In this document: piece after piece, positions 1 to 57,344 of the stretch | How positions within the stretch are numbered: the stretch's first letter is position 1 | Layout of the letters: every line of letters begins with the position of its first letter | Position numbers and translations under genes: made by a program | The notes under the pieces: model-generated | The model's input: only the letters and a program-made list of their open reading frames with translations | What the model was told of the DNA's origin: nothing | The model's database searches: none | Source: a virus | Taxonomy: Duplodnaviria; Caudoviricetes | DNA length: 57,344 nucleotides | Strand: one strand, 5' to 3' | IMG/VR virus record: IMGVR_UViG_3300018410_000010 | Span: 1-57,344 of that record

Positions 1-272
1 GTAACTTGGTCTCGTATTTCTAAACCAAACTTGGATAGGAAATCACCTTCGCCTTCAAACCCATCTACATTCTTAACATAAGCTTCGAACTCGTACTTCT
101 CGTCATAGAAAGGCATATCATCTTCATTGAAGACTTCGTCTCTGTTGTTAAATTCTCCAGAAATATATGTAACATCAAGACCATAGATCTTAATCGATTC
201 AATTACTAAATCATCAATTAAGTTCTGTTCGTTGAAGTTATTATAATTTCTAAAGTACGCGCTAGTGGCCAT
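1..272 (-). CDS. gp14: Neck protein gp14 (partial, runs off window start)
   Basis: ATG at 272, 4 nt after the gp13 stop. Manual translation MATSAYFRNYNNFNEQNLIDDLVIESIKIYGLDVTYI...YVKNVDGFEGEGDFLSKFGLEIRDQV matches the T4-like gp14 N-terminus; syntenic with gp13. Confidence 0.9.
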   Translation of the reverse strand, partial: MATSAYFRNYNNFNEQNLIDDLVIESIKIYGLDVTYISGEFNNRDEVFNEDDMPFYDEKYEFEAYVKNVDGFEGEGDFLSKFGLEIRDQV

Positions 273-275
273 ATT

Positions 276-1019
276 TTATCCAATAAAGTTATATGTGAGA
301 GGTTGTAAATTTTGTACTGCTTCCTCTTCCATTGCTCTTCTTTCTTCTCTTGCTTCGGCTAAGATCTGCTCTCCATTGAACTGAACACCACCAACAAGCT
401 GCATTCCTGTAAATTTAGTTAAATTTAAACCCCATTGCTCTCTAATCAATACTGCTGCATAATTTTGCAGCCAACGATCTTCCCAAACATCTGAATATGC
501 ATCTGGATCAATCACATCATATGCTTCAATAATAATATAATGACCTTCTACCCAGTGAGAAATATCCGTATCTACATATAATCTATTCACATGTTTGTTG
601 TAACGAATCATAGGTTTACCTACAAGAATTTCTTGCATAAACTCAATATGCTGCATTGTCATGTAGTAGTGTTGAAGATTATAGTTTGTTAAATCGGTTA
701 GATTATTCAATACAAATTGATATTGAACATTAAACATACCAGTGCCAGTAGAAATTGATGTATCAAACGGAAATACTTTTGATATACCTAACAGCTTTTG
801 TGGTAAAGTAATGTAGCCGTTTTCTTTGTCTTGTTCTGTAATTTGATGCTTTAAGTAAATAAGTTGACTGCCATTATAATGATAATCACGCCAATATGAA
901 ATAGCCTCATCTATGCGATCATCTATTTGCTCTTCAGCTACGTTGATCTCGATAACCGGCGCACCGATTTTTCGGAGAACGTAATCTGTAAATTCTTCTC
1001 TTGATTGTGGTTGTGCCAT
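276..1019 (-). CDS. gp13: Neck protein gp13
   Basis: Motifs LRKIGAPVIEINVAEEQIDDRIDEA and QWGLNLTKFTGMQLVGGVQFNG are typical of T4-like gp13; lies upstream of gp14. Confidence 0.92.
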   Translation of the reverse strand: MAQPQSREEFTDYVLRKIGAPVIEINVAEEQIDDRIDEAISYWRDYHYNGSQLIYLKHQITEQDKENGYITLPQKLLGISKVFPFDTSISTGTGMFNVQYQFVLNNLTDLTNYNLQHYYMTMQHIEFMQEILVGKPMIRYNKHVNRLYVDTDISHWVEGHYIIIEAYDVIDPDAYSDVWEDRWLQNYAAVLIREQWGLNLTKFTGMQLVGGVQFNGEQILAEAREERRAMEEEAVQNLQPLTYNFIG

Positions 1020-1351
1020 TATGCTATCTCATCTTTTACGATTACACGAATGTAACCTGTGTTTGGGAAAGTCTCTATCTGGCCATTATTATATTCAATT
1101 TGAAACTCAGCATTATGAATGCCAGTGTTTGAAGTATCACCGCTTTGCCATTGGTAAGCAACTATTCCTTTAGCACCGTTAACGACAGAACCGATACCAT
1201 TTTCTACTAAGATAGTACCTTGTTCGCTTTTCATATGAAACTTTACAGTAGAAGTGTCGGCCATAGATTTGACTCTGCCATTAGAATCTGTAAGAACAGC
1301 TTCAATGGTTGGTGCAGTATCATTTTGTTTTATATAGAAGCTTGCAGCCAT
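1019..1351 (-). CDS. Small virion protein, BppU N-terminal-like Ig-fold domain
   Basis: Pattern FYIKQNDT..P....L..YQWQSGDT...AEFQIEY..G.IETFP..GYI; its stop overlaps the gp13 start. Confidence 0.6.
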   Translation of the reverse strand: MAASFYIKQNDTAPTIEAVLTDSNGRVKSMADTSTVKFHMKSEQGTILVENGIGSVVNGAKGIVAYQWQSGDTSNTGIHNAEFQIEYNNGQIETFPNTGYIRVIVKDEIA

Positions 1352-1385
1352 TGTTTTCTCCGGATTTTACTTTTATTTATTTGTT

Positions 1386-1967
1386 TTAGATAATTTCAGC
1401 AAAGCCTATACCATTGCTTACAAGTTTAACGCCGTTGCTTTCTATTTTAATATTTGTACCATTATATTCTGGGCCCGTAAATCTAATTCCATTAGCGCCA
1501 TATCTATCGTAGATATGAGTATCCCAGTTTAATCCTTTACCAGCTAATGAAAAGCTCGTTGCAACTGAAACAGGGCCTTCTGAAAATACATAAATGTTTG
1601 TAGTAGATGGAAATTCAAGTAAAAGATCTGCATAGGCATGAGTAGTTACATAGCCAGGAACAGTATCTAATGCAAAATCAATAGAATTATTTGCATCTAA
1701 ATATCTTTGTACACCAAATTGAATAGTACCAGATACACTAAAACTAGTACTTAAATCGGTGGCTGACGCATACAGCGTGGGTGTTTCTATTAAAGACGTA
1801 CCTATAAGTGGTAATGTATATGGCTGTAATTCACCATAGATAGGTAATACGCCGGTGATCGATGTAATAGTATCAATTTGTACGGACAACGGCCCTTTTA
1901 CAGATACTACAGCACCAGCAATAAAATTAAAGTCTAATGTAGATGTAAATGCGCCATTAGCAGACAT
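1386..1967 (-). CDS. Hypothetical beta-rich virion protein
   Basis: 193-aa ORF rich in Thr/Ser/Gly, within the late operon, AAGGA RBS. Confidence 0.6.
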   Translation of the reverse strand: MSANGAFTSTLDFNFIAGAVVSVKGPLSVQIDTITSITGVLPIYGELQPYTLPLIGTSLIETPTLYASATDLSTSFSVSGTIQFGVQRYLDANNSIDFALDTVPGYVTTHAYADLLLEFPSTTNIYVFSEGPVSVATSFSLAGKGLNWDTHIYDRYGANGIRFTGPEYNGTNIKIESNGVKLVSNGIGFAEII

Positions 1968-1984
1968 GGGGCTTGTCCTTTAAA

Positions 1985-2392
1985 TTATGCCCCACCTGCC
2001 GTAATGGTAAATGCAGTAATGTTGATTTGCTGACCTGTTGCAATATTAGTATTATCTAATTGCATATCACCACCTGCACCTGTTGCAGTCACTGTTCCTT
2101 GCATATGACATACTGTACCGTCAGATTGGTGCATACGGAAATAGCTTGCTGTACCCGAAGCATCTGCAGAAAGATCCTGCCATGTGCCAGATAAAGTGAT
2201 TTGGCCGCTTACTGGATTGTTAAACCAATCGGATGGTAAAATCATAGTAGCAAGAACAGTACCGGTATTTGCAGTAGCGCAATCTGATGGGACTGCTCCT
2301 GAGTGTACTGTTAAAATAGGTGAAGCACCAACAGTGGTTTCAATGGCTTGCAAGGTTCCGTTTCTTACATCCGTTGATAGTTGAAAAGCCAT
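1985..2392 (-). CDS. Conserved phage virion/tail-associated protein
   Basis: 135 aa, ADASGTASYFR...QGTVTATGAGGDMQLDNTNIATGQ pattern; AGGAG RBS; late promoter upstream. Confidence 0.65.
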   Translation of the reverse strand: MAFQLSTDVRNGTLQAIETTVGASPILTVHSGAVPSDCATANTGTVLATMILPSDWFNNPVSGQITLSGTWQDLSADASGTASYFRMHQSDGTVCHMQGTVTATGAGGDMQLDNTNIATGQQINITAFTITAGGA

Positions 2393-2428
2393 CTTATTCT
2401 CCTTTGATTAAAGACAAATTATTTTAGA

Positions 2429-2436
2429 TATTTATA
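2429..2436 (-). promoter_or_regulatory. T4-type late promoter TATAAATA
   Basis: Exact TATTTATA on + strand, intergenic, ~37 nt upstream of the 2392 start. Confidence 0.75.
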
Positions 2437-2445
2437 AAAAAAGAG

Positions 2446-2473
2446 TTGACAATAATCTGGACGATGGTATAAT
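2446..2473 (+). promoter_or_regulatory. Consensus sigma70-type promoter, antisense to late genes
   Basis: TTGACA (2446-2451), 16-nt spacer, TG-n-TATAAT (2468-2473). Confidence 0.55.
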
Positions 2474-2497
2474 AGATTTATCTACTACAAAATAATA

Positions 2498-3259
2498 TTA
2501 GTTTCTTCTCTCAATATCATCTTCAGACAGCATGTCACCCATCCAAACTTCAATTACTTTACAAGGATAGTTGCCGACGTTTGTCGCTTTATGCCACGAT
2601 TTCTTGGGAATGTCGATGCTTTCGCCAGATTTGTAAACTTTCGATGTTTTATAACCATTGCTAAATTCAAGAGACATTTCTAAATTACCGTCAACAATAT
2701 GCCAATGCTCAGATCTTGCAAAATGTCTTTGATCGCTTAATGATTTACCAGGATCAATAGTAAGTTCTTTTACTTTCCAATGTCCATTTTGATCTAGATC
2801 TTTGTATCTACCCCACAATCTCTCTGTTGTTGGTTTATCCCATTCGGATAGAATCCAAGAAGAGCTATTCTTTTTATCCTCTCCTCCTACGCCAAACACA
2901 AAGTTTACATCATCAAATACCATTTCTGGTATGTTTTCTTTTGTGCGATCACCACCATTTGCAAAAATGATTTCAGAATTATTGGGAAAATACTCTTTAA
3001 TATGCCGAATAGCATCAATGGCTGAATCATCATCGTCATTAAAATCAAAGGCATAACCTACTGATTTAATATTATGGACAATATCTTTACGTTCCTCCCA
3101 AGGCATAAATGGCTTACCTTTTTTACGAGTTAACCATGCATCACTATTTACACCTACACAAAGAATATCACCAAGTTCTTTTGCTGCATTAAAATAAGCA
3201 ATATGTCCAGAATGTAGAGGATCGAATCCTCCTGTAACAATAACAACTCTCATTCCCAT
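2498..3259 (-). CDS. Cytidylyltransferase (HIGH family) fused to a cupin / type II mannose-6-phosphate isomerase-like domain
   Basis: TGGFDPLHSGH, VGVNSD, FANGGDR, GVGG..K.NSSS; C-terminal SLSDQRH..RSEHW...WH...EDDIER. Start placed at ATG 3259 (TAATG overlap, GGAG RBS) rather than 3286. Confidence 0.85.
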   Translation of the reverse strand: MGMRVVIVTGGFDPLHSGHIAYFNAAKELGDILCVGVNSDAWLTRKKGKPFMPWEERKDIVHNIKSVGYAFDFNDDDDSAIDAIRHIKEYFPNNSEIIFANGGDRTKENIPEMVFDDVNFVFGVGGEDKKNSSSWILSEWDKPTTERLWGRYKDLDQNGHWKVKELTIDPGKSLSDQRHFARSEHWHIVDGNLEMSLEFSNGYKTSKVYKSGESIDIPKKSWHKATNVGNYPCKVIEVWMGDMLSEDDIERRN

Positions 3260-4518
3260 TAAACTTCTCCCATCATATAATCCCAAGCAAAGTTTACTTG
3301 ATTTGCAGTTTTCATTTGTGGATTATTATTTGCAATATTTGGATGAACCCACCAATCTTCATAAGGAGACTTGGGATCAACAGCAACATTTGGTACTAAT
3401 AATATATATCCAATTTGCTTAAGTATCTTTCTTGATTCGTCTCTAAACTCTTCACCCCACCAAATAGCATTGTGCTGAAATTGTATTACATTAAATTCGT
3501 GTTTATCAAATGGAATGTTCTTTAAACAATCTAAAGATGCGTGTTCTGCATTAATTCTTAAAAAGTCAATTTGTTGTTCAAAGCAATTTTGTTTAAACAA
3601 CGCTGTGTAATCTTGATTTGCGCCATCAGCTAAAATAACCGGTGTCTTTCTTTCTCTAGAAAATATATGACACATACGTTCGCTATTATCTAGAGATATA
3701 CCTTTCCAATTAAACTTTTCTTCAAGCAATTTTGTATTATTGTAAAGCTTAGGATGACCAGATCCTATTTCAATGAAAGTACCATTTTTCTTTCCATCTA
3801 AACAAGACAATACAAACATATCTTGAAAATGTCTTGAATAGTTACGGTCTACTGATTCTATTCCATTAAATTTAAATTTATACATATCCCAGTCAACATG
3901 ATGATAAGTTAATGTGCTAGGATAGCCGTGCCATTTATCTAATAATTCGGTAGCTTCTGCATCTAATTCTGCTGATAAGTTATTTTTATATTTTAAATTA
4001 AATGCTAAATTCTTTGAAGAGTCTCTACCGTCAGTTTTCCACTTAGCTTTTGCATATAATAAACGCAAAGCATTCTCGCCCGGATACTTTAAATCATTAT
4101 CTGGGGGATCAAGCGCTGGAATATCTGATACTGATGATTCGATATGAGAAATACCAATAGCAGCATACATCATGCTTTCTCGCCAATCATCTCTTTCTTG
4201 TTTAAATTTAGATAAGAAATAGTAAGCCTCTGGTCTTTCAGGCATTGTTTCAATGGCAATTTTAAGTAAGCCTTCTGTGCTATGATTACGATTTTCATTA
4301 CGATCATAGATGAATGCGCCGAGAATCATAGACTTATATTGAATCCAACGCTCACCGTATTCGTCCTCATTCGCCATGTCAGCAGCTCTAAGATACCAAC
4401 TAAAAGCGCCAGCACCCTGTTCTAAGCGATCGTATTCTCGTGCTAACTTATAGATTTTATATGGATTCTGGTAGTCAAGCACCACATCATTTAAAAGATT
4501 CATATTTGTAAATTTCAT
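3259..4518 (-). CDS. TPR-like domain plus FkbM-like SAM methyltransferase domain
   Basis: Helical N-terminus with PERPEAYY; C-terminal QDMFVLSCLDGKKNGTFIEIGS...NNTKLLE..FNWKGISLD...YEDWWVHP. Confidence 0.7.
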   Translation of the reverse strand: MKFTNMNLLNDVVLDYQNPYKIYKLAREYDRLEQGAGAFSWYLRAADMANEDEYGERWIQYKSMILGAFIYDRNENRNHSTEGLLKIAIETMPERPEAYYFLSKFKQERDDWRESMMYAAIGISHIESSVSDIPALDPPDNDLKYPGENALRLLYAKAKWKTDGRDSSKNLAFNLKYKNNLSAELDAEATELLDKWHGYPSTLTYHHVDWDMYKFKFNGIESVDRNYSRHFQDMFVLSCLDGKKNGTFIEIGSGHPKLYNNTKLLEEKFNWKGISLDNSERMCHIFSRERKTPVILADGANQDYTALFKQNCFEQQIDFLRINAEHASLDCLKNIPFDKHEFNVIQFQHNAIWWGEEFRDESRKILKQIGYILLVPNVAVDPKSPYEDWWVHPNIANNNPQMKTANQVNFAWDYMMGEV

Positions 4519-5561
4519 TATTCAGTATCCGTTAAAAATTGCAAAAACACACTTTGGGGAATTCTTAAGATAAAACTCGCGTTGTCTTGAAAACCAAAAG
4601 AAACCAAAATATCATCTCCAAGTATCGTCATGCCAGTCACAAATTCAATGTTATAATCTGTGTTTGTTACATGATCCCAATATGTACCAAGAAAATGAAA
4701 CTTGCGTGAAGCATGAATTAAATTCCAATCATTATCCCAAATTATGACACGGTGGCCATAATCACCATCTTTACGACCGAATGGATCTCTAAGAAGATTT
4801 GTTTCATGAATAAAAGCCATGCGCTGATTATCATTAATTCGTAGAACTTGAGAACCGCCTCTAAAGTCTTTTGCGAAAGGTTTACGTTCACCTTCATCTA
4901 CAAAGACTTCAGTTGTTGTGCCTTCTTCAATGTCAAATTGAACAACTTGAGTTGGGTTACACCATTTAACAAAATGATATGGCATATCCAAAATAGGCAT
5001 CCAATTCTTTTCACAATAGCTTCCGTCATTTCCTGGTGCGGGAATTGGATGTCGAGAAAGTTCCTGCCATTCTTGAGCTTCTTCATTAAACTCTATATGA
5101 CAAAGCTCCATTCTTCCTTTACCTTTATCATCATAGCAATCTCTACGAACTCCACAAAGGTACAATTTACCATCCCACTCGAATAAACGAGCATCTTCTA
5201 ATCCAATAAAATTCCAAGTTGGATCAGTATCTAATTTCATGTTAACACGTCCGGCACTGACGAGATTTAAGTTCCCGTCAAGTTCACACATTACATTGTG
5301 AGTTCTAAGTGTTACGTCGTTTTCAGGATGAATATAGACAAGCGGTCCCCACTGATGGGGGAACTTTTTTCCTTCACTATGATAGAGAATATAGTTTACG
5401 TGTCTAACGTTTATAAGAATCTTTCCATCATGTATAAAGATAGATGGATTCATAATTCCTGTTTCATTACCTAAAACAGATTTTGGTAATAAAATAGGAT
5501 GTAGCGATCCGCCTCTTTTTAAAGCGTAGGTCGCAAGACCACCCATATGCAAATCGTGCAT
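4518..5561 (-). CDS. Five-bladed beta-propeller glycosidase/phosphorylase-like protein (GH130/GH43-like)
   Basis: Motifs MNPSI, GLEDARLF, EKNWMP, FRGGS, IEFVTGM, SFGFQD. Confidence 0.65.
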   Translation of the reverse strand: MHDLHMGGLATYALKRGGSLHPILLPKSVLGNETGIMNPSIFIHDGKILINVRHVNYILYHSEGKKFPHQWGPLVYIHPENDVTLRTHNVMCELDGNLNLVSAGRVNMKLDTDPTWNFIGLEDARLFEWDGKLYLCGVRRDCYDDKGKGRMELCHIEFNEEAQEWQELSRHPIPAPGNDGSYCEKNWMPILDMPYHFVKWCNPTQVVQFDIEEGTTTEVFVDEGERKPFAKDFRGGSQVLRINDNQRMAFIHETNLLRDPFGRKDGDYGHRVIIWDNDWNLIHASRKFHFLGTYWDHVTNTDYNIEFVTGMTILGDDILVSFGFQDNASFILRIPQSVFLQFLTDTE

Positions 5562-5603
5562 GTCACCTCCATAATATAAAACAGTGATATAATACTATAT
5601 ATC

Positions 5604-5933
5604 TTACCAGCTCGGCTTCACGGTGCGAGTTCTGTTTCTTTCAAGTTTAGTTGCAAGTTGTTCATTAATTCTTTCGAGGTCTTTTGAGCTTACGCTGTTT
5701 GTCACCCACTCAAGAGCCATCGCATTAGTTACGTCAATTAAAGCAACAAAGTCAGCGGCCGCTGTGTTAGCAGCCGACAACTTAGTATTACCTACATAAC
5801 TAGCAATTGTTCCATCCGTGTCTTCGACAATGCGTTTCCACTTAATACTCACAATAGAGTTTTCTAAGAGAGTTCCCTCGTGATTCAGCTCGTCTTGCAA
5901 ATCGAGCTTCATTATTTGCCAAGTATAAGTCAC
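5604..5933 (-). CDS. Small tail-fibre-associated phage protein
   Basis: TYTW...V..IKW......DG...DFVAL.DVT...ALEWV pattern; paralogous to 5949-6362. Confidence 0.6.
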   Translation of the reverse strand: MTYTWQIMKLDLQDELNHEGTLLENSIVSIKWKRIVEDTDGTIASYVGNTKLSAANTAAADFVALIDVTNAMALEWVTNSVSSKDLERINEQLATKLERNRTRTVKPSW

Positions 5934-5948
5934 GGTGCGTTTCCTTTA

Positions 5949-6362
5949 TTATTCACCAGCTGGTGCTGGATCGTCTGCTGCTGGTGCATCTTCAGGAAGA
6001 GTTGGTGTAACGTCATCAGGTGCCCAAGGCATCGCGCGATCTTGAATAAGGTCTTGCTGGATCATGCGCTGAATTTGCTCTTCGATGTGAGCCTTATAAC
6101 TAGCATCACCATCTACTACAGCTTGAATCCACCCAATAACAGTTTCTTCAACTAGATCTTCAAAAGCTACGAATGCTCCTTCTGATACGGTAGCTGCTGA
6201 AAATGGTGTTGCTCCAGAAAATTCACCTGTGTTTCCGTCTGAGTCCGTTCCTGTGACTTTCCAATAAGTTTGGCATACTGCGTTTGGCAAAGTAACGCCT
6301 TCTGAATTTACTTCATCTTTTACTCTAAGATTAGTAACTTCGTATGATAATGTAAGAGCCAT
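5949..6362 (-). CDS. Small tail-fibre-associated phage protein (paralog of 5604-5933)
   Basis: Shares DE.N.EG..L.N......W.....D.DG....FVA..DL.....I.W with the neighbour; ends in a MPW motif; GGAG RBS. Confidence 0.65.
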   Translation of the reverse strand: MALTLSYEVTNLRVKDEVNSEGVTLPNAVCQTYWKVTGTDSDGNTGEFSGATPFSAATVSEGAFVAFEDLVEETVIGWIQAVVDGDASYKAHIEEQIQRMIQQDLIQDRAMPWAPDDVTPTLPEDAPAADDPAPAGE

Positions 6363-6408
6363 TATTTTTTCTCCGTTTAGTTAACTAAGTTGTAGGTTCA
6401 TGTAAGTC

Positions 6409-6416
6409 TATTTATA
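6409..6416 (-). promoter_or_regulatory. T4-type late promoter TATAAATA
   Basis: Exact motif, intergenic, upstream of the 6362 start. Confidence 0.75.
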
Positions 6417-6419
6417 TAT

Positions 6420-6977
6420 TTACTGTCTATGCAAATATAAATCGACCGGTATACAAATTCTAAGGCTAGAAAGATAAGGATTTACGCAATGATATGCAAA
6501 GCTTGGAAATATCATATAGTCACCAGTTTTTGGCGCATGAATATGGTTTTGAAACAAAGAAAAAAACCAATCATCATATCCTCTATTACAATTCGATCTA
6601 GGATCTGAAAATACTATTTCGCCTCCTACGTCTTTTTCTTCTACCATAATGTAAAATACTCCAGACAATTGAGAACCAGAATGATTATGATTTGACATAC
6701 TATAGTACTTACCATGTCCGGTAATCCAAGCTTTCATCTCATAACTATCATAATCTGAAATTCTTTTACCAATTGTATTTATAAGATATTCATCAAATTT
6801 ATTATAAACTACTTTTTTAAACTTTTCCATTGTGGAATGTTTATCAGCAAAAATACTGTTTCCATCTACGCCGGGTCTTGAGCTTAAATCATAGTTAGAA
6901 AAAATATATTCGACTAAGCCTTCTACTTCAAAATTACCAGAGCCAAACATAGTCGGCCATAAAGCATCCATTTTCAT
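6420..6977 (-). CDS. 2OG-Fe(II) oxygenase (phage HxH type)
   Basis: HNHSGSQLSGVFY...GGEIVFSDPR...P.TGDYMIFPSFAYHCVNP...RI. Confidence 0.85.
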   Translation of the reverse strand: MKMDALWPTMFGSGNFEVEGLVEYIFSNYDLSSRPGVDGNSIFADKHSTMEKFKKVVYNKFDEYLINTIGKRISDYDSYEMKAWITGHGKYYSMSNHNHSGSQLSGVFYIMVEEKDVGGEIVFSDPRSNCNRGYDDWFFSLFQNHIHAPKTGDYMIFPSFAYHCVNPYLSSLRICIPVDLYLHRQ

Positions 6978-7001
6978 ATTTCACCTCATCATATATAAAC
7001 C

Positions 7002-7009
7002 TATTTATA
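7002..7009 (-). promoter_or_regulatory. T4-type late promoter TATAAATA
   Basis: Exact motif 25 nt upstream of the 6977 start, in the divergent intergenic region. Confidence 0.7.
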
Positions 7010-7021
7010 GGATTTTTACAG

Positions 7022-7055
7022 TTGACATTTTCATCTGAATGTGTTACTATAAATA
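7022..7055 (+). promoter_or_regulatory. Overlapping sigma70 promoter and late promoter for the + strand operon
   Basis: TTGACA (7022-7027), 17 nt, TG-n-TACTAT (7045-7050), overlapping TATAAATA (7048-7055), 23 nt before ATG 7079. Confidence 0.75.
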
Positions 7056-7078
7056 TAGATTATTAAGATAGGATTAGA

Positions 7079-7537
7079 ATGACATTTGACCAATTTGAAG
7101 CTTACTTGTTATCCGAAGCTTGTTATCAAAATCATGACGTCTCTATTATCGATCATCAACAATTGCAGCACTATATAAAAGCAAACGACTTTATAGAATA
7201 CAACGCTTTGATGTCTAGCCATTTAGCTCAAGGTGTAGTCACTATTAAAGTAGAGCAAATGGAGCGCTATTGGGAGTTCGATGATAGAACAATTCATGCT
7301 TTCTATAATCCAAAAAATGGTCCAACATTTCCTGAACATACTGACGATGTAGATGTTATTATCGAATGTAAAGATGGAATTAAAAATATGGAAGTAGACG
7401 GTAAAGAAATTGCATTGCAACCGGGTGATAAGTTGATTATATCAAAGGGAACAATGCACAAAGCATTAAATTATGAAAAGGCATTAATGGCATCACATGG
7501 GATTGGCGACACAGCGTCACTTGAGCGTTTACGTTAA
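7079..7537 (+). CDS. Cupin/JmjC-like oxygenase
   Basis: FPEHTDDVDV (HxD) ... LQPGDKLIISKGTMHKA (distal His). Confidence 0.75.
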   Translation: MTFDQFEAYLLSEACYQNHDVSIIDHQQLQHYIKANDFIEYNALMSSHLAQGVVTIKVEQMERYWEFDDRTIHAFYNPKNGPTFPEHTDDVDVIIECKDGIKNMEVDGKEIALQPGDKLIISKGTMHKALNYEKALMASHGIGDTASLERLR

Positions 7538-8522
7538 AACGACAGAGACTTGTAATTTAAACTGTTCTCACTGTTTTACTTCTGGCATTAATGGAGCAAA
7601 AATTTATTTTGATCCAGTTCGTACTGCCAATTGGGTGAATCAGCTAGACAGAGATACAATTTTTTACGAATTTCACGGGGGTGAGCCTATGCTTGCCTCC
7701 GTCGAATCTATGCGCAAATTTGTTGAACTTACAAAGGGTGAAGGTGTCGATTATGGTATGACAACAAATTTGGTGTACAAACTTACAGATGAAAAACTTG
7801 AGTTTTTTGACGACGTCTTAAATAAGAGAATTGGAACGTCTTGGGATCCTACTATACGTTTTACAAATGATAGGCAAAGAAAACTATGGGAAGATAACGT
7901 AAAACTGCTAGTTGAACGCGGCTATACAATTAAATGTTTTGTGAGTTTAAGTAAAGATGTAATTAATATGGAACCAAGAGATATTGTTTCTTATATGGAA
8001 TCTCTTGGTGTTAAAGAACTAGATTTTGAGCGTATTACTATGGATGGTAACGCTAAAGGAAAAATGTGGCCATCTAACATTGAATTAGATAAATGGTTTA
8101 TGAGATATCATAATCAAATCGAAAGTAGAGATTCTATTTTTCATGTAATTATGGAAAACATTTACGCTAAATTTGAAGATAATAATCCATCTCGTGGTAC
8201 TTGGTGTAGAGATTGCGAACAAAAACTATTGACAATTAATGCAGATGGTAGTATAGCTGGATGTCCTAATACTGCTCCTCATAAAGCATACGGGCATATC
8301 GATACTCCCGCAAAAGAAGTAATGAAATCTACTGGCCGATGTGATATTATAATTAAAGAATTAAATAGAAATCCTGCATGCTTTTCTTGTCCGGTATTTG
8401 ATGTATGTGGATCAGATTGTCATCAATTAGAGTGGGAAGGTGAAATATGCCCGTCTCCTAAGAGTTTAATGCAGCATCTGAAGGATATAAATAATGTACA
8501 TATACTTAGAATTGGAGCTTAA
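7497..8522 (+). CDS. Radical SAM/SPASM protein 1
   Basis: CNLNCSHC, FHGGEP, C..C...INADG...GC, CFSCPVFDVCGSDC (Cx2Cx5Cx3C). Confidence 0.93.
   Translation: MGLATQRHLSVYVKTTETCNLNCSHCFTSGINGAKIYFDPVRTANWVNQLDRDTIFYEFHGGEPMLASVESMRKFVELTKGEGVDYGMTTNLVYKLTDEKLEFFDDVLNKRIGTSWDPTIRFTNDRQRKLWEDNVKLLVERGYTIKCFVSLSKDVINMEPRDIVSYMESLGVKELDFERITMDGNAKGKMWPSNIELDKWFMRYHNQIESRDSIFHVIMENIYAKFEDNNPSRGTWCRDCEQKLLTINADGSIAGCPNTAPHKAYGHIDTPAKEVMKSTGRCDIIIKELNRNPACFSCPVFDVCGSDCHQLEWEGEICPSPKSLMQHLKDINNVHILRIGA
8486..8493 (+). promoter_or_regulatory. Internal late promoter TATAAATA for the 8525 gene
   Basis: Exact motif in the 3' end of rSAM1, 31 nt before ATG 8525; GGAG RBS at 8514-8517. Confidence 0.65.
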
Positions 8523-8524
8523 AA

Positions 8525-9106
8525 ATGGTATCTTTAAATAATAATGTTAGAAAGTCTAATGTTATTGACAGATGGGAAGATTATGTCGCTGACGACGCAA
8601 GAGGTGGTCTTGTGTGGGGATTAGACGCTAAGCCTTTCAGTACTGCTCCAGACGATTGGTTTGGAGGAGATATTGCTAGCCCACCTGCAAAAGACTCTTA
8701 CGTTTCAGACAGCAATATTAGTGGAACACTTATTGAGGCAACAGCCACGCGAAACGCGCTAGTGACTGGCACAACACAGTGGACTCATCTAAGAAATATG
8801 CGCGCGGTTCAATTATTTAATTCCCAAGGCACCCAGCAGGGAACATTTGATGACACACAAAAAGCATACCAAGAAACTGGTCAAAGAGTAGATGTTACAG
8901 ATCCTGCCATTCCAACACAAGGGCCTTCAAATAATGGAAATCTCATTACTATCGGCTCAGATTCTGCACAAACTGGTATGGAGCACTATCTTGCTAGACT
9001 TCGCGGCGCTTATAGAACTATTCGAGATGACGCAGTATATAGAGAACAAACTGTCTGCCATTACAGCTGTCACTATAGCTGTCACGGCTCAAGAGGAAGA
9101 AGATAA
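8525..9106 (+). CDS. Putative substrate/precursor protein with C-terminal (CHxS)3-RGRR tail
   Basis: 193 aa; all three Cys lie in the terminal CHYSCHYSCHGSRGRR; adjacent to rSAM/SPASM genes. Substrate role is inferred. Confidence 0.7.
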   Translation: MVSLNNNVRKSNVIDRWEDYVADDARGGLVWGLDAKPFSTAPDDWFGGDIASPPAKDSYVSDSNISGTLIEATATRNALVTGTTQWTHLRNMRAVQLFNSQGTQQGTFDDTQKAYQETGQRVDVTDPAIPTQGPSNNGNLITIGSDSAQTGMEHYLARLRGAYRTIRDDAVYREQTVCHYSCHYSCHGSRGRR

Positions 9107-9846
9107 TGAATACAAGAGATACAGTGGCTCCTATTCCTATTGAATTACTTAAGGAGTATTTTAGTGATGATAGTATCGTTTTTAATATTGACTATGAAAA
9201 AAGTCTTTTAAAGGGTGATAAGATTATTACGTATCTAAGCAATTTAGATGTGCCATGCAAACTTACAGGTTTTGATAATGTTTCTTTAGAAGATAAAATG
9301 TCTTTAGTAAGAGATTATATGAATTCAAATCTCATAATTAACAGCAATGAACTTGAAGTATGCGTACTTAAAATATTACATAACGCAGCCATATATGATT
9401 TTGTGCGTCGATATGACGTTCAAGATATTTTAGACGAAAAAGAAATAGAGATTTTTTGCGAAAAAAATAAAGAAATAATTCATAAGTGGCTTGTTATGCT
9501 AGCAAGCTGTTCAGTGTATGCCATATATTCGATTGAAGATTTTAAAGATAAGGTAAAAGAAGAATTTGAAACTATAGATGATTATGATTATTGTGGCGTG
9601 AATTTTGTGCAATTATTTAAATACGAAGATACTCAGGTTTTGTTAACAAATCAAGACTTAGATGTATATTATTTTGAAAAACAATTTAACGAGCCTATGT
9701 TTAAAGGAGCTAATATATTTTATTATTGGCAAACAGAGGAAAACACAATGGCAATTATGGCATGGGGAATATCAACCGGAGAAATAAAACACGGTGATTT
9801 CACCCGTGCTATAGAAAAAGGATACGAAAATGTTTCTGCTTTTTGA
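9106..9846 (+). CDS. Hypothetical protein of the rSAM cluster
   Basis: 246 aa, TAATG-coupled to 8525-9106; no recognised motif. Confidence 0.75.
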   Translation: MNTRDTVAPIPIELLKEYFSDDSIVFNIDYEKSLLKGDKIITYLSNLDVPCKLTGFDNVSLEDKMSLVRDYMNSNLIINSNELEVCVLKILHNAAIYDFVRRYDVQDILDEKEIEIFCEKNKEIIHKWLVMLASCSVYAIYSIEDFKDKVKEEFETIDDYDYCGVNFVQLFKYEDTQVLLTNQDLDVYYFEKQFNEPMFKGANIFYYWQTEENTMAIMAWGISTGEIKHGDFTRAIEKGYENVSAF

Positions 9847-11002
9847 TAGAGTTTATGTTAAGTACGATTTTTTACTTGACAACAACGTTGATAATTTAAC
9901 TATCAGCCCTAATTTATCAATTCTAAACTGGGATGCGCTTGAGCTGGTGCATTCAAACATGGGTAATGAAATGCACAGGGTGCAGTTATATGAGCAACTA
10001 TTTCCCGGTTTTACATCTCCTGCAATGCCTGAAGGACAAGATCCTTTGCGAGAAATTGATACTCCCTACCCAAATGATCTAGCGTTTTTTCAAGCATTAT
10101 TAGATAAAGGACGCCTTAATATACACGTAGATACTGTTGCTTACGACCAACTCTTTTCTAAATTCTTAAAAATATTCTTTCCAAATATGCCAAGGGAAGT
10201 AGTATGGAAAACTTATAACATATTTAGAACAAATAGTCAACTACTTAATACAACTTCTTTTATATGGGGAGTTGAAGGATATGATGCAGTACAGCAAGCA
10301 AATGCAGATGCATGGGTGCCTAGAACAAAGACTCAATTTTTAGAAGTATTTGATGCAACAACTTTAGATTTACCTGACGCAGATTATAATACATTTAGAA
10401 CTAATGCCAAGCAAAAAATTGGAATTGAATGGATGATTGCAAATAGATTAAACGGCGATCAAACATACGATGTTTCTCTTGGCGAAAAAATGTATAAGCT
10501 TATGTCACAGCGTATTAATGAAGAAGTACAGTTTCTTAAGTCATCGTTATTTAGTAATCTATTTAGAGGATGGTCTCAAACAGTATTAGGATTGTCGTCA
10601 GTTGATGCTAATACAGATTTAATGGATCTTCGAGATACTAATGATAAAACCCGATGGTTATTTGATGATGACGATAAATTCTCATCTCCTGATTATCTTG
10701 CTCGTCACCCAAATATTCAATTTAGTACAATACGTACAAATATTTTGCAAGCGGTTACCGCAAATAATACTCCAATCGAAGAAGCTCTTACAGATGATAT
10801 GATGAATTTCGTATATAATAATACCGCATTACAAAACTTTACAACTGCTGATATTACTACAATATTAGATAATGATAGAAATCATTTAGGTCCATCAGTA
10901 TTTGAATCTGAAGATAGAATTAAGGTAAATTCTTTATTTTTAAGTTACATTTATAAACTTAAAAACAACGATGATAGTGAGTTAGGCTTATTTAGTTTAT
11001 GA
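9830..11002 (+). CDS. Hypothetical protein of the rSAM cluster
   Basis: 390-aa ORF overlapping both neighbours; AAGGA RBS; no recognised motif. Confidence 0.75.
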   Translation: MFLLFDRVYVKYDFLLDNNVDNLTISPNLSILNWDALELVHSNMGNEMHRVQLYEQLFPGFTSPAMPEGQDPLREIDTPYPNDLAFFQALLDKGRLNIHVDTVAYDQLFSKFLKIFFPNMPREVVWKTYNIFRTNSQLLNTTSFIWGVEGYDAVQQANADAWVPRTKTQFLEVFDATTLDLPDADYNTFRTNAKQKIGIEWMIANRLNGDQTYDVSLGEKMYKLMSQRINEEVQFLKSSLFSNLFRGWSQTVLGLSSVDANTDLMDLRDTNDKTRWLFDDDDKFSSPDYLARHPNIQFSTIRTNILQAVTANNTPIEEALTDDMMNFVYNNTALQNFTTADITTILDNDRNHLGPSVFESEDRIKVNSLFLSYIYKLKNNDDSELGLFSL

Positions 11003-11541
11003 TTCAAAATTGCTATGAGTCTTCGATATGGATTAAACAATTTGTAAATAGCGATAATTTCAATCAAGACGTTTTAAATACAACTAAAGCAATATCAGCC
11101 ACGGTTCCTGAGCCTGTGGCTGATTATAATATTGACTTGTGGCAAACAGATAATATGCTCACAATTAAGTCTTACTTTACTGAAGGATTTAATGCGCTTT
11201 GTGAGCAGTACGAAGAATCATCTTCTTATAATATAGATTCTATGAATATTATCAATCCTATGAAGTTTGGCGATTTTAAATCATGCCATACTCATGATGT
11301 GATTGATGCCTTTGGTGTATATTATCTAAATGACTCTGAAGAAGGCGGTAAGCTTAGATTATATGATCCACGATTCTTAAATAAAAAATCATTTACCAAA
11401 GAAGCATATATAGAAATAGAACCTAAAACTGGTTTAATGGTTGTAGCTCCTTATTATATTTGGCATGAAGTTACTCCATACCTCGGAAAAGAAACGAGAT
11501 ATAGTTTAGTATGTAATATGGTATTTGATAATGTTGTCTAG
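10999..11541 (+). CDS. 2OG-Fe(II) oxygenase (HxH type)
   Basis: HTH...GVYYL...GGKLRLYDPR...PKTGLMVVAPYYIWHEVTP...R.S. Confidence 0.85.
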   Translation: MIQNCYESSIWIKQFVNSDNFNQDVLNTTKAISATVPEPVADYNIDLWQTDNMLTIKSYFTEGFNALCEQYEESSSYNIDSMNIINPMKFGDFKSCHTHDVIDAFGVYYLNDSEEGGKLRLYDPRFLNKKSFTKEAYIEIEPKTGLMVVAPYYIWHEVTPYLGKETRYSLVCNMVFDNVV

Positions 11542-12547
11542 TATAATTCCCACACAAAACGTAGATATAATAACGAAACAAAATAAAAGATCTCAAGATG
11601 GTGAGATCATTGTTACGTTATTTGAATATTGCAATCTCAGCTGTACGTTTTGTAATCAAGATCATAATAGTCTTGAAGGCATAGATACAATTTTAGAAAA
11701 AATACAGGTTGTACAGAATATTATCCAAAAAACTCCAAAGGACCATTATAGTGTGCACTTTATGGGAGGCGAAGTATTTGCTGATGGTTTGCCTGATACA
11801 GTATTTGATGATTATGTAATCTTATGCCATGAATTAAATACATGGGCGCATCAACAAAATATTAGTCTTGAAATTTGTTTTACAAGTAATATGGTCTTTG
11901 ATAATAGAGAAAGATTAGATAACTTTCTTTATCAATCTAATCCTACGTTACTTACAAGCTTTGATCCAGCAGCAAGATTTAATAAAAAGAATTTTAAAAT
12001 ATTTCAAGATAATGTGAAGCACTACAAAGACTTTATTAAGTCTGCTAATGTGATTATGACTAGACCAACTATAAATAAGTTCATGAATGGCGACGTAGAG
12101 TTTTTTGATTATCTTTACGACAACTTCGATATATATTTTGATTATTATACACCAGAGAAAAATATGAAGTTGTTTATTCCAAATGATATTCAACTGCGCG
12201 ACTTTATGATTTATATGCTTGAGCATTATCCTAAAGCTTTACCATTTGCTGATTATACAAATAAAGTAAAAAAGCAAATGAGCTGCATGGATACAATAAC
12301 AATTATGCCAAACAATTCATTTGGCGCCTGTACTATACTGTTGAATAATTTTAAAAATGTAACGGCAACAAAAATCGAAATGGAACAAGAATGGTTCAAG
12401 CAATATAATTGTCTTGAATGCCCACATTTTCAATACTGTTCTATGGGATGTTTTTTGTCAAACCATATGCAAAGTTTTAGAACACAAGAAGCATGCTGGT
12501 TAAGTGAGGTTTATGATGTGGTCCACTCCAATACAAGTATTCAATAA
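11525..12547 (+). CDS. Radical SAM/SPASM protein 2
   Basis: CNLSCTFC, FMGGE, CLECPHFQYCSMGC; start may be ATG 11531. Confidence 0.92.
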   Translation: MIMLSSIIPTQNVDIITKQNKRSQDGEIIVTLFEYCNLSCTFCNQDHNSLEGIDTILEKIQVVQNIIQKTPKDHYSVHFMGGEVFADGLPDTVFDDYVILCHELNTWAHQQNISLEICFTSNMVFDNRERLDNFLYQSNPTLLTSFDPAARFNKKNFKIFQDNVKHYKDFIKSANVIMTRPTINKFMNGDVEFFDYLYDNFDIYFDYYTPEKNMKLFIPNDIQLRDFMIYMLEHYPKALPFADYTNKVKKQMSCMDTITIMPNNSFGACTILLNNFKNVTATKIEMEQEWFKQYNCLECPHFQYCSMGCFLSNHMQSFRTQEACWLSEVYDVVHSNTSIQ

Positions 12548-12977
12548 TGGATATCAAGATCCATTCGAAAGATATAAAGATTTTTTAAAAGATCATTATA
12601 AGCTTGATTTAAACGATTTTAAATACGACATACGAGAATGGAAAACAACTCCAGGCTCAGGCTATTGGATGTCTCCGCATAATCATGGTCACTCTCATTT
12701 TACTTCAATATATTATAATCACATTTCTGGTGAAGGTGGTGAATTAATTCTTCATGATCCAAGAGTAAACGCAAATAGAGGATTTCCACAAGAGTTTGGA
12801 TCTGAGTTTGCTCCTTACATTATTCAGCCAGAAACTGGAATGACTGTGATATTTCCATCTTACGTTTATCATACAGCTGCGCCATTTAGAGGCATAATAA
12901 GAGAAGCAAGCGTAAGTGAGATACAGCTTGCGAGTATAAGTACTGGGGATTCATATTTAGGAGCAACATCGATATGA
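12504..12977 (+). CDS. 2OG-Fe(II) oxygenase (HxH type)
   Basis: HNH..HFTSIYY...GGELILHDPR.NANRG...IFPSYVYH; probable start is ATG 12513 or 12516. Confidence 0.85.
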   Translation: MRFMMWSTPIQVFNNGYQDPFERYKDFLKDHYKLDLNDFKYDIREWKTTPGSGYWMSPHNHGHSHFTSIYYNHISGEGGELILHDPRVNANRGFPQEFGSEFAPYIIQPETGMTVIFPSYVYHTAAPFRGIIREASVSEIQLASISTGDSYLGATSI

Positions 12978-13609
12978 ATGTAAATCAATTTTATAAGGAC
13001 GGATATGATGAATGGGAAATGCCTTCACATTTAAAAGCTATGATCTGGGGACAACTACTCAGTGAGAATTGGATTGATCATCCGGTTTATAAAGCAATTC
13101 CAGATTGGAGTATTAATCAAGGTGGTGAAGCTCAACTATATCGACAAAAATATGAGCGTAGAGATGAGCAAGAAATTAATCAAAAATCTTTAGAGCTTAT
13201 TCCTGAAACATATAGAATGGTAATTGAAGAGTTATTTAATGAAGGTTATTATCATGAATGGTTTCAAAACGTGTGCGGATATAATTATAAACTTAAATTC
13301 GTCGATGTATGGAATGGCTCAGACGATCTAGGATGGCATTGGGATGGAGTTGAAGATCACGATATTGGATTCTTAATTTACTTTACTGAAGAACAAAACT
13401 GGAAAAAAGAATGGCAATCATACTTATCTCTTGGCGAAAGAGATTGGCAGCAAGAAAATATTGAGCTTAAACACACGGCTTATCCTGCTAATGGTAAGAT
13501 TATATTGTTAAATAATATGAATCCAAGGTTTGTGCATTCTGTTGCAAAACTAACAAATGATAATGTAAATAGATATACAATTAACGCAGGCTTTTCTTTA
13601 TGGAATTAA
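12974..13609 (+). CDS. 2OG-Fe(II) oxygenase (prolyl-hydroxylase-like, HxD)
   Basis: WHWDG...LIYF...P..GKIILLNN..PRFVHSV...RYTI. Confidence 0.82.
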   Translation: MNVNQFYKDGYDEWEMPSHLKAMIWGQLLSENWIDHPVYKAIPDWSINQGGEAQLYRQKYERRDEQEINQKSLELIPETYRMVIEELFNEGYYHEWFQNVCGYNYKLKFVDVWNGSDDLGWHWDGVEDHDIGFLIYFTEEQNWKKEWQSYLSLGERDWQQENIELKHTAYPANGKIILLNNMNPRFVHSVAKLTNDNVNRYTINAGFSLWN

Positions 13610-14595
13610 TTATTAAACCAACTGAACGTTGCAATTTTAAATGTACTTTTTGTTCAAGTACATCGATTGCTGATGACATAAAAGATCAGTTGGGTTTAAG
13701 CTATATTTTCAAATTTCTAAAAAGATTTCCAAACACCAATACAATTATTGTAAATGGCGGCGATCCATTAATGATGGATCCTAAGTATTATCGAAAATTG
13801 TTAGATCATATTGAAATTTTCAATTATCAAACAACCGTTTCTTTTACTACAAACCTATGGCCTTTTTATAAGAATCCTGAAAAGTGGATAGATATTTTTA
13901 CACATCCACGAATGGGAATTACAACAAGCTTTCATTATGGTGATTCTAGACTTAAAGGTGATTATTCAGTATTTACTGAAGAAGATTTCTGGGCCGTATC
14001 AGATAAAATGTTAGAACTCGTCGGTTATAGACCCGATTTTATTTCAGTAATTGACGAAGCAAACGAAGATACAGCTTTAGATAATGTAAGGCTTGCAAAA
14101 AAGATGGGTGTTGAATGCAAATTAAATTATGCTATGGCATCAGGTATTCAATCTCGCCCATATCAATTATCTAAAATGTATAAATTATATTTAGATGTTT
14201 ATGAAGCTGGTTTAACCGACTGGGAATTTAATACTAAGCAAATGATTAAACGTCTACGCAATGAAGCTTTAATGTGTCCACAAAATAGAAATTGTGATGA
14301 TACAATCAGAGCACTGCAACCTAGCGGCGACTATTACTCATGCGGTGCTATGGGAGACGATAGAGAATATTCTATTGATTTTAATCGAGAAATGAATGGC
14401 GAATTTTTTAGACCATTGCAAGAAGATCTCGAAATACAAACAATGCATGACGGATGCTATACATGTCCAATGTTCCAAATTTGTAATGGATGCAAGAAAA
14501 CAGTCAAAGATACTAAACGACATAATATGGTTGAAGAACACTGCACATTAATGAAACAATTAGCTCCAAGGATTATCGATGCAAATAACGGATAA
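13600..14595 (+). CDS. Radical SAM/SPASM protein 3
   Basis: IIKPTERCNFKCTFC, NGGDP, CP...C...P.GDYYSC, CYTCPMFQICNGC. Confidence 0.93.
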   Translation: MELIIKPTERCNFKCTFCSSTSIADDIKDQLGLSYIFKFLKRFPNTNTIIVNGGDPLMMDPKYYRKLLDHIEIFNYQTTVSFTTNLWPFYKNPEKWIDIFTHPRMGITTSFHYGDSRLKGDYSVFTEEDFWAVSDKMLELVGYRPDFISVIDEANEDTALDNVRLAKKMGVECKLNYAMASGIQSRPYQLSKMYKLYLDVYEAGLTDWEFNTKQMIKRLRNEALMCPQNRNCDDTIRALQPSGDYYSCGAMGDDREYSIDFNREMNGEFFRPLQEDLEIQTMHDGCYTCPMFQICNGCKKTVKDTKRHNMVEEHCTLMKQLAPRIIDANNG

Positions 14596-15139
14596 TGCCC
14601 TTTCGAATATTGATTATAAGAAAATTCATCATTATTTTACTTCAGAAATACCAATATGGCGTTTTATGCCTGGAATTAATGATAATGTTAACAGTACTAA
14701 TCAGCCTGAATACAAACCGACTTCATGGGGTTTTACATGCAATATTAGCAATACTATAGCGGACATTAAGGATAAGCATGCTTATAGATTATTAAAACCT
14801 CTTATTTTAAATAAAGAAAAATTAGTGAGAATCAGATGCGGATTTATAGTGAATGTAGGTCCGTCTAAACTACATAAACCTCATATTGATCAGCAATCAA
14901 TAGAACATATTACTCAACTTTATTATTTAACAGATAGTGATGCTGTTACAAACGTATTCGAAGAATATGGAAATGACCCAAAATATGATAGTTATCAACC
15001 CGAAGATTTTACTGTTAAATTCCGATGTACACCAAAAAAGAATAGAATGTTTATTTTTGATGGAATGCATTGGCATAGTTCTTCGCCCGTTTTGGGTAAA
15101 GAAGCAAGATTAGTGTTGTCGATTAATTATGCTAAATAG
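14579..15139 (+). CDS. 2OG-Fe(II) oxygenase
   Basis: PHID...LYYL.DSD..T...PKKNR.FIFDG.HWHSSS...RLVLSIN. Confidence 0.8.
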   Translation: MQITDNALSNIDYKKIHHYFTSEIPIWRFMPGINDNVNSTNQPEYKPTSWGFTCNISNTIADIKDKHAYRLLKPLILNKEKLVRIRCGFIVNVGPSKLHKPHIDQQSIEHITQLYYLTDSDAVTNVFEEYGNDPKYDSYQPEDFTVKFRCTPKKNRMFIFDGMHWHSSSPVLGKEARLVLSINYAK

Positions 15140-15836
15140 AAGTCCAAATTTTAACGATCTATATTTAAAAGGCGCCGATATCGTAGAGGTTGATTCGTCA
15201 TTTAATGCTATGCTTTATGGATTGCTAATGGCTGAAACCTTTGTCGGTGATGGCGCAATTCAAAATCCAATTTGGGATAGAGAATATCATGAAAGAGATT
15301 TAGATGTTTATGTTAAAGGAAAGCAGCCTTATTTAGAATTTTTCCAAGAAGTTGTTAAATCAGAATATTTTGATTATTGGAGGCATGTTTACGGAGATTT
15401 TGATGAAATACATGTAAACATTAATAAGGTAGACCAAACCGGGGAGATGCCTTGGCACTTTGATGGCTTCGATGGAACTTTATTACAAATTCTTTGTTAT
15501 CCAAACATGGATGATTTTGAGGAAAAAGATGGCGGTCATTTTTTAGTTGGTAGACCTGATAATTTATATCGAAACGGAGACCCTATGCCTCATTGGGATC
15601 CTCAATCTTCTTTAGATAATATTTTAACAAAAAACGTAAAAGTTACACAAAAGTATGTACCTAATCGAAATAGTGTGGTAATATTAAATAACAATGATCC
15701 ATCTTTTGTTCATAGAGTAACTCAGTTAAAAGCAGATAAAACTCGATATACAATTATCGCAACGCTTGGCTTTAGTTCTCTTTGGTCTCAAAACAAATTA
15801 AAATTGGGTCATTATAAAGGCACCAAATTATTATGA
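15129..15836 (+). CDS. 2OG-Fe(II) oxygenase (paralog of 12974-13609)
   Basis: WHFDG...DGGHF...P.RNSVVILNN.DPSFVHRV...RYTI. Confidence 0.82.
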   Translation: MLNRSPNFNDLYLKGADIVEVDSSFNAMLYGLLMAETFVGDGAIQNPIWDREYHERDLDVYVKGKQPYLEFFQEVVKSEYFDYWRHVYGDFDEIHVNINKVDQTGEMPWHFDGFDGTLLQILCYPNMDDFEEKDGGHFLVGRPDNLYRNGDPMPHWDPQSSLDNILTKNVKVTQKYVPNRNSVVILNNNDPSFVHRVTQLKADKTRYTIIATLGFSSLWSQNKLKLGHYKGTKLL

Positions 15837-16738
15837 TTATATCTTTGAATCCAACATATCTATGTAATTTTAGATGTGATTTTTGTTATCTCACTTCAGA
15901 ACAATTGGCAGATAAAAATAAAATTGATTTAGAATTGTTAGATCAAAGACTGCTTGAAGTTTCTAATTATCAGCCTATCAGATATATTGATTTATATGGC
16001 GGTGAGATTAGTACTTTAAATGATGAGTATTTTTATGATTTAAAAAGAATTATTCGTAAACATTACCAAGGCGAAATAAACATTGTAACTAATTATGCTT
16101 CTCCAAAAAGCTATATGCATGACAATGATATTTCACTATCTGTATCATTTGATTTTGAAGCTCGTGAAAGATCTGATCTAGTATTTGCGAATATGCTTGT
16201 AAGTCCGGTTCCTATTTCTGTGCTTATTCTTGCTAGCCCTAAAGTCATAAATATGGACGTTGGGCAAATGATTCAACAACTTTCAATGCTTTCAAATATA
16301 CGTTCGGTAGAAATTAAACCGTATTCTACAAACCAAGCAAACGCGCATAACGTAACTCATAAAGACTTCGAATTGTTTGTTGCTGATTGGTTAAACCGCG
16401 ATCTACCGTTTGAGTTTGAAAATAGGCATCGTATTCATGAATCTTTATCTGGAAATTATGACGCATTTAGTAATGACCATGTATATATAAATCCAAACGG
16501 CAAGTTTGCTGTGCTCGAATTTGATAAAAATGATAATGAATACTTTTTAGAATTAGATACTTTTAAAGATTATCTTAAATGGGCAGATGAAGAACCGATA
16601 AAAAATGTCTCTGATATATGTAGAGAATGTAAGTGGTACGGTAAATGTTTGACTGAACATTATAGATATGTTAAAGATTTAGATAATGGCTGTAACGGCT
16701 ATAGAGGACTTTTAGAATGGCAAGAAAAAAAATATTGA
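15833..16738 (+). CDS. Radical SAM protein 4 with reduced SPASM-like domain
   Basis: CNFRCDFCY, LYGGE, INPNG, CRECKWYGKC..EH...GC. Confidence 0.9.
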   Translation: MIISLNPTYLCNFRCDFCYLTSEQLADKNKIDLELLDQRLLEVSNYQPIRYIDLYGGEISTLNDEYFYDLKRIIRKHYQGEINIVTNYASPKSYMHDNDISLSVSFDFEARERSDLVFANMLVSPVPISVLILASPKVINMDVGQMIQQLSMLSNIRSVEIKPYSTNQANAHNVTHKDFELFVADWLNRDLPFEFENRHRIHESLSGNYDAFSNDHVYINPNGKFAVLEFDKNDNEYFLELDTFKDYLKWADEEPIKNVSDICRECKWYGKCLTEHYRYVKDLDNGCNGYRGLLEWQEKKY

Positions 16739-18057
16739 TTGTTGGTGGTGGTACTGCGGGTTGGATGACCGCATTAGTTCTTTATCAAAAATACGATGTT
16801 ATGATGATTGAATCACCGAGTGTACCTATTATTGGTGTAGGAGAGTCAACTACAGAAACGGTAATGGATGCTTTGCGGCAAGGTGGTGTTGATATTAATG
16901 ATTTTGTTAAGCATACAAATGCTACACCTAAATATGGTGTAAACTTTTCTAATTGGAGCTCTAAAGATTACTTTCATGCATTCGGAGAAAATTTTTTAGA
17001 AAAAATCTTTGGTGTCGCAGAATGTAATGACTTTTTAGCAGACTGCCATAGATCTGGCAAAGATGTTATATCACTAAGTCCATATACTCATATGGCCCAA
17101 AAAGGAATAGATCCAGTTTTTGGAACAGATGAAGAGTTTTGGTGGGACACAGCTTTACATTGGGAAGCTAGTAAAGTTCCAGAATTTTTTAAAAAATTCC
17201 TTGAAAATAAAATTGTACACATTTACGACCATGTTAATGACGTGCAATCAAACGATTTTGGTATTACAAGTGTAAACGGCCATGTCGCAGATTATTATAT
17301 TGATTGTACTGGCGGTAAAAGAATTTTAAGTAATCATTTAGGAATTAAATGGCAATCTTGGAAAGATGTAACTCCATTAGATTCTGCAATTACATTTAGT
17401 ACTGAAGCAAAGCCAAAAACTTACTATACAAACGCGCATGCTATGAATTGTGGATGGGAATGGTCTATTCCATTACAAGATAAAATGAATCATGGATATG
17501 TATATTCATCTAAACATTGCACACGAGAAGAAGCTCTTGCAGAAATTAAAGCAAAAAGAGGTGATGTTGTAATTAATGGCGACGTTCATTTTGAACCAGG
17601 AGTTTTAGAAACTATAGCTACAAAAAACTTATGCTCAATTGGATTGTCTGCTCATTTTATCGAACCTTTAGAGGCTACAAATATTGAACTTACTGTTATT
17701 ATGGCTAAAGAATTTGATAAAGCTATTGAAAATAATAGTATCGATGAATTAGAAACAAGACTGCAGCAAATTGTAGAAGAAATAAAAAGATTTGTTTTAT
17801 TTCATTATTCTATACCTGAAAAACAAGGACAGTTCTGGAAAGATATATATCAACAGTATACACAAGATGATGTCTTAGAGCGTAAGCAAATTTATCCTTG
17901 GCATCCATTTAATTGGTATTCTGTAGCTCAAGGAATAGGATTTAAAAGAGAATTAGATTTTGTGGATATAGAAGTAGATTATTTAACAACTGAATTTGAA
18001 GTACATAGGAAGGTGGCAGAACTTGAAAGAATGGAAAGTAAGACAAGAAGTCTATAG
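16717..18057 (+). CDS. Flavin-dependent tryptophan halogenase family protein (PrnA/RebH-like)
   Basis: GGGTAGW, IGVGEST, K.G..F.NW, IDCTG, WEWSIPL (WxWxIP), FIEPLEAT. Confidence 0.88.
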   Translation: MARKKILIVGGGTAGWMTALVLYQKYDVMMIESPSVPIIGVGESTTETVMDALRQGGVDINDFVKHTNATPKYGVNFSNWSSKDYFHAFGENFLEKIFGVAECNDFLADCHRSGKDVISLSPYTHMAQKGIDPVFGTDEEFWWDTALHWEASKVPEFFKKFLENKIVHIYDHVNDVQSNDFGITSVNGHVADYYIDCTGGKRILSNHLGIKWQSWKDVTPLDSAITFSTEAKPKTYYTNAHAMNCGWEWSIPLQDKMNHGYVYSSKHCTREEALAEIKAKRGDVVINGDVHFEPGVLETIATKNLCSIGLSAHFIEPLEATNIELTVIMAKEFDKAIENNSIDELETRLQQIVEEIKRFVLFHYSIPEKQGQFWKDIYQQYTQDDVLERKQIYPWHPFNWYSVAQGIGFKRELDFVDIEVDYLTTEFEVHRKVAELERMESKTRSL

Positions 18058-18412
18058 AAGATTAAACGAATCTTTAACCGATGATTTAAATAAAGTAGAT
18101 ATTGTTTGGCGCCCAGAAACAATTGTGGAAGACGCTTTGCGTCATTGGGATGAAGAAGTAGATGAATGGATATATCCTGGTAAATCCTATTTTGTTGCTA
18201 TATGTTATGCGTATTGGATATCAGAAGACTTTGAAGAGGACTTTGAAGAAGTTTTAAATGACCCAGATTTGCTTCCAGGCGATCCATATTTTTTACCATA
18301 CAGCCAAGCAGAAGAAGTATATGACGAAATACTTTCAGCAGTGCGTTATATAGAAGACGGCGCTATGGTATCTGAAGTAAGAAATTATTATGATGAAGAG
18401 ATGCAGTTATGA
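18023..18412 (+). CDS. Acidic hypothetical protein of the rSAM cluster
   Basis: ORF track gives 17996-18412; TTG at 18023 follows an AGGAAGGTGG RBS and is the more likely start. Contains WIYPGKSYFVAICYA. Confidence 0.7.
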   Translation: MKEWKVRQEVYRRLNESLTDDLNKVDIVWRPETIVEDALRHWDEEVDEWIYPGKSYFVAICYAYWISEDFEEDFEEVLNDPDLLPGDPYFLPYSQAEEVYDEILSAVRYIEDGAMVSEVRNYYDEEMQL

Positions 18413-18963
18413 TTGAAAGTAAATGGTCAAGTAAAGGCGAAGATACGCATTTTCATAGACCAGATGATTTTAAAGATTTAAAATCTTTGAAAAAAGATAG
18501 ACCTTATTTGTCATTAGAAAATATTGAATTAGTTGGTATTTCAGATACTAGTATTAATATTACATATAATGGAGCGCCGCCTGCAACTATATGCGCTTTT
18601 TTTGGTGTAGATAATCATGTCTTTTGTGATTATTATGCGCTTGAATTGTGTGCAGACGGATCTGAAATTTTAAAAATATATGATCAGGATTTATCTAAAC
18701 ATCCTTTGCCATCGTTACCCGTTGGCGCAAGATTAGATCCCCTTAAATCTGGAATTGGAATATATTATCCAGATGCTCAATTAGCAAAAATATATTTCTT
18801 ACATGACAATCCAGAACTTGTTCATAAGTGGTGGGGATCTAAAAATCCACCAGGACAAATTTCTAGGCTTACTTATTTTGGCGTAGAATTTGATAGAAAA
18901 ACTTTAATTACAACAGATATTTCACAATATTCAATTTATGATAAGGAGGAAGACCTTGGCTAA
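18409..18963 (+). CDS. Hypothetical protein
   Basis: 184 aa, ATGA-coupled to the upstream gene. Confidence 0.7.
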   Translation: MIESKWSSKGEDTHFHRPDDFKDLKSLKKDRPYLSLENIELVGISDTSINITYNGAPPATICAFFGVDNHVFCDYYALELCADGSEILKIYDQDLSKHPLPSLPVGARLDPLKSGIGIYYPDAQLAKIYFLHDNPELVHKWWGSKNPPGQISRLTYFGVEFDRKTLITTDISQYSIYDKEEDLG

Positions 18964-19525
18964 ATCAAACAAAACAATCGCAGTGGTAGGCGCGCATGGT
19001 GTCGGTAAAAACACTATTTGTATTAAACTTTTAGAACGCGAAAAATTTAAAGAGCGTGGTGTGAATGTCACGTATATGCCAGAAACAGTTCGCTCTACTA
19101 TGTTTATGACCGGTGAAATTTTAGAAAAAGAAATAGGCGGTAATTATTATTCTTGTAGCTGGTTGTATCATAGGCATTGGAGTCAAATGCTAGAACATCA
19201 ATATAGTTGTGATGTTTTTATTACTAAAAGACTTCCTCTAGATTATGTTGTATTTAATGAATGCGCATTTAAGCTTGGATTAATTGACAGAATGCTAGAT
19301 CCTCAATATAAAGAATTAGCAGTAATGCAAGCAGCTGATTTTGATGAAGTGTACTTTGTACGCCATAATCCAGAATATGAATTAGTAGAAGATAGTGTAA
19401 GAAAAGGGGCTGCAGCCAGTTCTGAACTACAACCCCTTTGGGATAAACGTTATAAAGAAATTATAGATCACTGGAATATTCCTGTTATTGAAGGAACATG
19501 CGGCGAACTATTAGAGTTATTTTAA
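18938..19525 (+). CDS. P-loop NTPase/kinase (NadR / AAA_28-like)
   Basis: IAVVGAHGVGKNT Walker A, E..R, R.PLDY, DSVR lid-like segment. Confidence 0.75.
   Translation: MIRRKTLAKSNKTIAVVGAHGVGKNTICIKLLEREKFKERGVNVTYMPETVRSTMFMTGEILEKEIGGNYYSCSWLYHRHWSQMLEHQYSCDVFITKRLPLDYVVFNECAFKLGLIDRMLDPQYKELAVMQAADFDEVYFVRHNPEYELVEDSVRKGAAASSELQPLWDKRYKEIIDHWNIPVIEGTCGELLELF
19399..19439 (-). terminator. Intrinsic terminator for the tail-fibre transcript, embedded in the antisense kinase CDS
   Basis: Minus-strand RNA AAAGGGGUUGUAGUU-CAGAACU-GGCUGCAGCCCCUUUUCUU: long stem with four G-U pairs, then a U tract, ~80 nt after the stop at 19522. Confidence 0.7.
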
Positions 19526-22500
19526 ACTTTAACTTCTACTTCTCCGTCTTTAGAATCACATAGAGCAATACCAAGAATTTCATGGCTTCCAATACCAGAA
19601 GTTCCGTATGGTACACCTTTACATTTACCAACGGCTTCTGGATCCGGAATTAGCCACATACCTTTTTTGACTGCGCCATCTTCACCAGATACAAATGCTG
19701 GAATACGACCTTTTAAAGCAATAAATGGATTCAATTTTGATTTTTTAGATTTCATATTCTCGATGCCCATGTCATTCATTTTGACACCAGGATTAGTCGA
19801 GATGATACCAGCTACTGGCAAACCTTCACGCCAAACTGTAATCTCAGAATCACCATCTAAATCGATACCCATTAAAGTACCTGGCTCATAGATTTCATCA
19901 GCAGTATAACGTTCCGCCAAGTCAGCCCAGCGAGCTGATGTTGCAGTACCATGATAAACACCATCATTTGCAACATAAGATTTGTTCGACCCATTTACGC
20001 GGAATTGGCAAATACGGTTAGAGTTGCCGCCGACTTCCATATAGAAACGGTTTGAGTGATATTCAAGCTTACCAACATCGTTACCAACGTTACCAGTCCA
20101 GGTTTCGTCACCGCCCTCTTCAAATCTCCAAGTTGGTGAATATCCGTCTTCCTGGCGATATCGTAATTTCCAAGAGCCGGCTCTATTAAGGAAACCACCC
20201 CATGCTCCAGAACCATACAACCACATACGAATAGTACCATCGTAATTTGACCTCATTCTTATACTGATACTTGAACTGTTGTTATTGCCGGTCACAGCCC
20301 AATACTGGGCTTGCTCTGAATAGAAGTGACAACCAGTTGCTTGGTTATATAAACCCTCATCTTCATTATCATTACGGAACCAGTTACGGGCGTAGAACTC
20401 GTTAGCTCTTACAGAAGTAGCAAAGTTAGAAGCACTAGATGGATCACAGTAGTAACCAGTATTATCTGTATCATAATAGATATTAGCATACATTGCAGCG
20501 TTGTTATTATTATTAACACCAAGCACTGGTATTGTACGCCATGATCTCCAACCAGACCAAGAAGAACGGAATCTCAAGTTCTCAATTGGACCACCAACCA
20601 TCTGCCAACCATAACCAGAAGTATTAGAGTTACGATAGTGGTATGCCTGACAACCAACCCAGTGAGATGTACCTGAAGGCTGGTTGTTTGGGTTTCCCCA
20701 AGAATCAATAAATCCTGAACCCCATGTACCTACGACGTTCATATCCTGGGTGCCCCAGCCCATAGCACCAGTCCAATAGTTTGTATCACCAGTCTGTCTT
20801 GGGCGTGCTCTGTAATACTCACCTGAGTTTCTTGTATGACCTGGCAATGCCATGTAAGCCATTGTACGGTTGTTCACACCTAAGAAACGAGAGCTGTTTG
20901 TGGAAGCCGGATTCATGTAATAACCAGTATCATTTGAGTCATAGAAGATCGGCGCTCTTAACGATGAACCAGCTTGTAGGTTATTGTTAACATAAACGTT
21001 ACTGCCACCAAGTGCATCAGAAGCGTTGTTAATCGACATAACCTGACCAGACATATTATAGTCAGTATAGAAACGCATACCATTGTAAGAAGCGTTTGCA
21101 CCAAACTTAAGACCAGTGTGGAATGCAATCCTTAGATCTGGATACGGATTAGACCAACCACCTCCTTCACGATAGATAGCATATGCTGTAGATCTATCAC
21201 TTGACCAGTAAATACCAAAGCTGTCATTTGAAGAAACTGAGCCGTCGTTTGTAAAGTAGTTTGCGCGTACAAGGTTGAGTCTTGATGTACTGTTAGGATC
21301 TATATAGTAGTTAGTATCATTTGTATCGTACATAATTGGAGCGTAGAAGTTATGATACGAACGTACTTCACTATTAGTACATCTAAGCGCCCAACCGTCA
21401 TCTTGAGATAGAATACCAATCTGGTTGCTGTTATTAGCATAGAATCTACCACGTCTGTTGTTACCAGATGTGTGCATATCAATACTGACTACGTTTGCAG
21501 TAGAGTACGCTCTCCAACGCTCAGTAGAAGTTGCATACCAATGCATCGCGTATGCGGTATTGTATAGACCTCTACCACCAGTATCGTTACGGAACCAACC
21601 ATCGTTATAAATTTCACCACGGTTATCAATCGTATTCATTACAGATGTTGAAGCAAAGTCACCATAATAGTTACCGTCGTTGCTATCTGTAAATCTTTGA
21701 GCGTAATGAGTACCTGTTGTGAATGTATTACCATCACCACGAATCAAGAAGTTTCTATCACCGCTTAGACCACCATCATAGAATGCGATGTCTTCGCCAC
21801 CAGATGTAGCAATCTTTAAGTGAGCATCGTTAGTGTCTGTAGCTTGAATATATCCACGAAGGTTACCATTTGAAGTATATAATCTGAGTTCGTTACCACC
21901 ATTAATACGTAGCTGGTTAATTTGTGATGTACCACCTGGATTCATATAACGAGCTGTGTTATCTTCATCATAGTAAATAGCAGCATACAAATCGTTACCG
22001 CCACCATCTGGGTTAACATCATATAACGCAACGTTGCGATAGTTAGAATACGCAGTTCCTGAGTTCCAAGACTGCTGCCATAGACGCATTCCATGACCAG
22101 ATTTCTTGAACATAAGCAAGTTATCTGATCCACCTGAAGAATCAGTGTATGATCTTAAGTGTAAGTAATCGGCCCAAGGTGATGTGTTATTATTAGCCCA
22201 TGATGTGAAACCAAAACGCAAATAACCAGATGGATCTTCGTTTGGTTCAATAATACGATTATCTCTACGTAGCATCCGTTCAGAGTAACCATTTACACTA
22301 CCCTGAATTACGTTATCAACCTGTAAAGTTAATAGACGTGATGTACCATTACCATCAATACGATATGTTGTATTGTTTGAATCATAGAAGATTGGTGCAC
22401 GGTAAGAACCACGAGCCTCCATATATCCTGATGCTGTTCTTTCTTCCCATGTGCCATTATAATAAATGTATACGCGAGCATTACGCTCCATGTACAATTG

Positions 22501-25500
22501 CCATTCATTATCTGGAGATTTTAAGCCCCAGTGATTATCGTCATCGAAGTAAATACGTCCACAGTTTGTAGAGTTAGAATCACGGAAGATAACCTCGCCG
22601 TGATCAGAGTTATTTGAACGAATACTTAACGTGTCAGCGTCGTCATCGTAAATATCCCAACCTGAGTTAAACTCAATACGACTAAGACTCGATATAACAG
22701 ACATTTGAGATGTGCCTGCCGGATTTGTATAATAATTCGTGTCATCATTATCATACACAATTGGTGTTCTGATTTCATTTCTTGCTTCAACATATCTTGT
22801 GCGAAGACCTGACGCAACAATACCCGCAGAGTTTGTACTATCAGGATCAATTTTATCGCCGTGGAACGTAAACCAAGCGCCCATTTGACGACCAGTCACC
22901 GTATAAGCGCTGTTGGTGTCTGAGTGCTGAATATAGTTATCGTCTCCGCTGCCGTCATTTAAGAATACAATTCTTGGAGTAACAACTTTAGAGGTTGCAA
23001 AAATAGTTCTTGTTGAAATATCTGGGTCACCGCCGTCACTAAAGCTAGTGTTTGTACCCGCACCGACATGTAATTTATTGAATACAGATGTACTCGCTGG
23101 GTCTGCGTAGTAGTTTGCATCATTTGTGTCATAGAAACGCTGAGCTCGCATGTAACGTTCAGCATAAAGATCGCCACTTGTGTTCAGCCACATACGGCGA
23201 GTACCGTTACCAGACCCTGAAGTAAATTGTAGATTACCGCCTGCGTTTGTTTGGTTATCTGGCGATTCATAAATCTGCCATAGATTACCACCTTCCCACT
23301 TAATACCTTCGTTAACGCCAGGATCGTTAAACGTCAAGTTGTTTAGGTTTATAATAGAACCATTATTCCAATTCCAAGAACCTTGAACATTACCGCCAGA
23401 GTTTGGATTCATAAAGCGAGCAGTATTATCGCGATCTCTGAAGTTGCTTGCATCAACTGTACTCAGTTTAGATGTTGATGCTGGATCTAGATAGTAGTTG
23501 ACATCATTTGAATCATAATAGATCGGCGAGTATATAGCCTGATCTGTACGAATACGCTGCTGAACATTTGATCTTGTCAAGATTGGAGCTGTAAATTCTC
23601 TTAATGCACCACCACTGTTGTAGTTCATTAAGATACGAATTCTTACATATCTACAGGCTGCTCCGTCTGAGCCGGAATAAACAGTGTGGGTTGTTGGAAT
23701 AGTTGTAAAGCCCGAATATTTAGTCCAAGAAGTACTCGTTAAATTAGAACCGCCTGCCACAAAATATGTCGTACCTGTGTTACCAGCGATTGGTCTTTTA
23801 TCTTTGTCAAATCTTTCAACACCATAGTAGAACAAGCCGCCTGAACCAGATACATAACGTACCCACATTTCACCGTAAATTTCTTCACCTGGCTCTACTT
23901 CGATATAATCAGAATAGAAAGTACGATAGCCAGATGTTCTTAAAACATATGAACTCGATCCTGGCGCGTTCGTTGATTTAACATATTCTGATGTATTACT
24001 AGTTGCGTTGTCTTCAGCACCTTGCAGAGATTTGATTGCTCGTTTTTCCCAATATAAGTTACCATCGAATAGTTTCTGTTCTGATGTACCAGCACCATAA
24101 GATTTTAATAGTGGGAATGGTTCGTTACCAGTACCAATGTTAAAGCTCTCGGCAGTCATCTCACCTTCAAGGTTAGCGTTACCGTCTTCTTTAACCCAAA
24201 ACTTATCGCCAATACCATTAAAGTGTAAGATAAATGCTGAAATACCGTCTTTATTATCGTGAGCAAGCCAAGGATAGTTAGCATCGGCCCCGCTATAACG
24301 CATACCGATTAAGTATCTGCTATTATGCCAAATGCCGAGAGGATACGTTGTCGATCCAGTTAAGTTACCCTGATTACCAAGCTCAAGAGTTTTAAGCTTA
24401 GAACGATCTGCAAAATTACCAAAGTAGGTTGTATCGTTGTAATCATAGAATATAGGTGAACGCATACTATTTGGTGCATAACCATAACCATTTTCAGCAC
24501 CAATCTGATGCACACCGTTTGCATACAAGCGAGTAAAGTTATTATCTTGAGCGTATAGCGACCATTCATTACGTGTATCATTATAGAGACCCATATTGCT
24601 AGAGCCATTAGCCATGAATACCCAATCATCATAGATTGCATATCCACCCCAGCCACCTTTTTGGCCTTGAACTCTAATTGAGCCATAGTCACCACTTGGC
24701 GAGTCAATAATATATGTAGAGCCGTCAACTTGGAATTGATTTGCTCTTACGACATTCATAATAGAAGTAGATGCAAAATCACCGTAATAACTAGTATTAT
24801 TTGAGTCGTAGAATCTTGGCGCTCTAAAGTCACCACGAGCTTCTACGTGGCCGCCACTTCTAGGACCACGCATTGCCCAGTTGCCGTTGACACTGTTGTC
24901 GTGTCCAATCAATCCCCATGTGCCGTTTGATAGGCCGTTTAGAGTTACGGGCTGTCCGCTGGCAGATGTTACACTAGCAGAACCACCCATGTATGCAAGA
25001 GACATGCCATAGCGATCCATTGAAGCAGTAGTCGAGTTATGTTCTGCAAAGAAGATACGAGCAGACCCTTCACCGTCTGTACCTGTATTACCTTCGATAG
25101 ATAACCAACGACCTTTAGTATTTGTACCGTTGCCCGGATTACCAAAAGTAATTCCGTTCATTCTTGAGAATACTGCTGGGTTCGTATAGTAGAAAGTATC
25201 GTTACTATCGTAGTAAGCAGGCGCATAAACGTTTTGAGCAAAGTCTGCCGAGTTGCCATCGAGGTTCATTACCTCATTACCAGCAACAAATGCTTTTATA
25301 ATGTTATTGCCTGGGAATCCAAGGTACGTATTCGTATTACCTCTATGACGGATATAGTCATCGATATCAACTGTGTTCAACTGCGAGTCTGCGCCTGGAT
25401 CTAAGTAATAGCTCGTGCTGTCGCTGTCATAATAGCGAGGTGCATATACATTTACACTAAAGTCAGCAGAATCTGTATCGATGCTGAGCTTGTTTGTTCC

Positions 25501-28500
25501 ATTTGTATTTACAACGTATGTATCGTTTGCACTGAAACCAAAGTATGTATTGTTATCTGCGTTATGTCGAATATAATCATCGATATCAATACGATTCATA
25601 GTTGACGTGCCAGCAGGATCAACATAATATGAATCATTACCTGAATCATAGAAGCGAGCTGCGTACATATCGCCGGTTGTATAGATGTTTTTGTTTCCAC
25701 GAACTTTAACGGTATTAACGTCGTCCATGTAGAAACCACCACCTGCAGAGAATCCTAGTTCATTTACTGCAAGGAATGTTGCTTCATTAATAGTTGTATT
25801 ACCAGTATCATTAGCATAAATGCTTAATGCATCTGATTTTCCGTTTAATGCTACACCACCATTAACGTGGAATTTATTAGCTGCCAAACTCGCAAGGTAA
25901 TTTGGCGACCCATCAGAAGTTGCTCTTGTTACAGAGTCTCCATTTGCAATTACATCACCTGAATTTAGAATTGCGAATTTGCCAGATGCACCACTATCAT
26001 ACCAGATATAGTCTCCGCCATTATCGTTTACAAGATAAATGTTACCGGATGCGTCTGTACGAATTGATAAATCTGGAGTTCCATCATCACCAAGTCTCAT
26101 AATAATGTTACCAGTGCTGAATGGGTTATTACCTACTGCTGTTGGTTTGTTTATATCAAAGAATACGCCAGGAGCTCCGCCAATACCAACTTGACCACCT
26201 GAATCTACTTCTAATCTTTTAACGTTAGCAGTCCAAATCCCAAAGTTGTCAACCGCGTCAAAACCAAACTTAGTGTCTAAATCGCCGTTATGAGTGATAA
26301 AGTCATCAATACCGATTGCAACATAGAATTCTGCGTTTGTATTGTTAATTAAAAGTCTTTCAGTGCCACCAGTGTAAACACTAAATGTGTCTGCGTTGTC
26401 AAAGCCAATATAAGTATCTGTGTCACCGTTATGAACTAAATAATCATTTGTATAAAAACGTGGTGCAAAAACATTTTGCGCAAAATCTGCAGAATCATTA
26501 TCGAGATTTAATCTACGAACTCCGTTTGTAAATACTCTGAATGTGTCATTTGCTTCAAAACCAAAATAAGTATTTTCGTCGCCACGATGTCTGATGTAAT
26601 CATCAATATCAATACGGCTCATTACAGAAGTAGAAGCAAAATCACCATAATAATTAGTGTTGTTTTGATCTACAAATTTTGGAGATCTCATCTCGTTATT
26701 TGCAAGAACGTAGGTGTTGGTTGCTTGTAATCTTGTAGAGCCGCCTGTTACAATTTGGAATTGATCTGCTGCTGGGAAGTTAATATAAGTATCAGTATCT
26801 CCATTATGACGTATTGATCCTTCAATATCAATAGTATTCATTACAGAAGTTCCAGCAAAATCACCATAGTAAGAAGCGTTATCTAAATCGTAGAAAATTG
26901 GAGCTCTAAATGAACCAGGCGCAGAAGCATATGTTGTTGTAACTTGTAATTCAACATTACCACCAGCTGAAAAATCTAATCTGTCGGTAGTTCCACGGAA
27001 CATACCAGTATTTGGATCGCTCTTAAACGAGTAAGTTGGAAGAGCGGCTGTTCCATTACCACCTTGAGATTGACCAGCAAAATAAAGTGATGTACCAGTA
27101 TTTCCAAAGTCAGCATAGTGAGTTACGTCATTTGAATCCCAGTATTTTGCAGCATATATATCACCTGTAAAAATACCACCTGCGCCTTCAATACTGTTAG
27201 TACCAAGATTAATATTTTTATTGAAGTTAAACTTATGCGGATATGTACCCGAAGAAATAATCTCAAAGTTTACTGAATGATTTGTAGCGCTACCAGTTTC
27301 ATCTTGGTAGTAACGAATATAGCCTTGGTTACCTGTAACATGAAAATTAAATCTTTCATTGGCATTTTTACCAACATTTATTTCACCGGTGCTGGCGCCA
27401 CTAAATACATCTAAATCAGGTGCTGTTACGAGATGTGTAAACGCTGATGAAGCAGGTGTTATTGTAAGACGAGTGCCAGTGTCTGCGTTAAATCTAATAA
27501 GATTCGTATCAAATTGTATTTTAGTATCTGTATCGCCATTATGGAATAAATCTGAATCAATTCCTAATGTATTAAATACAGAAGCATCGCCTGGATGAGC
27601 AAAATAACCAGTTGCATCTTTATCGATAAATCTTTCTGCAAGAATATCATTTCTTACTTCAATATCATTATCTGTTTTAACTTTAATGCCAAAATTAAAT
27701 GTGCTATCTAAGAAACCAATTTCACCATTTAATGCAGCAATCGATTCAATTCCACCAGCGGCATCTAATTTGATAGTAGCTGTGCCATTTCCGTCACCTA
27801 CAGTAAGGTCTCCTTCTACCGTGAGGTTACCTGTTGTAGTGTCGTCTGTGTCACTGCGAAGGAACTGTGAGGCTTCTAGGCCATCTACAGTGTCCGCATC
27901 AAATAAATTACCTGAACCTTCGTCTGCAGTTGTAATGATACGACCTAGATCTGTACCCGCTGAGATTAGTTTAAACCAATCGTTTGTTTCATCCCATTGT
28001 AGAGATGATGTTGCTAAATCACCACGAAGAACTTCCCAACCAGCATTTTCTGTTGGTGTACCTGATGTAAAATTGCTGTTGAGAGTGAGAAGGTTGTCAG
28101 CAATTAAAACAGTTTCTGATTCGACAGTGGTTGTTGTACCTTGAACTGTAAGATTACCAGTGATGATATAGTTACCAGACATGGTATCATCTTGGTCAGA
28201 ACGAACGAATTGAAGTGAGTCTAATCCGTCGATTAAGTCAGCATCAAGACCTGAGCCTGCGCCATCATTACCAGCATTCCAGAATACATTACCATTATAA
28301 CTTGGTTCTCTTTTAAAGTCAATACCCGCCGAATTAAACTGTAAATCTACCGAGCCATTGTACATAATTTCGACGCCGGCGGTATTGTCATAAAAACGAA
28401 TACCATTATCCTGGCCAGGATTAGTAATTTCGTAATCGCCGGGTGTAAAATTAATAATGTCTAAGCTTTGAGAATCGCCTTCGAAACGAGATACAATAGC

Positions 28501-28695
28501 GCTGCCAGTACCGTCGTTTGTAACTTTAAGGGTAGGAGTACCTGCAGTAGATTGCGAAATATCGGCTGCACCAGTAATTGCTGCATTTCCAGTAACTTGA
28601 AGTCGGCCAGTACCAGCGTCTGTTGTTGAGCCAATTACAACGTTTTCTCCAGTCAAGAGGCCGTTCTTGACTATAAATTTCTTATCATTCGCCAT
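19522..28695 (-). CDS. Very long tail fibre-like protein (~3057 aa) with C-terminal ADLAERY intramolecular-chaperone-like domain
   Basis: ~19 xxFYDxxxTxYYxDPASTS repeats, HNGDTDT repeats, GLDADxxDG motifs, C-terminal WADLAERY...GIISTNP...IALKGRIP. Start ATG 28695 with GGAGAG RBS (ORF track gives GTG 28704). Confidence 0.8.
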   Translation of the reverse strand: MANDKKFIVKNGLLTGENVVIGSTTDAGTGRLQVTGNAAITGAADISQSTAGTPTLKVTNDGTGSAIVSRFEGDSQSLDIINFTPGDYEITNPGQDNGIRFYDNTAGVEIMYNGSVDLQFNSAGIDFKREPSYNGNVFWNAGNDGAGSGLDADLIDGLDSLQFVRSDQDDTMSGNYIITGNLTVQGTTTTVESETVLIADNLLTLNSNFTSGTPTENAGWEVLRGDLATSSLQWDETNDWFKLISAGTDLGRIITTADEGSGNLFDADTVDGLEASQFLRSDTDDTTTGNLTVEGDLTVGDGNGTATIKLDAAGGIESIAALNGEIGFLDSTFNFGIKVKTDNDIEVRNDILAERFIDKDATGYFAHPGDASVFNTLGIDSDLFHNGDTDTKIQFDTNLIRFNADTGTRLTITPASSAFTHLVTAPDLDVFSGASTGEINVGKNANERFNFHVTGNQGYIRYYQDETGSATNHSVNFEIISSGTYPHKFNFNKNINLGTNSIEGAGGIFTGDIYAAKYWDSNDVTHYADFGNTGTSLYFAGQSQGGNGTAALPTYSFKSDPNTGMFRGTTDRLDFSAGGNVELQVTTTYASAPGSFRAPIFYDLDNASYYGDFAGTSVMNTIDIEGSIRHNGDTDTYINFPAADQFQIVTGGSTRLQATNTYVLANNEMRSPKFVDQNNTNYYGDFASTSVMSRIDIDDYIRHRGDENTYFGFEANDTFRVFTNGVRRLNLDNDSADFAQNVFAPRFYTNDYLVHNGDTDTYIGFDNADTFSVYTGGTERLLINNTNAEFYVAIGIDDFITHNGDLDTKFGFDAVDNFGIWTANVKRLEVDSGGQVGIGGAPGVFFDINKPTAVGNNPFSTGNIIMRLGDDGTPDLSIRTDASGNIYLVNDNGGDYIWYDSGASGKFAILNSGDVIANGDSVTRATSDGSPNYLASLAANKFHVNGGVALNGKSDALSIYANDTGNTTINEATFLAVNELGFSAGGGFYMDDVNTVKVRGNKNIYTTGDMYAARFYDSGNDSYYVDPAGTSTMNRIDIDDYIRHNADNNTYFGFSANDTYVVNTNGTNKLSIDTDSADFSVNVYAPRYYDSDSTSYYLDPGADSQLNTVDIDDYIRHRGNTNTYLGFPGNNIIKAFVAGNEVMNLDGNSADFAQNVYAPAYYDSNDTFYYTNPAVFSRMNGITFGNPGNGTNTKGRWLSIEGNTGTDGEGSARIFFAEHNSTTASMDRYGMSLAYMGGSASVTSASGQPVTLNGLSNGTWGLIGHDNSVNGNWAMRGPRSGGHVEARGDFRAPRFYDSNNTSYYGDFASTSIMNVVRANQFQVDGSTYIIDSPSGDYGSIRVQGQKGGWGGYAIYDDWVFMANGSSNMGLYNDTRNEWSLYAQDNNFTRLYANGVHQIGAENGYGYAPNSMRSPIFYDYNDTTYFGNFADRSKLKTLELGNQGNLTGSTTYPLGIWHNSRYLIGMRYSGADANYPWLAHDNKDGISAFILHFNGIGDKFWVKEDGNANLEGEMTAESFNIGTGNEPFPLLKSYGAGTSEQKLFDGNLYWEKRAIKSLQGAEDNATSNTSEYVKSTNAPGSSSYVLRTSGYRTFYSDYIEVEPGEEIYGEMWVRYVSGSGGLFYYGVERFDKDKRPIAGNTGTTYFVAGGSNLTSTSWTKYSGFTTIPTTHTVYSGSDGAACRYVRIRILMNYNSGGALREFTAPILTRSNVQQRIRTDQAIYSPIYYDSNDVNYYLDPASTSKLSTVDASNFRDRDNTARFMNPNSGGNVQGSWNWNNGSIINLNNLTFNDPGVNEGIKWEGGNLWQIYESPDNQTNAGGNLQFTSGSGNGTRRMWLNTSGDLYAERYMRAQRFYDTNDANYYADPASTSVFNKLHVGAGTNTSFSDGGDPDISTRTIFATSKVVTPRIVFLNDGSGDDNYIQHSDTNSAYTVTGRQMGAWFTFHGDKIDPDSTNSAGIVASGLRTRYVEARNEIRTPIVYDNDDTNYYTNPAGTSQMSVISSLSRIEFNSGWDIYDDDADTLSIRSNNSDHGEVIFRDSNSTNCGRIYFDDDNHWGLKSPDNEWQLYMERNARVYIYYNGTWEERTASGYMEARGSYRAPIFYDSNNTTYRIDGNGTSRLLTLQVDNVIQGSVNGYSERMLRRDNRIIEPNEDPSGYLRFGFTSWANNNTSPWADYLHLRSYTDSSGGSDNLLMFKKSGHGMRLWQQSWNSGTAYSNYRNVALYDVNPDGGGNDLYAAIYYDEDNTARYMNPGGTSQINQLRINGGNELRLYTSNGNLRGYIQATDTNDAHLKIATSGGEDIAFYDGGLSGDRNFLIRGDGNTFTTGTHYAQRFTDSNDGNYYGDFASTSVMNTIDNRGEIYNDGWFRNDTGGRGLYNTAYAMHWYATSTERWRAYSTANVVSIDMHTSGNNRRGRFYANNSNQIGILSQDDGWALRCTNSEVRSYHNFYAPIMYDTNDTNYYIDPNSTSRLNLVRANYFTNDGSVSSNDSFGIYWSSDRSTAYAIYREGGGWSNPYPDLRIAFHTGLKFGANASYNGMRFYTDYNMSGQVMSINNASDALGGSNVYVNNNLQAGSSLRAPIFYDSNDTGYYMNPASTNSSRFLGVNNRTMAYMALPGHTRNSGEYYRARPRQTGDTNYWTGAMGWGTQDMNVVGTWGSGFIDSWGNPNNQPSGTSHWVGCQAYHYRNSNTSGYGWQMVGGPIENLRFRSSWSGWRSWRTIPVLGVNNNNNAAMYANIYYDTDNTGYYCDPSSASNFATSVRANEFYARNWFRNDNEDEGLYNQATGCHFYSEQAQYWAVTGNNNSSSISIRMRSNYDGTIRMWLYGSGAWGGFLNRAGSWKLRYRQEDGYSPTWRFEEGGDETWTGNVGNDVGKLEYHSNRFYMEVGGNSNRICQFRVNGSNKSYVANDGVYHGTATSARWADLAERYTADEIYEPGTLMGIDLDGDSEITVWREGLPVAGIISTNPGVKMNDMGIENMKSKKSKLNPFIALKGRIPAFVSGEDGAVKKGMWLIPDPEAVGKCKGVPYGTSGIGSHEILGIALCDSKDGEVEVKV

Positions 28696-28736
28696 TCGGT
28701 TCACTCTCCCCAGTTAGGCATTTGTCGTATTTTGTA

Positions 28737-28744
28737 TATTTATA
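28737..28744 (-). promoter_or_regulatory. T4-type late promoter TATAAATA
   Basis: Exact motif, intergenic, upstream of the long fibre gene. Confidence 0.78.
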
Positions 28745-28746
28745 AA

Positions 28747-30933
28747 CTACGCGTCGATTAAAGTCGCTACTATTTTAAAAGTAGTTGAACTCGAGCTAGC
28801 AGGTGTTGCTTTTAATCTAATTACAGGTCCACTAATATCTAATTCAAACGTTGCTAATTCATTAGAAGTGTAAACTACTCCAAATTCTGTAGCAATAGGA
28901 GTTGACCCGTCGTGTGTAATTAAAAGCTTTGTAATATGTCTATTGCTTCCTTGAGTCATTTGAACAACAACTTCTGCACCAGCAAAATCTCCGTAAGCAA
29001 ATGCATAAATTGCTGTTTCTGAAGTAGTTGTTAATGTTTGAGTTGTGGAAACAAGTCTAGATTCGTTTTGAATGATATTACCTTGAACTGTAAGATCACC
29101 CGTCATAGTATCGCCACTTATATTAACGTAGCGAGTATCTAGTTGGCCCCCATCGAGTTCTGCTTCTGTATAATATCTATTGTCTAGTTGACCTGCATCT
29201 AATTCTGTTTCTGTATAATATCTGTTATCAAGTTGGCCATTATCTAATTCTGTTTCTGTATAATATCTGTTATCGAGCTGCCCCGCGTTAAGCTCACCTT
29301 CAGTGTAGTATCTAGTATCAAGCTGACCACCATCTAATTCTGTTTCAGTATAATATCTATTATCTAATTGGCCACCATCTAATTCTGTTTCAGTATAATA
29401 TCTATTATCTAAATCGGTTGTACTTACCGTTTGTGCATGGCCATAAGTGTCAAATGTTAATCCTTGAATTACTACGCCGTCTAAATTTGCCGAATTAGCA
29501 ACAGAAGATGTATCTGCGTGTTCAAGTGTAATCGTTATGTTATTTGATGTATTAACATTAAAGGTGCCAGATCCTGTTAAGCCTGTTGTGCCTTCAACGG
29601 TAATTTCACCAGCGCCAATTAAACTTTGGGCGTTGTTAGCTGATGCATCTAAAATTTCTTGCGCAGAATATCCGTCAACTGTATCTGCATCTAGACCAGA
29701 ACCGTCACCATCAACTGTCTTAATTGCTGTTAATAGTTCGGCCGCAGTTTGATCAGCGGTAGCGTTTGGTTCAATTCCATCTAGCTTTGCACCATCTACT
29801 GAAAGATCGCGCCCATCAACAGTTCCAGCCGTTGTAATATCGCCGGTAGTAATATTACCAAAGGTATCAATAACAACTGGGAAATCTGTGGTACTTGTTT
29901 CAAGAACCAAAGTGTTGTTTGCTGAATACCAATTAAAGTCATCAACACCAGACACAGAAGCAGTTCCAGCCGCTGTTAAACGACCATCTTCGTCGACTGT
30001 AAATGTTGGGATTTCTGTGGATGAACCATAAGAACCAGCAGTAACCGCTGTATTTGCAAGTTCAGTAGTAATTGAAAGGTTGCCATCCGTGGCGGTAGCA
30101 GTCCCTGTAACTTTACCTGTTAAAGTAACTTCTGTTTCAGTTTGAAATTCAAATACTGATCCATCGCCAGTTTGAAGTGTAATTGTATTATTTGCTGCTG
30201 AATATGAAAAGTCATCTACACCAGCAACAGGTGTTGTATTCGCTGTTGTTAATCTACCTTCAGAATTAACAGTAAAAACTGGAATTGCTGTAGAAGATCC
30301 ATACACTCCTGCGGTTACACCAGTGTCTGTTAAAGCACCGTTTACTATTCCACCGACAGAAATATTACCTGCAAAAGTGGCGGTATTTGCTGTAACATTA
30401 TTCGCTACATCGATATCTACGCCAAAATTGACATTTTCATCAAACTGATTTAATTTAAGAGGATATTCTGTCCCATCACCTGTTGTAAGAAGAACAGTGT
30501 TATTTGCTGCAGTATAGGAAAAATCATCTACACCCGCAACAGCCGCAGTATTTGCAACTGTAATTCTACCATCATGATCAATAGTAAGAATTGGAATAGC
30601 GGTTGATGACCCATAAGTGCCGGCTACAACTCCAGTATTTGCAACAAGAGCATGAGCATAATCTGTATAATAAGAACCTTCTTGACCATCTAATAGGTCA
30701 GCATCTAAACCTGTTCCCGCACCGTCAACGGTAAGTAACTCTGCTAGAATTGCTGCAGCATCTAGGTTAGAGGATATGTCAATAATTGATTCTGTGTTGG
30801 CCGAAATATCGTACTTTTTAAAGTAGATCTTACCATCATTTGTATTGATGGCGAGTTCGCCTAACTCCAACTGTGAAGTTGTTGGTATGCGGCCAGGTAC
30901 CGCACTACGGCGGAGCTTAATAGTTGTTGACAT
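28747..30933 (-). CDS. Tail fibre-like virion protein
   Basis: N-terminal IKLRRS....P....L..GELAINTNDGKIY (Mtd-N-like), three G.YGSST.IP..T...GR.T.A repeats, GLDAD motifs, 15-aa tandem repeat. Confidence 0.75.
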   Translation of the reverse strand: MSTTIKLRRSAVPGRIPTTSQLELGELAINTNDGKIYFKKYDISANTESIIDISSNLDAAAILAELLTVDGAGTGLDADLLDGQEGSYYTDYAHALVANTGVVAGTYGSSTAIPILTIDHDGRITVANTAAVAGVDDFSYTAANNTVLLTTGDGTEYPLKLNQFDENVNFGVDIDVANNVTANTATFAGNISVGGIVNGALTDTGVTAGVYGSSTAIPVFTVNSEGRLTTANTTPVAGVDDFSYSAANNTITLQTGDGSVFEFQTETEVTLTGKVTGTATATDGNLSITTELANTAVTAGSYGSSTEIPTFTVDEDGRLTAAGTASVSGVDDFNWYSANNTLVLETSTTDFPVVIDTFGNITTGDITTAGTVDGRDLSVDGAKLDGIEPNATADQTAAELLTAIKTVDGDGSGLDADTVDGYSAQEILDASANNAQSLIGAGEITVEGTTGLTGSGTFNVNTSNNITITLEHADTSSVANSANLDGVVIQGLTFDTYGHAQTVSTTDLDNRYYTETELDGGQLDNRYYTETELDGGQLDTRYYTEGELNAGQLDNRYYTETELDNGQLDNRYYTETELDAGQLDNRYYTEAELDGGQLDTRYVNISGDTMTGDLTVQGNIIQNESRLVSTTQTLTTTSETAIYAFAYGDFAGAEVVVQMTQGSNRHITKLLITHDGSTPIATEFGVVYTSNELATFELDISGPVIRLKATPASSSSTTFKIVATLIDA
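29128..29412 (-). repeat. Coding tandem repeat, 45-bp unit (LDNRYYTETELDGGQ) x ~6.3
   Basis: Six full units plus LDTRY, visible in both DNA and protein. Confidence 0.92.
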
Positions 30934-30955
30934 ATCTATGTCCCTTTGTTATAAT
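30927..30955 (+). promoter_or_regulatory. Perfect sigma70 consensus promoter, antisense to late genes
   Basis: TTGACA (30927-30932), 17 nt, TG-n-TATAAT (30950-30955), followed by the palindrome ACCTATATAGGT (30956-30967). Confidence 0.55.
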
Positions 30956-30990
30956 ACCTATATAGGTTACAAAATAATAATAGTCGTTCT

Positions 30991-33900
30991 TTAGAAAGAT
31001 CCACCATCTAATTCAGTTACAGCGATTGCCACTTCACCGTTCGAGATAGTTGTATCTACACCATCAGTTCCGGTAATTGTTAATGTATCACCAAGAGCAA
31101 TCGAAGTATTTGCTCCAGCCTCTCCAGAAATATTTATTTGCGGATTGGCCAGTTTTACGTTTGCGATATCTCCATCTTCGATAGAGAATTCAGTTCCTGT
31201 TAATGTTAAAGTATCTCCAGCAGTATATGTACCTGCACCAGAGAATTGATACCAACTTACATCGTCAGTTCCAAGAGTAAATGTTTCGGCATCAGTAACT
31301 TGAGCAACCCATCCTGTACCATTATTTGTAGTACCATCTGTAATAAATTGGAATGCGCCTGGAATTTCAGAAGATTCATTAAAGTATTCGCCTCGAGTAA
31401 GGACCCAAGGAGTTGCACCACTACCAACAGTTGTGACTTCATATGAGCCATTTTCTTCTGGATTGGTTTGATCTTTAACTAATACTTTATCACCAATACT
31501 CCAAGAAGTTACGCCATCTAATTCAAACGCTGCAGTGTTAGCTGAAGCATCTGTAAGAGTTCCCGCAACATTGTTATATGTTGCTCCTAAATCTGCGGTC
31601 GTACCAGCCAATGCAGCTGGAATTACACGAAGACCTTGAGCTACACTATCAACATATGATTTAGTTGCAGCATCTTGTGTTGCTGTAGGATTTAAAAGAT
31701 TTGTAATCTTAGAGTTGTTAACATCTAAATCATTACCAGAGCCATCTAAGCTAATACCACCAGATGCATCTATTGATAATAAACCTGTCGTAGTTTTAAT
31801 TGTACGATCACCAACATCACCACCAATTTCAATATCAGTTGCGGTAATTTTATTTTCAACATGAATTTGTTTTAAATATGAATCAGTGCCGCCTGGATGC
31901 AAGAAATAAGTGTCGGCGTCGTGGTCAACAAATCTTTCTGCTCTTACATCCGCGTTTTGAACGATCCAGTTACCAGTTGCTTTATCTGAATAAGCAGCAT
32001 AGTTGAAAGTATTATCAAGGAAACCAATTTTACCGCCAGATCCGTAAAGAACTGAGAAACTTCCTGGTCCATCTCTAAATCTTAATTGAGAAAATGATGT
32101 GCCAAAACCAAGATCTAGTTTATTGATTTGTGAAGTTCCAGTAGGATCTACAAATAAATTTGTATTATCTGAGTCAACAAATCTTGGAGCAACAATATCT
32201 CCAGAAGATGTACCGCCAGCAGTTGTAATATATCTTGTATCTAATTCAGTATAGTCTAATTCAAATGTTGCGTTAGAATTTGGACCAGCGGTATGAGTAA
32301 TTGTAACACCACTATTAGCGGTTGTCAACGCATTTGAAATAAAGTCTGCTGTTAAAGAAGTGTTGATTTCAGTATTTGAAAGTCTTGTAACTTCTGCTGT
32401 ACCACTTACATCACCGGTTAATGTGACATTAAAGTTATCAGCAATAAGATACATCTTATCATTTGCATCGTCGTTTACTGCTGTAATACCTTCGCTATTT
32501 GCAATACCATCCGTAAACATAAGTCCAATAATATCACGAGATGTTTCAGTAAAGTCTGGAATCGCGTTAGCTTGAAGCTCAACTGCAATCTCTGTAGCAA
32601 AGTCAACACGACCATCTTCAGTAATACGAATACGAGGTGAAAAACCGTCGTTACCGTACATACCAGGCTGAACACCTGTATTATCAATACCTAAAGTAAA
32701 TTCGTTATTTGCTGAATCGATATTTTCGATTTCTAGACCAGTGCCGATTGTAAGTTTTGGACTTGAAAGGAGGTCGATACCGTCTGTATAAGTATTTGCG
32801 CCATCAACAATAGTCAGACCAGATGAAAATTCATTATCCAAATAACGTAAATTAACTGCATCTGTAGGGTTAACAGGATCTGGTAAACCTGTTAAACTAT
32901 TATTAGAAACATTAACCGCACCAGTTGGATTTAAAACTAAATCAGAAGCAGCAGTAATGCCACCAGACGCTGTTAATTCACCGGAAGCAAAGTCAATTTG
33001 GAATGCTGTTAATCCATTACCATACTTGAATGTACCATCAGAATCAATTCTTGATCTGTGTACTCCATCTGTATAGAAATCTAATTGGTTATTATCGTCA
33101 CCTGCTGCAGTTTCAGCAATAATGTATGTATTTCTATCAAGGTCAATTACCGAACCAGCAAGACCTGACCATTGTACGCCATCCCATCCTTCAAAACGGC
33201 TTTCATCACTATTAAAGCGAAGCATTCCTGCTGGGCCAGTTGGTCTAAACGATGTATTCGCAGATGGCAATGCAATGGCGCCTGATCCACCAAACGTAAT
33301 AACATCATCACCGCTACGTATTGTATCTACAAATAGTGTAGCCCAGTTTTTACTTTGAGAACCTAGCGTATAGAAGTTATTTTGATTAGGTATTAAATTG
33401 GATTCAAAATCGGCAGCAACAGTAATAGAATCGGTATCTTGATCACCAACTGTAATATTACCGGCAATTATTACGTCACCATAAAAGTTTGCAGTATTAG
33501 CATCAAACTTTGCAGCGAGTGTTCCACCGGTAAAGAATTTTAATTCATCGTTATCATCGCCTGCATTATCTTCTGCAACGATTTTTGTATCTTGGTCTTG
33601 GTCAATTGTACCACCGAGACCTGACCAAGCATTACCGTCGTATCCTTCGAATTGGCCATCAACATTATTAAAACGAATCATACCCGCAGAAGAGGCTGGT
33701 CTAGCAGCAGTATTACCAGAAGGTAGCGTAATAGCACCTTCACCACCAAATGTTATTTTATCTGCGGTTTGTGGATTAATTGTATCTACAGCAATAGTAG
33801 GAGCTAATTGGAAAGTTGTTCCAACTAGAGTTAAACCAGTACCAGCGTTATAAGTACCTTCGCCTTGGAATTGATACCAATTAATGGAATCTGTATTTAG

Positions 33901-34959
33901 ATTAAAAGTAGAAGCGTCGTCAACTACCGTTACCCAACCAGTTCCGCCGTTGATTGTACCATCTGTTACAAATTCATACGAACCTGGAACTTCTTCACTT
34001 TCGTCAGACCAAGATGTTCTTTGGAATATCCATTCAGTATTAGCACTACCGACTTGAATCAAGTCATAGGAACCATTTTCTAATGGATTAGTTTGATCTT
34101 TAACTACAAGATTTTTGCCTAATGACCAAGTCGTTACGTCATCAATATAAAGAACTGAAGTTGGCGGCAAAGTTAATGTTGAGCCATAAGTTGTATTACC
34201 AACTTCAAAAAAAGCACCTAGATCAGCAGTTGTTGCAGCAAGAGCAGCAGGCCTTACTCGTAAGCCTTTAATTAAATTATCTACGTATCTTTTGTTTGTA
34301 GCATCTGTTTCAATAATTGGATCATCAAAAACTTTAATTGTAGTTTCAACACGATCTAATTCAAATTCTAAATATCTTTTGTTTACTACATCAGTCTGAT
34401 CTGTTGGGTTATCAACATTAACAATTCGTCTTAAACCAAAATCAAATGTACCAAGAGGTTCTGTTGTTGTGAATAGTGTAGTGTTTGCACTAGATGCAAT
34501 TGTATTGCCAGAAATAGTAAAGTTTCCAACTTCAATAGAAGTTAGATTTTCTAATTCACTGACTGTTTCACCAAGCGTAAGTGATGTATTACCAATTGAA
34601 ATATTTTTAGAAGAAATTACATTGTTTGCTACAGAAAAATTATTTGTATCAAATGCAGAAGAAGTGAATTCTATCGCGTGGCCAAATTCATCGAATGAGG
34701 CATTTCTTAAAAATTCTAATGTTGAATTTTGTGTATTTGCAATTTCGCTTGTATTAGCATGAGAAATTACAAGATTGGCCGATTCAATATCTGATTCTGG
34801 CGTAACAACAATACCTACACCCGCATCGAGTGCACGTACGTATTCACCTGTAGTATCGGATCCTAATGCTACTGAATCTGGAACAATTACGGGTCGTTTT
34901 TCACCGGTAGCTACTAGGCGAACGTTCTTAGTTTGGCCTACTTTAACTTTAACAGCCAC
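30991..34959 (-). CDS. Tail fibre / virion structural protein with internal duplications
   Basis: DAxNKxY fibre motifs; duplicated PAALA.TTADLGA...VKDQTNP.ENGSY domain near both ends; tandem LPS.NT..RP...GM.RFN...FEG.DG..WSGL modules; ends in LDGGSF. Confidence 0.75.
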   Translation of the reverse strand: MAVKVKVGQTKNVRLVATGEKRPVIVPDSVALGSDTTGEYVRALDAGVGIVVTPESDIESANLVISHANTSEIANTQNSTLEFLRNASFDEFGHAIEFTSSAFDTNNFSVANNVISSKNISIGNTSLTLGETVSELENLTSIEVGNFTISGNTIASSANTTLFTTTEPLGTFDFGLRRIVNVDNPTDQTDVVNKRYLEFELDRVETTIKVFDDPIIETDATNKRYVDNLIKGLRVRPAALAATTADLGAFFEVGNTTYGSTLTLPPTSVLYIDDVTTWSLGKNLVVKDQTNPLENGSYDLIQVGSANTEWIFQRTSWSDESEEVPGSYEFVTDGTINGGTGWVTVVDDASTFNLNTDSINWYQFQGEGTYNAGTGLTLVGTTFQLAPTIAVDTINPQTADKITFGGEGAITLPSGNTAARPASSAGMIRFNNVDGQFEGYDGNAWSGLGGTIDQDQDTKIVAEDNAGDDNDELKFFTGGTLAAKFDANTANFYGDVIIAGNITVGDQDTDSITVAADFESNLIPNQNNFYTLGSQSKNWATLFVDTIRSGDDVITFGGSGAIALPSANTSFRPTGPAGMLRFNSDESRFEGWDGVQWSGLAGSVIDLDRNTYIIAETAAGDDNNQLDFYTDGVHRSRIDSDGTFKYGNGLTAFQIDFASGELTASGGITAASDLVLNPTGAVNVSNNSLTGLPDPVNPTDAVNLRYLDNEFSSGLTIVDGANTYTDGIDLLSSPKLTIGTGLEIENIDSANNEFTLGIDNTGVQPGMYGNDGFSPRIRITEDGRVDFATEIAVELQANAIPDFTETSRDIIGLMFTDGIANSEGITAVNDDANDKMYLIADNFNVTLTGDVSGTAEVTRLSNTEINTSLTADFISNALTTANSGVTITHTAGPNSNATFELDYTELDTRYITTAGGTSSGDIVAPRFVDSDNTNLFVDPTGTSQINKLDLGFGTSFSQLRFRDGPGSFSVLYGSGGKIGFLDNTFNYAAYSDKATGNWIVQNADVRAERFVDHDADTYFLHPGGTDSYLKQIHVENKITATDIEIGGDVGDRTIKTTTGLLSIDASGGISLDGSGNDLDVNNSKITNLLNPTATQDAATKSYVDSVAQGLRVIPAALAGTTADLGATYNNVAGTLTDASANTAAFELDGVTSWSIGDKVLVKDQTNPEENGSYEVTTVGSGATPWVLTRGEYFNESSEIPGAFQFITDGTTNNGTGWVAQVTDAETFTLGTDDVSWYQFSGAGTYTAGDTLTLTGTEFSIEDGDIANVKLANPQINISGEAGANTSIALGDTLTITGTDGVDTTISNGEVAIAVTELDGGSF

Positions 34960-34961
34960 TG

Positions 34962-35288
34962 TTATACCTCCGTAATAGTTGAGATAACGAACGCTAGCCC
35001 ATCAACGATCTTAGATATTTCTCCCGTAGGCTTTTTCATTAACACATCATAAGAATATTTTCCCGGCTTAAGCTGAGAAGTAATGTCATTATCCATTACG
35101 AGTGTAATATCATTATTAGCTTTTTCAATTTCAAATTCGGCTGCAGGTTTTGATGAATACAACTTTTTAACTTCACTATAGAAAGTGTAGTTATCAATAG
35201 GCAAGTCTAAATCGTTCTCATCAAACAATTCGACCGTAAGCCTAAAATCTGTACCTTTATCAATGTAGATATTTAGTTGAGAACTCAT
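34962..35288 (-). CDS. Conserved small virion protein of T4-like phages
   Basis: NIYIDKGTDF...T..LKPGKYSYDVL.......KIVDG.A pattern; late promoter upstream. Confidence 0.65.
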   Translation of the reverse strand: MSSQLNIYIDKGTDFRLTVELFDENDLDLPIDNYTFYSEVKKLYSSKPAAEFEIEKANNDITLVMDNDITSQLKPGKYSYDVLMKKPTGEISKIVDGLAFVISTITEV

Positions 35289-35308
35289 GTTAAATCTCTT
35301 TTTACCTT

Positions 35309-35316
35309 TATTTATA
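35309..35316 (-). promoter_or_regulatory. T4-type late promoter TATAAATA
   Basis: Exact motif 20 nt upstream of the 35288 start, just after a terminator. Confidence 0.78.
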
Positions 35317-35330
35317 ACAGCGGGCTTATT

Positions 35331-35353
35331 GAAAAGGGGGCAGAACGCCCCCT
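35331..35353 (-). terminator. Intrinsic terminator
   Basis: Minus strand AGGGGGC-GTTCT-GCCCCCT-TTTC, ~30 nt after the stop at 35386. Confidence 0.82.
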
Positions 35354-35385
35354 CTCATAACTTGCAATAGAAATGTAAAAGAGCT

Positions 35386-38300
35386 TTACTGGTTTTTAAG
35401 TTGTTCGATTTCGTCTTTAAGCTCTTTAACTGCTTCAACCAAAAGACCAACGATGTTACCGTAAGCAACGCTCTTAATTTGTTCTCCATCTTCTGCGGCT
35501 GAAACGACTTCTGGAAGTACTTCTTCAACTTCTTGAGCAATTAAGCCGACTTTTCTTACGCCTGGTCTTGATTTCATATCAAAATATACACCGCGCATAT
35601 TAGATACTTTTTCAAGAGCGTTAGGAATTGTTTCAATGTTTTCTTTTAGTCTAATGTCTGAATTAGATTCAATATCACCTGTAGCAGTAAAGTTACCTGT
35701 AGCGATTTGGAAAGTAAATAGATTCGAACCAGTAAGTGGCTTGATAACAAAATTACTTGTAACACTGGTATTTACTTCTAAGCTAACACTGTTATTTGTT
35801 GTTAACCAACCTAATCTAGAATATGGACCTGCCGCTGTATTACCCATCGACAAATAGTTATTTGACGCCAAGTGGAAATCACTTGAGCCAGATGCCGTAA
35901 AGCTATCAGCAGTAATAGATCCAACTACGTTAACATTACCTTCAACTTGAAGGTTTTCAACTGTAAGTTCGTCAACATCAGAAGTATAGAAGAAGTTAGA
36001 TTCACCGCCTGGGTTTGGTCCAGTCGTAGCTCTTAATGGCTGAGTTGTGTTTCCACCTTCAACCATTGTAATAAACAAGGCTGTATCTTGTACAGAAGTT
36101 TCGTGAACGTTTTGGATGTTAGTAACAGCGCCTGCAGGACCAAAACCTTGCATACCCTGTGTACCTTGGAAACCACGCTCACCTTGAAGACCTTGAGCAG
36201 CCTGTGTACCCTGAAGACCTTGAGTACCTTGGCCTGGGAAACCTTGAATACCAAGAGAACCTTGAGTACCTTGACCACCCTGAATACCCTGCGAACCAGC
36301 ACCAATTGTACCTTGGAAGCCTGGTCCACCTTGTGTACCTTGGTGACCTTGAGCACCGGTATCTCCTAATCCACCGCTGATACCTTGGAAACCCTGTGAA
36401 CCATCAAAGCCTTGAACACCTTGAGTACCTCCAACACCTGATTCACCAATAATACCTTGAACACCCTGATTACCGTCATTACCTTGTACACCTGTATTAC
36501 CGATACCAGCCGAACCTTGGAAACCTTGTGTACCTTGGTTACCGTCTCCGGTCTCACCCTGAACACCTTGAAGGCCTTCTTCACCGTCTGTACCTTGAAT
36601 ACCCTGTAGACCAGAAGTACCTTGTCCACCAAGACCTTGAACACCTTGAATACCTTCTCCGCCAATTGTACCTTGGAAACCTTGCATCCCTTGAATACCT
36701 TGGTTACCAAAACCTGGAGGACCTGAATTACCTTGTGTACCCTGATGTCCTTGTAAAGCATCACCTTGAATACCTTGGAAACCTTGAATACCGGTTGCAC
36801 CAATACCCGCTATACCTTGGAAGCCTTGAGCACCTTGAGTACCTTGCTGAGAAAGACCTTGTGGGCCTTGGAAGCCGTCAAAGCCTTGAATACCTTCATC
36901 ACCATCAGTACCGTCGACACCTTGTGGACCTTGTGGACCTTGAACGCCTTGAGAACCTTGAGTACCATCGCCACCAATAAAGCCTGGAGTACCTTGTGGA
37001 CCAGGACCACCTTGTAGACCTTGAACACCCTGCGTACCTTGGCCACCAAGTCCACCGCCCAATCCTTGAGCACCTTGGAATCCTTCAAAACCTTGAATAC
37101 CTTGTGACCCTGCCGGTCCAATATCACCTGTTCTAGCAAATGTAACAGTAATATCTGTACCATCTGTCCAGCTAGTTATTGAACTCGAAACAAAAGAAAC
37201 ACTAACATTAAAATATCCCGATTCTTCTGTTAAGCTATTGATTGAAAAGATAATAAACTCATCTACATTATCTTTAGAAGTAATTTTGACGTGACCTTTA
37301 ACAGGACTTGTAGAATCGTCAATCGTTCTTAAGAAAGGTTGAATATCTGTAAAATTATCATCTCTGTCGTCAAGTAACAACACATTAGCAGAAGCATAAG
37401 TTGCGTTATTAACTGAAACGCCACCAATGCCAGGATCTGAAAGAGTTGTTTGGCTTTTCCAAGTATAATCAAATGTTACACCACCAAAGCTACCAGTGGC
37501 ACCTTGTACACCACCTCCACCTTGGAGACCATCAGTACCTTGAATACCTTGTGGACCAATCGGGCCTGGAAAACCTTGTGTACCTTGGAAGCCTAGATCA
37601 CCCTGAATACCTTGTGTACCTTGAGCACCAGCACCTGTTGTACCTTGTAAACCATCATTACCTTGAATACCGTCTGTACCTTGGAAGCCTTGAGTACCTT
37701 GAGTACCTTGTGGGCCAAGATCACTAATGTTGAGCTGACCATTCATTCCAGCGTGAGCTGTACAGCTGTAATACAAAGTATCTGGCGCGTTACCAGGAAC
37801 TCTAAACGTAATTTCACCGCTAGATGCGCCGTTATTTGTTACGCCAGTATTATAAGCTGGGCCGGATGCACTACCAGATCTAATTTCAAATGGATGACCC
37901 GGTGCGTTGATAATAAATCTATATGTAAATCCTCTTAGAAGATTTAAGTCTGGGTTGTTAACACCATCTATTACATAAGCAATTGATGAAAGGTTAGTAA
38001 CGGTAAAGTCACGCGCACCTTCAACACCCTGAATACCTTGAGCACCTTGAATACCAGTTGTACCTTGAATAGACTGAGGACCTTGTGTACCTTGGACGCC
38101 TTGTAATCCTTGTACACCTTGATGTCCTTGTGTACCTTGAGCACCTTGTGAACCCGCATTACCAGATGGATTAAATGTAAAGACAGCGTCTGTACCATAA
38201 GTACCAGTAATTGCATCCCAGTCTGTGCCAGGACTTAAATCTGTTCCGCCAAGTTCTGATTGCTCAACGAGGCTAATAACAAAATGACCCCAGTCCGAAC

Positions 38301-39957
38301 CAGTACCAGTTACACCCCACACCCAATCTGTGTATTCAAAGATTAAGAACTGATATCCACCAGTTGCATCTTTTGGAGTTCTAATAAAGATTTGACCTTT
38401 TGGAGTACTTGTTACAGCATCAAGATAATTGAATAACTCGTCTACGCGTCTTCCGCTATCCGTTAAGTCATCAATATAAAGTTTTGTTGCTAAAGTAACA
38501 TCACTATTATTTAAAAGCCATGAATTAAGGCCTGGGAATCCTTCAGTTGTAGAGTTGTTGAAACCCCACATATAAGTAAGCCCGCCATTGTAACCAATTT
38601 GCCCTTGCAAACCTTGCAGACCTTGGTTACCATCAGTACCTTGCATCCCTTGGAAACCAGATCCACCCTGAACACCCTGATGTCCTTGCAAACCTTGCAG
38701 ACCTTGTATACCCTGTGCTCCAGTAAATCCTTGTACGCCCTGAAGTCCTTGAATACCAGTGGTGCCCTGAATACCTTGAGTACCTTGAAGAGACTGAGGT
38801 CCTTGAGTACCTTGGAATCCGACAAAACCTTGTACGCCTTGAACACCTTGTGTTCCCTGCGGTCCTTGAATACCTTGCGCACCAGACTCAACGAATGAAA
38901 TAATAACATCATCTGCATCCGAAAATGCGCCTGATTGTCCTATACTTGTTACATTAAAAGTAAACCAACCTGTATTGTCGGTAATATCTGTAATATCCCA
39001 TAATGCAAATACAGAAGTATCGCTTACTTTTGTAATTTTAATAGATGCTTTTACAGGATTAGTTAGAGCATCAAATGCATTTAAAAGATCTGAAATATCA
39101 CGAGCGCCAGGATTTGCATTTTCATTAATATAAATTAAAGTTGCATTTGCCTGGTCAGCGTTATTATACTTAATATTTGAGTTGCCTGGATCTGTAGCAG
39201 TTACGTCTGTACTAAATCCGTACTCAAAAGAAATTCCGCCATAAGAACCTGTGGTACCTTGAATACCAAGATCACCTTGAATACCTGTTGTACCCTGAAT
39301 AGACTGAGGACCTTGGACACCTTGAGTACCTTGATCACCTACGTCGCCTTGAATGCCTGTCGTACCCTGAACGCCTTGAACACCTTGAGTGCCTTGCAAT
39401 CCTTGAATACCTTGTACACCCTGAATACCAGTAGAGCCTTGGAAACCTTGAGTACCTTGGAAACCACGGAAACCAGTACTACCCTGAATACCTTCGTTAC
39501 CGATTGTACCCTGAAATCCTTGTAAACCATCATTACCTTGGAAGCCCTGTACTCCACGGAACGATCCAACATTTACCCAGCTTGATCCGTTATAAACCCA
39601 TAATTCGTCGTCAGCTTCATCTATAACTGCGTCGCCTGTTGATGGACTTGAAAAGGCAGCGTTTAGAGTGGCCTGGGGGTCGCCACCTGAGTCTACATCA
39701 GCAACAGATCCAACAACTGTAAAGCCTGGACCATATCCACCTTGTAAACCGTCTGTACCTTGGATACCGGTTAAACCTTGAACCGCTCCACCTGAGTCTT
39801 CAAGTACTAACCACGCGGTACCGTTTGAAAAGTATAAATTGCCGTCGTCGCCATAAGCGATCGCACCTTCATATACAGCTACGTCTAAGGTAATAGGTGT
39901 TTGTTGTGGCTTACCTTGACCTACTAATCTGCTGCCACTTATAGAACGAAAGGCCAT
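35386..39957 (-). CDS. Collagen-like (Gly-X-Gln) tail fibre with C-terminal peptidase S74 chaperone
   Basis: Long G-x-Q triplet runs interrupted by globular domains; C-terminal SDIRLKENIETIPNALEKV...GLIAQEVEEVLPEVV...VAYGNIVGLLVEAVKEL. Confidence 0.88.
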   Translation of the reverse strand: MAFRSISGSRLVGQGKPQQTPITLDVAVYEGAIAYGDDGNLYFSNGTAWLVLEDSGGAVQGLTGIQGTDGLQGGYGPGFTVVGSVADVDSGGDPQATLNAAFSSPSTGDAVIDEADDELWVYNGSSWVNVGSFRGVQGFQGNDGLQGFQGTIGNEGIQGSTGFRGFQGTQGFQGSTGIQGVQGIQGLQGTQGVQGVQGTTGIQGDVGDQGTQGVQGPQSIQGTTGIQGDLGIQGTTGSYGGISFEYGFSTDVTATDPGNSNIKYNNADQANATLIYINENANPGARDISDLLNAFDALTNPVKASIKITKVSDTSVFALWDITDITDNTGWFTFNVTSIGQSGAFSDADDVIISFVESGAQGIQGPQGTQGVQGVQGFVGFQGTQGPQSLQGTQGIQGTTGIQGLQGVQGFTGAQGIQGLQGLQGHQGVQGGSGFQGMQGTDGNQGLQGLQGQIGYNGGLTYMWGFNNSTTEGFPGLNSWLLNNSDVTLATKLYIDDLTDSGRRVDELFNYLDAVTSTPKGQIFIRTPKDATGGYQFLIFEYTDWVWGVTGTGSDWGHFVISLVEQSELGGTDLSPGTDWDAITGTYGTDAVFTFNPSGNAGSQGAQGTQGHQGVQGLQGVQGTQGPQSIQGTTGIQGAQGIQGVEGARDFTVTNLSSIAYVIDGVNNPDLNLLRGFTYRFIINAPGHPFEIRSGSASGPAYNTGVTNNGASSGEITFRVPGNAPDTLYYSCTAHAGMNGQLNISDLGPQGTQGTQGFQGTDGIQGNDGLQGTTGAGAQGTQGIQGDLGFQGTQGFPGPIGPQGIQGTDGLQGGGGVQGATGSFGGVTFDYTWKSQTTLSDPGIGGVSVNNATYASANVLLLDDRDDNFTDIQPFLRTIDDSTSPVKGHVKITSKDNVDEFIIFSINSLTEESGYFNVSVSFVSSSITSWTDGTDITVTFARTGDIGPAGSQGIQGFEGFQGAQGLGGGLGGQGTQGVQGLQGGPGPQGTPGFIGGDGTQGSQGVQGPQGPQGVDGTDGDEGIQGFDGFQGPQGLSQQGTQGAQGFQGIAGIGATGIQGFQGIQGDALQGHQGTQGNSGPPGFGNQGIQGMQGFQGTIGGEGIQGVQGLGGQGTSGLQGIQGTDGEEGLQGVQGETGDGNQGTQGFQGSAGIGNTGVQGNDGNQGVQGIIGESGVGGTQGVQGFDGSQGFQGISGGLGDTGAQGHQGTQGGPGFQGTIGAGSQGIQGGQGTQGSLGIQGFPGQGTQGLQGTQAAQGLQGERGFQGTQGMQGFGPAGAVTNIQNVHETSVQDTALFITMVEGGNTTQPLRATTGPNPGGESNFFYTSDVDELTVENLQVEGNVNVVGSITADSFTASGSSDFHLASNNYLSMGNTAAGPYSRLGWLTTNNSVSLEVNTSVTSNFVIKPLTGSNLFTFQIATGNFTATGDIESNSDIRLKENIETIPNALEKVSNMRGVYFDMKSRPGVRKVGLIAQEVEEVLPEVVSAAEDGEQIKSVAYGNIVGLLVEAVKELKDEIEQLKNQ

Positions 39958-40391
39958 TAGACGTCATCCTCCTCCGATTGACCGAGAGTGAATGACAATG
40001 TTGCGTCTACTGCTAAATTGGTGTCGCACTTGATGTCTAGCGTATCACCAGATTTAAAGAATTGTCCGTTAAGAGGAATAGGAATTGTATCATATGCTGG
40101 AATTTTCATATTTCTTACAAGATAAAATGGTGTCTGTGTACCACTATCAAACCTATTTGCTCTTACGTCGACTGATACTGTATTAGCCGTAAAGTTACAA
40201 AGAATAAGAGGCGAAATAACTTCGCCCACACCCGGCTCAACAACGTTTGAACCACCGAATACAAGTTCAGGAACTTCATAGTTCGGCACCTCAATCATAA
40301 TTTGCCAGTTTGTCGTCAACGTAAAGCTTTTGGCGACCGGTTTAGCGTCGGGCGCCTGAGATGTTGAAATTGTAGATATTGAATATGACAT
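39957..40391 (-). CDS. Hypothetical virion protein
   Basis: 144 aa, coupled to both neighbours by TAATG overlaps. Confidence 0.65.
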   Translation of the reverse strand: MSYSISTISTSQAPDAKPVAKSFTLTTNWQIMIEVPNYEVPELVFGGSNVVEPGVGEVISPLILCNFTANTVSVDVRANRFDSGTQTPFYLVRNMKIPAYDTIPIPLNGQFFKSGDTLDIKCDTNLAVDATLSFTLGQSEEDDV

Positions 40392-43300
40392 TATAGTTGC
40401 GCCCTTGAGTTAGATGCTCTTCTTGCAAGTTTTCTAACAGATGAGGTAAACGGACGACCTTCAATTCGACCTGTTCTACCATTAATCCTTAGACCTCTTG
40501 CGAAGTATTGGTTGTTAAGTTCGTCAGAGCCTGACCATCTGATTCGACCACCATTTTCTGATAGGACCGAAGCGTTAGCACCAATTGCTGCACCCACGTT
40601 TCTAAAGTTCAGCGGTAGAGCGTTTCTGTTAACGCCAGCCGAAGCACCGTTGAACTGGTGAGCAATCGATTCAACCAACGAACCGAATGTTAAGAAGTTT
40701 GGTCTAATTACACTGTCGATTAGAACGTTATCAATCAATTCGGTTACCATATCTCTCTGATCTTGATTTACTGCGATATTGTTATTTATATAGGTTTTCA
40801 TCTGCGTCCATGCGCCAGTGAATGAATCAAGAAGATCGGTATTGTTGTCTGCATTACTATCAATCCAAGTTGTTCCATTGTAGTACCAAATTCTACCCAC
40901 ATAACGGTTACCGCTATTATTTGTTGGAACAATGAATGCATCCCAACGCTTACGTGGATCATCAGAGCTTCCATCTGGTAAATCAGTATTTGTTGGTCTT
41001 GTGCCCTTGAATCTCAACTTACGCCAATCAGCAAATGTTGATGGCGGGTTAAAGACCGGGAATACGTGCTGAGCATCAATGTTAAACAATGCACCGACAA
41101 ATGCTCTTGTTGCTTTATCAGATCCGTCAATGTTAAGTGCAGGATCAATAAATCTAAAGTCATTTGCAAGAATCTTGACTAAGTTTCCGCCATCGCGATA
41201 TGTTTTCGGTAAATCAATAAACTTGTATTCAGAAGTAATAAATCTTTGAACTTCGCGCTGTAGATCATTTCTGTTATTTTGCAGAATATCTTTAGCAAAA
41301 CTAAACTGCTTATCATTTTCCCAAGCAAAGTTAGGTTCAATTTCTGGACCAAGTGCTTCAGGACTATTGTAATATAGCGCATTGTAAAGAATCATACCAA
41401 GATCAATCGCTTGCTGAACTTGATGTGCTCCACCAAGCTCTGTTCTGAGACGCTGACCAGGATATTTACCCGCAACGATATCACTTACAATATAACCAAG
41501 TTGACGATATGCTTGAGCGGTTGCAACTCTTGTATCTTCTGGAACTCTGAGTTCGTTATTCCAGTAATAGAAGTCTGCATTCCATCTTGTCGCTTTGTTA
41601 CCGCCATAGTTGAAATCCCAGCTCATAGCATCTAGGATATAACCTGCATCGCGCTTACACTTAGTTTTGTTATAATCGATAATTGTAAATTCATCTTGCA
41701 AGAATTGAGTTATATCATCTGCAAGCTCATCTAAGTTATCGTCAATTTGTTTTGCAGCCCAAACTTTTCCAGCATCAACCCATGAAGTATTCGGATCAAG
41801 GATTTCTGGAATAATGTCCATGCTATCTCTTCTAATTGAATCTTCAACAATTCTTACAAGATCCATTACTTCTTCTTTTTCAGTAGCAGTAGCTGCTGGA
41901 TGCGTTGTAATATCTTGTTCTGCTGATGTGTGACTCATATGATCAGTATTTACAGCAGTTGCTCTTACAACATCACCTACTAGGTCAGCCATTTCTACAT
42001 AGAAGTTTGCAGTTTGCTCTCTTTGATCTTTTGGCAATACTGAAATTGCATTTTCAAAGTATAGCTCAGCAGTTCTAACTGTTGCATAATTTGTTGTATA
42101 GTTAACGTCGTGTGATAGAGCATCAATCATTACACCAACATCTCTGCGACATTTCTCACGAGAATAACTTAAACCTTTATAAGTTTCGTAAATATATGTC
42201 TGTAAAGTTTCTGCAATTCTAGCAGCATCATTTTCAACTGCATTTTTAGCAGAAAGAATTGATGCATCAATCCAGTTAATATGAGGATCTACTCTTGCTG
42301 GAATTCCTGAAGGATCATTGTCATCTGCTACTTTTGCTAACATTGTAGCAAGTTCCATTGCTTCTTGTGCAGTTTCTCTTCTTACTGCAAGAGATGGCAT
42401 TTCTTGTCTAACTGGGTTACCTGTTACATGAGCAATAGCATTTAGTTTAGCACTTACAAATGTATGAGCTCCGCCTTCACCGTAAGCTGTTTTACCAACA
42501 TTCATAGTAATTGTTGTTGCGTCAGCAGCAGTAATTTTCATCGGTGTATTATAGTATGGGTGATGAGATTCTGGTGCAGCATGTTCTTGCTGATTACCAT
42601 CAAGAGCACATGTAAATACGATGCTTTCAGGAGCAATTAATACGTAATCACCAACTTCTAAGTTGTGGTTTGCGCCAAGAGTTGCAGTGAATACACCTGT
42701 TACTGGATCATATGTAGCACCTGTTGGCTGCCACTTTCTTCCTAGCTCGCGTGGTACATGCTCGTTACGAGTTACCCAGCGAACAACTTTACCAAGATAT
42801 TCGAATGCTCTTCTTGTAGAGTCACGCTGATCGATTGGTAGAATGTTTACAGCATTTTTAAAGTAAAGCTCAGCAGTACCGTGCATTGCAGAGTTGCCAC
42901 CGTATTGGATATCGTGAGAAATCGCGTCAACAATATAACCAGTATCTCTGCGACATCTTTCTTCGCTGTACTCTAAGTATCCAAACTTATCTTTCAAGTA
43001 TTGAACAACTGTATCTCCAAGACCCTCTTTACGATCTCTAATGATTGCTGTACTTACTTCGTAATCGTAACCAGTTGCTGCACCGTCAGAAGTATCTGCT
43101 TCTTTCAGTTGTGGCATATTAATTAATGAATCATCAAGAATAATATCTCTTACGATTAAGAATAAGTTTTCAACATCAGCTCCTGTTCCAGCAACTACGT
43201 TTCCGAATCCAGAAGTAACTTGACTTTCAGCGTTTCCTGCTGTTGGTGTTACTGTTTGTTTTAGAACAACTCTTTCTGCAATTCCACCTACGTGAGCAAA

Positions 43301-46300
43301 TATTCCCGCAGTTTCAGATCTTTGATCTGCTGGGAGTACTGATGTTCCATTTTCGAAGTATAGTTTAGCAACATCTCTCATAGCAGCGTTTGAGCCGTGG
43401 CGAATATCAAATGATACTGCATCGACCATAACACCAATATCACGCTCGCATTTATCTCTTTGGACAGTTGTTAATGATGCCCATAAAGTAGGATATGTTT
43501 GTTCAAAGTGTGCTTTACCTTCAGCAGCTAAGAATGCTCTGTTTAATTGTAAGCCATCAGTTGCGTTATTATCACTATTACCAACATTAGCAGAACCGAA
43601 GTTGTATGTAACTCCAGCATCGCCATCTGTCATGATGCTAATGATATTATTAAATGCGGCTGTTGCTCTTGTAAGCGCAGTACCAGTAAGTCTTGGTAAA
43701 ATATCATCTTTAACGTATTCAATACCTTCAATTGTTTCCGCCAACTGCTCTTCAATTACTTTGTCTGCACCTACTGTACCTACACGATATGCTTTACCGT
43801 AGTATTTTGAAGGGTAATCAGAACCGGTTTGAACATCTCTTGATACGGCATCGATAATGAACCCAACATCTCTTGCACACTTATCTTCATCATATGTGTA
43901 ATTGTCTTTGCGTACAAAGCGAACAATTTCTTCTTGAATAAAGTGGCGGTTCCATTGTAGAGCTTTACGAGCATATGTTCTGCTTGGCTCCATTGCTGGT
44001 GATAGAGCAGTATTTGCTGTAGGCAATCCTGCAAGTCTAGTTTCAGGCTTCTGAGTAATATCTAGAGAACCTCTGTAATCTGGAATTACTAATCTATCAT
44101 CTGTAATATCAGCAATGATATTTGCCAATCTCTTAGCTTCATCACCTGTAGCAGTATTTGCTGCAGTCAAGCTACGGTTTTGATACTTGATATTACCGTT
44201 TACTTGTCTAATAGCGTCAGGTAGTGCACTTACGAATGTATGGGCACCAGTGTATGCTCCAGCATCGCCAACCCACATTGTAATAGTGGTTGCAGTTACA
44301 CCAATGATAGGACAAGCCCTTGCATAGAACCTATGGTGAGCCTCTGGTGATGCGTGGTTTGTTGGACCGCTTCCTGTGTCACAGCTAAATGTGATCGCAT
44401 CTTCTTTAAACCAAACATAGTCGTCAGTTGTTAAGCTGTGAGTACCAATGGTTGCTTCCATGATACCAGTAACTGGATCGTATGTAGCTCCTGTTGGTTG
44501 GAATCCAGGACCAAAGATAGGTTCATGAATTGTATTTTCAACAACTTTCTTAATTACGTCTGCAATGTGATTAAACGCAAGTCTGGTTGGTTCTCTTTGA
44601 TAGAAAGGTAGTACGTTGATAGCACCTTCGAAGTAATATCTTGCATTGTAGATTGTAGCATCTTCGCCACCATACTCAAGATCTTCTGAGATAGCATCAA
44701 CAATGTAACCAACATCGCGAGGACATTTAGCTTCGTTATAACCGAGACCATTGTATGTTTCTGCAATATGATCAATGATTTCAGTTTGATATTTTGGTTT
44801 CTGACCTTTGATTGAGTTAAAGCTTGAAACTAATCCTGCAGGATAACCAGCAGTTACCGCAGTAAGTTTTGGTTCTACAATCTCTGGAATTGTACCATCA
44901 TTTTCAAGAATAACTTCACCAATGTCTTTGAACAGTTTTTCAGCTGCATGAGAAACACTTGGCTTCAACGATCTTCTTACACCGTTAGTTGTTGCACTTA
45001 CGAATGTATGAACTGCGTCAACCTTAGCAGGACCGACATCTAACGTTACAGTAGTTGAAGTAGCAGAATCAATTCTAACCGGCTTGTTATAAATTGGATC
45101 TGTTGGTCTTGGATGTGCAAGGTTACCACCACCGTTAGATGGGCAAGAAAGTGTAATTGCGTCTTCTTCAAAGATAACGTAATCACCTTCAGTTAGTGAG
45201 TGAGTTCCTAGTGTCATTGTCATAACACCAGTGATATGATCGTAGTTTACGTCGGTTGGTGTATAAGCTTCAGCCATATTAGCTCGCTTAACCGAGTTTG
45301 CAGATGCAGATACAAATGTATGAGCTGTTTGTGGCTCGTGCTTAATAGCATTTGTTGTAGCGCTTACAAAGATGTGTGTCGAACCAGAAGCTGATCCGGC
45401 GTTACCAACGTTAATTGTAAACGTTCCATCTTGACGCTTGATACAATTTGCAGTAGCTGATACAAATCTATGCTCACCAGTATATGCTGATGGACCAACA
45501 TTTACTTTAAATGTGTTTGTAGTTACATCTGAAATTTCTAACCAACGATTTGTAGCATAATCTGTTGTTCTTGGGTATCCTTTTGCTACATAGTGATTGT
45601 CAAGATCACATGTATAAGATAATCCATAATCAGCAATCATGATATAATCACCATTGCTAAATCCGTGATTTGAAATTGTAATTACTGTATCACCAGAAGC
45701 AGCATCGTATGAAGCATAAGTTGGTGTATGTTCTGTTTGACCAACGTTTGTGATAGCAATAGAATCACCAGCATATGGATCTGATCCTGGTCTTGGATAT
45801 GTATGCTGAGTAGCATGTCCATCTTGGTCACAAGTAAATGTAAATGAATTATCTACTAGAACAACACCGTTTCCAACTCTCAATCCGTGTTGGCCAACAG
45901 TAACCACCATATCTCCATTTACAGCATCGTAAGTAGCGGCTGTTGGAGTAAAGTATTTGTTAGGACCAGAAGCACCGGCGTCAACAGTAACAGTATTTGT
46001 AGTTACTGCTGTTACAACATATGGTTTTAATGCATATGGGTCAAGCCCAGCTCTTGGATAAGTTTTAGCAGCCTGGTCTCCATCCATTGTACACGTGAAT
46101 GAGAAGGAGTTTGGCTCCAATGTTAGTCTGTCACCATACTTGAAATCATGACCAGCAATTGTCATTACAAAATTACCGTTTGCTGGATCGTAAGTTGCAT
46201 TTGTTGGTGTATAAGTTGTTGTTGAATCTACAATAGTTTGTGTTACTGTATTTTGAAGATTATCAACAACTTCATTTCTTAAAATTTGACCAATCATTTT

Positions 46301-49300
46301 AGAAGCATGGAAGTAAGCTTCAGCAGTTGGAACTACTTCGTTATCGTCTAAGACTGGAATTGCATTTTCAAAGTAAAGCTTTGAGTTTGTTGCAGTTGCA
46401 GCATTTGAACCGTGAGCAACATCCCATGCAGCCAAGTCTACAAAGATTCCCATATCTCTTTCACAAGCTGCTACATCATATGTAAAGCCCGGATGATTTG
46501 CAGAGATCCATGCAATTGTTTCTTTTTGGATAAACTCTTTGTTAGCTTGTAGTGCGCCACGAGCTTTACGATGCTCAGGTGATAGTGACATGTCGCCATA
46601 TATTGGATCAGCAGCAGAGCCAAAGCCGTTTGTCATAATATCGATAATGATATCGAAGCCAGCGTTAGAGCTTACAATCGCGGCTGAATCTGTAAGAACG
46701 TCAGTTGCGATTTTACCTTTAAGCCAAGTGATTGCTCCAACAGTTTGAGTAAGCTGCTGGTTAATGACTGCATTTGCGCCTACAGTACCGATACGATAAC
46801 CTCTACCAGTATAGTAAGCATTTAATGTTGAATCTGTTGCAATATCTCTGGCAATTGCATCAAGAATAATGCCTGTATCGCGCATACACTTTTCTCTGTC
46901 ATAAACAAAGTAGTTTTCTTTCATGTATGCTTCAACTTCAGCCATCAAATATTCTTTGTTAGCTTGCAAGATTTTTCTAGCACGTACACCTTGAGTTGTA
47001 GATCTTACTTTTACAACTGCACCTTCGTCAGCAGATACAAATGTATGAATATCTGTATTTGTTCCAGCCGCGCCAACATTTACTGTAACTGTATTTGCCG
47101 TTGTTGCAGTAATTTCAAGAGGCATTTGATAATTAGGTTCACCAATACGTGGGTGGAAGTCTGTTCCTCCGCCGTTATGTGCACAGCTAAATGCAAATGA
47201 TTGTGGCATTAATTCAATATGATCTGAAGTTGTTAGATCATGGCCAGGAATTGTGATTTCCATAACACCAGTATTTGCTGCATAAAGCGTATCAGTTGGT
47301 GTATAAGCTTTTAGATATTTAGCAGGATCTGAGAAATACAATCCATTTGCATCAATACAATCTGCTTCAGCACTTACGAATGTGTGGTTGTTTGCGTGAC
47401 CATTAGCGTTACCAACATTGACTGTAACTGTATCAGCAGTAACTGCTTTTACTCTCACAGGTTCTTGATAAGCTGGGTGATCGTATAAAGGAGCAGCATC
47501 GTTACCAACTACACCACCAACATCACAGCTAAATACGATTGATTCTGGCGCGATTTTAAGCCACTTACCAACCGGCAAGTCATGCTGACCGATTGTAAGA
47601 ACCATGTCACCAGAAATAGGATCGTATGTTGCAGTTTGTGGTGTAAATGTACCTGTCCACATATCCGCTTCACGAACAGCATTTGTAGTTGCTGATACGA
47701 ATGTATGAACTGAAGTATCGCTTGACTCACCAACGTTTACAGTAATTGTTGTTGCTGTTCTTGCAGAAATTGAGATAGGTTTTTTCCATGCTGGATGTCT
47801 CTTCTCAGCTTCAATAGCATTTGCTGTAGCGCTTACAAACGTATGAGCTCCGCCACCGTTCTCTACAGCACCAACATTCATATAGATTGTGTCGCCGATT
47901 ACAGCGTCAATTACAATCTGCTTTTTATAGAATGGATGATGTGATTCTGGAGCAGGGTGGTTAGTTGCATTGTTATCCATTGCACAAGTAAATACAATGC
48001 TTCCTGGTTTGAACTCTACGAGATCACCGGCTTTTAAAGCATTTGTACCAATTGTTGCACTAAACTCACCTGTTGCAGGATCGTAAGTTGCATTTGATGG
48101 AGTATACTTGATAAAGTCTCTTGTAGGATAAGAATGCTCAGTTGCGTTACTATCAAGAGCACAAGTAAATGTTAAGCTATTTGGCTCAAGATAAATTTGG
48201 TCGCCAACTGCGAAATCGTGAGATCCAATTGTGATCTCAACTGAACCTGTTGCTGGATCATAAGCCGCATTTGTTGGCGTATATTTCTTACCGTTGTTAT
48301 TTAATAGTCGAGTCATTTCATCAAAAGCAGCATTTGCTCTATCTTCAGCAATTGAATCTGTTAAGATGTCAGCAACTTTTGATTTCATGTAGTTAATTGA
48401 ACCAACGGTTTGTGTTAGCTGATCTGTAACACTTACTTCACCAGACTTAGTACGGTATGCAGCGCCAGTTTGAATTGCGTTGTAGTTCGTACCTAGCATC
48501 ATGTCTCGTTGGACAGCTGGTAAAATATATTCTTCAGTATCTCTCTTACACTTTTTAGAGTCGTAAACGTAATATTCGTCATCAACCCAGTCCATCATAT
48601 AATCTTGAATGAACTCTTTGTTAGTTTGTAGTTGCTTACGAGCATTTCTCTTATCAGCAGCGATTGATGTATTATCACTAAACGTAATTGCGTCACCAAT
48701 TACTGATATACAATCGTCAGCAGCTCTTACAAATCTATGCTCGTAATTTGCTGCAGTCATGCCTGGATTTACTGTAATCGTTTTTGCAGACACAGCAATA
48801 ATTGGCAGAGCAGCTAAATAAGCTTTTTCTTGAATTCTTGGATGAAGAATTTCAGTAGTGTAATTATCGCTTGAGCACTTAAATACAAAGCTTTCTTTTC
48901 CAAGATTTACATAACGACCAGGTGTTAGATCGTGAGTACCGATCGTAATCACCATATTACCAGTTACTGGATCATATGTAGCATTTGTTGGAGTATACTT
49001 GTCTCCAGTGTTTTGAAGTGCATTAATAATTGTATTGAATGATTTGTATGCATCTGCAGCCGCAGGAGCTGAGTTTGCTTGAATCAATTCATCTGTTGTT
49101 TTGCGTAATCTTTGGAATGAAGCAATTGTTTCATTTCTTTGATTTTCTAATACTGTTCTCGCAGTATTAACATAATACGCAAGACCTGTTGTGACAGAGT
49201 TGTAGTTTGTATCCAGCAACATGTCAAACTTCGTTGCAGGTAGAATGTACTCTTGAATGTCGCGCTCACACTTGGCGCTATCATATGCGTAGAATTCTTC

Positions 49301-52102
49301 GTTATTATCAATCCAATCAACGAATTCGCTAATAATCAAATCTCTGTTATCTTGAACAAGCTCACGAGCTGCAACAGCATGCTGATCGCCAGTTGTAGCA
49401 AATATAATTGGGTTTGCCGCGGCTTCGCCGTTATTTAAAATGTTAATTGTTTCGTCGAATGATCTATCCAAACGCGATTGAACTTGAGTATTTGCATTTT
49501 CAAAGATAAAGTCAACTGACTCTTTGATATGCTCAACAGATCCAACTGTCTCTGTAAGCTGTTCATTAACAACAACATATGAGATTGGTGATTGATAAGT
49601 AATACCGTTTAAACGACCCCAGTAGTTACCGTTTGTTGCGACGTCATATGAAGCACTATCGATAATTAGGCCCGTATCGCGGAAACACTTGTCTGCATTA
49701 TAACCTTGATAGCCAAGACCAGGCGCGCCATTAAATCCTGTTGTAGTATTTGCAGTAAGATAATATACCATATTATCGACGATATCTTGTGAATTCTCAT
49801 CAAGCTGATCAGCAAATGTGGTGTTTGCAATTAAGTTAAGACCTTGCTTATCAGAATCTCTAGGAGCTTCAGCTGGCTTAATAATTACTGTGCTACCACG
49901 TGCACGCATTGAGATGTCACCAAACTGAGAACCTGAGTTGTTCAACGTCATTTGACCGCCATCAAGAGCAAAGAACGCTTGGCGAGTAAAGATTGACAAT
50001 GAACCGATACCGTTGACACCAGCACCGTTCTTAGCAACGTAACCTGTACCGTTTTGAGTACGAGGTGTGAAACCAAAACAAAGTACGTATGTATAAAGTG
50101 AGTCAGTATCTAGAACAGCTCTGTCTGCAAGTAGACAACCACCACCTCGACCAACTAGTCTGTTCGGGAAGTCATCAATACCGATTGATTCGATAGTACC
50201 TGTACCGCCACGCTGAGCAAATAACTGATCACCGACTTCTACATTACCTTTTAGATTACGTACATAAATCTGACGGTTTGAATCGATATCGTCAATATAT
50301 GAAATATATCCTGAAGCACCGCTTGAAAATGTTACTTCGTCATCAATCTCAAAGTTTGATTGTGCACTATGTCCTACTTCTAAATAGAATTCTTGACCTA
50401 AGTCAAGGATTGTGCCTTTTGAGTTAAATGGGTTAAGTGGTGGCTCAACGTCTAAACGATTAAAGTTTGAAAGCTGCGTAGAGTCACGAAGATATGGTGA
50501 ACGACGTAGTAAAGCACCTGGACGATAAGCAATTGCAAATCCGCCTTCAGGCTGGTCGAAGTTATCAACCTCGAAGTTCATGTATGAGAAACCTTGAACA
50601 TAACAGCCAGATCCAACTAGAACACCGTTAGTGCGCTCCCAACCTTTTTTCTTTTGAATTACTGTTGCATACTGTCCAGCTGTTGATGTCATAGAACAAT
50701 CATCTGGTAGCATAATTGGCTCATCAACATAGTAAGTACCAGGACCTACCGAAATATGAACTGCATTATTAATGTCATTACGGTCGAACAATCCACCCGC
50801 TTTTTCCAAACAAAGTTCTTCAGCTCTTTTTAGAGTACGAACTGGCTGAAGAATAGTACCAGGATTTGCGTCGTCACCATCTGAAGCAACATGCACTTTA
50901 AGAGCTTTATTTGTTTTTCTAGAAAACTCGTCATAAAGCTGACGATATGTCATTTGCTCAGTTTCGCCAGTTTTGACGTTCTTTAGAGCAAAGTAAGAAT
51001 CTTCATCGATTGGAGCTTCGAATGTTTTTGTAAGCTCCATATTGAAGTCAGCAAGCTGTGACTCATCAATAGTTGAGTTAGCAATACGTACTTCGTTTAG
51101 ATCTGAGTTTTCAATTTTAGATCTGTTTTGTTCTAATCCATCAGAAGTCGAAGATGAAATTGTAATGTTTGTTGCAACAACTTGATCCATGCTACCAGTA
51201 AGTGTAGCGTCTTGCAATGTCGGATTAGTAAATGTGTTATTGTTACCAGTACCATCTGAGAAATCAGAATTAGTAATTTGAACATTGTTTGCTGTACTAT
51301 CATTGAGTTCAGAATTTGTAATTACAATATTGTTTGCGGTTGTATCAACAATTTCTGAGTTAGCAATACGAGTATCCCAAATATCGCCATTTGCAAATCT
51401 GGAATTTGTAATTGTAACATTATCTAAATCTGTATCACGGATATCAGCATTAGCGATATCAACGTCAAAGATTTGAGTGTTACCAGAAATTGTTGAGTTC
51501 TCAACAGTGCTGTTTGAGATCGCTGTATCAAACATCTCTGAGTTAGAAATAACAGCATCTTCAAGAATAAGCTCATCAATTTGAATGTTTGTAAGGATAA
51601 GGTTATTTGCAGTACCGCCTTCAATTGTAACGTTATTGAAGAATGAGTCATCAATTGTAGAATTTGTGAATGTATCGTTATTACCAGTCGAATTATTTAA
51701 CTGGCCTTGATCTACAATAGTATTTGTAAAGACGTTATTGTTACCAGTACCATCTGAGAAATCAGAGCCTTCAATTGTAGAGTTTGCAATAGCAACATTA
51801 CGAATATCTGTGCCATCCATAGTACCACGAGCAATATCAGTATCTTCGATATCACCGTTGGTAAAGGTGTTTTGATTCATTGTGTTGTTGTCGATCTGAG
51901 AATTTCTGATCGTAACGTTGCTGATTGATCCACCAGTAATGGTAATTCTATCAAAAATCTCATATTGAATGGCTTGAACTAACTCTTTTCGAGTTATGTT
52001 TTTTGTACCGTCGTCACCCTGAATCAAGTTAACAATGACAAAGAGGTCCTCGGATCTGGTATTGGCGCCTTTTATCGGACCTAATTCTGAAATCTTTGAC
52101 AT
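40391..52102 (-). CDS. Giant repeat-rich virion structural protein (3903 aa)
   Basis: N-terminal Asn/Thr/Ile beta-solenoid; HVASDGDDANPG...PVRT beta-helix start; ~11 KCxRD helical repeats; ~11 YTPTxATYDPxTG...HTFVSA domains; late promoter upstream. Confidence 0.8.
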   Translation of the reverse strand: MSKISELGPIKGANTRSEDLFVIVNLIQGDDGTKNITRKELVQAIQYEIFDRITITGGSISNVTIRNSQIDNNTMNQNTFTNGDIEDTDIARGTMDGTDIRNVAIANSTIEGSDFSDGTGNNNVFTNTIVDQGQLNNSTGNNDTFTNSTIDDSFFNNVTIEGGTANNLILTNIQIDELILEDAVISNSEMFDTAISNSTVENSTISGNTQIFDVDIANADIRDTDLDNVTITNSRFANGDIWDTRIANSEIVDTTANNIVITNSELNDSTANNVQITNSDFSDGTGNNNTFTNPTLQDATLTGSMDQVVATNITISSSTSDGLEQNRSKIENSDLNEVRIANSTIDESQLADFNMELTKTFEAPIDEDSYFALKNVKTGETEQMTYRQLYDEFSRKTNKALKVHVASDGDDANPGTILQPVRTLKRAEELCLEKAGGLFDRNDINNAVHISVGPGTYYVDEPIMLPDDCSMTSTAGQYATVIQKKKGWERTNGVLVGSGCYVQGFSYMNFEVDNFDQPEGGFAIAYRPGALLRRSPYLRDSTQLSNFNRLDVEPPLNPFNSKGTILDLGQEFYLEVGHSAQSNFEIDDEVTFSSGASGYISYIDDIDSNRQIYVRNLKGNVEVGDQLFAQRGGTGTIESIGIDDFPNRLVGRGGGCLLADRAVLDTDSLYTYVLCFGFTPRTQNGTGYVAKNGAGVNGIGSLSIFTRQAFFALDGGQMTLNNSGSQFGDISMRARGSTVIIKPAEAPRDSDKQGLNLIANTTFADQLDENSQDIVDNMVYYLTANTTTGFNGAPGLGYQGYNADKCFRDTGLIIDSASYDVATNGNYWGRLNGITYQSPISYVVVNEQLTETVGSVEHIKESVDFIFENANTQVQSRLDRSFDETINILNNGEAAANPIIFATTGDQHAVAARELVQDNRDLIISEFVDWIDNNEEFYAYDSAKCERDIQEYILPATKFDMLLDTNYNSVTTGLAYYVNTARTVLENQRNETIASFQRLRKTTDELIQANSAPAAADAYKSFNTIINALQNTGDKYTPTNATYDPVTGNMVITIGTHDLTPGRYVNLGKESFVFKCSSDNYTTEILHPRIQEKAYLAALPIIAVSAKTITVNPGMTAANYEHRFVRAADDCISVIGDAITFSDNTSIAADKRNARKQLQTNKEFIQDYMMDWVDDEYYVYDSKKCKRDTEEYILPAVQRDMMLGTNYNAIQTGAAYRTKSGEVSVTDQLTQTVGSINYMKSKVADILTDSIAEDRANAAFDEMTRLLNNNGKKYTPTNAAYDPATGSVEITIGSHDFAVGDQIYLEPNSLTFTCALDSNATEHSYPTRDFIKYTPSNATYDPATGEFSATIGTNALKAGDLVEFKPGSIVFTCAMDNNATNHPAPESHHPFYKKQIVIDAVIGDTIYMNVGAVENGGGAHTFVSATANAIEAEKRHPAWKKPISISARTATTITVNVGESSDTSVHTFVSATTNAVREADMWTGTFTPQTATYDPISGDMVLTIGQHDLPVGKWLKIAPESIVFSCDVGGVVGNDAAPLYDHPAYQEPVRVKAVTADTVTVNVGNANGHANNHTFVSAEADCIDANGLYFSDPAKYLKAYTPTDTLYAANTGVMEITIPGHDLTTSDHIELMPQSFAFSCAHNGGGTDFHPRIGEPNYQMPLEITATTANTVTVNVGAAGTNTDIHTFVSADEGAVVKVRSTTQGVRARKILQANKEYLMAEVEAYMKENYFVYDREKCMRDTGIILDAIARDIATDSTLNAYYTGRGYRIGTVGANAVINQQLTQTVGAITWLKGKIATDVLTDSAAIVSSNAGFDIIIDIMTNGFGSAADPIYGDMSLSPEHRKARGALQANKEFIQKETIAWISANHPGFTYDVAACERDMGIFVDLAAWDVAHGSNAATATNSKLYFENAIPVLDDNEVVPTAEAYFHASKMIGQILRNEVVDNLQNTVTQTIVDSTTTYTPTNATYDPANGNFVMTIAGHDFKYGDRLTLEPNSFSFTCTMDGDQAAKTYPRAGLDPYALKPYVVTAVTTNTVTVDAGASGPNKYFTPTAATYDAVNGDMVVTVGQHGLRVGNGVVLVDNSFTFTCDQDGHATQHTYPRPGSDPYAGDSIAITNVGQTEHTPTYASYDAASGDTVITISNHGFSNGDYIMIADYGLSYTCDLDNHYVAKGYPRTTDYATNRWLEISDVTTNTFKVNVGPSAYTGEHRFVSATANCIKRQDGTFTINVGNAGSASGSTHIFVSATTNAIKHEPQTAHTFVSASANSVKRANMAEAYTPTDVNYDHITGVMTMTLGTHSLTEGDYVIFEEDAITLSCPSNGGGNLAHPRPTDPIYNKPVRIDSATSTTVTLDVGPAKVDAVHTFVSATTNGVRRSLKPSVSHAAEKLFKDIGEVILENDGTIPEIVEPKLTAVTAGYPAGLVSSFNSIKGQKPKYQTEIIDHIAETYNGLGYNEAKCPRDVGYIVDAISEDLEYGGEDATIYNARYYFEGAINVLPFYQREPTRLAFNHIADVIKKVVENTIHEPIFGPGFQPTGATYDPVTGIMEATIGTHSLTTDDYVWFKEDAITFSCDTGSGPTNHASPEAHHRFYARACPIIGVTATTITMWVGDAGAYTGAHTFVSALPDAIRQVNGNIKYQNRSLTAANTATGDEAKRLANIIADITDDRLVIPDYRGSLDITQKPETRLAGLPTANTALSPAMEPSRTYARKALQWNRHFIQEEIVRFVRKDNYTYDEDKCARDVGFIIDAVSRDVQTGSDYPSKYYGKAYRVGTVGADKVIEEQLAETIEGIEYVKDDILPRLTGTALTRATAAFNNIISIMTDGDAGVTYNFGSANVGNSDNNATDGLQLNRAFLAAEGKAHFEQTYPTLWASLTTVQRDKCERDIGVMVDAVSFDIRHGSNAAMRDVAKLYFENGTSVLPADQRSETAGIFAHVGGIAERVVLKQTVTPTAGNAESQVTSGFGNVVAGTGADVENLFLIVRDIILDDSLINMPQLKEADTSDGAATGYDYEVSTAIIRDRKEGLGDTVVQYLKDKFGYLEYSEERCRRDTGYIVDAISHDIQYGGNSAMHGTAELYFKNAVNILPIDQRDSTRRAFEYLGKVVRWVTRNEHVPRELGRKWQPTGATYDPVTGVFTATLGANHNLEVGDYVLIAPESIVFTCALDGNQQEHAAPESHHPYYNTPMKITAADATTITMNVGKTAYGEGGAHTFVSAKLNAIAHVTGNPVRQEMPSLAVRRETAQEAMELATMLAKVADDNDPSGIPARVDPHINWIDASILSAKNAVENDAARIAETLQTYIYETYKGLSYSREKCRRDVGVMIDALSHDVNYTTNYATVRTAELYFENAISVLPKDQREQTANFYVEMADLVGDVVRATAVNTDHMSHTSAEQDITTHPAATATEKEEVMDLVRIVEDSIRRDSMDIIPEILDPNTSWVDAGKVWAAKQIDDNLDELADDITQFLQDEFTIIDYNKTKCKRDAGYILDAMSWDFNYGGNKATRWNADFYYWNNELRVPEDTRVATAQAYRQLGYIVSDIVAGKYPGQRLRTELGGAHQVQQAIDLGMILYNALYYNSPEALGPEIEPNFAWENDKQFSFAKDILQNNRNDLQREVQRFITSEYKFIDLPKTYRDGGNLVKILANDFRFIDPALNIDGSDKATRAFVGALFNIDAQHVFPVFNPPSTFADWRKLRFKGTRPTNTDLPDGSSDDPRKRWDAFIVPTNNSGNRYVGRIWYYNGTTWIDSNADNNTDLLDSFTGAWTQMKTYINNNIAVNQDQRDMVTELIDNVLIDSVIRPNFLTFGSLVESIAHQFNGASAGVNRNALPLNFRNVGAAIGANASVLSENGGRIRWSGSDELNNQYFARGLRINGRTGRIEGRPFTSSVRKLARRASNSRAQL

Positions 52103-52132
52103 GCGTCTATTACCCTTGTATGTTTTTCTTAT

Positions 52133-52140
52133 TATTTATA
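52133..52140 (-). promoter_or_regulatory. T4-type late promoter TATAAATA
   Basis: Exact motif 30 nt upstream of the 52102 start. Confidence 0.78.
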
Positions 52141-52144
52141 ATAA

Positions 52145-52780
52145 TTAGCCGTAGCGTTGCCCAGGAAGTGCTACAACAAAATAGCCTTGATCTTTTTTTG
52201 TTTTATGTCCAAATGAGTATCCCAAACCGCTTTTCACAACATCATTATATAAGTTTTCAGGACCTCCCCAAATTTTCCAATCATCAGTAATATTTTCTTG
52301 ATCTGTTCCAGAAGCTTCTAAATTATCTTCTGAGTCAAAATAATCTACTTTCATGGTTCTTAGTTTTAAATTAATATGATAATGTTTTTTACCTAACACA
52401 TTACCTTGCTTATTTAAATAATAACCATTTCCCCAATGCCATTCTGTACCCAAGTCGGCAGGTTTATTATGAGTTGTGGTAACATAAATTCTAAGACTTT
52501 CAGTACTCAGCGTGCCTAAATCAATGGCAATTAAACCGGTTCTTGTTCCTTCAGGGCCAGGCTCATATAATCTTCTTGGTATTGAAAATCCATATTTGCC
52601 TACAAAGTTATCTATATCTTTTCTGATTTCTTCTGAGTTATTGCGGATGTAAATTACAACTGAATGTGTATCTTGGCGTCTAACGAATTCTAATGTAGTT
52701 TGGATACTGATTGGAAATATATCTAATGCTTCGTCTAGAATATCATAATAGCCTCGAAAAATATTTGAATCTACCATCAT
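52145..52780 (-). CDS. Hypothetical protein
   Basis: 211 aa, ATGA-coupled to the upstream Gly-rich gene; more AT-rich than its neighbours by eye. Confidence 0.7.
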   Translation of the reverse strand: MMVDSNIFRGYYDILDEALDIFPISIQTTLEFVRRQDTHSVVIYIRNNSEEIRKDIDNFVGKYGFSIPRRLYEPGPEGTRTGLIAIDLGTLSTESLRIYVTTTHNKPADLGTEWHWGNGYYLNKQGNVLGKKHYHINLKLRTMKVDYFDSEDNLEASGTDQENITDDWKIWGGPENLYNDVVKSGLGYSFGHKTKKDQGYFVVALPGQRYG

Positions 52781-53757
52781 ACTACTCCACTAGTAGGTAC
52801 AGGAAATCTTGTTACTGTGCCATTTCTATTTACACGAAAACCAAAATAATACGATTTATTTCTATCATCGTTAGATCCACCGCCACTGGGTGCAAATTGG
52901 AATAATTGATTAGCAGCACTATCCACAGTAAATTCCATATAGCCTGGATTTCCGTAACCGCCGTCGTGGTTACCTACATCAAATGCTGGAGTTCCACCTT
53001 TACCAACTTGTACGACATAGTCTACTTCTACATCTATATCAAGTTTGCCTTCCCATCTTCCGTCATGCTGTCCACCTGCGCCGGCTTTACCCCATTCGTC
53101 AGCGCCACCTCTGTTAATCAAACCAAAGAATTCATAGCTATCTCCATTACCTTGGTCGCCGCCACCGCCACCGCCAGCTGCACCCCAGTGCCCCCAAGGT
53201 GCCGAGCCACCAGCACTATTTCGAGCGGCTGCTGCGCCACCTACACCAAAATCAGAACCTTCTCCAGCAGTCGCATTAGCATCGCTGAACGCGTTATTGA
53301 GTCCGCCTAGTCCACCAAACGTGCCCGCTGCAGACGGGCTAAATATTTGTCCGTCCCGTGTTAAGTCGAATGCACCTTGTATAAAATAATTTCTTGCAAT
53401 TACATCAGGTACCACGCCGCCGTTTACATCTACACGTTCATCAAAAGTTGACATAAGCATAATACCTGTAGCTCCGCCCGAACCCGCATTACTTACAATA
53501 TCAGAATTGTTTTCAAAACCAGAACCACCAGCTCCACCGCCACCATACGCTTTAAATTCTAAAGTAATAATTTTAGTAGCACCGTAAAATTGACCCAAAG
53601 AAATAGGAAGACCAGATCCTGCTACGGGAATAGCAGAGTTTGCATTTTTATTGGGCACATAATTACCACCACGATAATAATCACTCAGTGATCCAGTACC
53701 GCCAAACTCATCAATAATGTCTTGGATGTTAATGGGACCCGATGTCTTAATAGGCAT
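52777..53757 (-). CDS. Glycine-rich putative fibre-tip adhesin (gp38-like arrangement)
   Basis: N-terminal SGPI...I..EFGG..SLSDYYRGG..VP.....IP.....ISL..FYG module, then poly-Gly motifs (GGGGAGGSG, GGGGGGD); directly follows an S74 fibre gene. Confidence 0.6.
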   Translation of the reverse strand: MPIKTSGPINIQDIIDEFGGTGSLSDYYRGGNYVPNKNANSAIPVAGSGLPISLGQFYGATKIITLEFKAYGGGGAGGSGFENNSDIVSNAGSGGATGIMLMSTFDERVDVNGGVVPDVIARNYFIQGAFDLTRDGQIFSPSAAGTFGGLGGLNNAFSDANATAGEGSDFGVGGAAAARNSAGGSAPWGHWGAAGGGGGGDQGNGDSYEFFGLINRGGADEWGKAGAGGQHDGRWEGKLDIDVEVDYVVQVGKGGTPAFDVGNHDGGYGNPGYMEFTVDSAANQLFQFAPSGGGSNDDRNKSYYFGFRVNRNGTVTRFPVPTSGVV

Positions 53758-54945
53758 TTACTTCCCCACTTTTGCCGATAGTTCCTTAATGGCCTCTATA
53801 AGTAATCCTACTAGATTTCCATGTCGAACTGCGTATGTCGATGCGCCTGTTTCCGGGTCTGTTGTTTCATATACAATTCCTGGCAATACTTGCTCAATTT
53901 CCTGAGCCATAACACCAGTCATTTCTTCGCCGGGTCTGTTTTTGTAGTTAAATGTATATCCACCGAGCTGCATTACTTTATCTAAAGCATTTTCAATTGG
54001 ATTAATATTTTCTTTCATTGCAATATCAGAAACAGAAGCAAACGCAGTAATATCTCCTGTCGCACTTACTGTATTAAATAAAACATCCGCGGCTTCACCG
54101 ACCGATTGTCCTATAGAAATAATACCGTTCGCTGAATCGTAAGTTACGCCCGTTCCTCCTTGCAAGGAGGCTCTTGCTCTTGCAGTCGTGAAATAAAAGT
54201 TATTAGCACCTTCTGTAAGGGCATTTGTATTATGGTTAGTAAGTGAGCTTACTGTACCTAAAACGTTACCTGTAAATGTCGCTGGAAGACCACTGCCTGG
54301 TCCGTTTTCAAAAACTTTTACTCCGTCTGGCGTAAAAATGTCTCCGTAAAGATTTCCTCTAATATCATCACAATTGATTAGAGTTGCATTAATTGTATTT
54401 GCAGTTAACGTATCAGAAATTGTAGCGTTAGCAACTTCGATTGTACCAGTAGCAACACCATTCGCAGTTGGGAAAGTAATTTCAGAAGTTACGATAATGC
54501 TTGGAACTGTAAGAACACCGTTAGGTGTTAAAGTAAGCTGTGTACCTGCTTGAGAATTCATGATGAAATTAGTTGTAGTACTATTTTCCATACCAATATC
54601 CCATGCATATGCACCGTTGGTATATCGTGTTCTACCACCTGACGCGGTATATTGGAAAGTAGCTACAACTGACTGAGTAGCACCTGTAATTGTAACTGGA
54701 GAAGCATAAGCAATAGTTCCACCAGCAGTTCTGGCAGCTACCGCATCTGTTTGAAGTTCATCAAATACAACAACACTGTTTGCCGTAAAGTCGCCAATAA
54801 GAGTAGCATCACCAGTTGTGCTATCGCCGGTACCCGAAGCAGTCATAGTATTATTTTTAAAGAGCAAAACCATTTCATTGGTTTTATCTAACCAATTCTG
54901 AAATGTTTGGGTTGTTGCTATTTCTGTAATATTAGGCTTGGACAT
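53758..54945 (-). CDS. Tail fibre protein with C-terminal peptidase S74 chaperone
   Basis: N-terminal TFQNWLDKTN; LTEGANNFYFT.AR motif; C-terminal SDIAMKENINPIENALDKV...GVMAQEIEQVLP...GLLIEAIKEL. Confidence 0.85.
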   Translation of the reverse strand: MSKPNITEIATTQTFQNWLDKTNEMVLLFKNNTMTASGTGDSTTGDATLIGDFTANSVVVFDELQTDAVAARTAGGTIAYASPVTITGATQSVVATFQYTASGGRTRYTNGAYAWDIGMENSTTTNFIMNSQAGTQLTLTPNGVLTVPSIIVTSEITFPTANGVATGTIEVANATISDTLTANTINATLINCDDIRGNLYGDIFTPDGVKVFENGPGSGLPATFTGNVLGTVSSLTNHNTNALTEGANNFYFTTARARASLQGGTGVTYDSANGIISIGQSVGEAADVLFNTVSATGDITAFASVSDIAMKENINPIENALDKVMQLGGYTFNYKNRPGEEMTGVMAQEIEQVLPGIVYETTDPETGASTYAVRHGNLVGLLIEAIKELSAKVGK

Positions 54946-55138
54946 TGATTTGTTTCTCTATTTTTTCTAATCGCTCATTAACGTTTTTTAAGCATTGCTT
55001 TACTTCATCACAATCACGAATAAGCTGGTCAACCTTACGGCGTAATGCTCTTTCTTGTTTATATTTATTTAAAGCTGTGACGTCGGTATTAAGTACAGCT
55101 CCGCTATTTTCATCTCTGCGCAATGCTGGATTTATCAT
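54932..55138 (-). CDS. Small coiled-coil protein typical of T4-like structural regions
   Basis: RDENSGAVLNTD....Y...R followed by a heptad pattern; overlaps both neighbours. Confidence 0.7.
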   Translation of the reverse strand: MINPALRRDENSGAVLNTDVTALNKYKQERALRRKVDQLIRDCDEVKQCLKNVNERLEKIEKQINVQA

Positions 55139-57344
55139 GTTAATGCGATCCCTCTATAATCTTTAACAAACGGCGCATTAAATTGATTTGGAGCTAAGAG
55201 TTCGATTTTAATTGAAAAGGCTCTATATCCATCAAATGTACCAGCCGTGCTTGTATATCTAAGTACACCAGAATTTTTATTAGCATCAGCTACAGCATAA
55301 CGATACTCTCTAAAGTCTGATGTATTAATTGAAGATGAATATGTATTTTTACCTTCAATCATTTCAAGCTCAATCCAGTTAATTGTATCAAACGCTGAGC
55401 TGTCTTGCGTATGCTGTGGTCTAATATAAACTTTAATGTCAGTACCGTTTGGTCTATATCCCGTTAAGAAAACATTTAAATCTTCGGCATCTAAATCTGC
55501 CGCTAACTCAATGCGTCTTGAAATATATTTTGATGTAGTTGCTGAAGTATTTGTAACTTGATATTGATATGCTAATATCGTTGCTAATTCTAAATCAACA
55601 AATGGAGTTGATGTTACATTAGACTTATTAGCCATATCTACTTTAATATCAAATGTTTTCGGATTAATAAAGTTGTTTGATTTACTGTAAATTACTGCAC
55701 CTTTGCGAGTAAACTCGTTATTCTGGCCAAAGTTCATATTCATATCATATGTTGCAGAAAGATTACCAGGATCAGTAAATGTACCTTTAAGCTGTGTAGT
55801 AGTTACTGAATCATTTGATTTTTGAATCAATGGCTGAATATAGCTCACATTAATATTATCTACAGAACCAATTGTACCACTTGTTCCACTCGTAAATCCA
55901 GTAATGGTATCAGTTGCAACAAACTTTTTACTATTTGTAGCAGAGCTTTGTTTTATATGAAGCTCATTTGCTGTTCTTTTATTATAATGACATACAATAC
56001 CAGCTACAAGTGGTTTACCAGTTGCAGTTGCTCCATTGAATGGACATGGATGATCTGTAGTCATTTGAGTTGAGCTATCAACACTTGCGATTCTAAAGAT
56101 TTCTGAATTGCTTCCAGCTGTAACCATGATGTAATCACCGGCTGCATAATCGACAGCAAAGTCATTTCCTGACTGTGTAATTACATTTGTATTTTGAACC
56201 ATAGCAACACTGTATCCAGCGCTTACATCTTTGTAGACAATTTCGCCTGGAGTAAATCTTCCATCCCAGTCACTTAATGTTAAGAATTCGTGATCATCGT
56301 TTGTAAGTGTAATGGTACCAGTTGCATTGTTAAATTCATGACGATATAAGTTAAACTTAATATCTTCGTCTTGATATGATTTCCATGCACGGTTGTTTGT
56401 TGATGTAAATAGAACACCGTCACCCCAGTCCATAACAACCGAACCACCCGTCACAAAGTCAGTACCACCAACTTTTGCTGTGTAGTGCAAGTAATTTGGA
56501 TCATTGGCATCTGGCATAATTACCACTGCATATTCTTTTTCAACATCCATACGAACTGGTGCATCGAATTCTATTTCAGTAACCGCTGTTGCGTCATTTG
56601 AAACATTTACTTGAGAAGCTTTTAAATGCTTTTTAGAGAATGGCAAAATAGTACCTGATGGATAACCATTGATAACTTCGCGAAGTGTAATTGTTACGCC
56701 GTTTATATTACTTTTACGTCTAAAGAATAAATCAACTTTTGAAATAAATACGGTATTTGAACCTTTACCCATACCTTTCTTAATAAAGAATGTTTGAGCA
56801 AGAGGATCACCGCCGAAGCGGCGTGTTTCTACTCTATTTGCAAGGTTTCGTGTTGTTGTCTCTGAAATTTCTGTAACCTCAGGAACTCGTGTAGAAAGTG
56901 TTGATTTTTCTTGAGAAATGTTGTAAGCATGATATGCAATTTCCGCTTTAGAAGTAGAAGCTGAATCAATGCTTGAGAATTGAGCAACATCAACAACAGT
57001 TAAAACTCTGTCGCCAACATAGAACGTTGCGTCAGGAATCGAGAATATTGCTCTCAATACACCGTTTGCATCTGATTTTACAATATCACCTTTCGATCCG
57101 AATCTTCCAATATCTCTAGCAAAATCTGAGTTGACTGTGCCAGGAGTAATATGCGCATCTACAGCAGTTCCATCAAAGAAGAAATAATGTCGTGTGTTTG
57201 GCCTCAGACCTGAAACATAAACCTTAATATCACGAGCTCTCATAAATGGATTAAACGCTACGTTAGTAACAAAATCACCAACTAAATTTGAGCCTACGTC
57301 GTTTACTTGAATGCTTTGTTGAGTTACTTCTTCTGTTCTGTTAA
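55135..57344 (-). CDS. Large virion/baseplate-associated protein (DUF4815/VrlC-like), C-terminal part; 5' truncated by window end
   Basis: Frame is open from 57342 through ATG 57243. Motifs PFMR.R.I.....GLRPNT.HY.FFDG, DPLAQTF, GVLFTSTNNRAW..YQDEDIKF, KYISR.IEL, P.VKDYRGIAL. Confidence 0.8.
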   Translation of the reverse strand, partial: NRTEEVTQQSIQVNDVGSNLVGDFVTNVAFNPFMRARDIKVYVSGLRPNTRHYFFFDGTAVDAHITPGTVNSDFARDIGRFGSKGDIVKSDANGVLRAIFSIPDATFYVGDRVLTVVDVAQFSSIDSASTSKAEIAYHAYNISQEKSTLSTRVPEVTEISETTTRNLANRVETRRFGGDPLAQTFFIKKGMGKGSNTVFISKVDLFFRRKSNINGVTITLREVINGYPSGTILPFSKKHLKASQVNVSNDATAVTEIEFDAPVRMDVEKEYAVVIMPDANDPNYLHYTAKVGGTDFVTGGSVVMDWGDGVLFTSTNNRAWKSYQDEDIKFNLYRHEFNNATGTITLTNDDHEFLTLSDWDGRFTPGEIVYKDVSAGYSVAMVQNTNVITQSGNDFAVDYAAGDYIMVTAGSNSEIFRIASVDSSTQMTTDHPCPFNGATATGKPLVAGIVCHYNKRTANELHIKQSSATNSKKFVATDTITGFTSGTSGTIGSVDNINVSYIQPLIQKSNDSVTTTQLKGTFTDPGNLSATYDMNMNFGQNNEFTRKGAVIYSKSNNFINPKTFDIKVDMANKSNVTSTPFVDLELATILAYQYQVTNTSATTSKYISRRIELAADLDAEDLNVFLTGYRPNGTDIKVYIRPQHTQDSSAFDTINWIELEMIEGKNTYSSSINTSDFREYRYAVADANKNSGVLRYTSTAGTFDGYRAFSIKIELLAPNQFNAPFVKDYRGIALT

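Follow-up and report, generated by a model that had tools for sequence, protein, structure and literature searches.

Gene content and organisation of the locus

The window, meaning the whole stretch of marine phage DNA analysed here (57,344 nucleotides), holds 17 plus-strand ORFs (7079-19525) in which adjoining pairs overlap by 1-62 nt or sit 2 nt apart. Minus-strand genes flank this operon on both sides, one encoding a 2OG oxygenase (6420-6977) and the other a protein of 3060 aa (19522-28704), the stop of which overlaps the last operon gene, g17. The inverted block of overlapping or abutting genes described in a sequence-only reading of the same DNA is thus confirmed. Pfam scores and ORF ends also bear out its inventory of six oxygenases (five 2OG enzymes and one cupin), a tryptophan-halogenase-like flavin enzyme, four unknowns and a protein with a Cys/His/Ser tail, which accompany four radical SAM (rSAM) enzymes and a weak P-loop protein. 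The G+C content of the module is 0.32-0.36, as against 0.37-0.45 in the structural genes downstream, and its GC skew is positive.

A promoter-like region lies ahead of the operon (7022-7055, plus strand), in which TTGACA-N17-TACTAT (7022-7050) overlaps the octamer TATAAATA (7048-7055). This octamer may be a T4-type late promoter; it is found at most 35 nt upstream of seven gene starts in the window, those of giant minus-strand proteins among them, and the operon may be expressed late. The flanking minus-strand gene at 6420-6977 encodes a divergently transcribed seventh oxygenase (2OG-Fe(II), phrog_81) that is kept beside the module in close relatives, and a '2OG-' gene is located upstream of the cupin in loci L154-L156 and L158-L159.

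Four anciently diverged radical SAM enzymes

Four plus-strand ORFs, rSAM1 (g02, 7497-8522), rSAM2 (g07, 11525-12547), rSAM3 (g10, 13600-14595) and rSAM4 (g13, 15833-16738), belong by motif and profile to the radical SAM superfamily. In Pfam, the gathering cut-off for Radical_SAM (PF04055, 29.5 bits) is exceeded by rSAM3 (36.6 bits) and rSAM4 (32.0 bits) and narrowly missed by rSAM1 (27.1 bits) and rSAM2 (26.6 bits); the latter two match phrog_1802 at 3e-63 and 1e-37, respectively. All four carry CxxxCxxC near the N-terminus (residues 19, 36, 11 and 11) and a C-terminal Cys cluster, as had been reported from the sequence. Enzymes of the SPASM subgroup have a C-terminal seven-Cys pattern and two auxiliary 4Fe-4S clusters. 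Such a seven-Cys pattern is seen in rSAM1, and Cx2Cx5Cx2-3C with flanking Cys occurs in rSAM1-3 (in rSAM2 the C-terminal Cys are residues 254, 269, 296, 299, 305, 309 and 324), while rSAM4 has only four C-terminal Cys (263, 266, 272 and 287). With the SPASM model TIGR04085 (cut-off 27 bits), rSAM1 reaches 27.4 bits and rSAM3 20.8 bits, and rSAM2 and rSAM4 give no match.

The four enzymes are anciently diverged. Each forms its own orthogroup (SH-aLRT 99-100; rSAM1 99, rSAM2 99 and rSAM4 100), and each orthogroup holds sequences from the window, IMG/VR, jumbo phages and bacteria. The most conserved is rSAM3, which is 53-66% identical in distant carriers and has relatives encoded by 340 viral contigs.

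The best family matches of the rSAMs are peptide or protein SPASM maturases (DarW, DarE, anSME, HxsB, DynA and PapB), and the profiles of rSAM1 and rSAM3 align to anSME over the full length (E 1.8e-6 for rSAM1 with 4k37; E 5e-7 for rSAM3). Matches to QueE and MoaA are weak, fall below the maturase scores and cover the N-terminal rSAM core only, in agreement with the earlier suggestion that these enzymes are akin to maturases rather than to nucleotide or cofactor enzymes. All family scores are far below every curated cut-off, and therefore the chemistry is not transferable by homology.

These matches also bear on the idea that the cluster modifies nucleic acid, with the rSAM, 2OG and P-loop proteins acting on bases of phage DNA or tRNA. 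Phages are described as using rSAMs and kinases in thymidine hypermodification (PMC8989533, PMC5889632), g17 (18938-19525, plus strand), besides its match to AAA_28, weakly resembles a thymidylate kinase (phrog_2107, E 3e-4), and the weak QueE and MoaA matches point the same way. However, these two matches are outscored by the maturases, and g17 is lineage-specific and present in only 7 loci; its AAA_28 match has an E of only 9e-4, so that the 'P-loop kinase' proposed earlier is a weak assignment. Neither a glycosylase or transferase nor a DNA-binding domain was found with Pfam, and the system also resides between housekeeping genes of bacterial chromosomes. We consider a nucleic acid target very improbable.

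A protein with an almost invariant C-terminal tail

The proposed substrate, g03 (8525-9106, plus strand), is a protein of 193 aa with a (CHxS)3-RxRR tail (9056-9103); its C-terminus reads CHYSCHYSCHGSRGRR and is followed by the stop. At least 116 viral contigs carry the tail motif, with in-frame copies in 113 of 116 viral loci and none in the remaining 3, and every in-frame copy (144/144) stands directly before the stop codon. Cys, His and the three Arg are invariant in the 166 unique canonical tails, but by construction of the motif search; Ser occupies its three positions in 165, 154 and 159 of them. When family members are collected by profile instead of by motif, 139 of the best 150 matches carry the canonical tail at the end, and the other 11 are mostly close variants of it. 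By contrast with the tail, the body shows only ~14% mean column identity across members of the family, which comprises 884 clusters at 50% identity.

The candidate precursors are 124-309 aa long and predicted to be folded. For g03, AF2 gives a pLDDT of 86.6 in the body and 57-59 in the tail, and a fold search against the PDB returned no match. Neither a signal peptide nor a peptidoglycan-binding domain was seen in g03 by eye and with Pfam, and the annotation of RSF1 does not list the tail protein with its virion structural genes. Given the i, i+4, i+8 spacing of its Cys, His and Ser, the tail could instead be a metal-binding helix.

Oxygenases and halogenase

The oxygenases were assigned by Pfam score (cut-offs of 27 bits for 2OG-Fe(II) and 22 bits for JmjC_2). 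The cupin/JmjC-like g01 (7079-7537, plus strand; JmjC_2 24.8 bits, Cupin_2 23.1 bits) has an orthologue directly upstream of rSAM1 in 4/4 jumbo-phage loci, in 57 of the 80 loci anchored on rSAM3 and on Bdellovibrio-like islands. Five further plus-strand genes encode 2OG-Fe(II) oxygenases or, in one case, an oxygenase-like protein. A relative of g08 (12504-12977; PF13759, 46.4 bits) is a frequent accessory (66/80 loci), and g09 (12974-13609; PF13661, 39.8 bits; 27/80) and g06 (10999-11541; PF13759, 38.6 bits; 20/80) are also accessory. Lineage-specific are g12 (15129-15836; PF13640, 27.2 bits; 9/80) and the oxygenase-like g11 (14579-15139; PF13640, 26.1 bits, slightly below the cut-off; 7/80).

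By family criteria, g14 (16717-18057, plus strand) is a flavin-dependent halogenase of the tryptophan type (PF04820, 245.8 bits, 1e-72; cut-off 21 bits). Its best PDB match is 6frl (1.4e-43), with which GGGTAGW, the Lys in ATPKYG, GWEWSIP and EPLEA are aligned; these presumably represent the GxGxxG FAD site, the catalytic Lys, WxWxIP and the catalytic Glu. The solved tryptophan halogenases exceed this protein of 446 aa by ~50-100 residues. The structure 6frl is that of BrvH, described as a halogenase that accepts indole but not tryptophan and for which a native substrate has yet to be identified (PMC7754283). The halogenase is a lineage-specific accessory, encoded in 8/80 rSAM3-anchored loci and in 0/120 shorter motif-anchored loci.

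A comparable array is described from cyanophage Syn9, where tandem dioxygenases and tryptophan halogenases were suggested to synthesize a metabolite (Iyer et al. 2010, PMC2938197). There as here, a single phage operon unites a JmjC-like protein with several 2OG oxygenases that are unrelated to one another and with homologues of tryptophan halogenases; unlike in the window, no rSAMs or tail protein are part of that description, while here the oxygenases are interleaved with an rSAM core. By this analogy, a Syn9-type array would account for the accessory layer of the cluster.

The enzymes might accordingly make a small molecule, i.e. a secondary metabolite or cofactor that has a short peptide or free amino acids as its building blocks and the tail protein as carrier, scaffold or metal/Fe-S donor. 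This would suit the Syn9 interpretation, the six such oxygenases and halogenase of the window, the closeness of the latter to an indole halogenase and the capacity of a Cys/His-rich tail to bind metal. However, the oxygenase/halogenase part is not the conserved one, the rSAMs best match peptide or protein maturases, and Pfam and NCBIfam revealed neither a peptide synthetase or ligase nor a transporter or peptidase in the operon. Moreover, a C-terminal tail that is almost invariant in such a diverse family fits a fixed enzymatic target, and we regard a small-molecule product as unlikely.

A nine-gene core shared by large phages and predatory bacteria

The core is composed of nine genes, namely the cupin, rSAM1-4, the tail protein, g04, g05 and g15. 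Iterative HMM search places the unknown g04 (9106-9846, plus strand; phrog_20767), encoded directly after the tail protein, in 176 loci; all 4 jumbo phages and 3 Bdellovibrio-like genomes are among its carriers. In the same way, g05 (9830-11002, plus strand; 390 aa, no Cys) gave 132 matches in 123 loci, among them RSF1 ORF072, phage DT01 and Bdellovibrio-like islands. After rSAM4 follows g15 (17996-18412, plus strand; 138 aa, phrog_20737; 102 loci by HMM), whose TTG start is uncertain because homologues start ~10 residues further in; it is modelled by AF2 with a pLDDT of 89.7, and fold searches against the PDB returned nothing above Z 3.4. An occasional member, g16 (18409-18963, plus strand), is found in 12 loci by HMM, including Atu_ph07, Phosso and genome G001. 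Pfam gave no match for g04, g05, g15 or g16, NCBIfam none for these or g03, and Atlas likewise no lead for g04 or g05.

Hundreds of large phages, and some predatory bacteria, share the core of four rSAMs, oxygenase and tail protein. Phage carriers include jumbo phages of Ralstonia, Burkholderia, Agrobacterium, Sinorhizobium and Pseudomonas, and RSF1, Atu_ph07, Phosso and pPa_SNUABM_DT01 have the same gene sets, with tails in 4/4. The four rSAM orthogroups, the cupin and the families of g04, g05 and g15 travel with the tail motif across distant phages, as the co-occurrence check proposed earlier had anticipated, and the refuting outcome named with it was not borne out. For instance, 120 short motif-anchored loci contain rSAM1 in 76, g04 in 75, rSAM2 in 55 and rSAM3 in 39 cases, and the 80 rSAM3-anchored loci contain rSAM4 in 77, g15 in 74, rSAM2 in 69, rSAM1 in 66, a canonical tail in 55 and a variant tail in 2. 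No tail was seen in the other 23, many of which are cut at contig ends or belong to an arrangement with tail genes more than 8 kb off. The tightest gene linkage is rSAM1-tail-g04; in one viral locus (L226), g04 follows directly after rSAM1 with no tail gene in between.

The system is not confined to phages: on bacterial chromosomes of Bdellovibrio-like carriers it forms islands between housekeeping genes. In a sample of 301 genomes from the phylum to which G001 belongs, 11 are rSAM3-positive, with 4 canonical and 5 variant tails; one rSAM3-positive genome, G222, showed no tail gene within 20 kb. Nor does the proposed complete 17-gene cluster hold as a unit, since conservation is limited to the nine-gene core, to which the halogenase, P-loop protein and most 2OG genes are accessory.

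The surroundings of the module raise the possibility that the enzymes modify other proteins, e.g. the adjacent giant fibre-like virion proteins, and that g03 serves as a structural protein or adaptor that binds metal and undergoes no covalent change at its tail. The module adjoins giant or fibre proteins in the window (19522-28704, and a collagen/Peptidase_S74 fibre gene at 35386-39957), in Atu_ph07, in Phosso and in the tandem-tail class, a Peptidase_S74 protein adjoins it in genome G001, and TATAAATA precedes both the operon and the giant genes. However, the adjacent large proteins are not conserved between carriers while g03 is, the tightest linkage includes the tail gene itself, and no such fibre gene is present among the annotated ORFs, a part of the flanking ORFs, of the islands in G002 and G003. 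Such targets therefore appear quite improbable.

Relationship to known maturation systems

We found no description of this system in the literature searched. The closest precedent for rSAM maturation of an HxS-repeat protein is HXS, an antiphage system with a protein of five His-Xaa-Ser repeats (HxsA), the rSAMs HxsB and HxsC and the small HxsD, which acts as a defence and has 99.7% of its carriers in Pseudomonadota (PMC13128918). As far as HXS is described there, both systems combine several rSAMs and a small partner protein with a whole ~200-aa protein target, an H-x-S run in a basic context, and a product that remains a protein. The present system differs in the invariant Cys before each unit, in having three units at the extreme C-terminus followed by RxRR, in its four rSAM orthogroups, cupin and three other unknown families, and in its carriers, which are phages and Bdellovibrio-like bacteria. 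It falls outside HXS: rSAM1 scores 41.1 against HxsB (TIGR03978, cut-off 370) and rSAM3 31.2 against HxsC (TIGR03977, cut-off 267.9), g03 has no HxsA match, and only the H-x-S unit is shared.

Among solved structures, anSME (PDB 4k36-4k39) is the only one matched over the full length, SPASM part included, by the rSAM1 and rSAM3 profiles, and like it rSAM1-4 lack a fused recognition domain. It acts on proteins and oxidises Cys or Ser, the sulfatase motif being C/S-x-P/A-x-R. In the last tail unit, C-H-x-S-R, Cys and Arg are spaced as in that motif, but the position equivalent to P/A is Gly, Ser or Thr in 153/166 tails, Ala in 4 and Pro in 0. No sulfatase is encoded nearby, and with 45.2 bits for rSAM1 and 36.3 bits for rSAM3 (TIGR03942, cut-off 349 bits) these enzymes are not placed in the anSME family.

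HaaB and HtkB are described as rSAMs that form three-residue cyclophanes, joining His C2 to the C-beta two residues on (PMC11499958). The H-x-S unit formally fits this pattern; as described, however, those enzymes work on short leader-core peptides that undergo cleavage afterwards, unlike the candidate substrate here, which is a folded protein whose units are separated by Cys. Matches to the cyclophane maturases FxsB, YhhB, XyeB, GrrM and AmcB, a family criterion for which also includes an aromatic-x-x core motif, are at best weak (hits to FxsB, YhhB, XyeB and AmcB, the best being FxsB with 33.3 bits against cut-offs of 350-450 bits), and membership is not indicated. In Methanococcus voltae, the SPASM rSAM CrpC is reported to make thioether (ranthionine) cross-links in the protein CrpA (PMC13692751). 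Here too an rSAM/SPASM enzyme would act on Cys of a protein-sized, adjacently encoded substrate; compared by description, CrpA differs in being cysteine-rich, and CrpC in having a predicted RRE and in being one enzyme rather than four.

As noted above, the candidate precursors are folded proteins, and none of the 17 operon proteins contains a detectable protease, peptidase, exporter, transporter or RRE domain (Pfam, NCBIfam), in line with the earlier remark on protease and exporter. Classical RiPP clusters combine a short leader-core precursor with a recognition element and a leader peptidase, and in most cases with an exporter. A classical RiPP character is hence not supported, the candidate substrate having a fixed tail and not a diversifying core.

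A proposed route of tail maturation

We think it probable that the locus encodes a conserved system in which rSAM/SPASM enzymes mature a whole protein rather than a small peptide for export. To judge by its core, the 17-gene operon would be a hitherto undescribed apparatus that alters an almost invariant protein tail chemically. The substrate would be the C-terminal tail C-H-x-S-C-H-x-S-C-H-x-S-R-x-R-R of the small, putatively cytoplasmic protein g03, on whose Cys, His and Ser side chains the four rSAMs may act, rSAM1-3 with SPASM-type auxiliary-cluster cysteines and rSAM4 with its shorter Cys cluster, all four lacking a recognition domain fused at the N-terminus. The reactions would most likely be covalent cross-links (e.g. 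Cys thioethers, or His-to-C-beta in each H-x-S) and/or oxidation of Cys or Ser. The JmjC-like cupin and the 2OG oxygenases probably hydroxylate, and the conserved g04, g05 and g15, to which no fold is assigned, are probably enzyme partners or substrate-presenting proteins. With neither protease nor exporter encoded, the product would stay a modified protein. The extra 2OG oxygenases, flavin halogenase and P-loop protein interleaved with the core in this phage lineage may add lineage-specific tailoring.

A more speculative extension, which we ourselves regard as rather doubtful, is that the matured g03 tail is a new structure, an Arg-capped, cross-linked cage of Cys, His and Ser, possibly a metal site or cofactor, that is made late and helps large phages and predatory Bdellovibrio-like bacteria to breach or cross the envelope of Gram-negative cells. 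In HXS defence, an rSAM-matured HxS protein is described as blocking DNA entry (PMC13128918). If true, an envelope-breaching tail would be the offensive counterpart of that defence.

Genomic context and expression of the operon

The 17 genes of the operon (g01 to g17) occupy positions 7079-19525 in the ORF listing, all on the plus strand, and neighbouring genes either overlap by 1-62 nt or are separated by a gap of 2 nt. They are flanked by two minus-strand genes, for a 2OG oxygenase (6420-6977) and a 3060-aa protein (19522-28704), and the remainder of the window encodes virion parts, including a head-tail adaptor, tail fibres, a fibre that has collagen repeats and a Peptidase_S74 domain (35386-39957), and two giant proteins, the 3060-aa one and another of 3903 aa (40391-52102, minus strand). 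Neither giant has a Pfam match in the part scanned, namely the C-terminal 499 and 699 residues; a short recurring motif with a Tyr-Tyr-x-Asp end is seen in the 3060-aa protein. Two sugar- or LPS-type genes on the minus strand (2498-3286 and 3259-4518) adjoin virion genes, one encoding a heptose kinase/adenylyltransferase-like protein (phrog_7878) and the other a 419-aa protein whose Synechococcus phage relatives carry the annotation CcmH/NrfG or FkbM methyltransferase. The sole relatives of one neighbouring gene come from Synechococcus phages and from marine viruses (~32% identity), and salt-marsh and seawater metagenomes contain DNA near-identical to the window, which is therefore treated here as part of a marine or estuarine T4-like myovirus. 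The G+C content is lower in the operon (0.32-0.36 over 7000-20000) than in the adjacent structural genes (0.37-0.45 over 20000-44000), and this is compatible with acquisition of the operon as a block.

The element TTGACA-N17-TACTAT overlaps an octamer, TATAAATA, 24 nt upstream of the operon's first gene. On the coding strand this octamer stands before gene starts at 2429, 6409, 7002, 7048, 28737, 35309 and 52133, and 7 of its 11 copies in the window precede a gene start by at most 35 nt, the starts of the two giant proteins among them. It is the placement alone that is suggestive, not the abundance (11 copies vs 7.8 expected). The copy at 35309 lies ~350 nt upstream of a gene start, and the spacer at 6978-7078 carries one copy on each strand, giving it the look of a divergent promoter region. 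If the octamer is a T4-type late promoter, the operon would be expressed together with the virion genes. Sigma-70-like and terminator-like sequences show no excess over shuffled sequence (73 vs 66.9 and 6 vs 4.9, respectively). Contigs from two salt-marsh metatranscriptome runs cover the operon in part with 0-1 differences, and one of them spans 8643-9108, most of g03; they give a weak hint of transcription, as such libraries may contain DNA and the contigs carry neither strand nor level. Gaps in this cover, for instance 15112-19383 in X17 and X18, are uninformative.

Domain composition of the operon proteins

The domain inventory that the sequence-only reading had drawn up is matched by Pfam, PHROGs and NCBIfam. 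Four radical-SAM enzymes (rSAM1 to rSAM4, encoded by g02, g07, g10 and g13) have an N-terminal-proximal CxxxCxxC motif and Cys clusters at the C-terminus; the oxygenases comprise five 2OG-Fe(II) enzymes and one cupin/JmjC-like protein (g01); and four proteins (g04, g05, g15 and g16) have no domain match. For the proposed P-loop kinase (g17) a P-loop match exists, though a weak one only (AAA_28, E 9e-4). That reading had also seen no evident protease or exporter, and these collections place no protease or transporter domain in any of the 17 proteins.

Only 11-36 residues precede the cluster motif in rSAM1-4, and therefore these enzymes have no fused N-terminal recognition domain. Their top NCBIfam matches are peptide or protein maturases (DarW, DarE, anSME, HxsB, DynA, PapB and FxsB), every one far under its curated cut-off, and anSME is aligned over its full length by the profiles of rSAM1 (E 1.8e-6) and rSAM3 (E 5e-7). 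Two rival readings of such an enzyme set are the synthesis of a small-molecule product instead of a modified protein tail, and the modification of nucleic acid; both seem less likely to us than maturation of a protein.

A conserved C-terminal tail on a divergent protein

The candidate substrate is the 193-aa product of g03, whose C-terminal end, CHYSCHYSCHGSRGRR, consists of three Cys-His-x-Ser (CHxS) units followed by RxRR. Neither megablast with the whole operon nor tblastn with g03 gave a match in the phage collection, which may lack entries closely related to the window. With rSAM1, tblastn retrieved 15 records (37-46% identity), which represent 12 cultured jumbo phages. In all four loci examined (RSF1, Atu_ph07, Phosso and pPa_SNUABM_DT01) the gene next after the cupin and rSAM1 orthologues encodes a protein of 178-306 aa, and the tails of these proteins are CHSSCHSSCHGSRGRR, CHSSCHASCHNSRSRR, CHTSCHASCHSSRSRR and CHTSCHTSCHSARGRR. 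Orthologues of rSAM2-4, g04 and g15 are also present in all four phages.

When the tail was written as a degenerate DNA pattern, at least 116 IMG/VR contigs matched. Among the matches listed, the motif is in frame in 113 contigs, a stop codon directly follows 144/144 in-frame copies, and two copies occur in 31 loci. One BLAST cluster holds all 161 tail proteins, and in an alignment of 68 representatives the mean column identity is 14%, with the tail residues C, H, C, H, C, H, S, R, R and R invariant; the strict motif missed 7/11 bacterial genomes positive for rSAM3, so that counts based on it are lower bounds and the invariance is partly circular. Among 1.84 billion representatives, a search with the profile of this alignment matched 884 clusters (50% identity), 671 of them at E<=1e-10. 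The canonical tail ends 139 of the best 150 of these 884 matches, and the other 11 are truncated or end in close variants, for instance with a Gly inserted ahead of RxRR or with four repeats.

The predicted structure of g03 has a helix/beta-hairpin body (pLDDT 86.6, pTM 0.81) and a low-confidence tail. Nothing convincing was found for this model with Foldseek in the PDB (best E 1.0) or with a wide VIA-align search (best Z 4.6, rmsd 5.9 over 131 residues, to a designed protein), and BFVD returned uncharacterised family members only. The g15 model (pLDDT 89.7) likewise found no fold match (Foldseek best E 2.1, VIA best Z 3.4); such misses for g03 and g15 do not establish new folds. The ESM Atlas held no usable match for g04 or g05. 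A predicted complex of rSAM1 with the tail protein, including SAM and three 4Fe-4S clusters, scored 0.09 against a mark of 0.32, a result that speaks neither for nor against binding. Other proteins may be the targets of the enzymes, a rival reading that we rank behind the tail.

Co-occurrence of the tail with the modifying enzymes

The co-occurrence that the sequence-only reading had proposed as a check, of the radical-SAM subfamilies with the tail protein and the proteins lacking domains, is seen in both directions. Among 120 short loci anchored on the tail motif, tblastn detected rSAM1 in 76, g04 in 75, rSAM2 in 55, the cupin in 44, rSAM3 in 39, rSAM4 in 28 and g15 in 21, and the halogenase (g14), g16 and the P-loop protein in none. 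The reverse search started from the best-conserved enzyme, rSAM3, whose profile identified a relative in 340 viral contigs. In the best 80 of these loci the canonical tail is found in 55 and a variant, CHYSCFTSSCHFSRGRR, in 2, accompanied by rSAM4 (77), g15 (74), rSAM2 (69), rSAM1 (66), the cupin (57) and the halogenase (8). Most of the 23 tail-less loci are truncated by the end of their contig or show a second, tandem-tail arrangement. At one locus, L226, g04 comes straight after a divergent rSAM1, and no tail gene lies in between. An apparent insertion in rSAM3 of some loci was rejected, as the search match had run into the neighbouring paralogue rSAM4; the ORF is continuous and has no Rfam match.

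An iterative HMM search over 4376 ORFs of 233 loci adds g05 to the core otherwise made up of the cupin, rSAM1-4, g03, g04 and g15 (132 matches in 123 loci, including RSF1 ORF072), and g16 appears as an occasional member (12 loci). In a quick maximum-likelihood tree of 78 radical-SAM proteins from 17 of these 233 loci, the four enzymes form four orthogroups (SH-aLRT 99-100), each with sequences from the window, IMG/VR, jumbo phages and bacteria, and a fifth, phage-only group consists of extra paralogues.

In the second arrangement a giant gene is followed by two tandem tail proteins of ~127 aa, five or six extra radical-SAM paralogues and then rSAM1-4. It is found in L005, L063, L047, L105 and ~27 further IMG/VR loci; the giant gene encodes up to 2823 aa, and g04- and g05-like genes accompany the extra paralogues. 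The resulting number of roughly ten radical-SAM genes per phage fits a T4-like genome with 12 such genes noted in a marine survey (PMC5332604). Some carriers have the tail gene flanked by two rSAM1-like genes, and genome G088 has two adjacent tail proteins of ~200 aa (loci L016, L069, L171, L228, L237 and L238).

The halogenase and the accessory oxygenases

The complete 17-gene order, including the halogenase and the P-loop protein, is confined to close relatives of the window (L155-L157 and L158, the last with a variant tail). The window's extra oxygenases and halogenase are a lineage-specific layer, and resemble the cyanophage dioxygenase/halogenase arrays described in PMC2938197. The flavin halogenase is clear (Pfam 1e-72), and its best solved relative, 6frl, aligns with it at the FAD, Lys, WxWxIP and Glu motifs. 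Tyr or Phe occurs in the tail of 6/9 halogenase-bearing loci vs 17/191 others. We dropped these aromatic residues as a sign that the tail is a target of the halogenase, because all six loci come from a single lineage and a second lineage that carries the halogenase has no such residues.

Occurrence in bacterial chromosomes

Among 185,579 prokaryote species, one genome each, the tail DNA pattern was found in 27 places, 22 of them genuine C-terminal tails. Several matches are on contigs resembling mis-binned phages. About half come from assemblies with the labels Bdellovibrionales, Bacteriovoracaceae, Halobacteriovoraceae or Pseudobdellovibrionaceae, and some of these Bdellovibrio-like matches lie on contigs of 0.3-1.3 Mb. 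The island of genome G001 has the order rSAM4, rSAM3, rSAM2, tail, g04, g05-like, second rSAM2, g16-like, rSAM1, g15 and cupin, flanked by genes for serine dehydratase, an Mrp/NUBPL ATPase, YchF, a class A PBP, a lytic transglycosylase and a Peptidase_S74 protein. This last protein, of 413 aa and with the S74 fibre-chaperone domain (L148:14764-16005, minus strand), is two genes (~1.9 kb) from the island, and the window's collagen-repeat fibre also has an S74 domain. The island of G003 contains a gene for a protein of 575 aa that combines B12-binding and radical-SAM domains (L150:14152-15879, plus strand), which suggests that this lineage adds a step of methylation type.

rSAM3 was present in 11/301 sampled genomes of the phylum of G001. 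Canonical tails are found in four of the 11, and in five others the tail is a variant overlooked by the strict pattern (CHSSCHADCHYARGRR, CHSNHCSHSNHGSRGRR, CHSACHSSCHGSRGRR, CHSSCHSSCHGARGRR in two copies, and CNSNFICHSNCYTPPPKSRSRR). In one genome the contig ends directly after g04, and the remaining one, G222, has no tail gene within 20 kb.

A proposed protein-maturation system

We consider the tail most likely to be the substrate of the radical-SAM enzymes, because of its strict C-terminal position, its invariance against a fast-evolving body and its two-way co-occurrence with four ancient radical-SAM orthogroups. This evidence, together with three precedents for the chemistry, leads us to propose a protein-maturation system. 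The HXS defence has an HxS-repeat protein matured by two radical-SAM enzymes (PMC13128918), radical-SAM enzymes form a cross-link from the C2 of His to the C-beta two residues further along (PMC11499958), and a SPASM enzyme places thioethers on a whole protein (PMC13692751). The Cys/His/Ser units of the tail would be cross-linked or oxidised, the cupin and 2OG enzymes may add hydroxylations, and g04, g05 and g15 could serve as presenting or partner proteins.

The operon genes belong to PHROG families of 'unknown function', and two jumbo-phage papers list them uninterpreted (PMC8066314 and PMC11898562). We found no description of the CHxS tail, the system or its Bdellovibrio-like occurrence in open-access PMC papers and bioRxiv. 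Radical-SAM/SPASM maturases are a main source of new peptide chemistry, and nearly all known cases concern short bacterial peptides. The combination of a single invariant tail of 16 residues, borne by a folded protein, with four conserved radical-SAM paralogues, one oxygenase and three proteins of unmatched fold is unusual, as is its breadth, common to large phages of unrelated hosts and to chromosomes of predatory bacteria. The tail offers a short, defined and mass-spectrometry-friendly target for new cross-link chemistry, and the findings suggest a link between this system and the newly described HXS defence. Such a system would assign a function to conserved 'hypothetical' genes of the jumbo phages RSF1, RSL2, FLC6, Atu_ph07, Phosso and DT01, and would account for the roughly dozen radical-SAM genes in some marine T4-like phages (PMC5332604).

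What the first reader, a model, noticed from the sequence alone, without database searches (positions are those of the whole stretch)
8525..9106. Putative precursor ending in CHYS-CHYS-CHGS-RGRR
Seen: the only three Cys of the 193-aa protein fall in a 4-residue-period tail (9056-9103). The repeats use different synonymous codons (TGC/TGT, CAT/CAC, TAC/TAT, AGC/TCA), suggesting selection on the peptide rather than recent DNA slippage. Known: bacterial His-Xaa-Ser repeat proteins sit beside rSAM enzymes (Hxs systems), and triceptide maturases crosslink an aromatic residue to the residue at +2. Inference: three HxS cyclophanes and/or Cys thioether bridges are installed here, with a ~175-aa folded domain as carrier and RGRR as a recognition or cleavage tag. 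A plain Cys/His metal-binding site is the alternative.
Basis: partly seen in the sequence, partly recalled or inferred. Interest (0 to 1): 0.9.

Follow-up and report, generated by a model that had tools for sequence, protein, structure and literature searches.

The report
Phage protein tail beside radical-SAM enzymes
A 193-residue phage protein ends in an invariant Cys-His-x-Ser triple repeat plus Arg-x-Arg-Arg and is always encoded right after a radical-SAM/SPASM enzyme, so it is probably the protein substrate of an uncharacterised modification cassette shared by many phages and some predatory bacteria.

Summary
ORF 8525-9106 (+) encodes 193 aa ending VCHYSCHYSCHGSRGRR; its only three Cys lie in the tail.

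The tail is the hallmark of a large family. 137 of 149 representative homologs end exactly CH..CH..CH..R.RR. Synonymous codons vary freely at the invariant residues.

The gene sits in a conserved cassette: cupin, rSAM/SPASM, CHxS protein, P1 (~240 aa), P2 (~370 aa), further rSAMs. An rSAM-like ORF lies directly upstream in 74 of 80 viral loci, and 5 of the other 6 are cut by a contig end.

The cassette occurs in cultured jumbo phages (RSF1, Atu_ph07, Phosso, pPa_SNUABM_DT01) and in chromosomes of Bdellovibrio-like MAGs.

Most likely (about 0.5) the tail is the substrate of the adjacent rSAM/SPASM maturase(s). A Cys/His metal or Fe-S site on an accessory protein remains a serious rival (about 0.3).

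The rSAM link and peptide-level selection hold. Tyr is not conserved, so only His could be a conserved cyclophane donor, and membership in the Hxs and triceptide families fails on score. No modification chemistry is shown. The searches I ran found no paper describing the family.

The parts
8525..9106 (+). CHxS-tail protein (193 aa): folded ~175-aa body of no recognised fold plus the C-terminal tail
   Evidence: AF2 model pLDDT 91. No PDB fold match: Foldseek none at E<=0.001, VIA best Z 4.5. Only uncharacterised phage proteins match in BFVD.
9056..9103 (+). Invariant tail C-H-x-S C-H-x-[SN] C-H-x-S R-x-R-R at the extreme C-terminus
   Evidence: 137 of 149 representatives end with exactly this pattern.
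7497..8522 (+). rSAM1: radical SAM enzyme with a full SPASM domain. Its stop is 2 nt before the CHxS start.
   Evidence: CxxxCxxC at C19/C23/C26. C-terminal Cys at 240, 256, 295, 298, 304, 308, 318, invariant or nearly so in 65 orthologs. TIGR04085 SPASM 27.4 bits against cut-off 27. phrog_1802. Nearest solved structures are 8vpo, CteB 5wgg and anSME 4k36.
7079..7537 (+). Cupin/JmjC-like protein, conserved first gene of the cassette in phages
   Evidence: A best-hit homolog is present in 65 of 69 non-redundant viral loci.
9106..9846 (+). P1, conserved 246-aa protein of unknown fold (phrog_20767). Its start overlaps the CHxS stop (TAATG).
   Evidence: Present in 67 of 69 loci. Also in RSF1, Atu_ph07 and the Bdellovibrio-like MAGs. 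AF2 pLDDT 93. No fold match.
9830..11002 (+). P2, conserved but fast-diverging 390-aa protein of unknown function
   Evidence: An ORF of about 340-420 aa occupies +2 in most loci. A profile of these ORFs hits RSF1 and the MAG loci L097, L098 and L099. No Pfam, PHROG, NCBIfam or PDB sequence match.
11525..12547 (+). rSAM2 (SPASM-type Cys pattern)
   Evidence: A homolog is present in 62 of 69 loci.
13600..14595 (+). rSAM3 (SPASM-type)
   Evidence: Present in 47 of 69 loci, within loci limited to +/-6 kb.
15833..16738 (+). rSAM4 (shorter, 4 C-terminal Cys, twitch-like)
10999..15836 (+). Five 2OG-Fe(II) oxygenase genes interleaved with the rSAMs (10999-11541, 12504-12977, 12974-13609, 14579-15139, 15129-15836). 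They are a lineage-variable accessory part.
   Evidence: Each is present in only 2-29 of 69 loci.

Best explanation
The 193-aa protein is the protein substrate of a dedicated radical-SAM/SPASM maturation cassette. Its ~175-aa folded body serves as carrier and recognition domain. Its flexible, invariant C-terminal tail (C-H-x-S)x3-R-x-R-R is threaded into the adjacent rSAM/SPASM enzyme rSAM1, and possibly into the further rSAMs and the cupin, and is covalently modified on the Cys, His or Ser/Asn side chains. The candidate reactions are those known for this enzyme class: Cys thioether bridges, His-C2 to C-beta(+2) cyclophanes, or Cys/Ser oxidation.

Because the tail is invariant while the body drifts, the product is more likely a fixed protein-borne prosthetic group or crosslinked metal-binding module than a diversifying RiPP antibiotic. 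The terminal R-x-R-R is read as an enzyme-docking or anion-binding element that stays on the product.

Shown: the motif, its conservation, the operon, and the enzyme class. Inferred: that the tail is the substrate, and which chemistry is used.
For: 1. Tail invariance with free synonymous variation. In the 127-sequence alignment the only invariant columns of the whole protein are C178 H179 C182 H183 C186 H187 R190 R192 R193.

2. Gene linkage. An rSAM-like ORF lies directly upstream in 74 of 80 viral loci. Five of the other 6 are cut by the contig end and one (L064) is rearranged. Among 69 non-redundant loci, 64 of the 68 with an upstream ORF have it, against a background of 21.7% of ORFs in these rSAM-rich loci. 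Intergenic distances are -26 to +35 nt. An rSAM1 ortholog is the best hit in 68 of 69 loci.

3. All 4 cultured phages I inspected, out of 15 records with an rSAM1 homolog, encode a CHxS-tail protein immediately after it: RSF1 ORF071, Atu_ph07 gp170, pPa_SNUABM_DT01 PA10_00065 and Phosso XYS97446.

4. rSAM1 has the full SPASM Cys set and passes the SPASM domain model. Its weak full-length similarities are all to peptide- or protein-modifying maturases: DarW, DarE, anSME, HxsB, DynA, PapB, FxsB, QhpD, plus CteB and anSME structures.

5. The cassette is self-contained in bacterial chromosomes. In five Bdellovibrio-like MAG loci the CHxS gene sits with P1 among 3 to 7 CxxxCxxC ORFs (6 or 7 in L094, L096 and L097); a P2 relative was detected in L097, L098 and L099. 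The flanks hold housekeeping genes: cytochrome oxidase, SecA, PilMPQ, CarAB, LepA, MetK. The substrate is therefore probably encoded inside the cassette, and the CHxS protein is the only member with a conspicuous invariant peptide.

6. In the AF2 model the tail is the only low-confidence part (pLDDT about 61) hanging off a confident domain.

7. Precedents. rSAM enzymes mature a protein with HxS repeats in the HXS defence system, with a +8 Da modification on SHRSS (PMC13128918, abstract and section 9 read). His-C2 to C-beta crosslinks by HtkB and HaaB are reported (PMC11499958, abstract in the search listing only).
Against: No modification has been observed. Every rSAM family score is far below its curated cut-off, so no chemistry can be assigned.

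Three Cys plus three His is also a textbook metal-ligand set. AF2 draws residues 181-190 as a helix, which would line up a Cys stripe and a His stripe.

An invariant 'core' on a variable 'leader' is the reverse of most RiPPs.

The position after His+1 tolerates S, N, A, D and Q, so Ser chemistry cannot be essential at every repeat.

Some family members carry glycine-rich or beta-solenoid-like insertions. In phages the cassette lies beside fibre genes. Both hint at a structural role.

Marine T4-like phages that carry many rSAM genes also carry Fe-S assembly genes (PMC5332604, passages read), so an Fe-S helper role is conceivable.
Confidence: 0.5

Rival explanations
1. The tail is an unmodified Cys/His metal or Fe-S binding site. 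The protein would be an accessory of the rSAM enzymes: a cluster carrier or scaffold, a dedicated electron donor, or a scaffold on which the rSAMs assemble a metallocofactor. It would not be their substrate.
For: The ligand set is 3 Cys + 3 His with i/i+4 spacing, in a segment predicted helical. 92 of 137 family members have no other Cys. The protein co-occurs strictly with 2-7 Fe-S-dependent rSAM genes. Marine T4-like viral genomes with up to 12 rSAM genes also encode Fe-S assembly proteins (PMC5332604, passages).
Against: There is no similarity to any ferredoxin, flavodoxin, IscU/IscA or NifU model. The near-invariant Ser/Asn after each His+1, and the invariant terminal R-x-R-R, are not explained by metal binding. 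Three Cys at i, i+4, i+8 on one helix cannot converge on a single cubane cluster without oligomerisation or unfolding (geometric inference, not a computation). The linkage is to one specific orthologous rSAM, as expected for an enzyme-substrate pair.
Confidence: 0.3
2. One reading: three His-x-Ser three-residue cyclophanes (triceptide-type) and/or Cys thioethers are installed, in an Hxs-like system.
For: H at i and S/N at i+2 are conserved in all three repeats: S 128/137, S or N 129/137, S 122/137. rSAM1 and rSAM3 give weak hits to HxsB and HxsC and to the cyclophane maturases FxsB, YhhB, XyeB and AmcB. His-C2 to C-beta crosslinks are known for HtkB and HaaB (PMC11499958, abstract in listing).
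Against: All those hits are 19-41 bits against cut-offs of 268-450 bits. They are no better than the hits to ether, thioether or formylglycine enzymes. Tyr is not conserved. There is no HxsA or HxsD match. This model does not explain why the Cys before each His is invariant.
Confidence: 0.15
3. The protein is a structural or virion-associated component, for example a fibre accessory. Its tail would be a zinc-type or nucleic-acid/anion-binding end. The neighbouring rSAM, cupin and 2OG enzymes would modify other targets, such as the collagen-like and giant fibre proteins.
For: In phages the cassette lies next to fibre genes: Peptidase_G2/IMC-like and DUF4815 ORFs in L078; giant ORFs and a collagen-repeat fibre with a Peptidase_S74 chaperone in the window; a 13-kb 'virion structural protein' gene in Atu_ph07 and Phosso. 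Some members carry a Gly_rich_2 domain or solenoid-like insertions.
Against: The same core (rSAMs + CHxS + P1) stands alone among housekeeping genes in the two Bdellovibrio-like chromosomes I examined. No fibre or phage family appeared among the 20 flanking ORFs scanned. SPASM rSAMs next to a protein with an invariant terminal peptide are more simply read as enzyme and substrate.
Confidence: 0.1

Closest known systems
HXS (His-Xaa-Ser) antiphage system: HxsA effector matured by the rSAM enzymes HxsB/HxsC with HxsD (PMC13128918; abstract and section 9 read)
   Same: A full-length protein, not a short peptide, carries tandem H-x-S units rich in basic residues. It is encoded beside two or more rSAM enzymes that mature it.
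   Different: HxsA has five HxS repeats, a signal peptide, N-terminal processing and a peptidoglycan-binding domain, and it is a bacterial defence effector. Here there are three C-H-x-S units at the extreme C-terminus, with an invariant Cys before each His and a terminal R-x-R-R. No signal peptide is evident by eye in the N-termini. The carriers are phages and Bdellovibrio-like bacteria. P0001 matches no NCBIfam model, and the rSAMs score 41/370 and 31/268 bits against HxsB and HxsC.
Triceptide / three-residue cyclophane rSAM maturases (XyeB, YhhB, FxsB, GrrM, AmcB; the His-specific HaaB and HtkB)
   Same: rSAM/SPASM enzymes act on repeated aromatic-x-X motifs. Here His at i and a C-beta-bearing residue at i+2 are conserved.
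   Different: Their substrates are short leader-core peptides with variable cores. Here the carrier is a 175-aa folded domain and the core is invariant. Enzyme scores are 18-33 bits against cut-offs of 370-450. The invariant Cys has no counterpart.
Anaerobic sulfatase-maturating enzyme (anSME), which acts on the C/S-x-P/A-x-R motif
   Same: It is a SPASM rSAM acting on a folded or unfolded protein, and it oxidises Cys or Ser. The last repeat C-H-[GSN]-S-R has Cys with Arg at +4. There is full-length weak similarity in sequence.
   Different: The +2 residue is G, S or N rather than P or A. The enzyme scores 45 bits against a cut-off of 349. No sulfatase is nearby. The motif definition is recalled, not taken from a call.
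Protein-borne crosslinks and cofactors made by SPASM rSAMs: QhpD on the QhpC subunit; MftC on the invariant C-terminus of MftA (mycofactocin)
   Same: An invariant C-terminal or Cys-rich segment is modified by a dedicated SPASM rSAM encoded next to it. The product is a fixed cofactor or crosslinked subunit rather than a variable antibiotic.
   Different: No sequence membership: QhpD 30/453 bits, MftC 22.6/265 bits. The motif differs. The partner proteins P1 and P2 are of unknown fold. The comparison of mechanism is from recall.
CXXX-repeat peptide rSAM maturase family (TIGR04115)
   Same: The target has Cys at every fourth residue.
   Different: The hit is only 23.8 bits against a cut-off of 350 and covers only the N-terminal rSAM motif. 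The description of that family's targets is recalled.

Membership tests
Radical SAM / SPASM maturases (for rSAM1, 7497-8522) | CxxxCxxC SAM-cluster motif | tested here: met
   C19, C23 and C26 are invariant in 65 orthologs. The Pfam Radical_SAM score is 27.1 bits, just under the 29.5 cut-off.
Radical SAM / SPASM maturases (for rSAM1, 7497-8522) | C-terminal SPASM 7-Cys pattern for two auxiliary clusters | tested here: met
   C240-x15-C256 with G251, C295-x2-C298-x5-C304-x3-C308, and C318. TIGR04085 scores 27.4 bits against cut-off 27.
His-Xaa-Ser (Hxs/HXS) system | HxsA-type repeat protein (NCBIfam model) | tested here: not met
   P0001 matched 0 NCBIfam families at E<=0.01. Only the bare H-x-S tripeptide periodicity is shared.
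His-Xaa-Ser (Hxs/HXS) system | Paired rSAM maturases HxsB and HxsC | tested here: not met
   rSAM1 against HxsB: 41.1 bits, cut-off 370. rSAM3 against HxsC: 31.2 bits, cut-off 267.9.
His-Xaa-Ser (Hxs/HXS) system | HxsD partner protein | tested here: not met
   The cupin, P1, P2 and two further neighbours gave 0 NCBIfam families.
Triceptide (3-residue cyclophane) systems | Maturase belongs to the XyeB, YhhB, FxsB, GrrM or AmcB families | tested here: not met
   Scores of 19.4/450, 32/445, 33.3/370, 22.1/310 and 25.8/425 bits.
Triceptide (3-residue cyclophane) systems | Repeated aromatic-x-X motif in the precursor | tested here: inconclusive
   His-x-[S/N] is conserved three times, but Tyr is not: 3 of 137. 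No crosslink can be tested with these tools.
Anaerobic sulfatase maturase / formylglycine | Enzyme equivalog and the C/S-x-P/A-x-R target motif | tested here: not met
   45.2 bits against cut-off 349. The last repeat is C-H-[G62,S39,N17...]-S-R, so P or A at +2 is not the rule.
CXXX-repeat peptide maturase (TIGR04115) | Enzyme equivalog | tested here: not met
   23.8 bits against cut-off 350, covering residues 10-77 only.
Known fold families (body domain of P0001) | Structural similarity to a solved fold | tested here: inconclusive
   Foldseek against PDB: none at E<=0.001. VIA wide: best Z 4.5, rmsd 5.2, 125 residues aligned.

The most novel reading that the evidence does not exclude
Phages of very different kinds and predatory Bdellovibrio-like bacteria share a cassette that turns the invariant (Cys-His-x-Ser)3-Arg-x-Arg-Arg end of a carrier protein into a new protein-borne prosthetic group. 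The candidate product is a Cys/His-crosslinked, metal-binding or redox-active module, made by several SPASM radical-SAM enzymes plus a cupin. It would be used during attack on Gram-negative prey, making it the offensive mirror image of the bacterial HXS defence, in which rSAM enzymes mature an HxS-repeat protein to block phage DNA entry.
Probability: 0.15. Interest if true: 0.9.

Novelty: new variant of a known kind. Interest (0 to 1): 0.7.

Why it matters
If the tail is an rSAM substrate, this is a widespread family of post-translationally modified proteins that, as far as my searches went, nobody has described. It is carried by marine phages, by phiKZ-like and 470-490-kb jumbo phages, and by predatory bacteria. 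Its chemistry cannot be assigned to any characterised maturase family.

It would explain why so many phages invest 5-12 kb in rSAM, cupin and 2OG genes. It would also give a protein-sized counterpart to the HXS defence system described in 2026.

The question is directly testable. Cultured phages carry the cassette, and the C-terminal tryptic peptide is well suited to MS.

Tried and rejected
- **Complex prediction.** rSAM1 (alignment A3) with the CHxS protein (A2), three 4Fe-4S and SAM gave 'no answer' (score 0.15, mark 0.32). The controls were not run. This is no evidence either way.
- **tblastn of family members against cultured phages.** P0001 and P0086 found nothing, although members exist there. 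They were found instead through the better-conserved rSAM1.
- **megablast of the cassette DNA.** No match.
- **Fold searches.** The P0001 model had no PDB match; BFVD returned only uncharacterised relatives. The P1 model had no match (best Z 4.9 over 60 residues).
- **Profile searches against PDB sequences.** P1, P2 and the CHxS family gave nothing usable.
- **hhalign of P1 and P2 against rSAM1.** No relationship.
- **ESM Atlas.** Weak 'penicillin amidase fragment' look-alikes for P0001, sharing 132 of 256 features, taken as noise. Nothing for P2.
- **Heme-c type C-x3-C-H reading.** Rejected: no signal peptide is evident by eye and the family looks cytoplasmic. No prediction program was run.
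- **RGRR as a protease site releasing a core peptide.** Rejected because it is the last four residues.
- **Literature.** 'CHSSCHSSCH' gave 0 papers. Searches on radical SAM + cupin + 2OG + phage, Atu_ph07 + radical SAM, and SPASM + bacteriophage + RiPP found only genome notes that list these genes without a function.
- **Virion proteome tables.** The tables for PhiRP31, FLC6 and S13 are in supplements, which were closed. Whether the protein is in virions stays open.
Full report
**1. The observation**

ORF 8525-9106 (+) translates to 193 residues ending ...REQTVCHYSCHYSCHGSRGRR*. The DNA at 9056-9106 reads TGC CAT TAC AGC TGT CAC TAT AGC TGT CAC GGC TCA AGA GGA AGA AGA TAA. The three Cys are the protein's only Cys. 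The window is a complete IMG/VR virus record of 57,344 bases, 37.7% G+C, which CheckV estimates as 26% of a genome.

**2. The tail defines a large family**

A word-indexed search gave 27 close homologs at 49-99% identity. All keep CHYSCH.SCH.SRGRR.

An exhaustive phmmer search of 1.84 billion representatives gave 158 hits at E<=1e-3, with the best 150 listed, and one of them (P0028) was already held. Nearly all are 170-230 aa and align end to end. Of the 149 representatives examined, 137 end exactly CH..CH..CH..R.RR. The 12 exceptions are truncations, one-residue insertions, a lost middle Cys, four repeats, or a different end.

Within the 137:
- Cys, His and the three Arg are invariant.
- The residue after His+1 is S in 128, S or N in 129, and S in 122 of 137, for the three repeats in order.
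- The x residue is small or polar. Tyr occurs in 3 of 137 at each of the first two x positions, so Tyr is peculiar to the window's subgroup.
- 92 of 137 have no other Cys.

In a 127-sequence alignment, the nine invariant columns of the whole protein are exactly the tail's C, H and R. Mean column identity is 13%. Across 65 distinct tail DNA sequences, every invariant residue uses all its synonymous codons, including both Ser boxes and both Arg boxes. Selection therefore acts on the peptide.

**3. The body**

AlphaFold2 with the 127-row alignment gives a confident alpha/beta domain: mean pLDDT 91, pTM 0.86. The last ~13 residues sit at pLDDT about 61 and are drawn as a helix.

- Foldseek against the PDB found nothing at E<=0.001.
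- VIA-align against 48,161 chains gave a best Z of 4.5.
- BFVD returned only uncharacterised phage relatives.
- Pfam and NCBIfam gave no hit. PHROGs matched only the tail of phrog_35144.

**4. The neighbourhood in the window**

The + strand operon 7079-19525 encodes, in order:
- a cupin/JmjC-like protein;
- rSAM1;
- the CHxS protein;
- P1 (246 aa, phrog_20767);
- P2 (390 aa);
- three more rSAMs interleaved with five 2OG-Fe(II) oxygenases;
- a Trp-halogenase-family flavoprotein;
- two unknown proteins and a P-loop protein.

rSAM1 stops 2 nt before the CHxS start, and the CHxS stop overlaps the P1 start.

rSAM1 has CxxxCxxC at 19/23/26 and a complete SPASM Cys set: C240-x15-C256, C295-x2-C298-x5-C304-x3-C308, and C318. 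These are invariant or nearly so in 65 orthologs. It passes the SPASM domain model at 27.4 bits against a cut-off of 27. rSAM2 and rSAM3 have similar patterns. rSAM4 has a shorter one.

**5. Conservation of the cassette**

Eight related viral loci keep the whole operon order. A ninth, distant one (24% identity in the CHxS protein) keeps cupin, rSAM1, CHxS, P1 and three further rSAMs.

A motif-seeded scan of IMG/VR found 173 stretches encoding relatives. The best 80 loci were kept, giving 69 distinct CHxS sequences, on contigs of 7 to 246 kb. In 74 of the 80, the ORF directly upstream carries CxxxCxxC. Five of the other six are cut by the contig end, and L064 has its rSAM four genes upstream.

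By best phmmer hit with the window's proteins, the 69 non-redundant loci contain:
- rSAM1 in 68;
- P1 in 67;
- the cupin in 65;
- rSAM2 in 62;
- rSAM3 in 47, within +/-6 kb.

P2 is too divergent for single-sequence search (9 of 69). However, an ORF of about 340-420 aa occupies position +2 in most loci, and a profile built from these ORFs finds relatives elsewhere. Genes overlap or lie within 35 nt of each other.

**6. Cultured phages**

tblastn with rSAM1 found 15 GenBank records: Ralstonia RSF1, RSL2, FLC4-types and RsoM3USA; Burkholderia FLC6, FLC8 and SURPRISE13; Agrobacterium Atu_ph07; Sinorhizobium Phosso; and Pseudomonas pPa_SNUABM_DT01.

I inspected four of them. Each has cupin, then rSAM, then a hypothetical protein ending in the motif:

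| Phage | Protein | C-terminal end |
|---|---|---|
| RSF1 | ORF071 | VCHSSCHSSCHGSRGRR |
| Atu_ph07 | gp170 | FCHSSCHASCHNSRSRR |
| pPa_SNUABM_DT01 | PA10_00065 | ICHTSCHTSCHSARGRR |
| Phosso | XYS97446 | YCHTSCHASCHSSRSRR |

The genome papers I could read only list these genes as cupin, Fe-S oxidoreductase, radical SAM and 2OG oxygenase, without a function (PMC8066314, PMC11898562 and PMC5468394; passages only).

**7. Cellular genomes**

Two look like binned phage contigs with the phage-type order (L092, L093). L095 is cut by its contig end.

Five are Bdellovibrio-like (record titles). There the CHxS gene lies with a P1 homolog among 3 to 7 CxxxCxxC ORFs, 6 or 7 of them in L094, L096 and L097. 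L094, L096, L097 and L099 have an rSAM1 ortholog, while L098 has only a weak rSAM1-like hit (73 bits). A P2 relative was found in L097, L098 and L099, and L098 also has a cupin.

For two of them I read 20 kb on each side. The 20 flanking ORFs I scanned (10 per genome) include cytochrome oxidase subunits I and II, FabH, an acyl-CoA ligase and SecA in one genome. In the other they include PilM, PilP, the PilQ secretin, CarA, CarB, LepA and MetK. No phage family appeared.

A profile search of 401 genomes sampled from that phylum found the family in 15. Some hits lie on contigs above 0.5-2 Mb, and two genomes hold tandem copies. I did not sample other phyla.

**8. What it most likely is**

SPASM rSAM enzymes are, by established knowledge, peptide and protein maturases. 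rSAM1's weak but full-length similarities are all to such enzymes: DarW 46 bits, anSME 45, DarE 45, HxsB 41, DynA 37, PapB 35, FxsB 33, QhpD 30. All are far below their cut-offs of 340-650 bits. The nearest solved structures are 8vpo, CteB and anSME.

The cassette is self-contained in bacterial chromosomes. The CHxS protein is the only member with an invariant exposed peptide, and it is glued to one specific rSAM ortholog. I therefore read the tail as the substrate and the body as its carrier and recognition domain (confidence 0.5).

The chemistry is open. Three options fit the conserved C, H and S/N positions, and none is favoured by the scores:
- thioethers from the Cys;
- His-C2 to C-beta(+2) cyclophanes, with HtkB and HaaB as precedent (abstract only);
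- Cys/Ser oxidation of the anSME type, since the last repeat is C-H-x-S-R.

Because the 'core' is invariant and the 'leader' drifts, a fixed prosthetic or crosslinked module seems more likely than a diversifying antibiotic. This would resemble QhpC or mycofactocin logic (recalled).

**9. Rivals**

- **Metal or Fe-S site on an accessory protein (0.3).** It is favoured by the classic ligand set and the helical stripe geometry. It is also favoured by the report that marine T4-like viral genomes rich in rSAM genes carry Fe-S assembly genes too (PMC5332604, passages). Against it stand the conserved Ser/Asn and R-x-R-R, the lack of any carrier or ferredoxin signature, and the one-to-one linkage with rSAM1.
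- **A structural, fibre-associated role with other rSAM targets (0.1).** It is suggested by fibre genes next to the cassette in phages and by Gly-rich or solenoid-like insertions in some members. The chromosomal Bdellovibrio-like cassettes weaken it.
This is a sub-case of the substrate model. Hxs membership fails on every defining feature tested.

**10. Comparison and novelty**

In working principle, the closest characterised system is the HXS defence system. There, HxsB and HxsC mature the HxS-repeat protein HxsA, placing a +8 Da change on an SHRSS motif (PMC13128918, section 9).

The present family differs in several ways: motif, position, carrier domain, lack of an evident export signal, enzyme families, partner proteins (cupin, P1, P2) and carriers (phages and predatory bacteria rather than defended hosts).

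My literature searches found no description of the family. I class it as a new variant of a known kind: a protein substrate matured by rSAM/SPASM enzymes.

**11. Limits**

- No modification, metal content, expression or virion location was measured.
- The complex prediction gave no verdict.
- ORFs in the fetched loci were called crudely, taking the longest ORF from the first ATG/GTG/TTG.
- The cellular survey is incomplete.

Noticed in passing
window 35386-39957 (-): A 1523-aa ORF has seven stretches of collagen triple-helix repeats and a C-terminal Peptidase_S74 (endosialidase chaperone) domain, so it is a collagen-like tail fibre. The many 2OG-Fe(II) oxygenases of the prolyl-hydroxylase-like families in 10999-15836 and 6420-6977 could hydroxylate it.
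   Followed up: partly
window 19522-28704 (-) and 40391-52102 (-): Two giant ORFs of 3060 and 3903 aa flank the region. The first has no Pfam hit. The second has only sub-threshold pentapeptide and phycobilisome-like hits. Relatives of the 3060-aa protein are the best hit for an ORF in 20 of 69 loci that carry the cassette.
   Followed up: partly
window 16717-18057 (+): A flavin-dependent Trp-halogenase-family gene (246 bits) ends the enzyme operon. It is kept in the window's close relatives but appears in only 1 of 69 broader loci.
   Followed up: no
window 5604-5933 (-) and 5949-6362 (-): Two adjacent paralogous DUF7936 genes lie upstream of the divergent 2OG oxygenase gene.
   Followed up: no
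window 2498-3286 (-): A 262-aa ORF matches phrog_7878, annotated as heptose 7-phosphate kinase / heptose 1-phosphate adenylyltransferase. This is a sugar-nucleotide enzyme sitting among structural genes.
   Followed up: no
L094, L096, L097 (Bdellovibrio-like MAG loci); G093:C5:201981-203118; G086:C5:88442-89534: The chromosomal cassettes in L094, L096 and L097 hold 6-7 consecutive CxxxCxxC ORFs around the CHxS gene. Two genomes carry two CHxS genes in tandem.
   Followed up: partly
proteins P0084, P0165 (family members): Some members are 453-533 aa. P0084 has an N-terminal Gly_rich_2 domain before a complete CHxS body. P0165 has a ~300-aa solenoid-like insertion inside the body. BFVD also lists 504-660-aa relatives in 'Myoviridae sp. 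ctijX18'.
   Followed up: partly
window 1386-1967 (-): A source's name for homolog P0013 gives gene coordinates 1386-1967, 582 nt. An unrelated 193-aa ORF occupies exactly those coordinates on the window's minus strand. I take this as coincidence.
   Followed up: partly
The genome search control: phrog_35144, the PHROG that matches only the tail, also 'rings' in the Bacteroides thetaiotaomicron control genome. I did not look at that site.
   Followed up: no
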